Of a DNA stretch of 64,000 bases, positions 1 to 64,000 are shown piece after piece. The notes below the pieces were generated by a model. It was not told the origin of the DNA. It saw only the letters and a list, made by a program, of their open reading frames with translations, and did not search any database. The first letter of the stretch is position 1, and each line of letters starts with the position of its first letter. The DNA comes from Setoptus koraiensis (taxonomy: Eukaryota > Animalia > Arthropoda), in assembly GCA_048013815.1 (NCBI GenBank), contig CM106585.1, positions 434,001-498,000 of the forward strand, written 5' to 3'. The translations under genes were made by a program, and so were the position numbers.

Positions 1-420
1 ATTTCGAATCGTTAGAATAGTCACTATTCAATAGTTAAGGAAAGACCCAAAAGTGAATTGTCCCGAAAACAACTACAGAGCACGCGCTGTAACCAGATCA
101 GCAGTGGTGCCAGCAACTTGTGAGACACTTATTTTAACCGACAAACAATAGGCGATTTTACAGCCACTTGTTGTTGTTAGTGGCTAGACAACCGCTCACT
201 GAAATTGTACCGATCGCAACAACTGTGGCGTCAATTGAAGCGATAACAGACACACTTTATTTCAATTTTATTATCATCATCTCTCCATAAGTCTCACCAT
301 TTACCGTGTTTGTAGTGGTCGCCGTCAAGTGACACAGTTGTCAGTGGTGGCGGTCGTTGAATGAGAAGGAGATCAAGCAGTGCTTGTCTTATCACTATCA
401 AGACTCCTGTAAATGAGCAA

Positions 421-449
421 GAGAGCGAGAGAGAGAGAGAGAGAGAGAG
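421..449. repeat. (GA)n microsatellite
   Basis: Direct reading. Confidence 0.95.
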
Positions 450-790
450 CAACTAAAGCAACTAAAACTTTATTTTAAGAGCTGATCTAATTTTATCATT
501 TGTGAGTGTGTCCACTCACTAATTTAATCATTACACACTCGCACACAGCAAAAACGGCCACACTCTTCACCTTAGTCACCATCTCAGCTGGCCGGTCAGT
601 TAGCTTGCCAGCCAACAAACTGTAGACTGTATAGTATAGAGTGTAGAGTCTAGAGAAGCACACATCTAATCTTATTTTAATCATACAGTAGTCGTGAAAT
701 AGAAAAGCCCATACATCTAGGACACACAACAACAATTGCCATTACCATCATCATCACCATCACATAGATTTCATTGCATACTAAAGAACC

Positions 791-3496
791 ATGAAATTGT
801 TCGAGGAACGTATTATACATTGTCATTTGAGCATAGCTCATAAGAAGGACTTTGCCGAAGAGGTGAGAGCTTTAATTGATGTCAAGAAATTTGTCTCGGA
901 TTCGTTCATATTGATGAATGTCACCAAGACTCAAGTATCAGATATAATTGATTACATTCTGGAGAAATTGGTTAAATGTCGCTGTTTAAGCGATGATGTC
1001 TTCCATGAGGCACGCAATTTGATCTACGTAGAACCAAAAGATCAATTGTTGGCCAGCACCATGCAAGGCATCTATAAGAGTCGAATAGATGGACGTTTTG
1101 TTTATGATAACTCTTGGATATTGGCCACATGCAATTTGAGCACCTTAAACAAACGCCAGGTCGCTATAGCCCGTTTGCCTTATCCAGTTAATTTCGGTCG
1201 CTATAGTCAAGAGGTGCGCCTTATTATTATAATTTTGGTGCCAAGCAAGGAGAAACTAACTAAAAGTGCATGGGAAACAGGTCGAACATTTGCTACCATG
1301 TTCACAGATATTGATTTTAGACGTAAACTATTACGGGCCAAAAATCAAGAAGAATTCAAAATAGAGCTTCTAACTAGAGCGGAAACATTGGCTCAAATCA
1401 ATACGTCACCATCAACATCGGACAATCTTTCGTTAGATGTTGACACGGTATTAGAACAAAGCAACAGCAACAATGTGACAAATACTACAGTTGCCATTTG
1501 GAGTGGCAAAATCAGGGCCGGCTTCACTTCGTCATCGGTGAAAAAGAACAAATCAATCGGAAGCAGTGATAGCAACCGACAAAGCACAAGGGCCGGGTCT
1601 TACCGTATTGGCCACGGCCTTGTAAGCGACATAAGAAGGCGCCTCGATTTTTACACCAGCGACTTTCTTGATGGTGAGTGGCTCTTTGCCTCTTTGTGCA
1701 TTTTGCAGATTCTTATTGCAGCACTTTTCCCAATCGATTGTTTCTTCTCTTTAATTAATCTTTTTCCATTAACCGTCTCTTCCAATTTTCAAGGCATATT
1801 TGGACACAATACTCTGTACAAAACCATCTCCACCACTATATTCCTCTATTTCTCTGTATTATTGCCTTGTATTGCTTTTGGCGTTGTCGACACAAACAAC
1901 ACCGAGGGAATTATCGATCCAAAGAAGACAATGATTGGCCAGGCGGTTGGCGGCATGCTGTTTGCCATGTTTGGGGGCCAACCATTGGTTGTTGTTATGA
2001 CCACGGCGCCTCTGTGTATATATGTAAAAGTTATCTATTTGATTAGTCAAGATTTGCAGGAGGACTTTTTAGCTTTTTATGCGTGCGTTGGCTTGTGGAT
2101 GGCACTATTTCTAGTCATATTCTCTATTACAAATTTGAGCAATCTTATGAGATTTTGCACTCGCAGCACCGAAGATATATTTGCCATATTTACAGCCTTC
2201 GCATTTGGTGCAGATGGAATCAAAGAGGCAATCAGATCGTTCCATAAATATTATTATGAGCCAGAATGCTATACTCAAGGTACTATATTGGTGTCGCACA
2301 CTTTAGATCGTAGTAATAAGAATTTGACGGCCACTTACACTTCCGCTCTGGCCGATTTGGAGAATGGACAACACAATAATGCATTGGGACATGAGCTTAG
2401 TGTCAATCATAGATGTAGTCGTGAAACGTGCATATTGTTTTTGTTTCTAATGTTTGGAACACTGTGGTTGGCCAATTCTTTCAATCATTTCAATCAGACA
2501 CCCTATTTAAGTACCCGCAAAAGGGAAATAATCAAAGATTACGCCTTAGCCATATCGGTGCTCATATTTAGTTTTATTGGCACATATCTATTTGTTGACG
2601 TCAAGCTAGATCTGTTTGAATTTAGCGATTTTACTGGACTACAAATGGCCCAAGTGCATCTATTATCCGCCAGCACTATTGGCGTATCATCCATTTTGGG
2701 TTTTATGCTTGCTATACTATTCTATATAGATCAAAATATTTGCGGTGCCATGGTCAACAATGCTCCTTATAAACTTAAGAAGGGCGACTATTTCCATCTT
2801 GATCTATTAGTGTTGGCCTTATTGAATGCATTTTTATCATTAATTGGATTTCCGTGGATGCAAGGCAAACTACCGCATTCGCATCTCCACTCGAAGGCAT
2901 TAGCCGATTACGAAGAACGAGTTGATGAGGGCCACGTCCATCAAGTTATTGTCAACATTAGAGAGACAAGATTAACTGGGATATTGTGTTCGTTACTCAT
3001 TGGTTTGTCCTTAATGGCCGTACCCTATCCATTATCTTACATTCCAATTCCCGTGCTTTCAGGAGTATTCCTTTATACGGCAATGTCGGAATTCAGATCC
3101 AACTCGATGATTGAGCGTATATGTCTATTTTTCACAGAACAGGTAAGTCGAAAATTGTCTCCTCGTGTTGCCACTCTAAGTCCTATATGCTGTAATACTC
3201 ACTTTCCACAACTTTCTGTCATCATTCTCTTGCTAATAATTTGATTATTATATCAATTTTAGGCCGCCTATCCACCAAATCATTACATTAGACGCTGTCC
3301 ACAAAGAAAGATCCATTTCTTCACAATCGGTCAATTGATTCAATTGCTTCTCGTGTGTGTTATTGGCTTTTATCCAAATCCCTACGTAAATATGGCTTTC
3401 CCGCTTGTGGTAGCCACATTTGTACCTTTCCGAGAAAAGATACTTCCTTGGTTCATAGATGCGAAATATCTTGATTCGTTGGATTCGCACAATTAG
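791..3496 (+). CDS. SLC4A11: SLC4A11-like (BTR1/NaBC1) anion-exchanger family transporter; 3 exons, ~821 aa
   Basis: Exons 791-1673, 1794-3142, 3263-3496, with GT..AG introns 1674-1793 and 3143-3262 (both 120 bp) restoring the frame. The peptide has SLC4A11-type segments: KDFAEEVRA, ETGRTFATMFTDIDFR, SDFLDG/IFG..TIFLYFSVLLPCIAFG, GQPLVVVMTTAPL, LPHSHLH and the terminal YPPNHYIRRCPQRKIHFFT..AKYLDSLD. Confidence 0.93.
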
Positions 3497-3767
3497 ACCA
3501 ATGAATCTACTTGTATGATAAGTAAATTTGGTAACATTAAATATCACCATCAGAAAATATCAATAGAAAACACGTGAAAAATTGCCACTGCAACACGTCA
3601 TTCATCTCACCTCTCCAGTGGAGGAAATCTTTCAAACAAGCGCTCACACATATACCATTGTTTACACACTAAATTAGTTTTCTTTTTGTTAACTTGATAT
3701 TTATTTTCAATTCTCTTTTTTACAGATTTTGGTTATTTTTTTGTCTTAAAACATTGTGTGTGTAAAA

Positions 3768-4179
3768 TCACGTTTTAGCGGGCGTAAACGCCATCGAATT
3801 CGATCGCTGCAATGGTTTATTATTAGCTGGTGACCAAACCGCCGAACTTGTTCGACGTAGGTATCTACTACAAACCGCCTTATTTTTGCCGAATATCTCT
3901 TCCAATCGAACCGGTATTACTGTTGGACGTGCAAATATCTTCCTAAATTGGCGGCGGTGCTCATCCGGTGTCTTCGAAAATTGCTCTGTTACGGCCGTCC
4001 TTAAATGTGGGGCGCGGGCCCAAACAGCAACCTGCAGATTTTTCTTTGAGGACGTAGCATCGATGGTGTCTCTAGTGTTATCTTCATCGGCTATACTGAT
4101 GCTGATATTGTTACGGTCTAACTCGTTAGCGACACAAGCCGGTTCGTCTTTTCTAAAAGTACTGTTTTGTATTTTCTGT

Positions 4180-4214
<35 letters not shown>

Positions 4215-5483
4215 TTGTAGCTGCTGCTGTTGTTTTTGTTGTTGTTGTTGCAGCTGCTGTTGTTTTTGCTGCTGTTGTTTCTGTTGCTGTTGTTTTTGCT
4301 GCTGTTGCTGCTGTTGTTGTCTTATCTGTTCCTCTAGTTGCTGTTTCTGCTGCTGACGAAGTGATTCTTGTTGTTGTAAATCTAGTTGCCGCTGTTGCTG
4401 TTGAGATTCTTGTTGTTTTTGTTGATGCTTCTGATATTGTTTGGAATGTTTCGGTTGTTTCTCTTCTTGTTCATGCTCTTCTTCATGCTCTTCTTCATGC
4501 TCTTCTTCATCCTCTTGATGTTCCTCTTCCTGTGTATCATCATCAGCGTCATCCATATGAACATCATTATTCTCATTTTCATCATCATCATCACTGTTGC
4601 CATCGTCTTCTTGTTCAAGCTCTTTATGAAGCTTCTTTTGTTGTTGCTGCTGTGGTTGGTGTTGCGGTTGTTGGGGCCGATTTTTTGCGACAACTGGCGA
4701 AGGCATTGCGAGACGAGGCTTTTTACTATTGTCTGTCCTGAGCTGTCTACATCTATCCGGTTGCTCAGTTTTTTGTCTCGCTTCTCTTATTTCGGCAGCT
4801 CTTCGAGAGCGTCCCTCGCGAATTTCTTTGGCTTTTTGTGCCTTGAGATCCAGAGCTGCTTGCTTGGCAGCTCGAGCTCGATCTTCTTTTATTTGTTGCT
4901 CCCGCAATATTTTTAGGCGCCGAGCTTCATCTGCATCGCGCCTTTTCTGAGCAGAGTCGCGATGTCGTTGAGCATTAAGCAGTTGACGAGTTCGAAGCAT
5001 ATGTACAGAAGGGTGGTTATTATTAATGGCATTTTGGATGAGACTGGAGTTACTGCTGCCGGAGCCTCCAGATTTGACACTGCTAGCCTGATTAGATTTT
5101 ATAAATGATCTCAACGACTGGTGAGTTGGTGTTGTAGGAGGGGTGGCCTGAATTCTTGGCTTGGTATGGTTCAGTTTAATTTTGGCATTACTATCACAAT
5201 TAGAATTATTATTCAGGCCAGATATACCATTGGTCAGCGGTTGGTAGTTAGGATTTTGAGCATGCATTAGAGTTATGGTCGGCGGTAGTTTGAACTGCAT
5301 GATTTCCTGGTAAATGTCATCGGCACGTTTTGATACGGCACGAGTTTTTCGGCCTCCATCACCAGTTTTTGTGATTTTCATATATTCCAAATATTTTTCA
5401 CAAAGATCATCAATTGCCGGCAGTTGTAACTCCTCCGGAGATAATCCAATACGGATGATATAGCCCCCTTCATGTTGATCCAT
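3768..5483 (-). CDS. INCENP: Inner centromere protein (INCENP)-like, 571 aa, single exon
   Basis: C-terminal IN-box/Aurora-B-binding pattern VWARAPHLRTAV..Q..IF..VRLEEIF...RRTSSAVWSP. It is preceded by a charged R/E/K helix, an acidic tract and a polyQ tract. Confidence 0.8.
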
Positions 5484-6367
5484 GAGAATTGCTGTCTGAG
5501 GAAACTGAGGTGATGATAAAAAAAGTTACGACATCAATAATAATGTAAAAATAGTAATATTGTTGTATAAAAAGGTCCACCAGTACTTATGCGATAGGTT
5601 TGTATTAATCATTAATTAGGGGTACAACAAAAAAGACGTGTTGAATACGTGCTGTATAAATGTCATACTGGATGGTGATTAAATTTTGTAAACATCTCAT
5701 GTCGGTCCCAGCCACAGCGTGGCGCCACCGTGCTTTGTGGAACTCACTGTTCGCTGGATTTTCCGATAAATAAGGTGATTATTTCACTGAAGGAACAGTT
5801 TAAACTAGCGTACATTTGATGCCTGGCTGAAAAAATTGTTGAAATACCGAGCGCCGCGCTGCGGTCGGAATTGGCATTGAATTTTTAAAAATTTACGCAG
5901 CACTGAGCGCTTTTATCAGCTCGTTCCGCACACCAGATCCACTATTTATGCTACTGGCTAGGGCTTATCCGTGAATCTGTTTCACTTTGTGTGTCTGTGT
6001 GCGCGCTTTATCCGACAGAGTCTGTTAACCAAATGCAAGACGTGTGCTATTCACTCAGGCTGAGTGACTCAGCAATGCACTGCATTGCATGGCAGACTAA
6101 TGCATTGTGTGAAATCACGCGCAAATCTTCTCTATTCATGAATATCACACAGACAGTGAATATTGAGAGATTCGTTCTTTTCCCTGCTTCTTTGATTCCC
6201 CCGATTTTTGAATTTTTCGATTTGAATATCGCGCTAGAATAGTGCCATCTAATGCCGGTAGACTTGTTACCGAGCTGTTTCGATGAAGGACTTCATCGAA
6301 AAGTCAAATCAAACTATTATCCGTTCGCAACTACCAGTCTCCCGTTTGTCTGACACACATATTATGG
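5484..6367. promoter_or_regulatory. Probable bidirectional promoter region between head-to-head INCENP and TBCC
   Basis: 884-bp divergent interval with a CpG/GC-richer patch at ~5700-5940. Function is inferred from gene geometry only. Confidence 0.45.
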
Positions 6368-7174
6368 ATGAGGACATTCTGTCATTTCAAACAGTCTCCA
6401 GGACGAACAATGGATGAACTATTAGATAAATTGAAATTATCCTCTAAGCTGAGTGTCGACGAGGCGCGCACGGCAGTGAAAGATATAGAGAATTATATTT
6501 GCAATAACAGCGCCACAATTCCACCTTATTTTCTCAAGATAGCCCAGGACGAAGTGAGGCAACTTGAGGCCGTCATTCACCAGCCCGTTGGCTTCAAGTT
6601 CAAGAAGAAGACTGACGGTCTAAAGAAGGAGCCAGCAGAGGTAACAGCGCCCAAAGTCGAGTCTCGTCCCAGTGAGGCCGAGCCAGAAAGCTCTGGTGTA
6701 GCACCAAGTTTTGGATTCAAAGGAAAATCAGACGAGACGCTCAGTTTAGATAGCGACCAAGTGGATGGCAAGGATATTGGTCTGGTCGATCTTAAAAACT
6801 GCTCCATAGAAATCAGAGGTTGTGCTAATTCTGTCTACATAAAAAATCTAGTCTCATGTAAGGTCAAAATAGGTCTGGCATCACGGGCAATTTTATTAGC
6901 CGATTGCACGAGTTGTGAGTTTTTTTTAATTTGTCAACAATTGCGCATAGATTCGTCCAATAATTGCACATTTGAGCTTTATGTTTCAAGTCGCGCAATG
7001 CTGGAAAACTCAAAAGATCTCTCATTCCGATGTCTGAGGTGGACCTTTGATGGTATGAAAGAACTATTGGAAAGAGTCAACTTCAAACCAGACAATAACA
7101 ACTGGAAACAAATAGATGATTTTGATTGGCTGTCTAGAGATACAAAATCGAAAAACTTTAAATTGCTTGATTAA
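6368..7174 (+). CDS. TBCC: Tubulin-specific chaperone C (cofactor C), 268 aa, single exon
   Basis: N-terminal helical region ending in GFKFKKK, then a TBCC/CARP beta-helix (LKNCSIEIRG..CEFFLICQQLRIDSSNNCTFELYVSSRAMLENS) and C-terminal NNNWKQIDDFDWLS..SKNF. Confidence 0.9.
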   Translation: MRTFCHFKQSPGRTMDELLDKLKLSSKLSVDEARTAVKDIENYICNNSATIPPYFLKIAQDEVRQLEAVIHQPVGFKFKKKTDGLKKEPAEVTAPKVESRPSEAEPESSGVAPSFGFKGKSDETLSLDSDQVDGKDIGLVDLKNCSIEIRGCANSVYIKNLVSCKVKIGLASRAILLADCTSCEFFLICQQLRIDSSNNCTFELYVSSRAMLENSKDLSFRCLRWTFDGMKELLERVNFKPDNNNWKQIDDFDWLSRDTKSKNFKLLD

Positions 7175-7930
7175 ATGATGTACAGCTTTATCATGTTTAT
7201 TTTTGTACTAATCAAGAAACAACTCATGAATGGAAATCTCAGATATTCAATATTTGTATCTTAACTTCTTTACTTGTTTGTTAGGTTGTGCTTGAAAAGT
7301 ATCCGATCTCGCAAGAATTTTTATCGTAGCATTCTTCAATTTGCAACTTATAAACTTGTTACAGTACAACCTGTACAGTAAGTGGTTAGATTGTGAAATA
7401 GAACTGAACTCAGGAAGCATGTTTGGCTTCATTAAGGTGATCTTGCTGGTTGTGATGCAAACAACATCTTGAGTAACTACATGTAGATTACTCACAGTTT
7501 GATGATGACAGCCGTATATCGTAATCAGCACTGACTAAACCACAGAGAAGAACCTATTTCACCTTTGAGAGAGATACTTAATTTTTGTTTGCATAGCTTT
7601 GATCCTGAGTATATGCAGTCAGCATTCTACTAATATAGCCAAGCTAGTAAGTATACTGGTCTACGTGTTCAATATTATTAGTTAAGCATTCTGACCACAA
7701 GCAAATGACTGGTCATTGACTGTTTTAATTATGGTCAAGTATACTGTGTGTGCCGCAATGTATAACATAAAAATGATACCTTGAACAAATTCTGTTTATA
7801 AAATGCAACCAATAACACGCGATTATAATCTTGTCAAAAATAATAAATTCACTTATTGTATCTGAACCAACGAACAAAGTCTTTCTGTAGAATATTTTGG
7901 GAACAATAGCTCATATCGAGTAACAATAAA

Positions 7931-9947
7931 ATGAAGACTATAAATTGCTTATCATTCCTTAATCTAGTCATCTTACATTTGATTTTATTCTTCATTGAAG
8001 ATTCATGTGAGTATTCAAAAAAAAAAAATGTTTGCAGCAAGTGTTTCCACTGTTACAATTTTAAATTGGTTTATCAACTCGAACTAACAGAGATATATAA
8101 ACATTCAATCAACAATAATAATAATACATTAGATCCTCATGCGTTACGGAGGTGGCCAAGATCAAGGCAAGGTTACTCGTACTTAGCAAATGATACAGGT
8201 AAATACATCCGTACAAGCTTTAGTTAAACTACCTGAGCAGACCCAATTGACGATTTAATAGACTAGAGTATGTCAACTGATGACTCATGTTAAAACATTT
8301 AAATCACTTTTCAGCATGCACAGTAGACGACATTGTTTACCGAGAAGGGGATTCCATACCAACTGGTGATCCATGCGAAGTTTGCCGTTGCCGGCCACCA
8401 GGATTCCATTGTGTTGTTCGAGACTGTCCGGTGAAGCCTGGTAAGCTATAACTTTTTCTTGTGTGCAACGCAAGCCTTCAGACTTTAACATATTTCCAGA
8501 AAGAAATAGAATGATCTCGAGTAAGTAGACTAATTTCTGTGGGACTCAACGAATCAAAATATGATTTTTATCACAACAGGTTGCAAAGCGATAAGAAGGG
8601 AAGGCGAATGTTGTCATGATTATCAATGTGGTACGTGAATAGACTTTTAGGCCAAGGATTTGTTCTGCTGAGAGAGTGTCCTACTATCTAATATCCCCCT
8701 TTTTATAATTAATCTCCAAAGGTTGTGAATATAATGGAAAATACTTCAACGATGGCGATGCAATACCCTTCGAAGAAAGCCGATGTTATGCATGTGTCTG
8801 TCAAGGATCCTCTATAACATGTGCCCTATTGAAGTGTGAATTTCGGATGGATTGCGAACCCGAGTATATAGCCGGAGAGTGTTGTCCTCGTTACGATCAC
8901 TGCAGACAAGGTTAGTAAAGAACAATAGCTAGATATATGAAGGAATATTGCTGGCTTCTATAAAAATGATTACAACAATTAACAAGTTTTATTTGTACAC
9001 AAAATACAGACACGAATAGTTCTCAAACGGAAATGGCGGAACAGTTCGATAATTCATTCGATAGCGAGTCCGTAATGATGATTGGAACCAATGTGACAAC
9101 TAATTATGCGAGCAATGCCACTTTAGGGGATCTGCAAACAACACCGGTGCCCAAATCAACAACAACTGATGGGTCGGTAAGCAGCACCAACTACTCTTCT
9201 GATTACAGGCCGCCCTCACAGAGTTTCAACCTATCCGATACTAAAGTCATAGTCGATGAAAACTCGTTACAACCAATGCCATTGATGACAACCAATCAAA
9301 CAAATAAAAAAATAGAGGACAGACCAGTAGGTATCGTACCAGATGAGCCTATTGATGAAAAAAACGTCAGACAATTGATTATGACTGTAACAGAGGCAGT
9401 TCTCAGGGTCTCATCTAATGAAACACCCACAAATGTAGTTCACCCGATTCCTAGTATGAATTCGTCTTCCACAACTTCTAAAGAACAACCTGCACTACAG
9501 CTAGCAGAAAATAAGCCAACAAAAGAGCCAGATTCACCCAGCAAAGAGTTGCAATCTATTCAGATAGAGTATGTTAACTCTAACCAAACGGCCAAAAGTG
9601 ACATTGCGGGCGATATGCTGTTTACAAATGTAACAAAATTGGATCAAAGAGACAAAAAGGAAACTTCATTTGGTTCGCTTCCAACGAAATTGAATTCATC
9701 CGATGAGGTAGACAAACCAATCGCTGAAGGTTCAAAACCAACGCATTCAATTGTGAATCACACATATCCATCCTACAACAAGACATTCACAATGAAACAT
9801 GGCGGCACAATGGTGGTACAACATTCAAATAAGGACACAGAAGTAATCACAAATCAATCGATTAATAATGACACAAAATTAGCTGACCCACCGATATTAT
9901 TAGAGCCAATTCCATCTCCAGTGACAGCAATCAATGCAAAAGTATGA
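7931..9947 (+). CDS. Secreted protein with two von Willebrand factor type C (VWC) domains and a Ser/Thr/Pro-rich tail (tenectin-like architecture), ~481 aa, 6 exons
   Basis: Hand-spliced exons 7931-8006, 8133-8198, 8315-8440, 8580-8630, 8722-8910, 9010-9947 (1446 nt, in frame, GT..AG introns). It has a hydrophobic signal peptide, VWC1 CTVDDIVYREGDSIPTGDPCEVCRC..C..DC..GCK..EGECCHDYQC, VWC2 CEYNGKYFNDGD..CYACVC..ITCALLKC..DC..GECCPRYDHC, then the S/T-rich ORF to 9947. The first two exons are less certain. Confidence 0.75.
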
Positions 9948-11118
9948 AAGCAGTTGCAAAAGAATAAAATTCGCGGCCAAGGTTTTTGTTGGGCACTTGC
10001 ATTTAAACAAAAACAAATTTGACTAACATGATGAGTGAAATTGTAACTTATCAAGTATCATAAGTATTATACAGTAATTAAGATGCAAATAAAACCCGAA
10101 GAACAAACCCCTTTGATTGACATGATGATCAACGCTACCGGCAGCCACTAAATTTATCATACTTCGTTCATTTATAGTACTTGATTAATAAGAATTGAGC
10201 TCTCGATTAATAAGTCTAGCTCATCGAGGATCGATCGATAAAAACAACTAGATGGCGTAATAATTGACCAAAATTGTTTTGTTTGAGATGTTGACTATTG
10301 AACGGTTTTCTACTATTCTCTCTATTCTTTGCCTGGCAACAGTGACTGCTCGACACTATGGCGTGTGTGGCCCTACTTGTTGTCTGTAATGCTGCCGGGA
10401 TGAGCGAGCGATACAGCTTGCGTGGTTCATGGCGATCACAATGGTGCTGTGAGGTGGATGCGCTTGCGCATACTAGTGGACAAGTTGTCTGTTTGTTTCT
10501 CGTTATAGAATAGTGTTCGTGTGTGTGTGTGTGTGCGTGCGTTATACTCTATATAAGTTGATTCGAGCTTTGAACACCAGAGGAACGAGAGCGCGTTCTG
10601 AGTGTGCGTGGAGCGCGTGTTGAAGGGAGTAAAGTTGGCGTTTCGTAAGATTGTGATTTGGTTCGATCATTGTTCACAATCGGTTACCACGTTCGTTTGT
10701 GATTGCGTGAGTGTGTGTGTGAGTGCAATTGTGCCAGTGCTCACGTTATAAAAGATGCCAATAATCACGCATCAATACCAACGACAATAGGCTACACGAC
10801 TACAGCAACCATCTTGTTTATGTATGAGGTATCCATGTGAGCGCCAACAGTTCGATTCGTTTCCTTGAGGTTCGCTAGCCCATGCTCGCTAACTCACCAA
10901 AAATTTAGTGCACTCTACACTATTGAGTTGGTCACTATTGTTGGTCGTCGCCATTTTTATTAGCATACATTAATTAATAACAACAAACAAATTACAACAA
11001 ACTCATTAATTTATACACACATAGATAGTTGATGCGTGCGCGCAAATCGATAATTGATTTGCATATGACATTCATTTTTTAATAATCAACTCGTAAGCCC
11101 ATTTTAAGCAGCAGCAAC

Positions 11119-12958
11119 ATGCACAATCATTCGCACACAGTTCAATTGCCATATACAACAGCATCGGCAAACATTGTTGCCAAGGCAGAGTTCATCAGGC
11201 AACCGCCGGCCAATTTGAGAAAATCAAATTTTTTCAATTTTACAGTAAAACTATACGATAAATGGGACAATCCCATCGAAATAGAAGCGACATACTTTTT
11301 AGGCTTCATAGAGAAAACCTATGAGCCAGATGTCTGCAGCAAGACCAACAATGGCATACGATACAAGCTGCAAGTAATAACATCAACAGGAGTCCGTCAC
11401 CATCAAGACATTTTTGTGCGCCTCATTGATTCAAACAATCTCCAAGCGATTGTTTACGAGGGCCAAGATAAGAACCCTGAAATGAACAGAGTGTTATTGA
11501 CCCACGAGGTTATGTGCTCCAGGTGCAGCGATAGAAAATCTTGCGGAAATCGCAACGAGACACCCTCTGATCCGGTAATCATAGACAGGTGAGTACCACA
11601 CATTTTACATATACACGTACTTCGTTGCTATGCATTTTTGCTTCTCTCCTCTTCCGCTAATGTGTGTATCAATTATATTAATGTGTAAGTTATTTCTCTC
11701 GCGTTGGTGCACGCTAACAATCAACAGATTCAATTTGAAATTTTTCTTGAAATGTAACCAAAATTGCCTAAAGAATGCTGGCAACCCACGTGATATGCGC
11801 CGCTTTCAGGTGGCTATCTTGTCGGAAATGATTGTAACCCAACAGAGCATAATTGGTAGATCGGACAATATGTTTGTGCACAATAATTCAAAACATGGCA
11901 GACGCACCAAAAAGAGTATTGACGAAATCGAGAAGCAATATCAAAGATTGGCACGAGTTGTTCCTCGCTTCCCCAGCGATCCAGATAAACTAAGCAAAGA
12001 GGTTATCCTAGAGCGGATAGCCACATTGGCAGAAGCCTTGTTTCATCAAGCTAAAAGCGCGGCAGCCACTCATCCCAGTTACCATTATCATAATCATCAT
12101 CATCATTCATTAACAACCAACAATAGTAATAGTAACAGTAGTCTAACTTCAGCCGCTAATAATTCAACTCATGTCAATGGAGTTGCTACTCATTTACCAG
12201 TTACGACAGGCCAAGCCGCTACACACAATAATTGTTCATCTACCACCTCAAACGCTCATCATAATACTTTAACAAATCAGTCTAATAATCATCACACAAA
12301 CAATAGTAGTGACAACAATAGTGGCTCGCATTTGCATCATCATCGTGTTTCTAGTAACAATGATCATCACCATCTAGCCTATAATAGTCATCACAATCAT
12401 CATAGTCATCATGGAAATAATAACGATATCCAGCATTCGGCGACACAACAATTAAGACACCTAGGTAATAGCTTGCTAGGTAATACACCAAACCAAGTTA
12501 TTGTCAGCTGCTCGAAATCTGCCCTGACTAATATTGGTAGCGCAAGTACAACGGCTATAAGTAATGAAGCGTCTTTAATCAATAGTAATAACAACAATAA
12601 TGGTAATAATTCCATTTATAGTCATGGCTCACCATCTTCATCAACTAGTGCAGCATCGCCACCTAACAATCCGTTTGCTGGCGGCCACACACCCAATGGA
12701 ACCTTGTATAGCCATCAGCACCAGAACCAGCACCAACAACAACAGCATCAACAACAACTTCAACATCAACAGCACCAACAACAGCATCAGCAACAACAGC
12801 CCCAACAAATAGATCATATGGTCGACAGTAAACAGCATATATTACCTGAATTTATACATGTAACAACATCATCAGGCGATGTGCCACATTCACATTCAAT
12901 ACAACAACACAATGGCTACAGCAATCAACCATACAGCCATTATCAGCCTTTCCAATAG
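11119..12958 (+). CDS. kn/EBF: COE (Collier/Knot/EBF) transcription factor lacking the IPT/TIG domain, ~566 aa, 2 exons
   Basis: Exons 11119-11588 and 11728-12958 (139-bp GT..AG intron). COE DNA-binding domain [92 protein letters not shown]. Then an HLH-like segment [34 protein letters not shown] and an H/N/S/Q low-complexity tail. Confidence 0.95.
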
Positions 12959-13427
12959 GAGATTTTTTCTTAGAATGAGATGCCTGATTGATATATGTAT
13001 TTGAGTAAAGCTCATACAACTTAGCATAGACCAAAAGCATCCGTTTTAGCAGAGGGATCGCGCGCAAATTTTACTATACGACAAATAAAAATAAGACAGA
13101 AAAAAACTATTGAACTCGGTCTCTAGCTCTCTTTATCCCTCTTGAAGTCACCGCCGGTGATTAGGCCCATACTGATTTGGGCCACTAATGGCATATGCAT
13201 TAAATTGTCGTTAGACCAGTATCGTAAGAAGAACAAATTTGATACATTGATACAAGCATGTATGAGGAACCCGGTTTATTGATGTTTACAAATGAAGTTA
13301 ATCAATCGAAACACACACACATACACAAACGCGCCTACACTGCTAATGAAACCTGTGAACCAATTTAGAAATGCAAGCTAAGTCCGCAGCCAAGTCCAAA
13401 CTTTCAATTAACATAGTCATTGGTTCT

Positions 13428-14642
13428 CTATTGTATCTCTCTTGGTGATATGTCGCGTTCGCTGTTGAAATACTTCGGCACGTGATTCGATCTAGATTGT
13501 GCAAACGAGGTTGTTGCCGGCTGCCAGAACGCCATGTTGGAGTTCATACTCCCTGTGCTGATTGGAACATTGAGTTTTTTTGTTGCTACTCGTGTTCCGA
13601 CGAGGAAAAAAGGAAATAAGTGTGACACTACATTTGTCGCCCATTTTATGATGCACAATACTGGTACTGCAAGAGTGGTGGCCCAGTTCTTTGTTGGAGT
13701 GAAACCGCCATCACAGGGAGAATTGGCACGCGCAATGCCCACATCAACATCACCATCTACATTAGGCATCTGACAAATGGAGTGAATTCCGTTAAATCTC
13801 TCCTGCTCTTTCTCTTGAGATTATCATTTGATCAAAAATATGCCAGCACTTTCTTGATTGAGTATCGCGTGTTGCTGTGTAAGAGCTAATCGTGGGCACA
13901 TCACACGCGCCGATTGAGATGTAAGCTAAGTCGTACCGTTTGAGGATGCCACATCGGAAATCGGTGGGCTCTCATGCTCTTTCATGTTAGAAACCAAGAT
14001 TGAAGGGAAAGAGGGAGGGAGAGACAGACAGACAGAGAGAGAGAGAGAGAGAGAGAGAGCGCGCCAATAGCGGTCGAGCCAAGCAAAAGAACGAGCACAT
14101 CCAGCAGACAACAAATTGTCATTGATGGCTAATCTTCTAGCATGGAAAGAGAATTCTCTAAGGTAAACCTCCGCAACCGATTACCACATCCCTGGTACAG
14201 TCTATCCGGATAAAACTGTGGCGGGCGCACGATGCGACATATACATGTCGATGAGGGCTATATGGGACCAATTAGTTGTAGATGCGGCTGAGGCGTGACA
14301 TAGCGAGTCGCCAGTCTGTTGGCGCGCAGGATGCTCCTTGTCTGTGTTAATTATACACGCACTCACATATGTGACAATGATTTATTTATTCTGTTTGTTG
14401 CACTGTGCATGTTTGTTGAATATAGCGAGAAATGGGGGCCAGAAACAAAAGATGATGGATGATACAAATATATTAGGTGGTTTAAAGTAAATATCGCCCG
14501 GCCGCCCGCCAGCCAGTTATGTAACATCTAATTGTTACCTGGTGGTTGTCGTTGCTTGCATCAGTGCGTGCGTGAACAATATGCCAATGACCCGGCTCCG
14601 GTGACAACGATGGCCCACTTTGGAGTGCGGTAAACCCCGGAC
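13428..14642 (-). CDS. Candidate last two exons of an unidentified minus-strand gene
   Basis: Exon 14539-14642 has a polypyrimidine-CAG acceptor and a GTAAC donor, is 104 bp and is open in one phase. It joins in phase 0 to 13428-13769 (acceptor TTTGTCAG before ATG, 113 codons with a hydrophobic TTLAVPVLCII segment). I recognise no homolog and could not resolve upstream exons. Confidence 0.3.
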
Positions 14643-16593
14643 CTGAACAGAAAAAAGCACAGTGGCAACACAACTGTTCTGCTCAAGATGCGCACCGGCT
14701 GTCGGAACTTCCTGGCGATGTTAGGTGGCCAACACGTGCGGGTTCCCTTGTCGCTACCAGTGCGTGTGCGTGTGTGCGTATGTCCAGTAAATCCACTTAT
14801 TGTGATGATCAAATCAAAATCAATGAAGCCAACGAAGCCAATGCACAAGAATAGGATGATGACCTGATAATCTAATCCGTGACCAACGGAAGTGGATAAT
14901 CGATTAGCTCAGTGGCACTGCCATTATTGACAATGTAAATGGCGCCCGACCAAGAGCGCCGGCAATGATGGCGAATCAGTTTGATTTAAATGGCGCGTAC
15001 GCGCAAATTATCCAAGATTCGTGACCAATCCCATTCAAACCTATAAAGGAACTATCACAATGATTCGCGCGACAACAAGCAAACACAACAGAATATATGT
15101 ATGTCTAGATATAGGTCACGCAACATGTATTCACCTAACAACTAACGGCTCAAACATTGGAAAACACTGCAATAGGTTTAGTTTGTAAAAGAGAGACACC
15201 AAGAATCAATTCAAGTGGAAGAATAGATAATAAACAATTGTCAATGTTACTGCCATGGATATTATGTAACCAGCCAAACAGTCTTGAAAGCTCGTTGAAT
15301 TGGAAACTACTATTATTAATACTACTTGATGCTGTCTAGTCAACATGGACGATTTGAATGCAAATCAAGTCGAGATCTCAATTCACAATTGTTGTACGTC
15401 AATTGTGTTGTGTTTGACACATAACAAAAGATTCTGATAACAATCTCTCTTTGGCTCTGTTAACAAATGTTACTTTTTCAAGTATATGTGTTTTATTTAT
15501 TTAGTTTAGGCACACCAGTGAGCATCACAACAAATAAAAATCGGCTATGTATCGGCGACCAGACATTGTATGTGTGTGTGTGTGTGTGTCTAGATGATCC
15601 GACTAAGCGTCTTGGAATGAGCTAGTTGTTATCAAATTGTTGTTGAACCAGACAAACGGGTTCTTTTGTCTGTCCTAGTGCTATTGATAACTTGAGTGTC
15701 GACAGTAGCCGTGATTTTGTCAAGTCATATTCGTAGTTAGCTTGCCGTTTGCGCTGATAGACACATTTTGTTTATGACTAGAATCTAGCCAAATAGATTG
15801 AAATCAATACTACAACAATGTCACTTGGTCAGATTGATTTCGCTTCTCAATACCCTCAATACTCTCAAGTGTCTCTAATCTGCAAAATTGTCTCTATTTT
15901 GAGGCGCCTCATGATTCCCGGGTGATTTGACTCACAGCAACAGTGTATTGTTGTTGGAATGCAATTTCATCATGTGTCGTCGATCAGCCGAAAACACTGT
16001 CGATTCTGTAGCAATATAAACAAGTTGTCAAATTATTTATAGACGACAACTTGTGATGGCTGGCTACAGCGGCGGTCATGGCCACCCATCGAAACATGCC
16101 CATTGGTATCAACTGACTAGGAGATGCCTGAATGGCAAATGAGTAACAACAAGCCTACCAGAAGTAGGCTTTGATGTCAACAGTGTGACACAGTGTACCA
16201 ACTGACTCATCGACCATCGTCTGTATTTATGTAGAAGTAACTGGATGGTGGCAGGATACGGGAATATGTATTTTCAACAAAAAGTCATTCATTCTCGGAT
16301 TCCCTCTGTATTCATCTAGTTCTCTTAGGGAGCCGAATGAAGTCAATTGGGTGAATGGCGCTAGTTAAAATGATTTCTCTCCCTCTTCATGCTATTCTGT
16401 GTACTACGTGTGGCCCGATGCAATCAACGAGGTCCGTCTATGCTCGTATAGTTTATACCCTCATATGGTAGATGTAGTATTATTGTTATTGTTATTACTA
16501 CTATTATTATTATTATTGTGTAGGTTGACAATTTTACTAGCAAGTGCAAATAGTGAACATCTCTGCTTCTGTTATTGTTGTCGGTGCTGCTAC

Positions 16594-16596
<3 letters not shown>

Positions 16597-16660
<64 letters not shown>
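16597..16660. repeat. (TC)32 microsatellite
   Basis: Direct reading; it generates spurious ER and SL repeat ORFs. Confidence 0.97.
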
Positions 16661-16662
<2 letters not shown>

Positions 16663-17364
16663 GCAGCAGTGGCAGCAACAGCACCGACAACCAGAACCAA
16701 CACCGTACCAGAGCTCTGAATAAATTGACGCCTGATGCATTCTCCTCATTTGAGGACAGGGACCCAGGGTAAACTAGTTGGGTGCGCACAAGTTTAAGTT
16801 GAATGGAAAAAAGCTACGCTAACGGCCAACACAAAAGAGGCGCTGCTTTCTCTTTGCTCTCAGCACAAGACATGACATAACTAGATCATTATCAGCGGGA
16901 CTTGGGCCCGCTACCGAATAGTATTGATTTGAATTCACTCTGGCGTTGTTGTTGTCGCTGTTGAACTAGTTTGAAACTAGCCAATAGGCTAATAATAATG
17001 CAGCCAATATAAAGGCTCAAGTTTGTCCTTCTAAGATGATATTCACAGTTACTACAGTGGCCCTTGCTCGTCCTGAAACAGTGGCACCAGTGACACCATA
17101 GTGAATGAGCAACGCTAGAATATAGATTGATTCATCATTGCAAGTCTGCTCTTTCGCTGAACCATCATGAACCAGCGTGAACCAGCAATGGTGAAACAGG
17201 AGCCAATGCACAGTTGACTATAGTTTGAGGGTTGCAGTAGTTTGCCAATATCCAATAGTTATACAATTGGTAGATGTAGTGTAGAGATAGATGCAACGCT
17301 AAATGTTTGGCCAAATGTGGAGCGTGATTGATGCCACGTCCAGTTTTCGACAGCACCAAACAAC

Positions 17365-17408
17365 ACCAATGCCAATGCCAGCGCCAGTGCCAACGCCAGT
17401 ACCAGCCA
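17365..17408. repeat. Imperfect hexamer repeat (GCCART-like)n
   Basis: accaatgccaatgccagcgccagtgccaacgccagtaccagcc. Confidence 0.8.
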
Positions 17409-20400
17409 AGGAAAGTGAACATCCTCCCCCACTATTGATGTAAAGATTCGAGGATAGGACACACTCATTGACGCTTCCACTGCTGCGTTGCATATAATCT
17501 GGTGCCTCCATTCTGCCATTCCAATCGATATCGTTGTGGATGAATAGGTAAAAGAGGTATTGTTGCGTGCTAGCAACAACAATTATTAACATCTTTTCCC
17601 GCCCGCTCTTTCTCTCTTCCTTTATCTCTTGCTCACACTTCGATAGTGGCCTCCTCTTTGTCTGTGCCTTCATGACATACGAAAAGCCCATTTCGCGACC
17701 AATGCACCCCTCGTTTGACAGGCTAATTATTCATTGATCCGCTCCCACTTGTTACCCTCTTTAGAGCTGTTCCTTCTCTGGTTCACTCATATGGTCCACT
17801 TGCGCTGCACGACCATGAACTGCTAGACGTAATTGTGCTGCTGATCGAACGATAGACAAAAATTGTTAATCTCCATTCATCAGACGGAGATTAGGAGCAA
17901 TCATACGTTCAGTGAGTGTCCACTGGTCTAATCTGTGGCTAAAGTGAGTATCAAAATATTTTGTTTGCCTGTGGTTGACCATTACGCCCCCGACTATTTG
18001 TGGTCTTCATCATATATTGTCGCGTGCAAAACAATCATCGAGGATTAGTCCACCACCACACGTACTCAGATTAAATATGAGGGCAAATTTGTCACTATCT
18101 GCCACTGAATATTCTGAAGCCCGCCATTATCGAAGCCCGATAACTTAAACCGTTCTGTCATCTATACTTCGAGATCTATCTTTACTGATGGGCTCATGAT
18201 TGTGCTTTTAGCATTGCCGTTGCCGCAGCTGCTCTCAGGTGATTGTTTGTACTAGGAAGCTAGGAATGTAAGTGATAATTGTCAGATAAGAATCGCTTTT
18301 GTCCTTTGGAGGCACTTCTGATGCCGCACGTTGCGAGGCGCTTGAGATAAAAGTTACCAAGATCAGATAACAGAGAACTGTGTTGAAAAACGAAACACTT
18401 CTGTTACTTTTTCTTATCTCATACTTTCTTTTCATATATCATTACTTGAAACTTTCAAAACTTGAAAATAGATGCGTGTGATGTGAACCATGAATTACTA
18501 CTGAGGCTAATATATAATATGTGTGTTTGCTGAAATATACGAATGACTCATATACTTCTTACAAGTTGCATCTGTGTAAAGCTCGTCGAATCAACTAAAT
18601 CCATACAACAAGCCAGAGTTCAGCCTTGAATGTCTTGTGTGTAGCGATATAAAAGAAGTTAAAAGCTAAAAGAATAGAAGCAAGAGAAAGAAAGAGGAAA
18701 AGATTAGATTCTAACACGTGTAAAAATACGCTAGTATACCCTGGTTGCTTCTTGCCTCTCTTTAGTTTACTCAAACAGTAACAATCATGATGATGACGAC
18801 CTCTCTGAGCTATTATCTATCAGTGAAATCGCTAATAAATATTGGGCCACCAAAGTTAGTTTAGCTAGCCTGAATGCTGCCGCTAGGTTCGGTACAAGCA
18901 TAGTCCGCCTATGTTTGCCGCTATCGCAAATCTTTGCACCTCTATAGCCTATTCATAACAAAGCTCAGTATATACAGAAGAAGCAACAACAACAGCAACA
19001 ACAAACAAAAAGAAACAAACACTCGAATACAACTGAACGTTACGTAATGTGGACTACTTTATACATCGTCATCTTCAACGCTTTGCAACGAGTCGTTGTT
19101 GTGTTGCCATTACTAATGCTGCCACTATCTACTGTCATTCTGTTGTTGCGATACTAACGGCGCCAGTGGCAGCATAATAACAATGCTTTAATTAGATCTA
19201 CATCCATCATCAGGTATATCATTGTGTGGATGTAGCTCAGAAGCTAAGAGCTTACTAGCACCTATCGATCGATTGTGCGATCGCAGACAGAATGGTTGCG
19301 TAATAGTATTAGCTTAAATGTAATATGGTAGAATAGCGCATAAGTTAGTATTTAGTATTTCACTCAACTTTCATTTTCAGACTTGTTCCAGCCACGCTCT
19401 GGCGATGGTGCTGCTGATGGTGTTAGATCATCGTAGTGTCACGACTCTATCGCCATGATCAACAACCGAATGTACCTCATTCTAGTGCACCGTCATCGAG
19501 TATAAAAGCAGTGATTGCAGTAGTTGATACATTTTCGTTTTAGTTGTCTAGGTTTTGTTGTTGTTGCTGTCATATGCAAATAGCCAATTTCCCCTTCCCC
19601 GCTGCTAATAGCAAATGCTTCGGTAGTCCGATGGTGGGGATATGGTAGTCATCGTTCTCGTCGTTGTCACGATCGACACGACAAACACACATAGCAGAGA
19701 AAGAGGATCCTTACAACTAGAAGTGATGTAGCACGGCAGCTAGTAGCACTCTAACATTTTCGCCCACTGACTCATTGTTACATAATTGATCATCGATTGC
19801 ATTTCGTTAGTTGTAGTTTGGGCTTCTTGTTGTGATAGTTGTCTGATGATGTCGGCGCATTGTTCCAATGACTAAGTCAACATTTATGCAGATGGACTAC
19901 AAGTTTATGACACTGAAATTCACTGCACATCCTCATGCATAGGGCAGTAGTATAGGGTGGCTATGAATGATTAGGCTACCAAGAGCCACTACCGTTAGCC
20001 AGAGATACTATATAGAGATAGTTATATATTTCTCTATGTGCCTCTCAATTAGAATAGTTGTTAGGCCTTCGTGCATTAGAGTTTTCTCTGATTAAACTAA
20101 TCGCACTGCCACCAGCTGTGAGCAACCGGAAAGGATACGTGATGATGCACGTCTCTATGTTTTGTATCTAGTGTAATTGCCTGTGTATACATATGTATAT
20201 ATCTATATATTAAAGTGAGTAGTATTAGAGCACGGATATATCGTTCGGGAGATGGATGTGCGCAAATGAACAAGTGCATTGTTCCGATGAAAACTATCGG
20301 TTATTCCTTCCAACTATGTTGCGGCAACTGTATAACTGTGACCTCAGTGCCTTATTCCTGCTAATTATATGAATCCATTATGAGTGTTCCTCATTCCATA

Positions 20401-23142
20401 TACAAACACACACACTATTCGTACACACAATTTCACCGATTTTCGTCATCCATTTGTTCCTCCACACTACCAATTGTACAAAAGCATAAAAAGCAACAAA
20501 TACAACAAAGCAGCCGAGTCTTTCAGGTGCTATACATTCTAACCAAGTCACATGATTTGGCACTTCCTTTAGAAACTCTATTCTGCTATGTCCTCTTCTT
20601 GTAGCGTAATGGTGGTGGAGAAAATTTCACGCTATTTACAAATGCTGGGTTGCATCACCTGAATGACGGACCCCGAGATATCGCCACTATTCTATTGGCT
20701 GTTTGGCGCCATTCAACATTTGCAAGCAGTGAGTCAGTTTGACGGTGCCTTATATTTCTGAAAATTGTTGCAATCATAGGTTCCAGTTCTTGGACCCCGT
20801 CGCACCTATTCTAGTATATTCTTATTCAGTGGTGGTGCTCTTTCTCTCTTTTATTTTACAAACATTTCTAACCTATTGTCAAGTCTATTGTTCAATGTTA
20901 TGTAACAACCAGTAGGCTACTACTAGCAGAATATTACATCATCACGATAGAGATATCAGAACTGTTTCTTGCTATTCCGGGGCCAATGTCGACCATGTGG
21001 GTGACAACTATTCTAGCGTTGTACACATTTACACTTACAATCAGAATAAGGCGACTTGTTTCCATTAGTTTTCTGCCATACGCCACCCCGATATATCAAT
21101 ACTAAATCATTACAGCCACTCACATAACAGCCAAACTTGGTCCTGTTTTCGGAGTAAATAGATTTATGCAATTGGTTGGAGCGACACAAGTTGAATGCGT
21201 GTCTGCTGTTCACTTGCTATTGGCCAATTGGTTCTCTCTCTCTCTCTACCATACAAAGCCATTATTGTGACTCAGAATATTTCCCCCTCGTCGTTCGTAT
21301 GGCGATGATGATGATCCAATAAAGAGGGACAAAGGGAGAGAGAGAGAGAGAGAGAGAGAGTGATAAAACTACATCTTGTAAGGTGGCAAAACTGACACTT
21401 GCTACTACTCTCCTTTCCTGTTGGACACACTGACATCGTTAACTGATTCGAAAATTCATTGGACTCGTCTGCCCCACCATTGACTCTGTTTGTGCCCACC
21501 CCTGCCACCAATGCAACCCCTGGCAATTTTACGGCTCGTTTATGCCGCTATGGTTGGGCGCCGGAACTCACCGCTAAACATTAGCAGCAACTGATATAAA
21601 CAACGACACTCGGCTGTTATCCATACTATAGTGTATAATGATTGTAATAATAATGTGAAATATTTATGTTGCTCATGTTGGTGATGATGATGTCGGTGCT
21701 GGTGCCTGCACTGGTGAGCGACACAACTTATAATCTCATAATGCGAATTGGCTTACGTTGCTGTCGATCTGCCTCCAGGACTCTTCGGTATATGCATCAT
21801 CCGCATATTGGTGGTGTATGCTAAATCAATCAGAGATGCTAGTTAGTTTCCTACATTATCATAATAATAATAATCAATGAATTTTGTTTAGAGATGTTGT
21901 TGGATTTGTAATAGGTGCACTAGTTGTATGAATATCAACTACGCTGTCTAATATAGAGCCAATTCAACGGTTTTTGATCAGCAAACACACAGCATCACAT
22001 AATGTTCAGCTCATGATGATTATTTAATCTGCGTGCGTATCACTGTGCCGGAAATCAGTTAATTTGTGCCACTAGATTGTATAATTGTTATAGTCGTTAT
22101 CAGTTGCTTATTGCACACTGTTCCCATTATATGCAAGAAGGCGTGCACAAATCTCGATCGAATTGAACATTTATGCTCATCAAATATTCGATCTTTTCTT
22201 TTGAGGAATTGCAAAGAAAATTATATTTATTCTGATTATATAAAATATGTTCAAAGGTATAATTCAGATGGGATAAATTGAAATATTGATAGATAGTTAT
22301 TTATTTAGGCCAATTCGTCTCAAGTCCCGTCAGCCACCCATTCTCATTGACACAAAGCTCCAACGTTCCTATTGTGAGTCCGACATGACAACTGTATATC
22401 TATAACAAGCGCCAGAGGAAGTTGGTAACGAGCGAATAATGACAGTAGAATATTATAATCATAAATAATCATGGATGAAGTCCAGCATCAACCAAATTGC
22501 AGCTAGTCAATGCAAAAGACAACAGGAAGGGATGGAATGGGAATATCATTATTATTATTATTGTTATTGCTTCTACCGAAATCACCACTATGGTTTCATC
22601 ACTGTTTCTGTTGATATTATTATTATGTTATTGTTGCTGTTTGTTTATATGTGTTTTTCACACATAAACACACACATCCACACGCTCACTAGCAAATACC
22701 GGTATATAACGGCAACGTATGTTGTTTTGCTTGCATTGGAGCTGCTATTGTCCAATAAACCACATAATCCCTTTCAATTATGATCACATCATCACACCTA
22801 CATGTGCGCTTCAAATACTTACATCACAATGGATATAAGGATGGCTATGGGATAGGATATTTATCCTGTCCAATCATGGTCGAACGAACACGTAGAGCAA
22901 ACCAGGCAGAAGCTGACAAATTATCAATGTCTGGGCCTGCAAGAGCCATTGAGGTGCCGACGATAAGTACACTACAGTACACTGCGGCGGTGATTTTTGT
23001 TGTTATATCTTATCACCGTTGCACACATCGTGAATGAAAGAGAGAATGCGATCGAACAAACCTCTGAAAGGGAGCAATAACGAACAAAAAGGCCTAAACT
23101 CCTTATTCCTCTTTGTGTCTATCGCCACAACTATCTTCTACC

Positions 23143-23145
<3 letters not shown>

Positions 23146-23179
<34 letters not shown>
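23146..23179. repeat. (TA)17 microsatellite
   Basis: Direct reading. Confidence 0.95.
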
Positions 23180-23182
<3 letters not shown>

Positions 23183-26100
23183 GGTAAAAGATAGTCGGGG
23201 GCCCAAGTACATTGCTTGATCTCTCGATATAATGTTAACCATACGGCCCATTAAGCAAGAGGAGCAATCATATCAGCGTCATCATAATCGGGATAGTTCG
23301 ATAGAAAACAGCATCATGATGAGAGTGCAAAAGGGCCAATTTCTCTATATAAAGCAAGCGAATCTAAGTTGATGATAGCAATGACATCACCACTCGGAGC
23401 ATTGCCACAACTTGTGTTTATTGCCGTTTCTATTTGATATAGAGTGGCGCGCTTTTCTTCTTGTTTAGATGTTTGGCTTATATGGTCGGTATTGTTGTTC
23501 GTAGGTTTATGTCAGTATAGTTTATGTGGGTTTGGCAATAATATTAACTAAGGCCACAAAACTATGAGCAAAAAAACAAAACATGACTCCAAATGTGCCG
23601 AAGAAATCTTAACGAACAGTAAAGAGCACGTTAGCACCTTTGTTTATATCCTAATTTTAATTTTATCACCAGGCATCCCAGTTAGCTTACCTCTATAAAC
23701 AAATTTGTTTATACCTCTATGCTGACCCCATAATTATCTTCAGAGTTTAACATCTAGAGATAAACAGAATCGGAAATGATATCTGCTACTTCATGCTTCA
23801 TGCGCCAGCCAATCTGATATCTTTCATTTGTTACAACGAAACAAACATACATATGGTTCAATACAAGTGCGTGAATTTGTACTGGTTTGTGAGTTGCACG
23901 CGCTAAACAAATCTACTCTAACGACTATAGCTGTAAGGATGTACGACGGACACAATTTATCACTATTTTTCTGAATTAAAAACAACTAGGCGCAAAACAG
24001 ATCCGATGAGTTCCTTGGAAGTACGTGTTCGGATGGAACTAGGGTAAATCTAAGCATATAAAATGGGCGCCAAAATGGACAAAAACTTTTACCAACAGAG
24101 AGCGACAATACAAGAACAGTTTTCATGTATGAACGATGCCAATGCTAGCTGCTGAACAGTTGACACAAGGCTAATGTTATCGCTTACATCACTATAACAT
24201 CCAAACAAGTAACTTACCCGCCGGCCAACTGGCTGTCGTCTACATGCACAGTGTTTTGTATTCAACAACTCACTGCCATGGCAGCGAAGTGCGAGTTGTT
24301 GTTTTCAATCAATCGCAACATGAAATAGGGCGTACGTACGAAAAGACATTAAGCTACATCCAATGAACACAAACAAGTTGTTCGGGACCTTTGGTCAGCG
24401 ACAAACTGACAGCACGAATTTGATGATAAACCAATGGTTAACTACATGTAGAAGAGAATGGTGCAGGCACAAATTTTTCTTCGACGATGGCCGGTATCCA
24501 TCAACTTCGCAGCATTCGATTGGTAGTTGGTAGTTGCTAGTTGAGACTGGTCAACGATACTAATAGTTGGGGAGCATCTCACTAGTAGAGCATAGAAAGT
24601 TGCGTGGATGTGAGGCGCACTAAAGGTAGAAAATGACGCCATTTACTTCTTATCGGCGATCAACAAACTCATAACTATTTCTATCTCTAATCAACGGAAT
24701 AGGCCTTCGTTTGGGCACTTTTGTCTTTTCCTTCAATGCTATTTCATTTTCTCATTTTCTCTCTCCTTTCTCTGTCCATCCAATTTGTTCGACAATTGAA
24801 CAACAATCGACTGACATGCTTGGCGCCGGATCTGTCACACTATCGGTGTAACCGATAGCATCAATGGCCAATCAAACGTGGCATAGAGGTGATTCAATGC
24901 TTCATTCAGTAAGTGACATAGCCAATTGGTTATCAGAAGCCATATCAGTGGTGGCCACTTCACAAACACCACATACTTACTTTCGGGTAGCCCTTGGAAA
25001 GGAATCACGAATGAATATATTGGGTTAGTAACGGCCATTCCAACTTATTGGGCACAAGCCCAACTGAGGCCGCAAGCAACTTTTGTTCACTTTCAATTTA
25101 CTTTGGGCGCCATCCAGCAGCTTTGAAGCTAAACTCAATCAAACTCTCTTCATTGGAATCAACACACTAATCTAGATCCCGCTAGTACCTAGAAAATTTT
25201 AAGTGACTTTTTGTTGCACGCGTCATAACGCACGCCTCATAAGCTCTCTTGATAGAGCCATTATCATATACTGAGAGGAAGCGAGAGATTATTTACTGGG
25301 AACCAATCGTATGACTCTTCAGACTAGATCGGTGTATCCTTAATAGATTAGCGCGGCAGCGGCTCCATAAGTGAACGAGAAAAAGAAACTCAGAAAAGTC
25401 CAAAGTAAGTTCAACCAACTTATTTTCAAATGTTGTTGATCAATATTGAGAAACTAGTTGTGACATTCTGTAGCTGCCCATACAATTAGCTAGCGACTTA
25501 TGTGTACCAATCAAGAGTAGCAATATAAGAGTTTCTCACCAGTATAAATACAGCTTTCATTTCAATATGAAACAACGATGGAATTCCTGGATCGACTGAA
25601 TTGTAAGCGTTATATAACAAACACACACCGCCTGGAGGAGAACACCATAAAATGTAGGATCGTCATCCATTGTGAATACATACAAACTGTTTCCCTTAAT
25701 TGTATATATAGGTGACAACAACACTGAATTGTGTTTATAGCTTAAAATATCAGCGTTCCTTAACATAGTTTGGTTGTGTAAGAATATGAGAGTGAACATA
25801 GAATGCAATTGGTTACACAGTAAGCTACTCGATGGTAACTTTTGCATGTTCCAACAGGATGACTATTGACAAAAAAAAAATACAGTAGCTAGTTATGTGA
25901 TGTGCAAACTGTTCCATTGGCTGAAACTAGTTGTCAGTATCTGTGCACTTTTTGCTCAAACCGATTTATTGAACTTGGGTAATGAACTCTCATGACGTCG
26001 GGATATATAGCCACCAGATATACCCACTAGGTGTGAGCCTCTACTCTCTGACTACGCTTCAACTATTTAAGTTAGTGAAGATATTTTTCATGTTTTTCGA

Positions 26101-26485
26101 GTAAAGACTGTCTAATGGTTCTTACTTGGTCTGTTTCTCTCAGAAATATTAAGTGTTGTTGTTGTGTTTTACTATATTTTATTTGGGCCGATTGGAGCGA
26201 GGCAGCATCATTTCGAGCAAGCGAAAGATATTCGTTGAGATAATAAAATCTTATAGGACTAGTTGGTTCGCTTTTGGGATGCTGCTGTGAAACACCAGGT
26301 AAAAGCCACAACAAATTGTAAGCAGAATAGTGGCAATGGTACTAGGTTCTGAAAAGCTTACCGGATAAAAGTGGGAAGTCCCATACTTCAATCTGTTTGT
26401 TTTCAGGCCAACAAGGTTAGGCTAAATCCTGCTCTAGTGTTTGTGTCTATAGCACTAGGCATCCAGGCACAGGCGAAGGAATAGA

Positions 26486-26516
<31 letters not shown>

Positions 26517-26932
26517 TCAAAAGTGAAAGTCAAGTATCGACCGTATTTGTCATATAATCATAGCAATTACAGACGGCCAGTTTAATTGTGGCAACAGAAG
26601 CTGCGATGGCAGCACCTAAAGCAGGGAGGTAGTGTTAACTTTTGGTTGGAATCCGCTAAAATGAGTCCAAGGTTGTCACAATAAGTAACAAATTGCAACT
26701 GCTTTCATCCATTACGTTCTGCTGTATACATTCTGCAGCTGTGTCCGTGGCTCCACTGTAATTGTATGGATCGAAGGCACGGGAAAGGGGACCGCTTTTT
26801 GTTTTGTTCGGCCTATCGCCGCTGATTCTATTGCTGAAATTACACACTGCACTACTTGCCGTTAGAATAGATAGACTCAATTGGGGCGCGTATCTCATCT
26901 CAATTGTTTATAGGGGTGCTTTAGTTGTCTAT

Positions 26933-26938
<6 letters not shown>

Positions 26939-26978
<40 letters not shown>
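26939..26978. repeat. (GT)20 microsatellite
   Basis: Direct reading. Confidence 0.95.
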
Positions 26979-26979
<1 letters not shown>

Positions 26980-27280
26980 TCTCTCGCTGTCGGTTGCTCA
27001 GTCTCAATAGTTACAATCAACTTGTCATCTCATGTTGTTGCCGCTGATGATATGAGCCTATGAGAGGCCAAATGAAGCTACTGAGAGAGAGAGAGAGAGA
27101 GCGAGAGAGAGATTGTTGCAGTTGTTGTTGGCGGCGCTGGTGCGACATATTGTGCAACCTGGCGGCGATGACTTGACTTTATCGAGCTCATGTGAGCTAT
27201 GCCTGTGACATGGTTGTAGCCTGGATCGAGCTCAATCTGAGCTGTTGTTTGGTAGTGGTTGTGGTAGTCAATGATATAAC

Positions 27281-27332
27281 CACACACACACACACACACG
27301 CACACACACGCACACACACACACACACACATA
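27281..27332. repeat. Interrupted (CA)n microsatellite
   Basis: Direct reading. Confidence 0.9.
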
Positions 27333-28984
27333 CACATACTGTGTTTAATAGACAGGGCCAACTCTTTATCCGACAACTATGCTGCGCGTATAAACAATAG
27401 AGCTGGATAGACATTAGTCTGTTAGTCGTAGGGACACAACAGCAGCGTGTGTTTTCGAAATAGACAACAATAATAATCAAACGAATAGCTGCTGGCTGCT
27501 TGGTGTGGCCATAAAAGTAGCCACGCCATTTGAAAATTCACCAGATCTTATAGGCGCTCGCTCATACGAGCCGCTTAATGTTGCAATGGCAACTAGATTC
27601 AGTTTGGTCTCATAACCATAGAATGACTCATACAACCTTTGCAGTGATCGAGATATCACAAAGTTGCATTGATCAGATAGAAGATTTTAACGGTGCGTGT
27701 GTGTATTACAATCATTGTGTTGTTGTTGTTGTTGCTGCTGTTGCTGTTGCAACGAATAGAGAGTCAGGGACGACAATCAAAAGGGAGAGAGAAAATCTAT
27801 TTCAGGTATGTGTAATGCATTGTTGGCCGGCCAGAGGCAAGAATAATCGCGCCGGCTAGACCCAGCATGAATGAATTAATGTGCTAACTTTGGCGCTTCA
27901 ATTCTAAATATGATATAGAGTGCAAGCGCCACTCGTGGGCCAACCGGCTCTCGCACGACCGCTATCAATACAATAAATATGCCTATAATGTCTTGGCTTG
28001 GCCAACCTATTCATACCTTGTGCACCATTGTGACATAGTGTTGCTCTATAATAGTTGATCATCATTTATATCGAGTTTGTTTACCTCAAAGATAGCCAGC
28101 AGCGCTGCTGACATTTGGTTTGGGTATACTGGGCACCTTTATTCGCCTTTGTTGTATACTCACTGTGGCACACAATATATAGGCATATTTGTGGGGCATC
28201 ATAGATGTATCATAGATTGAAACGCTACTCTTTTGCATGAATGTGCGCGATTCTCTAAATGATGACCACGCTATATGACCATATATATGACTATATTTGA
28301 CTATGTGACTATTTAACTGGCTGTGTCATAAGTGGTGAGTAAGTGCCAACTGTATTTCGGTTCAGTCCCGTTGGCTCATTTCAGTCCATTTAGTAGCTAG
28401 AGTGTGTCTACACGTACGATTGTTACTCGGCTGCGTTTGTTGCACTGCCACTAATAGTCGCTTGTAGATATATAGGCCAAATGACAATTCTTTTCTATGC
28501 AAATAGTGCTTGCCATTACACACACACACACACACACCATCACCACAATATCATTCAGTATGCAAACCAGCAAACATATACTACCTGGTGTGCGTTTCCG
28601 TATAATCGTTTGAAAACTAGATAGAAACAGGAACAGATAGAGCGAAAGCATATATATGCTGCAGTCATATGTATATGCGGCAATATGATTGCCCATTTAG
28701 ATATGCCCAATCCCCTAGCGACAATTCATTGGTCGGATAAAAGTATCGTAGTGACAAATAGTTGAATTTATATACTCACCGACACAGACACTCGAAACAA
28801 CAGACAGCTTAGGCCTGTCAATTAAATATTCATACATCACAATTATGTATTAATGTGTCACATTAGATTTAGTGATGGTCGTCTACTGCAGTCACACACT
28901 GCGCCTCAGTGAGCCACCAATGAATGGGACAAAAATACAATATCCTCGCCAGCTTTCATTATCATAACTTGCGTACTATTTTTT

Positions 28985-29040
28985 GTTTGTTTGTTCATTT
29001 GTTTGTTTGTTTGCTTGTTTGTTTGTTTGTTTGTTTGTTT
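28985..29040. repeat. Imperfect (GTTT)n microsatellite
   Basis: Direct reading. Confidence 0.9.
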
Positions 29041-30354
29041 GGCTGTCTGCCTGTCTGGCTGTCACGTAAGAGTAACGGTAATCGTATCAGTAATGATAGT
29101 GTAATGGCCTACACTAGTATACTTTTAGTGGCTAGCAATAAACACAAGACATATTGCATTATGTATCGGAACAATTGCTCGAAAGAGTAGTGTTTACCTT
29201 TGTTGGTTGATGGCTTCATAGACATATCACGCGCATTTAGATGGATTCAAAAGTTGTAGCTAGTATCTCTAAATTAGACGCATAGCATTGATATAACAGC
29301 AATCAATCATCAATTCTATCATTAGTCTAGATGACGAATCTAAACAGATCAAACGCATCAAGGTCACGCGATATGTCTGGGCGCTCATCGTTGTTGACTT
29401 TGTTGACTAAATACAATTGTATTGAGCCCAATAAAGATTGTTGAAGGTGCGCGATTTCAACGACAATGACACCATTCGACTGACTCACTGAGATTTGTAC
29501 AAATGCTAGTGTATCAGACATATCACTTCAAACATTTTAACAACAAACAACTTAGGCCGTTCCGATTGAAACAAGGAAACTGCTCTGCTTCAGCATGCTT
29601 GCCTTTTGCAAAAATCTCTAAGCTCTGAGCTCAAACGTCTAGCGCAATGATCGAAAGGCAACTTGCGATGATCGTTGCATCAAACAGACAAGTGGACAGC
29701 AACTTTGTAACAACAATGTCGCTCTCAATCAAACAAATAATATAACACACGTTTTCACTTTAGTTGTTGTTTGTTTGCCTCAATCATTTTGATTTCCCCG
29801 TCACAAAAACATCTACAAAATAAAATATCTATCAAGAACCTTGTTCTCACTTACAAGCAGCTAGCAGTTTGTTCTTGTGATTTGTAAGTTATAACATGGC
29901 AAATATTGAATTAATGCATTGGATAAAACATAGAAAAAAAAACGATAGTGTAGGCGTTCGAGCTATTACAACAACAATGTCTTATGCATCGTTATCGCCT
30001 ACTCATCAAACTATATTTCTCTTGTTGCAACTATCTGAGACACAGCAAACTGGATGCCTTGAGTCTGTAGTAGTTGTAGTTTATCATGATAGTAATGGCA
30101 TACACAACGATTTGTTAATTGTGCTATGTAACAATATAATATATTGGAAACAAACAATCTTGAGCCTTCCAGATGAGACGCCATCTGCTCATGGATCTAG
30201 TCCAGTTATTATCACACAATTCTTAATGTTTAACGTCGTCTGTAACAGAAACATAACATTCAGTTGATAGTAGTAACTGGCCGGACATTTCTCTGTTTTC
30301 AACATAGAAAATTTTCAGCAAAATAGTGAACACCAAAATACACTGTCCAACACA

Positions 30355-31227
30355 ATGCACGCTAGACAGCCAACAGCGAGACATCTTATCATAATAGGTT
30401 TGTTATGTGGTGTTTATTTTATTGGTCTTACACAGTCAGTGTCTAATTCCAATCTGAGATTGACAAAATTGAGAAGGATTGATTGTAGCAATAGTTTTCC
30501 CAAAAGAAGCGAAGATCTTCCTCAGGTTGTACTCCATGGCATTGTAAATGAGGTCTACATGACTGATAATGGAGCCGATTATAAGGCCTCAGTGAATGTC
30601 ACGCGAGTAATCAAGGGATCTGATGGTTTAGAAGGCACCACAATAATAGTTACAGGTTTCAATTCGTCGGCATTGGCTGGATCGCATGTGTGCCCATCCG
30701 ATGTAAAACCAAGGGACACGATGATTTATTTATTAGATCAAATGGGAGACAAGATATTCAGCTTGAACACCACGACAATATCAATGAATCTCAACAATTT
30801 AGATAAAATCAATGCATTGGCTTTGAAGGAGCCCTTCAAAAGACGCGGTCCATTCAGCGAGACTCCATGCGAGATCAAGTATTGTCCATTCAATGCCGAT
30901 TGCATAGAGTTAGATAATGAAGCCAAATGTGTTTGTCCGGTTAACTGTGAAAGCTCTCCAAAGTTTCCAGAGGTTTGCGGATCAAATAACAAAACTTATA
31001 GGTGAGCATAAAGTAACTATATACTTCTAATTGATCCTGCCTGTGTAGGGAGAACCTCTCAAATTGTACATCTGATCTTACTAATTATCTTTTATACCGT
31101 CTGCTTAATGTTCTTTGCATCAAAATCTCATCAACTAAACAATTAACAAAGCAATGAATGTTTCATGAGATCCGAGTCTTGCGTAAGAAAGGAACAAGTG
31201 TTTGTGAGACAAATAGGAAAATGCTAG
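30355..31227 (+). CDS. Short agrin-like secreted protein: signal peptide + NtA domain + one follistatin/Kazal module, ~240 aa, 2 exons
   Basis: Exons 30355-31001 and 31152-31227 (150-bp intron). NtA-like VVLHGIVNEV..YKASVNVTRVIKG..IIVTGF..CPSDVKPRDTMIYLL. Follistatin/Kazal CEIKYCPFNADC..AKCVCP..C..EVCGSNNKTYSNECFMRSESC..QIGKC, followed immediately by TAG. Confidence 0.8.
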
Positions 31228-31562
31228 AGCAGAATAAGATGACACTTGATACTACGTTCAAACCGGGTAATTCTATCAGCCTTTGCTGTATATTTTAGAT
31301 ATATCATTAAACACACATATATATATCTATATATCGATGATAATAATAATGGTAGTATAGTAATAATAATTGTAGTGATATCAATAATTCATCTAAATGT
31401 AATAATATTACATATTATATATGAACTAATTATTTTATGGGACAACAAGCCTTCAAACAAATCAAGTGGCACTGCACATTACTAATCCATTAATCCATTT
31501 GAGTGGTGACTATATACGAATGAACAACAGTTATCGCCACTTTTACTTTCTATTCTGTCTGC

Positions 31563-34106
31563 TTACGAGTATCTGCTATTTGAGAATGATGTTTTGCATA
31601 GATCACTAGTAGTGATTGGGTTGTCCACATCCTGATTTCTTTCATCTATGGTAGGTGGTCCCAAATTTTTTAACGGTGTTGATAATTCTGAATCGTTAAT
31701 AGGAGTATTCACAGTTCCCAAACGTCTGGGATTATTGATGGTGTCACCCGTGGCTTTTGCGAGATGTTGTGGTGTACCACCAATTGAAATATTTCGTTTA
31801 TCCGATTCTAATATCACAGGCTTTGATCCTTTTTTCAAGAAAGCACGCCTTTCACTCTCATAACGGAAATCAAATCTATTTCTCACTCGAAATTTTTGTG
31901 AGTTCTTTCTTTTGATACATGTCACAATATAAGTGATTACAGCACAAAGAAATAATAATACACCAACTATGACAATAGCCGTTAATGCAACTGGGCCAAG
32001 ATAGTCTGTGGTTTCTTCAATAAGTCTCATAAAATCTCCATCGTGTGTACTATTGCCCACTTCTGAAATTGTCGGTACTTTTGTTATTGTGCTGTTGCTA
32101 GCGTCCTTAGAAGGGTCTGAGGGTGGCGCTGGCAAGGTTGAGTTTTTCTCTGAGTTATCAGAGGGCGAAACTTTCGGAAGATCTATAATAGGCGTCATCA
32201 TATCGGTGTTGTTGCTCTTCGATGTGTTGTCAATATCTGTTCGCGGAGTAGACGGAGGTGCATCATTGAGCAAAGGAATCTTGCTAGAGACTATCTTCTC
32301 TTCAACCGGCTGATCATTTGTTCTATCTGTGGCTGGCAATGAAGATACGGTAACTTGAGTACCTGGATTAGGTATAATCGCCACTGATTGACATGAGCCG
32401 AGAAGGTTAAGTTCCATTTGGGGATTTTCCTCAGCAAGACTCTGTCTTGTAGTTGGATCTAATGATATCGAATAAGTGTTGCTATTGTCTCGTTGCTTCA
32501 TGGTACTGATATCCGTGAATCTCTTTAGTGAAGTTTTCAACATTTCAACAGGGCAATCTTGTTGCTGATGCAACGTAATATTGGACCATGTAATAGCTAA
32601 TTCACTGGAGCCTCCAGAGGATGACAGTGTCCAGTGATGCAACAATATATCCGACAACCGCATACTGACTGATTTGCCCGAAGAGCTACCACCATCAGTA
32701 GCTATTTTGTCTAGGATGTTTACCAATTGATGCAGACTTACTGGATACTGACTTTTTTGCCTATTGAGGTGACTTAAAGCAAACTCATGATTCAAGACTA
32801 AAGGTTTCTCCAGTTCTGCCACAGTGACTTTGATAATAAGTTCTGGTTTGGGTAAATCTCCTTTATCAGTAGTGGCAGCTAAGACAAAATCGTGACTGCC
32901 GATATTTTTGGACAAACTGGGCCAACCAGACAATTGCGAAGATGTATGGTTGTATGTGATCCAATCATTTTCCTCATCTATACTCTTTAGACTAGTTTCA
33001 TTCCTGTACAGACGTAACATATCTTTGTTGTTAATGGTCTGTAAAGTGGTAGGTGATATGGTGAAGCGCCAATATTTTCCTGCTGTTAATGTAAACTTTA
33101 ATGATGGAAGTGGTGAAATGAGAGGTTTTATTGTTGTTGTCACTGATTCAATTGTTGTTGTTGTCGGTCCTGCAGACATGGGTACAACCGCTGTGGGTGT
33201 ACTTTGTAATTGCATTGAAGGTTGAGGTGGTGGATCGCTTTGTGCATATGTGCGACTTGTTCTAGCCGAATCAATTAGTTGAGGTTTAGATACGGGTGCT
33301 GGATCAGTGTTGCTTGAAGTCACAATTGTTGAGGTAGCTGTGGTGGCCTGTGTCACATCATCCTGTCGTTGAGTATTAATACTACTACCAGAGGTAACTT
33401 GTGGTGTCAGGTTGGTTGGTACTGCAACCGTTTCTGACTTCATGGTGCCAACTGTAACATCCAAGACGCTGGATGGTGTCTGCGTAGAACCGATAGGTTC
33501 AGCAACGATAGGTATAGGAGTTGTTGTCTCCACTGGGGCAACTTTGACGATCGTAGAGCTTTCCCCAGTTTTTGTCACAAGAGAAGAAGGCGATTCTGTC
33601 GACGGCATAGCAGTTGGTGATGAATCTGTCAAAGGTATCATGCTGCTAGTTAGTGAGGTACTCTTTGTGGTAGTACTCTTAAGACTCGAATCTGTGTCCT
33701 GTAGACTAGTTGAGGCGACGTTTGAGGCTGGTGCAGTAATATCAGGCTGCTGTGTGCTTAGCTCTATCGGGTCCTCAGCATCCTCATTTGAACTATTTGC
33801 TGTAGAGGTATCAAGCTCATTGAGGTTTTTTGTAGAGGTGGTAGTTGTGGTCGTAGATGTTTCAGATTGTACACTAGTGGATGAATCTGTTGATGAAATA
33901 TTATTATTCGCATCAAGCGGTGAGCTAGTTGAACTGCTTGTCAGTTCACTAACTGAAGAACTAGAACTAGTGCTTGTGGCTTCAGGTGGACTATCTACAT
34001 TCCTTTTAACATTTTTGTTCAATAGAGGCGAACAATACGCGAGTTGAGATAGTATTAATAAGTTAAATAAGATTGCGAGGCTCATCCTTGGCAGTTTTTG
34101 GTTCAT
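31563..34106 (-). CDS. Dg: Dystroglycan-like type I membrane glycoprotein, ~847 aa, single exon
   Basis: Signal peptide from Met at 34106 or 34085 (the ORF track starts upstream at 34238). It has a long S/T/P mucin region, a cadherin-like CADG domain (AGKYWRFTISP..WITYNHTSSQLSGWP..HDFVLAAT), a DAG1/SEA-like segment (HEF..ITWSNITL..CP), a TM helix and a juxtamembrane KRK..RAFLKKGSKPVILESD resembling the dystroglycan ATFIKKGVPIIFADE motif. Confidence 0.75.
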   Translation of the reverse strand: MNQKLPRMSLAILFNLLILSQLAYCSPLLNKNVKRNVDSPPEATSTSSSSSVSELTSSSTSSPLDANNNISSTDSSTSVQSETSTTTTTTSTKNLNELDTSTANSSNEDAEDPIELSTQQPDITAPASNVASTSLQDTDSSLKSTTTKSTSLTSSMIPLTDSSPTAMPSTESPSSLVTKTGESSTIVKVAPVETTTPIPIVAEPIGSTQTPSSVLDVTVGTMKSETVAVPTNLTPQVTSGSSINTQRQDDVTQATTATSTIVTSSNTDPAPVSKPQLIDSARTSRTYAQSDPPPQPSMQLQSTPTAVVPMSAGPTTTTIESVTTTIKPLISPLPSLKFTLTAGKYWRFTISPTTLQTINNKDMLRLYRNETSLKSIDEENDWITYNHTSSQLSGWPSLSKNIGSHDFVLAATTDKGDLPKPELIIKVTVAELEKPLVLNHEFALSHLNRQKSQYPVSLHQLVNILDKIATDGGSSSGKSVSMRLSDILLHHWTLSSSGGSSELAITWSNITLHQQQDCPVEMLKTSLKRFTDISTMKQRDNSNTYSISLDPTTRQSLAEENPQMELNLLGSCQSVAIIPNPGTQVTVSSLPATDRTNDQPVEEKIVSSKIPLLNDAPPSTPRTDIDNTSKSNNTDMMTPIIDLPKVSPSDNSEKNSTLPAPPSDPSKDASNSTITKVPTISEVGNSTHDGDFMRLIEETTDYLGPVALTAIVIVGVLLFLCAVITYIVTCIKRKNSQKFRVRNRFDFRYESERRAFLKKGSKPVILESDKRNISIGGTPQHLAKATGDTINNPRRLGTVNTPINDSELSTPLKNLGPPTIDERNQDVDNPITTSDLCKTSFSNSRYS

Positions 34107-37100
34107 CGAGGTGACAAGACTACAGATGGTAAAGTTGCTATTAGAATCCTTCTTCTTTGATGGGCGCTCACCCAGAGAAACCATATTGGTAATACCTGTA
34201 GTATTGTCGTAGGAATAACAACAACAGCAACTGTACAAGCTATTAATATCCTCGTTCTTTGTCTTTCGCTGTCTCTCTCGACTAACTCTGACTTTCTCTG
34301 GCTGAAAAACAAAACAATAGTGAGAATCTCAGATCCGGAAGTGCCCAATTAACATGACCTCTTGTGTGAGAATTCTTTCGAGGTGGCGACAATGGAGAAA
34401 CTCATGATTGATTATTATTGTGAATACAATCTAATAACTAACTGGTGGCAAGAATTCTCCTCTCTATGCTGAGCTTTTTGTTTTTTTCAACATTCAATCA
34501 TTCCAGTGCGCACAATCTATCCAAGTGTGTTGTGCAACTGTATATTCAGAAATAAATAATAGATTGAAGCTGCTACTACTATTGCCTTGAAATTACAGTA
34601 GGCTACGAAGGTTAACGAAGTTGTTGTTGTTGATTTTGTTGTTTATGTTGGAGCTTATATGAGGAAAGGATCTACACAAGGTTAGGCAGCATCTCGAGAT
34701 ACAATATGGCTTAACATAACAAGGTGGTACGTGTTGGTATGTATAGTTCTAAGGAGCGCCAAATAATCACAACCACATAAGATATTGGTGATGTCTGATG
34801 TGTTTTTCGTGTTTTTGCGTCTTCGTTGTGCTGCTAATGTGTTTGTAGCTGCTGTTGGAATAAATTATAAGAATATTGTTATTGATATGTAAGTAGTTAA
34901 GTGTTTGGTCTGCTGCTGATAAGTGCATTCAATGCAATAATTGTGTGATGAAGAGAAAAGTTTGAAAGATGTTATGTCAAGTGGAAGGGATGTTAGTTGA
35001 ATGGATTTGACTAAGCAGTTGGTGATGATAGATAAACAGCAACCCTTTGTGAGCTACTAGACCAACTCTTAATAAAGTATTACTACGTAATAGTCCTGAA
35101 TAGTTAAGCAATAGTTGATGTATCTTGTTGATTATACATAATTATCAAGTGGATCTGAAATATCATATACATAAAAGTTTGTCATATAGATACATATTAT
35201 TATTAAAATACAACAATAAGACAAAAAACTTAACTGTCAAGATTCAGGTCTCATCTGGTGAATTTGCTGTCAGCGTTTGTTGCTGTTGTTGTAAGCGATT
35301 GATATGGCAGCAAGTAGAGTAAAAGAAAGTCAATTCAAAGTCAGCGATCAAGTGTAATTTGTTGATGTTTCTCTATTTCCAAGGCTCACGATGACGAAGA
35401 TGTCATCCTATTTCATAGTTGTTGTTGGCTTGCCAACTATTAACGAACTAAGATGCATGACTATCATTAAGAAATAGATGTATGTAAACTTTCTGTTGTG
35501 TATGAGGTTGACTTGCAAACTGAAAGTGAAAAAAAGTACTATAAAAATAAAAGAAGGAAATATATATAACTATATTTTGAGTATGTCTCTCGGTGTTTGT
35601 TGCTGCATTGTAAAAAAATAAACCATTATAAGCATGTGGGTGTTTGAATAGATTGATAGTGTTTTCTGCTTTATGCTGTTGCCATAACTACTCTAATAGT
35701 GCTCTATTACGTTGTCATCAATCCTAAGAGCCCATAAATAAACTCTAGTTGAATGATTAATGGCATTCATATGGCACCCGATCAATTGAAATGTTATGAT
35801 GATGATGGCGACTGTTTAGACACAGCACTCAGACATACATAAATAGAATTATACAAAATGTCTGTGACTATTATATCACTTCACTTATGGATGATATTGA
35901 TGATTGTGTAAATTGAAACGAAACTATTCTGATGATAAATACGCTTCTCTCTGACTGACTGTCTGTCGCTCTGTTGGGCGTCGCTAAACTAATGTGTCAC
36001 AATATTCAAATTGCATACTCTATACAGTAGAATTTTATCCAGTTCAACACTTATAGATTATGTAATATGGTAATAATAGTATTAATAATAATATGATATC
36101 AACAAGTTGATAATATACTAACCTAAATTTTATTTCCTTGGTGGTCCTCACAAGACAAAAACGACTGATTGTTACTTGTGTGGATGTGATAGCTTGAAGA
36201 AGTGGTGTGCTCACAAATGCAATAACACAACAAGAGCTCCAATGTTGACCACATGGCTATTGTATGTAAGTCGATCAGATAACATAATTTGTGTGTCTAT
36301 CATCTAATAATAAATGTCTCATTTCGTCGTAATAGTTGATAATCTCACAAGTGCGATAAGCCTGTTGCTTCTATTGTTGTCGTTGGTGTTGTTAGCTCTG
36401 CTTCCTTCGATAAAGTAATAGTGCATTGTGTCTATGCCTTCAAGAGTGCAGTGTGTAATAATAGATGAAGTTGTTATAGCTGGCAAACTTGAATATATAT
36501 TTATATCATGACATCAATAATAACAATGAATTTGTTACAAATCTGTGCACTGATTTACACCTGTTTTCATCAACTCTACTGTGTGTGTTGGTGGCCCACA
36601 CAGCATCCCTAAAAGAACTCACACACACACAACAGCTAATATATTTCTTCTACCTGCGCTTGTTGCTGCATCACATTTGTGCTGCCACAACCATCATGAT
36701 TGATACATAAATGCCATGGACGTGTCACATTTAACTCGTGCCATTCGCCTACCATTGTGAGCCGTTTTCTGACCATCTGCGCACTGCGCGGCGCAGTTTA
36801 AAAATTTGCGCCAAAGATTGTCACAAGACCGAGAACAGGTTCAACTTGTCAGCTTGATTAATATACCACAACTTTCTAATCACAGCTTGAGTTTAAAATT
36901 AATCAATACACTTTTCTCATGTATATATGCGTGTGTGAGTTCCGTCAAGTCGCAGTTGTTTTTAGAAATTATCATCACTGGAATTAATAATAGTACTTTA
37001 TTGTTTCTGTTGTATTCATTTAGATCATCAATTTTACTCGCTTTGAAATAACACTTTTGAGTTGTGAATAAAATTTAGTTGTTATTCGACAATGTCGATG

Positions 37101-38402
37101 CCATTCATCCACTTGACACCAACAGAATCATAACATTTTTAAAACATTACCAGCTATGTAACTTTTGTTTGTCCGCCGTACACACTTTGTTCACTCTCTC
37201 ACAAGTTGAGTTTCACAACAAAATTGATGATACATATCACCGAACACATTGTTACATATACATAATGTTACATTATTAATGTTTAATGATTTCCTTCGTC
37301 TGTGTTACGCAATAGTTGCCGCTCTCTCATGCACCAATTTGATAGCGAGTGTGCTTACGCAAGCACATTCAATTATTACCAATACTATAATAATAATTGT
37401 TATTGCACAATCACATCCATCTACACAACTTTCCATACTATCATCATATTTATCCCGCTTGTATCACGCATTCTACGCTCTTTCTCACTACATCATTAGT
37501 TGTCAGCTTTTGTTTATCGGCCCGCATAAACTTTTGAGTACATTACTAAATCACCATGTCTGGTCTAGTTGAACGCGCCAAAACGTTTGCCTGAGCTTAC
37601 CGCATTGACACGTCGACTTTTTTTAGATCACATTGAGTTCAACCTGACAGTGGTCATTGTCTGACCCTAATGAGTCATCAGCAACCATAAGTCACATCGA
37701 ACAAAGGCCGAAAAAGGAACTTGAAAAAACTTTGTGCTTTGAAACTGGCGCCACAATCCTGAAGAGCAACTAGAACACATGTGCCAATAAACAATCCATT
37801 CTAAATAACGATTTACTGCACTGCATTATTCAAAAGTAGCTACAGGAAACGTAGGTCGTCGCTTTCATCCATCCAACATTCTGCCGACAGAGACTTTGAT
37901 ATTATGCAATAACGAGACTAGATATTAAGCATCAAGATCCGCAAATAAGATAAGTCAGGATTCGGACATGCAATCATGTTGTCGGGCCGGGAGCGCGCCA
38001 CTCGCCTGCAGATTGCTCGAAACTTTTGATACATTCCAATATTCGATCAATGAGTATCCATTGCCGCACACCATGTAGATATATTATACAAGAACCTACA
38101 GCTCAACCTATTCTAGCTCAATAGATCATATTTCCAATATGCGTCTCAGTATGAAGTGAACAGATTTCACCGTTTCCAACAATCCCTCTCTATGATCTCA
38201 CAATTCGCCAGCGAAGCTTATTCGTAACAACGGTGAAAGAAAAATCATGTACCGAACAAAATTGGAGTTACCCGACTGATGAAATATTCTGACTGCTTTA
38301 TAACAACTACAAAAACTTAACTTGACAATACTTCATGCCACCAGTACATTATGTTGCCGATCATTTATCTTTCAACTGGGCCCAATATATTTGAATTCCG
38401 AA

Positions 38403-40262
38403 ATGGCTTACAAGATTATTTCCACTCTTTTAATATTAATCGTAATTCCAGCGTTTATTTCTGACATTATCACTAAATGTGAACTTTATACATCAGTATC
38501 GGACCTGGCGAAAATAACCTTGACGCACCAGTCAATTGCATCTATTTTAGATGATCACATAAAATTAGAGGAAGAGCGCCTGGATCGCTTGCGTTCTCTG
38601 AAACAAACCTATTTACAAGATCTCAACAAACTAAAGTCAAAAACAACTAATCATAAGCTAGAAAGCGGTCATGACACATCGCCACACCAAAACCAATATG
38701 TGAATGAGATAGCCGCACATCCAATTAACGCTTTTGTTTCAGTAAAGAGACTGACTAGAGGTATAGATCAAATTTATCATCTTCTAGTCGAAAAAGCCAA
38801 TGAGAATAGTCAGTCAACTAAAGCCAAGATACAAGAATTTGATAATAGTCTACCCAATGAAGATGACTATCAGGGTGTATCCGATGCTATCTTCAGATTA
38901 CAGACTTGCTACAAACTTGATACTCACCATCTTGCACAAGGTAAACTGATAGGAAAATACAACGGAATCATGGGCCTATCAACGTATCAGAAGTATACTG
39001 ATGAGGTCGGCACTCAACTCAATTACGAGGATTGCTTCTCACTCGGTCGGTTAGCCTATGGCAAACAGAAGTTTAGAAGCGCGGTAGAGTGGTTTGAGGA
39101 AGCTTTAAATTTGTATAGAAAATATTTTAAAGACAAACCTCTAAAAAACAACTCTAATGCAACAAGTGCATCTGATAAATATTTGGGATCGATCCAGGAG
39201 GTAGAAGTAACAGAGGAAACAATTCTAGAATACTTGGCATTTTCTGCATTCAAGCGCGGTCAAACCAAGTATGCCTACGAGGTAACTATGCAGTGGCTCG
39301 AGTTGGAACCAGATAATATTAAAGCAAAAGACAACCTAGATTACTATCTTTCAATATTAAATAGAAGAGATACAACCAATGAGAGTCAACCTCCAGGTGC
39401 TACTGCTCTATTCGGTGACACTGGAGGTGACTCAGTCCAGACGGATAAAGTAACCGCAAACACCTTTGTCGGCTCTGCAGGTCATCTGAATCTCTCCTCT
39501 GAAAACGAAGTCACAGAGGCACTGTGCCGAAATGAAAATATTTACCCTAAATCTTTACTGATTCAAAATCTTGGATGTCTCACGATCCCTGCCCAAGTAA
39601 AACTTGAGAATGTGTTCATGCTACATTACAAAAGTGAAATTCTATACACTAGTCCAAAAATAATGAGAATACATGACTTTTTAACAAACGAAGAGAGTCA
39701 CTACTTGAAATCGATCTCCAAATCCAGACTCGAACGGTCTACTGTTCAAACTTCAGATGGTCAGCAACCGTCAGATTTCAGGATTGCCAAGACGGCATGG
39801 CTAGAAGCCAAGGATAAAGTGGTCATGCGTTTAGAGAGGCGCATAAGTGATTTGTTGAATCTTCGATTGGAGCAAGCAGAAAGCCTACAAGTTGTCAACT
39901 ATGGACTTGGTGGCTTCTACACGGCCCACTTTGATTTTGCCCGATCTCAACATAGCGCACAAAGAGTAGATTCAGGAATGTCGGGACTTGCTAAAAACGA
40001 TAGATTAGTGACGTTTCTAATTTACATGAGCGATGTGGAGGCTGGAGGAGCCACAGTTTTCCCCCAACTTGGTGTCACAGTGAAGCCAATCAAAAACTCG
40101 GCTGTAGTTTGGTACAACATCCACAAAAATGGTTTAGGTGATTTCAGAACTAAACATTCTGGTTGTCCCGTGTTGTTCGGATCCAAATGGATAGCTACCA
40201 AATGGCTCCGCGAAGATGCTAACACCTTTACAAGACCTTGTAGTCTTAATCCTAGCGACTAA
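38403..40262 (+). CDS. P4HA: Prolyl 4-hydroxylase alpha subunit, ~619 aa, single exon
   Basis: Signal peptide from Met 38403, ELYTSVSDL N-terminus, HPINAF and a TPR-like region. The 2OG-Fe(II) domain has HFD, the distal H in TKHSGCPVLFGSKWIATKWLRE and DVEAGGATVFP. Confidence 0.95.
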   Translation: MAYKIISTLLILIVIPAFISDIITKCELYTSVSDLAKITLTHQSIASILDDHIKLEEERLDRLRSLKQTYLQDLNKLKSKTTNHKLESGHDTSPHQNQYVNEIAAHPINAFVSVKRLTRGIDQIYHLLVEKANENSQSTKAKIQEFDNSLPNEDDYQGVSDAIFRLQTCYKLDTHHLAQGKLIGKYNGIMGLSTYQKYTDEVGTQLNYEDCFSLGRLAYGKQKFRSAVEWFEEALNLYRKYFKDKPLKNNSNATSASDKYLGSIQEVEVTEETILEYLAFSAFKRGQTKYAYEVTMQWLELEPDNIKAKDNLDYYLSILNRRDTTNESQPPGATALFGDTGGDSVQTDKVTANTFVGSAGHLNLSSENEVTEALCRNENIYPKSLLIQNLGCLTIPAQVKLENVFMLHYKSEILYTSPKIMRIHDFLTNEESHYLKSISKSRLERSTVQTSDGQQPSDFRIAKTAWLEAKDKVVMRLERRISDLLNLRLEQAESLQVVNYGLGGFYTAHFDFARSQHSAQRVDSGMSGLAKNDRLVTFLIYMSDVEAGGATVFPQLGVTVKPIKNSAVVWYNIHKNGLGDFRTKHSGCPVLFGSKWIATKWLREDANTFTRPCSLNPSD

Positions 40263-41350
40263 ACATCTTGTCAACCTAATTGCGACCCTGACCAGTCAGC
40301 TTTGTGAGATGATGAGCGCTCATCAACAATATTTAATGAGTGCGACTGATTGACAAGCTAAGATCGATGCACCGGGGCCGAAATAACATCTGCACAATAC
40401 ATGTACATACGCTATTCCAACCCTCAATTGTCTTACAATACAGGGTGACAAGCTACTTATGAGTTCTATGCGGCAATAAAAAATTTTTGGAACAGATCCC
40501 TGTAATCCAACACACATGTTTGTGTACTGAGTATAGATCTAACGACCTCTCTATCCTAGACCAACCATTGACTATTGGACCCTATGTGAGAATCATTGGA
40601 GGAGAGGCAGAGCTTCCTTCTATACATGCAATCATTTATCTGTCACTTTTGGCCACAAGGAAGTTGATGATGATCAATCCACCAATGGCTAGAGTATGGC
40701 TCTGTTGTGTAGCTGACAGCCATCACTATTAAGTGTTAGATTGGCCAGTGGTATCACTAACTCACATGCATGTGGTAAACTTGGCGTTTATTATATGGTT
40801 ATGAATGAACTGTGAGAGCGATGAATTTCAGCATGTTAATGCTAACTCTCATCAATGATGATTCAGAGTATGCACAACTAAAATGCATTGACTAATCGTT
40901 ATTACTATCGGACTTTTGTCCGACAATGATATCGCACAGACGATCGAACAAACACGACAAGCGCCTAGTACACATCATCACACGCAGTTGTAGTTTAACA
41001 ACTTATGGGAGTGAAATGTTGTTGCATAGTAATGATAGCGATAATATACCGGGGACGCAGACGTAAACGATGCCGATCGTTGCTAGGGTCTCAATTCTTC
41101 ATGAATTAGTTGTTGTTGCAGCTGCATTGTGTGAACAACGGTGTTGCAGTGCAGTAGCGAGCTGTTGGTTACACCTAAAATAATTTGACGTTACATATAA
41201 CTGCCGCTTCTTAACTGTCAACTTTATACGCCGTAGAGTGTAGTTCAAATTGAGACCGTTGCTTGACATTCTTCTAGAAGTTTCTTTTGAGCTGTGTGAC
41301 TTTGCGTCAGACGTTCTGTGCATCAATGATTGGATTATTAGCGTCGTGAG

Positions 41351-41377
41351 GAGAGAGAGAGAGAGAGAGAGAGAGAG
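41351..41377. repeat. (GA)n microsatellite
   Basis: Direct reading. Confidence 0.9.
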
Positions 41378-41958
41378 GGCCAGCAGCATATGATTCTAAC
41401 TACTGATAGCAATTTTGTTTCTGATTGGAGGCTTTAGATAGTTTAAATCTCCGTCAGAAAAGAGATCTGGTTTACAAATGCATGAATTTAAAGTTCTCGT
41501 CTGACTGTCTGATTAGGGCGAAGCAGTAGACCGACGACCACGCAAGGGCTTTACGTACATGATGTGTTATAAAAGCGTGCACTATGCGCACACATGTTAA
41601 CAGAAGTAAGGAGTTAGAGAGCGTAGATAGCGAACAAAGAAAAAGTTTGCACAGAAATGCGCCTATAGCGAGCGTCATCATAAAGCGTTGGGTGCAAGTG
41701 CGTTAGTTCAGGGTAGATGCACTAGTGTGTTTATCTACTGACCGACACTGCCTTACGTGAATGATTGGAGTGCTGTAAACGTCCATGGTGTCATATAAAT
41801 ATTGTCTTGAATGCGCACAACACCGCACACAAAGTTGCACGCTCAGACGTCGCATTGTGTGTTACTGTCGACTGTTGTGCATTCAACTATAGTAGTACAG
41901 ACGGTTCAACGTGTTCTAGTGTTTTGGATGAATACTTTCATACTTTTGCCACTGTATA

Positions 41959-42663
41959 AAGGATGTGTTGCATTTTGGGTCGATTTTGAAAATTTTTGCT
42001 GTGGGTATCTATCGTTGGAGGTATGATAGAGCACCCCGAGTGGCGCCCATCGGGCCGGCCCGCGCACTGGAACCACCTTGCGGTCGGGCGTTACCGCGGT
42101 TTTAGTATTTTTTTTTTGTTTGGGGCCCCACTTCGCATAGAAAGATAGGATCGGCGGAGATGTGACTATGCTCATTGTGTAGAGCGACTCCCAACCGACA
42201 AAATGAGCGAAAAAAATGTTGAAAAAACAACGGAGGTCGGTGTGAAAAACCGCAAGACCCGAGCCCCCTCCCCTGACCGCGCATAGGAGATGTGCAGATT
42301 TCGTCCGCTCATTGGCTGCTCTATTTGCATTTCTCCTATGCGCGGTCAGGGGAGGGGGCTCGGGTCTTGCGGTTTTTCACACCGACCTCCGTTGTTTTTT
42401 CAACATTTTTTTCGCTCATTTTGTCGGTTGGGAGTCGCTCTACACAATGAGCATAGTCACATCTCCGCCGATCCTATCTTTCTATGCGAAGTGGGGCCCC
42501 AAACAAAAAAAAAATACTAAAACCGCGGTAACGCCCGACCGCAAGGTGGTTCCAGTGCGCGGGCCGGCCCGATGGGCGCCACTCGGGGTGCTCTATCATA
42601 CCTCCAACGATAGATACCCACAGCAAAAATTTTCAAAATCGACCCAAAATGCAACACATCCTT
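41959..42663. mobile_element. 705-bp foldback/MITE-like palindromic element (332-bp perfect terminal inverted repeats, 41-bp spacer)
   Basis: 41959-42290 is the exact reverse complement of 42332-42663 by base-by-base reading. The arms are ~51% GC (171/332 by hand count) against AT-richer flanks. No transposase and no clean target-site duplication, so the TE assignment is inference. Confidence 0.65.
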
Positions 42664-42944
42664 GCTATCATACTGTCATCATATTTAAATAATTTAAAAT
42701 TAATTTATTGTCAACTATAATTATTGTACCAAATAGAACAACAAGTTGATTCAGATTCAATTATTGTCATTGAATTGACACAAAACAATCTAACTAAAAA
42801 TTACATCGACCTATTGAAAGGAATAGATCGCAAGTGTGCTGTTGAACAGTCACCATGGGACGACATTCATTGTTGATTAACGACTCAAACAAAAGCATGT
42901 CATTCCTTGCTAGATTGCATGTAGACCTCAATAAATTATTTGGC

Positions 42945-44798
42945 ATGCAAAATGTAATATTATTATTATTACTAGTCAGTCTAGTTCAATATTCGAGTCA
43001 ACAAGAAGCAGCGGCAGCAGTAAAGGAACCATCAAGTGATGACGACAGCCTAAAAGTGACGCCTTCATCAAGCGACGAACAATTGGATGGTGCTGCAGCA
43101 GCTAATAAAGAAGCCGATTATGTTAGCCCCGTCGTTGATAGATATCATTTTTTTGAACATTTTGATGACTCGCTCAAATTCGACGCCAGATGGATAAAGT
43201 CGTCAGATCCTAAATACAGTGGTCAATGGAAACTCGATTCTAGCAAAGAGCTACAAACACAGGCCGATCTACAATTAATATTGGCCACCAAGGCCAACCA
43301 TCATGCTATATCAACCAAATTGGACAAACCGTTTGTATTTGGCAAACAAAAACAATTACAAAAACCTCTTGTTGTACAATACGAGGTTCAGTTTAGAGAG
43401 GGCCTTGACTGTGGTGGCGCATACATGAAGTTGCTAAGAGCGCCATCGAACGATCTCAGTCAACTCAACGATAAGACGCCCTACTCTATTATGTTTGGCC
43501 CGGACAAATGTGGTGGCGACAACAAGCTACATTTTATTGTCAACTATAAGAATCCTGTTACCAAGAAATATGAGGAGAAACATTGGAAATTAAACAAACA
43601 CAACAGCATGATTCAGGTGTTCTCAGACAAACGACCGCATTTCTTCCGTTTGGTTCTGCAGCCGAACGATCTGTTTGAATTGTATGTCGACGACAAACAA
43701 ATAGCCACTGGTTCATTGCTCGAAGACATGGAACCCGCCATCAATCCGCCTAAAGAAATTGTTGACGAAAACGACAAAAAACCGCTAGATTGGGACGAAA
43801 GGCCTAAAATTGAAGATCCAGATGCCAAGAAGCCCGACGATTGGGACGAGGAGGCGCCACGCAAAATAGCCGATCCAACGGCTCAAAAACCTAGCGATTG
43901 GCTAGAGGATGAACCAAAAATGATAGCCGACCCAGAGGCCGTCAAACCCAGCGATTGGGAAACTGAAATGGACGGCGAATGGGAAGCACCTGTCATCGAT
44001 AATCCAGCTTGCAAGACTGCCAAAGGTTGTGGTCCTTGGACGGCACCACTCATTGATAATCCAAATTACAAAGGCAAATGGCGAGCGCCCATGATTGACA
44101 ATCCTGCCTACAAAGGAATCTGGTCACCAAGAATGATACCCAACCCAGATTATTTCCATGACGAAAATCCTTTCAAATCTCTTGATACAATTGATGCAGC
44201 ATCCTTTGAATTGTGGTCCATGTCCGAAATGATAGCATTCGACAACATTCTTATTACTGACGATCTAGATACGGGCAAATTCTTGCAACGTACCACTTGG
44301 CAATTGAAGAAAATAGAGGCCGATGCTTCGTCGCCATCCATCGTCACCAAGTTCTTATCATATACCCAACAATATCCATGGCTATGGGCCGTTTGCGTGC
44401 TGGCCGTTGGTTTGCCGTTATGCCTATTTATAGCTTTCTGCTGCACTGGCAAGAAAACTTCTTCTGAGAGCACCGAACGCATCGCTGCCAATAAAAAAGA
44501 TGATGTTTCATCTCCAGATGCAATACCTGTCGAAGAAGTTAAAGAAGCCGAAGATGACGAGGAGGATGACGAAGAGAAGGAGTTACGACAGAGATATATG
44601 GATAGTGAGTCTGATGATGAATCTAACAAAAATCAACAACAAACTGATGACGAAGAAGACGATGTCGCAGATGATGATGAGGAGGATGAAGAAGAAAAAG
44701 AGGAGGCCTCAGAGGAAGATAGTAAAAAGGTTGCGGGTGATGATGTAAATTCGAAACAGCCTTCAAAGAGGCAAACTCGAAGGAGCAAACGAAATTGA
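42945..44798 (+). CDS. CANX: Calnexin, single exon
   Basis: Signal peptide from Met 42945 (the ORF opens at 42855). Lectin domain with VVQYEVQF..GLDCGGAYMKLL and YSIMFGPDKCG, P-domain repeats (KPDDWDEEAP, KPSDWLEDEP, GEWEAP, GKWRAPMIDNPAYKGIWSPR), a TM helix, an acidic tail and a basic C-terminus (RQTRRSKRN). Confidence 0.97.
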   Translation: MQNVILLLLLVSLVQYSSQQEAAAAVKEPSSDDDSLKVTPSSSDEQLDGAAAANKEADYVSPVVDRYHFFEHFDDSLKFDARWIKSSDPKYSGQWKLDSSKELQTQADLQLILATKANHHAISTKLDKPFVFGKQKQLQKPLVVQYEVQFREGLDCGGAYMKLLRAPSNDLSQLNDKTPYSIMFGPDKCGGDNKLHFIVNYKNPVTKKYEEKHWKLNKHNSMIQVFSDKRPHFFRLVLQPNDLFELYVDDKQIATGSLLEDMEPAINPPKEIVDENDKKPLDWDERPKIEDPDAKKPDDWDEEAPRKIADPTAQKPSDWLEDEPKMIADPEAVKPSDWETEMDGEWEAPVIDNPACKTAKGCGPWTAPLIDNPNYKGKWRAPMIDNPAYKGIWSPRMIPNPDYFHDENPFKSLDTIDAASFELWSMSEMIAFDNILITDDLDTGKFLQRTTWQLKKIEADASSPSIVTKFLSYTQQYPWLWAVCVLAVGLPLCLFIAFCCTGKKTSSESTERIAANKKDDVSSPDAIPVEEVKEAEDDEEDDEEKELRQRYMDSESDDESNKNQQQTDDEEDDVADDDEEDEEEKEEASEEDSKKVAGDDVNSKQPSKRQTRRSKRN

Positions 44799-45321
44799 TA
44801 GTTTTATTTATGATCATTCGTACTCACACATCTAATCGTATATACATATATATATATATATATATATTGTAATAGATATTTAATCTAGCCAGTACTAATT
44901 TCCTCGCTTCATTAGCTCTACTATTAAGCATTCGATTCGTGAAGCTAGAAGATCCCTGTCAAGGATATAATGTGATGTGAACTATTTGCGCAGACATCGA
45001 CCTCATGCACAATTTGTTTTTCTATCACAACAGAAAGCCCATAGTTTTATATTTTAGACTAAAAAAAAAAAAAATAGTTGAGTTGGAAAAGCAGGAATGT
45101 TTATGGCGTAGACCCATATGAAACAGAAATAAAGAATCTATAGTGGTGAAACAAATTTTCATGAAAAAATGTTATTATATTTTAGCTTTGCTTACAGCTC
45201 GTTTTAGAAATTGATCAGAATCTTCTTATTCAATATCAGGATTTTCTACAAATGCTTTCGAGACAGTTCCATTCTGCCCAACACGACGCATCATGTAGTT
45301 ATGATTGCGACAAACAAATAC

Positions 45322-48300
45322 TCAGAAGGCTAGACATTTCAATGAGTTGTATCTTGGCCCATTCAAAAGCCAATAAGTAAGCATTTCACCCTTACCCTTA
45401 ACTTGGACAAGTCCTCGCTTAATAATTACATAAGCTGTTCTTGTGGCTGCTACTGTTGAATTTTCAACTCTATAACTGCTGCTAGGCGATGCTTGCAAAT
45501 GATGAATACTATCGAATTGATTTACAAAAAACTCGCTGGCTTCAAGTAAGGTGTCCCTGAATTGTCCAGTGAGATGAACCTTTTGTGGTAGACCTGTTGA
45601 TTGCATTCTGGAGGCAATATTAATTGTATCACCAAAGAGTGAATATTTTGGTTGTTCACGCGAACCAACTAAACCAGCACAAACAGGGCCGCAATGTAGG
45701 CCGCATCGCAGTGTCAAATGGTAGTCTGGCAGATGTTTAATAGTATACTTTTTGGCTTCATCCAATAGGTCTAGCGCTAACGAGGCCAATAGACAGACGT
45801 GCTTTAGGCCATTACGTAACGGCACTCCAGATGCCAACATTAGACAGTCGCCAATTGTTTCTACTTTGTATATATTATCATACTGATTGATAATTGTATC
45901 AAAGGCACTATAGAGATCATTCAAAAACTCGATAGCCTGTATGGGGGTGCTAATGGAGCTTAATCGAGTAAAGTCAACAATATCAACAAACAATACACTT
46001 ACACATTCGAATAATTCGGCCTCGATTGGTTGATCAAGGCACAACTTTTTTGCTATAACTGGTGGCAACATTTTGTTCAGTAATCTATTTGCGCGTGCTT
46101 TCTCCAGTTGCAATTGTTCAGTTCGTTCATCAATAATTAACTCTAGATTATTTGTGTAGATATCCATTAAATATAGCATATTGTCCATGAGATGATTACT
46201 ATCGTTGCCCCTAGAGTTATTGGCAAGAGTAATGGTATTGCTGTCCAAATCATGGCTACGAACCATGTTTGTTCCGTTCGTTGTTGAATTAATATTTGAC
46301 ACCTTGTGGACCTTGTTAGCTCTATAGTCTAATACGGGCGCCATCATTTGTCGTATTTGACCTATTGATAGAGGCCTCTGGCTTGGCTGTGCCGACCAGC
46401 ACCACCTGATGATTTGAGTTCCAAGCTCAAACAGTAATTCATAGGTTATGTAGCATCCCATAGCTTTGATAGTTTGTGCAGTAGTTTCCGATTGTTTGAC
46501 GCTTGCACCCGTGGCAATAGAATCCGTTTTGTTTGATATTGGTTGATGATGATTCTGACACAGTTCACCAGCTTTAGATCCGACAGATTGCCTCATGTTC
46601 AACGTTGACTGATGACCACCATACCAACGATTACCTATTTTGTCTAGTGGTGGTCGGAAATTGTTTCCTGTTCCACCAATAGTTAGCAGAACCTCTACTA
46701 TATATTTGTGCCTACCGTCTTCATTTGTGAGGCTGACTAGTTCAATTTCACCAAATCGTTGCATGTTGCCTGTCAGTGGGGCGTTCTCAAAATAGCAAGA
46801 CCAAGGCTCTTTACATGTCAGCAATTCGTACAAGACAAAACCCAACGAATACATGTCGCCCATTCTGCCACGTTCACATTTTTTCCTGTAGTCAGTTTTC
46901 ATTAAACTGTCTAATTCAAGATCATTCGATTTAGTTGCTGTATGACGATCCTTTGGCATGGCGTTATCTTTTATTTCCACTATATCTGCAAGCAGTTCTG
47001 GAGCCAGATAGATATATTTCTCATAATTAACTCGGTCAGGTATAAACGGTGAACGATTGACATGTTCGGTAGTTAACGTTGATCGACTCTCGCCTTGGGT
47101 ATGATTGTCGGCGCTACTTGTGATATTCTGAATGTAACCTGATAAATTCAGAGTATTATTTATGTGTGTCTGGTAGAAATCAGTCAACTTGAGTGTCCAT
47201 CTACTATCGACAAGACAGTTCGTTGCCTTGAGATTTCCATGATAACCTATGGAGGGCAAGTTTGCATGGATATAATCAAGACCTCGCAACAAATCATTCA
47301 TTAATGATATCACAATAAATATGCTCAATGATGAGCTTAGATTTTGCCCAGAGAGAACGTCCCTAAGGCTTCCTCTTGAGGTATGGTCAACTAAAATAAA
47401 ACAATCAATTACTGGCCATCTACCTTGGTCGTCTGAATTGTCTTCAACAAAGCAAAGAGGCTCCTTCTTCTTCTTCTTCTTCTGATCACCATTTGTACCT
47501 GATGTAGATTCGTTCTGTTTTTGACATTTCTTGGTGCATTTTATTTTGCTGTCGCCATCAAAATTACAGGTCGCTAATTGATTAAAGTCATAGGCCAACC
47601 CTATCATAGGTAAAACGTTTGCGTGCCGAATTTGTCTCAGTGTCGACAGTAAATTGTTGATCTGATTGTTTAGCTGCATGAAATTTTTACTATGTGCAAC
47701 AAATGGCATTGTTGTTGTTGTTTTCTGGAGAATTTCCTCCTCTTGGTCGACTTGATAATTCTGCTTTCGTTGATGTGGGGACAATTTCATATCCTTGGCC
47801 ATCATTTGAATAGATTCATAATGTCTCTTGGCGTGATGATGGCCGTCCCGGTAGCCGAGTGTTTTTGATAGATTTGAGCGAAGCTTAACACATTCTGATG
47901 CTAACGACACCAATCCAGACAGCAACGACCGCGACCAACCAGCCGAATATTTCGAGGTTGACGATTTAACAATTCTCTCATCTTGTTTGGCTCTTTTTCT
48001 TGTAAGATCAAATCGCAACTTGATTAATTGCTCCAAATAATAATGCCAGTTGTCATGAGATGTTAGAAGATTGTTGCCATGAGACAGTTCAGGTTGGAAT
48101 TTTTTACATGCAACTAGATTCTCTTTGAGCAGGGCCAATTTAAAGATAGTTTGATCGCCGTTGGCGACATCTTTGGTTGCTGCATTATACTTGTCACTAT
48201 TGTCATTCAAATTTGTTTTATTTCTATTAGCTGCTGCATGGATATTGTCGTTGATCGGACGGAGATCGCGACGCAAACTTAACAATACCTCGCTGGCCAC

Positions 48301-50722
48301 GAAAATGCTACACTGTTCGAGTCTGTTGTATGATTTGAGTTGCTTGCGATACCTGTAATATGCAAAAGCTAATAATGTAACAAACAGTAGTAAGATTACA
48401 AAAGACAACCAAATTGCAATCTTCCGCAGACGCTGTTGATCCATGAGAACCTGATTAAATACTGCACTGGACGTTAGATTACGACAATTGATCTCAATTT
48501 GTTTCGTGCAAATTCTCAATTGAGGTCTATTCAATTTGGGGGCACCATTAGTGAGCAATTCCAATTCAGTATGCAGAACTAATTGTGGAAGCTTCAATTT
48601 GTTACTAGTGTTCGAGCTAGTAGAATAAACAAAAACGCCTACCGGTAGGAGGCCGTTTGAATGGTGTTGGCCATGAGAATATTGCGATTCAGTCAGATTA
48701 TCAAAATCTTGGTCTTGCTTTACGGTCGTGTTGGTGCGTTCGCTAGGTGAATGCAACATTCTTCTGGCAACCAAAGTATAATTGCCTTCAGCATCGCCGT
48801 TTGAATCAATGCGACCTACAAAACCCATCGAGCTGTTGTAAATTTGTTTGCGTAATTGTTGGCTCAGTCTGTTGCCATTTAAACAATGATCCAACGATGC
48901 ATTCTTTCTCTCAATCAAACATTCTTTAAAAACTTGACCGTATAACATGATGGCGTCGAATAGATAATATGCCTCGACCGGCAACCGAATCAGCTTAGGC
49001 GAAGTTACCGGTAGCGTTGATCCATCTATAAATCCGATGCCCATCGGTGTGCTATTGCTACTGACAACAGATGTCTTCGACATGTGTACACTATGCAATT
49101 TATTGGACCGCATAAATTGCTCAATCATTTGGTCCATTTCATCGGTAATAGGAGCTGATGGAAATATTCCAACATAATATTCGAATGCTCTCTGTATCAG
49201 CTGATAGGCGTCATCACTAAATAAACCTCTGAAGTATCTCGAAGAATCGCTCGGATCATAGTGTTCGATATCGACACCTATTACCAGATATTTGGTCTCA
49301 TTCATTGTGTTTGTTCTGCTGCCAGCTAGTATATCTCCATCGCCAACTGATGAGCTATTGTTTCTATATTGCTCATCAAGCGCCAACATGAGACCAAGGT
49401 GCTCAAAGTAGTGACCAACAACTATATAGATACGACCTTTAAATAAGCTTTGTTTCACTAGTTCTTTGAAAGGATTCGCCGAATAGCCATGGTGGTAGGT
49501 TTTGTTCCAGGTGCCTATATGGGCAAACGCATTGCTTGTTTCTAGATTTTGCTCATTCAAATAATCTATCAATTGTTTCTCAATGGACAATGCTATAAGT
49601 TTGAATTCTTGCTGTTGCGATTGGGATTCCATGTCAATCAATGAGCTGGTTGCATGATGATGATACAAAAGAATGAGATCTTGAAGCCATTCGAAATGTT
49701 TCAGAGTGGCAACAACCGAACTGGATATTTTAGTATGAGGCGGCTTGGTGCGACTGAATGTTGGATAGAGCCTCTTGTTGGAAACGGCTGAATGGGAACA
49801 GAACTAAAAGCGATGAATGAGATGCGATTGAGTTTAGTATCTAGAATTGGTGCAAACATCATCTACCAGATATCACAATGATCGAGTGAGATTAACCTAC
49901 ATGGGAAATCATTGGCTTGTTGTAGATTGCTGCCAACTTGGCCTCAGTAATACACGTTTCCTGGGGTCCAATAACTACCGATACATTTTGGTGCAGCATC
50001 AGATCAACACTTCCTCTGATACCTTGATTGGGGGAAAAATGATCATCATACTGGGCTAATCAAGACAGTATCTGTTTGGATTATCTGGTGTTTGATATTG
50101 GGGCTGGCACTTACTCTCGCTTTCTTGTCCATATGTTTCCACTACAATTGGCTCAAAATGCACTGGCGTCGTCGACAGTGATTGCACAATTGACAAGTTC
50201 ACATTATTGAGCTTATTCATGGCCAATTGAAATACGTTTTCTAATTGTCTACCGGGCCTATTGTAATGATGATCATTCTTATATCTTTTAGCTCCTGTTA
50301 TGTAACCAACCTTAAGTATGATTCTCTGTGCTTGTGTCTTACAATGCAAATGATGAGATGGGAACGATAGTTTTTTTTGTAGCCTAGCAGTTCTTTCACC
50401 TATTAGATCTAGTATAGTTCACCATTGAATGATAGCGTTTTTTCGAGACTGCTAATGGTTTGCGACTCACCTGCAAATTGTCACTATCATGTGATGCTGG
50501 CTGCTTTTGTTGTTGGTAACTAAGTGACAACTTGATACCATCATTGAATCTTGCTAGTTGAGATCGTGTCATTCGGAGACTGGAATGAGAGGTCTCGTTG
50601 GGGAGTGTCAATTGGGATGGGCGAGTTGCATGAGTGAGTAAAACTAAACTTGAGCAGAACAGAAAAGATGCAAATGCCACTCTGATGATTCTTCTTTGAT
50701 ACACTAGACGTTGTGGCGCCAT
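45322..50722 (-). CDS. Receptor-type guanylate cyclase (ANF-receptor ectodomain, TM, kinase-homology domain, cyclase domain), ~1692 aa, 4 exons
   Basis: Hand-spliced minus-strand exons 50471-50722 (signal peptide), 50115-50337 (LKVGYITG..RPG..VVETYG), 49901-50022 (VIGPQETCITEAKLAA..PMISH) and 45322-49803 (FC..YPTFSRTKPP.. through GNLKATNCLVDSRWTLKLTDF, NLELIIDERT, LFVDIVDF, KVETIGD, LFGDTINIASRM). All introns are GT..AG, 92-133 bp, and in phase. Exon 1 is the least certain. Confidence 0.92.
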
Positions 50723-53268
50723 TTATTATCAAGGTTCTCGTTATCGCACTATGAGCAGCAATCAATACTCTAATATAGATAGAATGTGTTTCAAATAAAA
50801 CTTTTGTCCTTTCGTAATCTGTGTTTGTGAATTTGGATGAATTCACTAGGATCATAACTATTCAAACAGTGTGAATCAATTGACTCACTATCGATCGGTT
50901 CCCATGATCTAATGGCGAAAGAATCTAAGTGTGCACTACCCTTTTGTGCGAAATAATAAATTAAAACTAATTAATCATCAGCTCCTCCCTAAATGCAGGT
51001 CTGGCTACCCTTTTGTTGATGTTATTGGTAGCTGAACAGTACAAAATGCTTACTAAGGATGCAGCTGCAATACAAGTTATCATCAGCTTGATCAACTAGA
51101 TTAGCATATTTACGCGTTCTCATTCAGATTCGATTAGTGCCCGAGGGTCTATCGTCACTCCGTCCATCTAGCTGTCACTACTCGACATTGCAGCATTACA
51201 AGAGATATAAAGCATATAATCAGACTGACTGCGGCAATAGCGTTTTATATATACACCAAATGCTGCTACACGAAATTTACCTTGTTTTCGTTAAAGTTCA
51301 GGCAGATCACCGACATGCCTACCAAGCGAAGGCGGTGGAAGACGAATATATGACCGCTATAGATGAGCCCTGTGCCATGATTTGAGAAGCTTGTCTCAAC
51401 ATGACGGATTTGTTTAGAACTAGATAGAAGAATATACAAGCATATCGGAACTGCCTGCGCACGTGAAATGCCGGTAATAGAGAATGTTCGCAAATAGTGG
51501 CAAAAACGCTCTTACTGTCAGTTTACTGCGAGTATATAAGAGAGAGGGCCGTCGTTAATGTTAGGCCAGATGTTTAGTGGGTTTGTATGAAGTACAAATA
51601 TATTTTTATCCTAAATTATAGTAAGTGCTGAGTTCATGAATGACCAAAAGAATTCCTTCGATGCAACAGGCTAATGTGGCAAATATCCAAATATTCCAAT
51701 GAATACAGAATGAATAATGATCACAATAGAGACGATATCTCAGCAACTGAAAATTTTATGTCTAACGGCACTTGTTCGATGAAACTTTATCCATCCTATA
51801 GTGAAAGAAGCGCGCAAGTCCCGCAGGCGAACATGGGAAAAATCTCACATCAAGATCTCTTCCCGATACTAGATAGACATCATTGCCAACAAGACTAGGC
51901 GTGTGGTTGTGATGGATGCATTTCACAAGAAACTGTAAAGCTGGATTTAGCTGGTTATTTGACTTCCGGAACAATTCAACGGCCACGATCGTAACCAACG
52001 AGAAACGAGTCAATCTGAAGAGACGTTCGCTTGTACAAAGTTTCAACGATGCTCGAGAAAAAACCACTACCTGATTATTACTTTGAGTATGTGGTGCGGA
52101 CAAATAGCTTTGATATATGGAAAAATGCGACAATTATACACAGTGTGACTGTTGTATTGTGTATACGAGTGTCGGCAACGAACATTCTGTTAGAGCGAAA
52201 TTGGGATGCACGCTTTTTGCAAGTTGAATCAAGACGCACTTTGTAATCTTTGTAAGCGCTTGGTATTTGTGTTGAGCTCTCATCGATGATATACAAATAG
52301 ATTAATGCTATTGTCAATTAGCTTCCCTGTTTGTAGCTTTCTGTAAGCATGTCAGATATGTTTTTTGCTTGTGATAGACGTCATCCAATGATGATCTGGC
52401 TACAAGCTTGACAAGTGCATTACAGTTTGTTTGTCAAATTTGTGTGCGTCTGTGTATGTGTTAACGCACTGTACATTTATGTGGAATGGCACGTATTATT
52501 ATCACTATGTAGTGTAGTATAGTAGTTAGGGGATAACAAGTGAAAGAGGGGAGGTCTTGGCTATCAGCATCTATAATGAGATACTAGTGTTTATTTATGA
52601 CAAGGCACAACAAGCAAATGTATGACTGTTTGTGTGTGAAGCTTCTAAGAATCTGTGATTGTGTATGCTTGTTGGCTTATTCGACTATTAATACATTGGT
52701 TGCGTAACGTCACACTAATACCTAATGGGTGTAACAATCAAACAACACAGTCAAGCTGCCGAAATGATTTGTGCGCTACATAGATATCCGGTGCGTGTGC
52801 AAATGAAGCTTCCTCTGGAATCATGATTTTGTTTGCCGCCTCTAATGGGCACAGTTTGTAATGGGGTCCGATGTGCGAGCTATTGGGGCACCTTGCACGT
52901 CTCTGATTCGCATAGTATTGTGTACATGTACCGTACAAACAGATTATGTAATGGCATGCTGCGTTGCTGTATTGCGCATTTTGTTGTTTGTGCGCGCGTT
53001 GCCTATCGGACAAAATGCCGTCAATTAACTTGCGCATAGAAAGTAACGCCAACAAGTCTAGTTATTTTTAACGTACCAGAGGGGGCGCTCACCCCATAGG
53101 TCTAATGAAGACCATTGCCGTCACTATTCCACCACATCACGCTATGTACGGCTATGCAGACTGCACGGGCAGACACACGAGTTATATAATAATGGCAAGC
53201 GTCCTCTTGAGAGAATTTTTTGAAGTATGCGGATCAGCAATACTTTCACATACACAAACACAAACTCG

Positions 53269-53375
53269 CACACACACACACACACACACACGCACGCACA
53301 CACACACGCACGCACACACACACACACACATACGCACGCACACAGACGCACACACAGACGCACGCACACTACACA
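53269..53375. repeat. Compound (CA)n/(CACG)n microsatellite
   Basis: Direct reading; part of a microsatellite-dense zone at 53.2-55.4 kb. Confidence 0.9.
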
Positions 53376-54407
53376 CAGACTGTTGTGAAAAATACGAACA
53401 GTATCGGTGTGTAGGATCTGTCAGTTTGATTGTTACACCCTTTATGCTTCGTCAGAAGCATTCTTCTTTGTTGCCATTGTCGCCTCTATTCACTGTCACT
53501 GTGTGTGTGTGCGTATGATAGTGAATGAGTGTGAGCGTCTCAATTGTCCATCATTAAGACATCTTCGCGTAGCTAGCTGTTTAATCACAAACACACACAC
53601 ACACACTCCGGCAATTGCTGGACATACTCACACTGACTGCTGCCCCTTCGTGTTATCATTACATAAGCTTCTTATATGCAAACAAACAAAGGGCAAGGTC
53701 GCCACGCAACTATAACACTTGTGCAAATGTCATACAGTAATAATGTATGATGATAGTATTGCCTTCGATCTATTGGTGGCTTTACTTGCTGTGAACAACT
53801 GCAACAACAACTTATCCCCGCGCCCACTGATTAAGCTTGGCGCAAGGTTCACGACGATACAAGCTCGATGGACGCTCACTGGACTGACCAGTGGAAGACC
53901 AACGCAAGTTTTTGTGCGACTGAGTTGCGTACGTGTGCAAATCTGTTTTTCTGTACCAATGGCGCATTTATGAGAGTACCTTGCTATACTATCGTCACTA
54001 TCTATCAATTGTGTGTGTGTCCACATGAGAAGCGAATCAAAAATTGAACAAGGAGCAACCAACTATTCGACTTCTTATATACGAGCTATGTTCAGCAAAG
54101 TCTGTTGTGTGAGTGTGCTTCATCGTCGTCATTCATTAGTAGTCGTAGAAAACAATGTATACTGAGAATGCGCCATCATCAAAATCATCTTTGTGTGTAT
54201 GTGTATTCTCTGTCTCTCTTACTCCCTCTACTAAATTCGCTAGTCAACTACCACAGACTGTGCAAACGGCTGCTGCTGCCGCCGCCGCTGTTGGTGCCGC
54301 AGTAGCTGCTGCAGCAGCTCCTTCTTCTTCCGTTTTTTCCATCTATTCTCTGCCGATGGCAAAGAATGGCTGCAGTTAGAAGTGATAAATTTACGAGCAG
54401 TAGTAAA

Positions 54408-54438
<31 letters not shown>

Positions 54439-56546
54439 GCGTGTCTTGTTAATAATATTGATATCAAGTTATAGTTGTGTGAAACGAGAAATATACACAA
54501 GCACACCATTGGTATATATATTAATTAAAAATGATATGATGATCTCTGTGTAACACCAACGGCCAGCTAGTCAGTTAGGCTCCTTCGATCAACATCATGG
54601 AATTGTCATTGACACATTACTATTGTAGAGTTATAGAACCATACCAGACAGAGATAATGGAAGAAGTGTGACGCGTTGATGAGGCACTACACAGATGTAG
54701 TACTATACTTTGGATGGCATGTATAGCGAATGACAGTGTTTATCAGCGGCTATATGTCTACTACTTGTCCCCCAGTTATCAATACTATTACAGTTGTAAT
54801 GCCGCCCCTCTTACGATGGCCATCGTCAATGTTCGAAAGCTGCAAATCGAATTCGCTCGCTCGCTCACTCTCATGTGTGTGTGTGTGTGCGTGTGTGTGT
54901 GTGTATGTGTGTCTTTCGCGGATTTAATGTACCGCGAAGGTAAAGCGAAGGCGAACTGTGTGTCTCTCTTGTGCTTGTGTGTGTTCTACACCACCACTAA
55001 CAATAACAGCGAGCGAATGAGTGCTTGTGTGTGTGTGGACACACACAAGTTCGCCTTTTCGTTGGCTAAATGGTGGCAGGCGCTTGATTTAGCAGCAGGG
55101 AATTGTTTACAAATAAACCACACTCATGAGTGACAGCCACTCATTTATGTACAAATACTCTCATGCAGGCTAAAGGGCAGTGTAGGATTGTTATATTCGT
55201 TGTCGTCGTCGTCGTCAGCGTCGGTGAATGGTAGGACCAACAACAGCTAACGCAGCAGCACAGCCAATAACGCAGGCTATAGCAGGCTGCAAGAATGAAC
55301 TGTAATGATTCTGCATATGATGAGTATTATGTTCTCCGGACCGTGGGTCCGTTTGTCTGTGTGTGCGTGTGTGTGTGTGTGTGCTTGTGGATAAGTGCAT
55401 CTCACAAGATACCATTGCTCGATGTGTGCGACAAAAGCACTCATAAGCAGCGAACTAAAACAGCAGCAGCAATAGAGAGGGCAAGAAGAAATCTACACAT
55501 TGGCTCTATTTTGTACACACAAGCGCACACTGATATTAGCGATGATGGTGAATGTGCGATAGTTTGGTGGTGGTGCTAGTGGTGACCGTCGACGACGACG
55601 ACGACGAATTCGAATTTATTCGCATCATCCAATACTCACAAATGCACACACTGATTTACACATCCACCAACATAGTCAGTCACACACGCACAAGCATAGG
55701 TACACAAACACACGGAGGGACACACACACAATCTCTTATTAGAATATATTACAATTATCATCATTATTGGATATAATTTAATTATTGTTATTATTATATA
55801 TTTAAATGTACACTATCTGATGATAGACCACGTAAATATTATTGGCAGAATAGTATCGATACACAACACTATTATTATTGTTATCGCTACTAAAACGACT
55901 AAATTAAGCACCACATTTTACCACCACTATCATCACTATTATTGCTATTAATATCATCAAGATAATCTACCAATTGAGATTGAGATTTTAAAATAATACA
56001 AGAACAAAGCGGACTGCAGTGAGACTGCTCAGATTGATTTTTATTAAAAGTATCAAGTAAACGGGATCGTCACATTATGGATCAACATCAACAATATTAT
56101 CATGCATTTGTCTGCCACACATTTTTGCAGTGATAATTTATTGTAAGTCAATCGACAATAATAGCATGAAAATACATTTTTTAGCTTATTGTAATTAACG
56201 CTAACACTATTATTGTTACTATAGCTCTTTATCTTTTGCGTAACAACAGTTGCCATCATTGGTAAGAGATCCTGGAACAAATTCAACGCGACAACTGGAT
56301 GCACCATGCATTGTTATTGATCGCACATTGTGGACCTGAATTCATTTAATCTAGAAGAAGAAAAAGAAAACACGAGCTCTTAGTGACCAACGATAAATAT
56401 ACATTCAAGCCTCTTGCATCATCTAATTAGTTCCAACATACTATTGTCGTTGTGTGGTAACAGTAGTCGTAACCCGTTCAAGAGAACCGCTATAACACCA
56501 TAGGTGTGCCGTCAACTCTGCAATAACTATTTCAACGAACGGCTTG

Positions 56547-59500
56547 AAAAATCAATCAACTCTTACACACAAACATCATAAAGACACACACACACACACA
56601 CACAAACAGACACACATACACATACCTTCACCTTCTCACAAGGTACCACCTGATCACAATCTACCAATAAATTTATCGAACAAGCCATCTATAATCCATC
56701 TAACAATTCATTTCTCTCAAACAACAGTTATCTCGATAACAAGAATTCATCATAACAACCCAAATATCTACCGATAGAATCCAAACACACTAAATGTGAT
56801 ACATATCACAACATCTCTTCCAAAGTATTCAATACATCACCAATAATGTCATCCCACATTTCAAACAGTCCCAAGCAAAAAATCATAAAAAAATAAATTC
56901 ATCAATATTCTATTCATTAATGAATCGACAATACATATTACTAGATTTATCAATATCAAAATAACCACATTTAAATTCTATCCAACCAACATTCAATCTC
57001 CACAATTATCTCTAACATAAAAAAACAAACCATATAGAATAACACAACAGCAGCAAAATCATCTCAAATGCGAAGTATCATTCATCATAGTGGGGGGTGA
57101 ATCAACATTAACATCGTCACCAAATTCAAACTCCAAGCATAATCAACAAATTCACACAAACATATATCTGATCAATTACATTAACATATCCCTTTATCTT
57201 ATCAATCACAAGCACATCCACACGATTCAACATACAACCAACACAACCATCCAAAAGAACCAATCAAACATTCTCATTCAATTCCCAGCTCATCTGAACA
57301 CATTTCAAATCCATAATCCATAAACAGTTTCCCATCTCGGCATTCCAATCATTAGCAAAATATCCACATTCAATTCCCACATATTTACATCACACATCAA
57401 ATCAACCATAATCATTCTGTCAATATTCATCGTCGCTATGAAAACAACAACCAACACAATACACAATTCTCAAATTAACCACATTATAACAATCATTTAC
57501 ATAAAATACAATATCACATACCCAACAGATTACACATTCCAATTCACAACATAAGATCACAATTCTGGATATAATACAACATCGAATACCATCCACCAAA
57601 CAACTTTCGAACACACATAGACAAAGTATTTTCTAAAGTCAAGCCCCATCTCACATCAACATCATCACATTTCACACACAGGATCTACAATCAGCAATCA
57701 TATTATATCATTTATCATAACTTCGACAACACATCTCATCCCAATCTATCAATCAGCAAAAAAATTCAAAAAGTCCACATCAGACATCCCACACAAGCAA
57801 GTATATCTAACATCGCGATAGTTTAATAGAGTAATAAGTCAAATCAATACAAATACACATACATTCATACCATTATTCATCTTACTAACACATCTTGTAA
57901 CAATTTCATCAAATCAATAATCACATTTCAAAACAACAACAATCTTCTGCAATAGTTTCAATACAATATTACAATCATATCAATAAAATTCATCTCTAAT
58001 AAATAAACCAACCAAAACATCACAATCATAAAATCTTATCCCCACATAACAACTCCTACAAAAATAACACAACCTTCAATCACAGTCAATTATACAAAAA
58101 TGACCAAATTCACAGGTTTATATCCCCCACTGTACATCTTTTTCATCATTCCCATCAATAACAATAGTCAAACGACATCCATTTAACATCACAACATCAA
58201 TCAAGAAAATCACTCCATCTAACATATTTAATCAGACCATCAAGATATTACATCAGTCCATCCCATAAAAATATTGAAAATGTCAACAATATATGCATAT
58301 ATAACAAAATCATCAAAAATCATATCAATTCATACATATCAACAAAATCAAACCATACATCCAGGTAGTCTTTCACGAACCCTAAAATATAATTGCCTCC
58401 ATCCCAAGATATCGAATAATAATTGCTAAACATCACTATCCATCCAATAAAACAAAAATCCCTGTATTAGCACATCAAAATTCATCACATACTATCCTCC
58501 ATCAACATATCATCTACATCTATTTACCACAAATGATCCAAATTTCAAAAATAAACATCTCAAATTCTCCAACATACAAATACAATTAACCATTCATCAT
58601 AATTACAATAAACAAATCAAAATAAGTCCTAACACACCATCCATTACATAATCACATCAAACCATCAATTATCCAACAATATCATTAATATTAATCACAA
58701 AATTCATCATCATCTTATCATAAATCCTAGCACACATTTGCATTAATTTCCAGCAAAAAATTCCAATATCTCCATTCCAAACCATAAAATATATATCCAC
58801 ATTGCAATCCGACGAGATAATTCATAGTCCATAAACATCACGATACACATAATCATATCACAATCTCCATCACATTAATCATCAGCACACAGCATCATTA
58901 TATATACAACTAATTCGATCACAAACAAGCAAAAACACAATATTCCAAACAGATTCCCTAATCTCATCCATCCGATGCAACAATCGAAAGATAAGTCTAT
59001 CCAGAAACATTCCTCCCCATTATTCCAATAAAATTCAATCACAGTTCCATTGATCACAACATCATCATCAATTTGACAACCATTCCCCAAGAATTATTAT
59101 ACCCCCAAAATATCACATAATTTTCATCCCCTATACTTTGTTAATTCATCTCCACAAAATTATTCATTATCAATACAATAATCTATAGAATACCATTACA
59201 AACGTTCAATCATCCTCAAGACAACAAATGCATCATATAATCCACTCAAAAAACCATCATCCCCTACATATCGGAAATTATCACATCAATAAACATCTCC
59301 AATATAATAACATCTCAAACAATCAACAGATCCAAATACAATCGATCTCCAATAACATCGCAATTTACACCATCTAGCATAAACACATACCACAATTACA
59401 ACTCAATACACCACATATATCGCCCAATATAATCTCCAATTACATCAATCCTCCATACACACATACACAACACAAAAACATTTCCAATTAATCAAATACA

Positions 59501-62500
59501 TGTTGATCCATAATCCAATTTACATCAAGCCAAAATAATAAAACCAGAAAAAAATCTACCAATATCCATCAATAAAAACATCGCATATACCAAATCCATC
59601 AAATCCTCCAGATGCCAATTCCATCCATCTATAGACAATCACATATAACAATTCGAATTCACACATAGAAATCACAATTCGATTATCCAATCACCAAAGA
59701 TTACACATAATACAATCAACACACAATCCAAAATCCTATCCAAATCATCATCCATAAAAAGAATACTCCATCACACCACAATCAAAAATCACTTTCCAAA
59801 CATACAATCTAACCAACAACATACTACACCAATCATATAAATTGCTATACAACTTCTAATATAAACATTAATCCAACAGTAACAAAAAATTATCGACAAA
59901 AATATCTTGATAATCTCACATATCTCTCCACCATTCACACAAAAATCAAACAAACCATCCAAATAAAACAAAATACACATATTTTCATCACACTGTAAAC
60001 AGTCATCCCATTTCCTCAAACACATAAAATAAAATCACACATTGCTCAATCAAAAACAATAAAAGTCATTACCAATCATATCAACAAAAACCTTATCTCC
60101 ATCATATCAAAATTCCATCATTCCTCAGATCACAAAATATAGCAAAACCATCATACAAAGCTCATACAAAATTCAACGACAATCCCCTTTCACAAAGACA
60201 CCATCCCACTACCAATGATACAAGACTCCACAGGAGGACAATCTAAAGATCAATTCTAACAAATCAACCAAACATAAAATCAACATTCCTAAAATAAGAT
60301 CATTAACATTACCATCTATAACATTTCCGCAACAATACTCATCAATTACCACATCCGAAGCTGCATAATCGCACATGCCATGCAAAGTCCAACACAGATC
60401 ACACATCACATCCATCCAATCCAATATCAATATCTCCAACAATATTCAAAATCAAAAAAGCATAAAAAAAAAACAACAAAAATTAAGCACAAAACATGAA
60501 TCGAACCATATATCTAAACAAACAACATCACCATAATCTCAATTAATGATTACATACACAATTCTCAATCCACAATCATACATCGAGTCCTCATCCCAAC
60601 CAATAACGCTTAACACCAATAATTATTAATTGCACACACATTCCCAATTCATAACCATCTTTTCAAAAATTCTCCATACCAATCATCATAAACATACAAA
60701 TATCAAGAATACATATAATATAATCCAACCAATCATTTCAAACAATCACATCCATCCTAAGCATCAAACAAACATCCATCATCAAAACACACAAAAATAT
60801 CATACATCAATACATTACTACACTCATCATCAGCATATCACACCATCATTTTATTATCAAAAATCCAAAATCACGTCCCTAAAAAAAATTCCCATATATC
60901 AAACCGAATAATCCTTAAACTTACCACTAAATCATTCTTATAAATCGAAAAGCTCACCATAAATAACAACATTCAAATTCCCCAAATCATCAATTCAAGA
61001 AAAGCATAGTGTTTAAAATACAATTCCGTATCAGTCTTCCGAATATCATATCATGAATCCATTATCAGTATTCTACCACATCATCACAGGAACTTCGTAA
61101 ATTCCAGCACATAAGCTACATAATGTAAATACAATTCATTACACATCACAATGCAATACCACCAACACAAGCATCATGACATCTCGTACCTTCCAACATT
61201 CTGCAATAAACCAATACATCAATAAAAAAGGTCAAAATATAAAACATTTCAATCATCGTCCATTCGCTAAATATCAAAATTCTCTACAAATTGATTCACA
61301 ATTCACATGAACATCCAATTACAAATCCCCCAATCTATATATATCTTTCTCTTATACATCATCCCCATATATACCACACACAATCCTGTTCCATCTCAGA
61401 TGTAAAAACATTTACTTCATAATCTACTATATTGTACCATCACACAATCATAATTTATTTCATCATTCTTTTCACAGATCTCAGCAAGCACATCACAACC
61501 AGCGATAGCGAACATGTAATAATCTACATCATAGACAATCTCAATGTACAACAAAAACGAATCTAAAGATCATCCTCCCAATCGCAATAAGATGATCTTA
61601 AGCATACACATCACACATCCATCTCACAAGTCAAGCATAATAATACAAAACAATTCGCCACCATGCGACAACATCATTCTTATCCACCCAAAAAATCATA
61701 GATCAAACATAAATCATCTTAATCGCACAAATTCACAGTCTAGACACAAAATACGAAACATCATTATTGAAACATCATCAACAAGATCAAGCCAGATCAT
61801 AATCGCAATCTCACACAAATAAATCCAATCATTCTATATGTCAACAACAAAATCATCTGTTCTCACATCAATATCTCATGCATCAAAACATATCTAATAA
61901 CATTCTACATTCCATCAGCTTTCAACACATCCATAAAGAAATACCCAATCGCAACATCCTTCTACATCTCTAATCCACATTCTAAAATCAAATGAATCTT
62001 CAAAACATCTAATTTTCCCTTTAAATGTACAAATCTCTACACAAAATACAAATTCATCAATATATCCATCCAAATTTCATTCATCCTCACTTCTTCGCTT
62101 TCTAAACTTCCAAACAGCAACACAATCAATCTTCCAATGTATTTTAACATCTCCAAGCATCTCGTTCATAGATAATACTCAATAAACAAACAAGGCCTCA
62201 ACAACATACACATAACAATCCAAAATAATCTTCACACAATGACATATATATATCACATCACACAAACACATGTTCTCGTTTCAGAATTGTCCGCTTGTCC
62301 AGGCAATCTCTTTTATCAATCAATGAGCTACATAAACACATTACAAAAATTCACACAACATCCACTCACACATAATCACAATATCAAGATCAACACAACA
62401 CCAGAAGACCCACCAAAAAAATCAAACAATCAATCAATCAACTTTCATCCATACCTTACAGCATCATATATCATACATCCAAAATAAATTCCATCTCTCA

Positions 62501-64000
62501 TAACCAAATACATATATTTTCAATCCAAAACATCTTTTGCCAGGAACATTCAACCCACCATCAGATAAACATATCAATCCACTTGATAATAACCAATAAC
62601 ATATAATATGATTCATACATAGTACATCACAGAACACAACATCCATCATCATAATCTAAACAGCATAATATATTCCTACCAACATCACCACAATATCACA
62701 TAACAAAAAGGACGTCGATATCCAACAATTAATTCCTTAGCACATCAAATCCACATCAAACCTTTTGTCTTATTCCCCATTAAAGAAACAAATAACACAC
62801 AAACAAAACCACATCATATCCATTCATCCAACAAAATCATCTCATATCAAAGCATCAAAAAACACATCAGACAACCCAAATCAAAACCAATCATCAAACA
62901 TCATCAAAAATTATCAGATTCAAAAAATCGCAGCACAATCTCTTATAAATAATTTCTACATTTCTGTTCAAAAAAAATATTCTCGATCTCAACCATTTTT
63001 TCTAACATCTACAATCACAAACAAATACAACATCTCATAATCTATACAGAATCCCCTACACGAAAAAAACAATATATAAAGATCAAACTCACCAACACAG
63101 TAATTTCATTTCTACCATACAGACATTCATCCACAACCACAAATCACATTACAAAAACAATGTTAGCAATATTTCCAATCCAAAAAAAACATCAGCTTAA
63201 TCTCCAATTAAGCATAATCCCAAGATAAAATCCTAAATTTCACATAATCAATCTTCAAAATCAAATTAAAAACACACAATCGCACATCACACAACCAGCA
63301 TTCTCAATCCTCATAATCACAAAAATCAATCATAAATAAAATCCACCATTCCAATCTGGCCTACATTCCATCCTCATCAACCAATTAAAAGCCACCAGCC
63401 CCAATAGTCCAAAACAACAATACATCACACTCAATACCATTTTACACAAATCCTTATCCGCATTCATCTTACAAATCCAAAACATCCACATCTAATTCCC
63501 GACATACACCAACATTCCACCACAACATCTAGCCTCATAATAAATCAAATGCAAACATGTAGTTCTTAGATTCGATTCAATCTCCATTATTAACACTAAC
63601 ATCGACACATAACGAAAATATTATTTTTCTCAGTTTATGCAAATAAAAATCACATATTCCTCCCGCCAAAAATATATTATTACATATATCTCATTCTCTC
63701 ATTAAACTCCCATATATCAAAAATCTCCACATCAAGAATCCAAAACACACCACCAACACATCACACATAACCATACAAACAAAAAAAATTATTTCATCCC
63801 ATCAATATAAAATTCATCCCCATCGTCCATATACCCAATCCAATCATCCATATCCACATATCCTCACAAACCAATCTCCTCAAAACAATCTATCCATCCT
63901 CTTATCAACACATTTCAATCATTTCGCATCATCAATTCAGCACAAGTTAACAGTCATCTACTCATTAAACACAATAATCAAAATCTACAAGAAATCAATC
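56547..64000. other. Strand-asymmetric G-depleted, A/C-rich non-coding tract extending to the window end
   Basis: Hand count of seven sampled 60-nt lines (420 nt): A188, C111, T103, G18. The onset is abrupt after ggcttg at ~56546. No ORF reaches 100 aa and I saw no clear tandem unit. Confidence 0.9.
56584..56625. repeat. (CA)n microsatellite at the start of the G-poor tract
   Basis: Direct reading: acacacacacacacacacacaaacagacacacatacacatac. Confidence 0.9.

What the first reader, a model, noticed from the sequence alone, without database searches (positions are those of the whole stretch)
56547..64000. 7.4-kb tract with near-total loss of G on the + strand, starting abruptly
Seen: sampled composition is ~45% A, 26% C, 25% T, 4% G (GC skew about -0.7), whereas the preceding 56 kb has balanced G and C. 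There is no long ORF or obvious repeat unit. TC and ATC are over-used and CT is under-used: in 57721-58200 I counted ~17 CT vs ~31 expected, and 4 RCT vs ~15 expected. Inference: relative to the host, G loss with A gain plus T loss with C gain equals C->T and A->G on the minus strand, the deamination signature of long-lived single-stranded DNA or of a deaminase acting on one strand. A+G is ~49% and C is close to T, so it could also be ~50% GC foreign DNA with ~80% G->A conversion. A low-quality long-read or unpolished contig-end artefact is at least as likely as real biology.
Basis: partly seen in the sequence, partly recalled or inferred. Interest (0 to 1): 0.8.

Follow-up and report, generated by a model that had tools for sequence, protein, structure and literature searches.

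The report
Structureless G-poor tail on mite contig
The last 7.4 kb of this mite genome window really is almost free of G on one strand, but it behaves statistically like random letters rather than like any evolved or edited DNA, so it is most probably non-genomic sequence joined on during sequencing or assembly, not a deamination scar.

Summary
Positions 56547-64000 are A 43 %, C 27 %, T 25 %, G 4.7 %. The change point is exactly 56546|56547, and the tract runs to the last base of the window. The host is an intron-poor eriophyoid-type mite, not human.

The deamination reading fails. G->A editing cannot change C/T dinucleotides, yet TC/CT is 3.0 against 0.92-1.27 in host windows. No transition can change the purine/pyrimidine pattern, yet in that alphabet the tract has no structure at all, while five host controls do. 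There is also:
- no codon periodicity
- no context bias of the surviving G
- no internal repeat
- no Pfam domain
- no relative for the longest ORF among 5.8 billion proteins
- no template in the bacterial, metagenome or viral collections

The tract is a stationary Markov source of order 1-2, so it was "born random".

My best explanation (confidence about 0.55) is technical. A junk or random long-read tail, or a template-independent amplification product, was joined at an (AC)n microsatellite and never polished. The rivals are real untemplated synthesis in vivo, a mutational-equilibrium tract, and an odd telomere. The telomere has the wrong polarity and no motif. Read-level evidence is needed to decide.

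The parts
56547..64000 (.). G-poor, statistically structureless tract. The + strand is A/C/T and the - strand is T/G/A. It runs to the end of the window.
   Evidence: Composition and skew. Change point. Order-1/2 Markov behaviour, no heterogeneity, no long-lag correlation. No structure in the RY alphabet. No period 3. No self-repeats and no match to the rest of the window.
56565..56622 (.). (AC)n microsatellite at the very start of the tract. It is probably the last piece of genuine host sequence and the site of the join.
   Evidence: TRF period 2, 28.5 copies. I estimated by hand from the tract's transition frequencies that a perfect (AC)10 has a probability of about 1e-5 under the tract's own Markov model. 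Similar (AC)n/(TG)n arrays lie at 53233-53369, 54407-54447, 54873-54916 and 55351-55389 in the host flank.
49669..56546 (.). Non-coding, microsatellite-rich host flank between the receptor guanylate cyclase gene and the tract.
   Evidence: No period-3 signal and no Pfam hits for its ORFs. The ORFs read through dinucleotide repeats. It has ordinary natural-DNA statistics. It is alignable to the relative's contig L001 only up to 50360, plus a patch at 52228-52449.
57092..57097 (+). Isolated run of six G inside the G-poor tract. It is unexplained.
   Evidence: Read. All other G runs are of length 1 (314) or 2 (16). By my hand estimate, the probability is about 3e-4 under the tract's first-order model.

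Best explanation
The tract is not mite DNA that was edited. It is sequence that never had a natural template, that is, "born random". Most probably it is non-genomic material attached to the real locus during data production. Two routes are plausible: the junk or random part of a chimeric long read carried into a contig end, or a template-independent amplification product ligated or chimerised to a genomic fragment. The join lies at or next to the (AC)n microsatellite at 56565-56622, where spurious overlaps and template switches are easy. Because no genuine reads map to such sequence, polishing leaves it unchanged.

Shown: the tract is a stationary source of order 1-2 with no natural-DNA structure in the 4-letter, 3-letter or RY alphabets. 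It starts abruptly, is unique in the window and has no relatives.

Inferred: the technical origin and the route by which it was attached.
For: - Cross-validated bits per base are 1.744, 1.675, 1.671 and 1.684 for Markov orders 0-3, so nothing is gained beyond order 2.
- Block entropies for K=3-7 equal first-order simulations (z -0.3 to -0.8). Host controls give z -1.7 to -10.7 at K=4-7 (at K=3 they do not differ from their own simulations).
- Composition in 200-bp windows is as uniform as simulation (z -2.0 to 2.4; host mostly 2-9, two of twenty values lower). None of lags 3-40 is correlated, against 5-16 of 38 in the host controls.
- Tandem-repeat yield is the same as in simulations. A-run lengths are close to geometric.
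- In the RY alphabet there is no structure at all.
- The onset is abrupt at 56546|56547 and the tract continues to the last base of the window.
- No similarity was found to the rest of the window, to phage or plasmid records, or to 5.8 billion proteins. No Pfam domain was found.
- The rest of the window is accurate, with intact ORFs up to 1448 aa. It is collinear with an independent contig of a relative only up to about 52.4 kb, so nothing independent vouches for the tract.
- Random, junk and chimeric reads are recognised classes in long-read data (PMC6966772).
- Multiple displacement amplification (MDA), a whole-genome amplification method for minute samples, makes abundant template-independent DNA (PMC2663774).
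- The recent eriophyoid assemblies I read about are long-read or amplification based.
Against: - There is no read-level evidence. I do not know the source assembly, its technology, or whether base 64000 is near a contig end.
- I know of no documented instrument or amplification artefact with this exact signature: A>C~T>>G with the cyclic preference A->T->C->A and a four-fold deficit of RCT.
- If the assembly comes from multi-pass consensus reads or short reads, random instrument noise could not survive. The tract would then have to be a physical molecule.
- The gene-poor, microsatellite-rich flank is also what one expects near an unusual chromosomal region.
Confidence: 0.55

Rival explanations
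1. The tract is real chromosomal DNA made in vivo without a template. A terminal-transferase-like or reverse-transcriptase-like polymerase extended a broken end at the (AC)n repeat, base by base. It had a strong bias against G and a dependence on the last one or two bases added. The product was then made double-stranded and fixed.
For: A first-order Markov chain with skewed composition is what stepwise untemplated addition predicts. Enzymes that make long random-sequence DNA exist in bacteria: AbiK, Abi-P2 and DRT4 (PMC3177184, PMC9508834, PMC12783706). The tract starts abruptly at a microsatellite.
Against: No eukaryotic enzyme is known to add kilobases of untemplated DNA to a chromosome. AbiK products show only a modest A bias and use all four bases. 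No polymerase or RT gene lies in the window. Keeping 7.4+ kb of functionless DNA in one of the most streamlined animal genomes is unexpected. No relative or second copy is known.
Confidence: 0.12
2. The tract is real chromosomal DNA at the equilibrium of an extremely strand-asymmetric mutation process. The minus strand would be chronically single-stranded, through an R-loop, transcription or one-way replication, and would suffer C->T and A->G. This is as in animal mitochondrial heavy strands, but far stronger. It is the reader's first model in its long-term form.
For: The direction of both skews fits: the minus strand is G+T rich, 70 %. Composition is uniform over 7.4 kb, as an equilibrium would be. 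From my own knowledge, not tested here: neutral sites of vertebrate mtDNA light strands have a similar order A>C>T>>G.
Against: Transitions alone cannot erase the purine/pyrimidine pattern of the ancestor, yet no RY structure is left. Transversions would also have had to saturate. Over that much time, slippage and indels should have produced microsatellites and patchiness, and none is seen beyond chance. There is no gradient, only a step within a few bases. Independent site-wise conversion of host-like DNA cannot reach TC/CT of 3.0 or an RCT deficit of four-fold. Nuclear skews of this size are not known to me.
Confidence: 0.1
3. The tract is a foreign or transposable sequence of ~50 % GC, integrated here after ~80 % G->A hypermutation by a cytidine deaminase acting on its minus strand.
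For: A+G is 48 % and C is about equal to T, so single-base composition alone is compatible. The tract starts abruptly, as an insertion would.
Against: - C/T dinucleotides are untouched by G->A, yet they are far outside natural ranges.
- Neither the G/A-merged view (z -1.0 at K=7; host -2.9 to -4.5) nor the RY view shows natural structure.
- There is no period-3 signal, although simulated conversion of host genes leaves it at 3.6-8.7 against a background of 0.65.
- There are no domains.
- The surviving G's have no context preference.
- There are no terminal or internal repeats.
- No template was found for A->R degenerate 32-mers in the bacterial/archaeal, metagenome and viral collections.
Confidence: 0.04
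4. The tract is an unusual or miscalled telomere or subtelomere of this mite.
For: A published eriophyoid telomere-to-telomere assembly has 7-17 kb low-complexity ends, A/C-rich at 5' ends and G/T-rich at 3' ends (PMC11879100). The flank here is gene-poor.
Against: - Polarity is wrong. At a right-hand end the written strand must be the G/T-rich one, and here it is the A/C-rich one.
- CCAAA occurs 37 times against 37.6 expected, and the 11-mer unit occurs 0 times.
- Coverage by the paper's telomere expression equals simulation.
- There is no periodicity at any lag.
- 25 % T and 5 % G sit on the supposed C-strand.
Confidence: 0.04

Closest known systems
Junk, random or chimeric long reads carried into contig ends
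   Same: Abrupt switch from good sequence to sequence that matches nothing. No repeat, gene or compositional structure. Such sequence is untouched by polishing. Placement is at the edge of what I can see.
   Different: No read depth or quality data are available here. I know of no published composition profile of such junk that matches A>C~T>>G with a TC>>CT bias.
Template-independent DNA amplification in multiple displacement amplification (MDA) of minute samples
   Same: It yields physical DNA without a genomic template that can chimerise with real fragments. It is relevant because eriophyoid mites yield very little DNA.
   Different: It is not known whether the source sample was amplified. 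Primer-derived products are usually thought to be repetitive, and this tract is not.
Untemplated DNA synthesis by AbiK, Abi-P2 and DRT reverse-transcriptase-like polymerases, or by terminal transferase
   Same: Long random-sequence products. A short-memory (Markov) statistic is expected.
   Different: These are bacterial defence enzymes whose single-stranded, protein-linked products are not integrated into chromosomes. Only a modest A bias is reported. No such gene lies nearby.
APOBEC/AID-type G->A hypermutation of retroelements and viruses
   Same: Strand-specific loss of G with gain of A over kilobases.
   Different: There is no deaminase sequence context, no coding remnant and no template. 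The features that editing cannot alter (C/T dinucleotides, RY pattern) are themselves unnatural.
Strand-asymmetric deamination composition of animal mitochondrial DNA
   Same: One strand is A/C-rich and G-poor, and the other is G/T-rich.
   Different: There are no mitochondrial genes, tRNAs or codon periodicity. The profile is flat, not a gradient. The tract is joined to nuclear genes, and the skew is much stronger.
Eriophyoid mite telomeres (TTTGG / TTTGGTGTTGG arrays)
   Same: Kilobase-scale ends with A/C against G/T strand asymmetry in the same group of mites.
   Different: Opposite polarity, no motif enrichment, no periodicity, and a quarter of the bases are T on the A/C-rich strand.

Membership tests
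Deaminase (APOBEC/AID-like) G->A hypermutated element | Surviving G's are concentrated in the enzyme's disfavoured dinucleotide context | tested here: not met
   The neighbours of the 352 surviving G's follow base composition, and their spacing is Poisson-like.
Deaminase (APOBEC/AID-like) G->A hypermutated element | An unedited template or paralogue is recognisable once G and A are merged | tested here: inconclusive
   None was found in the other 56.5 kb of the window. None was found with seven scans of five A->R degenerate 32-mers in the bacterial/archaeal, metagenome and viral collections. The rest of the mite genome could not be searched.
Deaminase (APOBEC/AID-like) G->A hypermutated element | Features that editing cannot change (C/T dinucleotides, purine/pyrimidine pattern, codon periodicity) remain natural | tested here: not met
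   TC/CT is 3.02 against 0.92-1.27. RY structure is absent. Period-3 power is 0.35 against a shuffle mean of 0.65.
Mitochondrial-type strand-asymmetric deamination | One strand is A/C-rich and G-poor | tested here: met
   A .432, C .268, T .254, G .047.
Mitochondrial-type strand-asymmetric deamination | Skew grades with exposure, and mitochondrial genes or tRNAs are present | tested here: not met
   The composition profile is flat with a step boundary. There are no tRNAs, no long ORFs and no period 3.
Eriophyoid telomere array | Tandem TTTGG / TTTGGTGTTGG units (CCAAA on the other strand) | tested here: not met
   CCAAA occurs 37 times against 37.6 expected. The 11-mer occurs 0 times. Coverage by the telomere expression is 0.63 %, against 0.58 % in simulations.
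Eriophyoid telomere array | The G/T-rich strand runs 5'->3' toward the chromosome end | tested here: not met
   The strand running 5'->3' to the right-hand edge is the A/C-rich one.
Eriophyoid telomere array | Lies at the physical end of a chromosome | not testable with these tools
   The window ends inside the tract, and the source contig is not available.
Junk/random long-read sequence at a contig end | No similarity to any other sequence | tested here: met
   Searches were all negative.
Junk/random long-read sequence at a contig end | Lacks the higher-order structure of evolved DNA | tested here: met
   each with host controls that do show structure.
Junk/random long-read sequence at a contig end | Single-read or zero independent read support, located at a contig end | not testable with these tools
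   No reads and no contig coordinates are available. The tract does reach the last base of the window.
Template-independent polymerase product (in vitro or in vivo) | Short-memory statistics with composition set by nucleotide preference | tested here: met
   The best Markov order is 1-2. The sequence is stationary.
Template-independent polymerase product (in vitro or in vivo) | A responsible enzyme or amplification step in the locus or in the sample's history | not testable with these tools
   No polymerase or RT domain was found among the window's long ORFs. The sample history is unknown.

The most novel reading that the evidence does not exclude
The tract is genuine mite chromosomal DNA that was synthesised without a template, or was otherwise randomised completely, and then fixed. 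That would make it a kilobase-scale, nearly G-free, statistically random insertion at a microsatellite in one of the smallest animal genomes. It would imply an in vivo untemplated DNA-synthesis or end-healing activity not described in animals.
Probability: 0.15. Interest if true: 0.85.

Novelty: not a real feature. Interest (0 to 1): 0.3.

Why it matters
If it is technical, the value is practical. A public mite assembly carries at least 7.4 kb of non-genomic sequence that standard screens missed. The tests used here are a cheap way to tell "edited natural DNA" from "never-templated sequence" without reads: C/T-dinucleotide and purine/pyrimidine invariants, Markov-order estimation, and stationarity measured against host controls. 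If read evidence shows that the tract is real, it would be without precedent in an animal nuclear genome. It would point to untemplated DNA synthesis or an extreme strand-specific mutational regime.

Tried and rejected
- **Host-derived copy.** Plain, G/A-merged and RY comparisons of the tract with both strands of the other 56.5 kb gave only (AC)n low-complexity hits. The longest shared RY word is 28, against 28-32 in simulations.
- **Internal repeats or satellite.** There are no self-hits. TRF yield equals Markov simulations. There is no spectral peak.
- **Coding or mitochondrial origin.** No period 3, no ORF of 100 aa or more, no tRNA, no Rfam family. No Pfam hit reached its cut-off for the ten longest ORFs; one Baculo_p47 hit at E 0.023, below its cut-off, is chance.
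- **Relatives of the tract.** The longest ORF found nothing among 5.8 billion proteins. blastn against phages and plasmids found nothing.
- **Template search.** Five different 32-mers with A written as R were run in seven scans of the genome, metagenome and viral collections, with 0 hits. Sensitivity is limited to near-identical templates, and no eukaryotic genomes were covered.
- **Telomere.** Motif counts and polarity are against it.
- **Orthologous locus.** The only syntenic relative is the Logan contig L001 from SRR33593474. It stops about 3.8 kb short of the tract. More distant mite contigs are not syntenic. The flank holds no conserved gene that would let me walk further.
- **Source assembly.** The window's own proteins are not in the protein collection: the look-up failed and the best calnexin hit is 89 %. 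I could not learn the sequencing technology or the contig end.
- **AbiK composition.** I remembered AbiK products as strongly G-poor. The paper does not support this.
- **Bit-level file corruption.** I considered this only on paper. Simple bit-masking models do not reproduce the base frequencies.

I did not use the exhaustive protein search or the third word search, because nothing rested on them.

Full report
**Setting.** The first 56.5 kb of the window is ordinary, gene-dense animal DNA with long uninterrupted ORFs:
- a bicarbonate transporter (791-3244)
- tubulin cofactor C
- a COE transcription factor
- prolyl 4-hydroxylase (38322-40262)
- calnexin (42855-44798)
- a receptor guanylate cyclase (45322-49668, minus strand)

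The calnexin's best named relatives are eriophyoid mites, Fragariocoptes setiger at 59 % and Aceria tosichella at 54 %. An unnamed Logan protein is 89 % identical. Its 10.4-kb contig, L001 from SRR33593474, carries calnexin and the cyclase in the same order. It aligns to window 41591-52449 at about 78 % nucleotide identity. The host is therefore an intron-poor eriophyoid-type mite. It is not human, and nothing virus-like was found. No Rfam family or tRNA lies in the window.

**The observation.** It holds in every detail. The tract 56547-64000 is A .432, C .268, G .047, T .254, against .297/.200/.202/.301 before it. GC skew is -0.59 to -0.77 per kb. A likelihood-ratio change-point analysis places the switch at 56546|56547. 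The tract scores 1692 bits as a unit, and nothing else in the window exceeds 26 bits. The tract runs to the last base. Over the whole tract TC/CT is 3.0 and RCT is 58 against 242 expected. The three over-used dinucleotides (AT 1.38, TC 1.60, CA 1.45) and the three under-used ones (TA 0.72, CT 0.53, AC 0.79) form a cycle A->T->C->A.

**What the tract is not.**
- It has no internal repeats. Apart from (AC)n, it has no similarity to either strand of the rest of the window in the plain, G/A-merged or purine/pyrimidine alphabets.
- It has no codon periodicity. Period-3 power is 0.35 against a shuffle mean of 0.65, and host genes give 6.6-13.8. After a simulated 80 % G->A change of those host genes the signal is still 3.6-8.7. 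That simulation was a statistic only, and nothing from it was kept.
- Its ten longest ORFs have no Pfam domain.
- Its longest ORF has no relative among 5.8 billion proteins.
- blastn finds nothing in phage or plasmid records.
- The telomere units published for an eriophyoid mite are not enriched, and the strand polarity is the reverse of a right-hand telomere.

**The key result.** The tract behaves as a stationary Markov source of order 1-2.
- Cross-validated coding cost is 1.744, 1.675, 1.671 and 1.684 bits per base for orders 0-3.
- Block entropies up to 7-mers equal first-order simulations (z about -0.8 at K=7). Host segments, coding or not, fall below their own simulations from 4-mers upward, reaching z -3.1 to -10.7 at K=7.
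- Composition in 200-bp windows is as even as in simulations. Most host-control values exceed their simulations by 2-9 standard deviations.
- No lag from 3 to 40 shows autocorrelation, against 5-16 significant lags in each host control.
- Tandem-repeat yield equals simulation, and A-run lengths are close to geometric.

**Why this rejects the deamination readings.** G->A changes cannot touch C/T dinucleotides. The template would therefore already have had TC three times as common as CT. Host windows on either strand range from 0.92 to 1.27. More generally, deaminations on either strand are transitions, and transitions leave the purine/pyrimidine pattern intact. In that alphabet the tract is still structureless (entropy z +0.5, no heterogeneity, no lag correlation). 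All five host controls show structure, with z from -1.8 to -18. The surviving G's carry no neighbour preference. A long-term mutational equilibrium would need transversions to saturate as well. It should also have bred microsatellites and patchiness, and these are absent. A->R degenerate 32-mers from five places found no template in the bacterial/archaeal, metagenome or viral collections. That search is insensitive to diverged templates and does not cover eukaryotic genomes.

**What it most likely is.** The tract was "born random", either as noise or as untemplated synthesis. The start of the tract holds an (AC)n microsatellite (56565-56622). It is of the kind scattered through the adjacent 6.9-kb non-coding flank. 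It is far too regular for the tract's own statistics. Genuine host sequence therefore probably runs into this repeat and the foreign part begins in or just after it. Microsatellites are classic sites for spurious read overlaps and template switching.

I favour a technical origin, with confidence about 0.55:
- One route is a chimeric long read whose junk or random part was carried into a contig end and could not be polished. Such read classes are recognised (PMC6966772).
- The other route is a template-independent amplification product from a low-input preparation (PMC2663774).
- The eriophyoid assemblies I could read about use nanopore, PacBio continuous long reads (CLR), or PCR-amplified HiFi libraries. 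One older assembly used 454 reads.

I could not identify the source assembly, and its proteins are not in the collection. The technical origin is therefore an inference by elimination. I know of no published artefact with this exact base and neighbour signature.

**Rivals.**
- Real untemplated synthesis in vivo fits the Markov statistics. Bacterial precedents exist in AbiK, Abi-P2 and DRT4. There is no animal precedent and no nearby enzyme gene.
- A mutational-equilibrium tract fits the skew direction, but it fails the RY, stationarity and step-boundary tests.
- G->A hypermutation of a foreign element is essentially refuted.
- A telomere is contradicted by polarity and motifs.

**Unexplained.** I cannot explain the cyclic neighbour bias with the four-fold RCT deficit. 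I also cannot explain a lone run of six G at 57092-57097.

Noticed in passing
window 49669-56546: A 6.9-kb stretch without coding signal in an otherwise gene-dense window. It is rich in (AC)n/(TG)n microsatellites, at 53233-53369, 54407-54447, 54873-54916 and 55351-55389. Only one patch, 52228-52449, is conserved with the relative's contig (72 % to L001 9903-10112).
   Followed up: partly
window 41591-52449 and L001 1-10378: Calnexin and the receptor guanylate cyclase are collinear with a Logan contig from SRR33593474, at about 78 % nucleotide and 89 % calnexin identity. More distant mite contigs (L002, L003, L005) do not share this gene order.
   Followed up: yes
window 3768-5483 (minus strand): A 571-aa ORF with 18 % glutamine and no Pfam domain. 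It underlies the strong AT skew (-0.5) of 4001-5000.
   Followed up: no
window 31563-34238 (minus strand) and 9033-9947 (plus strand): Two Ser/Thr-rich ORFs of 891 aa and 304 aa without any Pfam domain. They may be lineage-specific secreted or mucin-like proteins.
   Followed up: no
window 11630-12958: The COE transcription factor ORF matches only the last third of the COE DNA-binding domain (profile positions 166-230) plus the HLH. The first part of the gene must therefore lie in an upstream exon, perhaps the ORF at 11119-11592.
   Followed up: no
window 57092-57097: A run of six G inside the G-poor tract. Every other G run there has length 1 or 2.
   Followed up: partly
L002 (ENA ERZ27241733) and L003 (JGI 3300010395): Contigs of 45-75 kb in environmental metagenome assemblies carry intron-poor mite-like genes, with calnexin 58 % identical to the window's. 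Small mites are evidently assembled as by-catch in such data.
   Followed up: no
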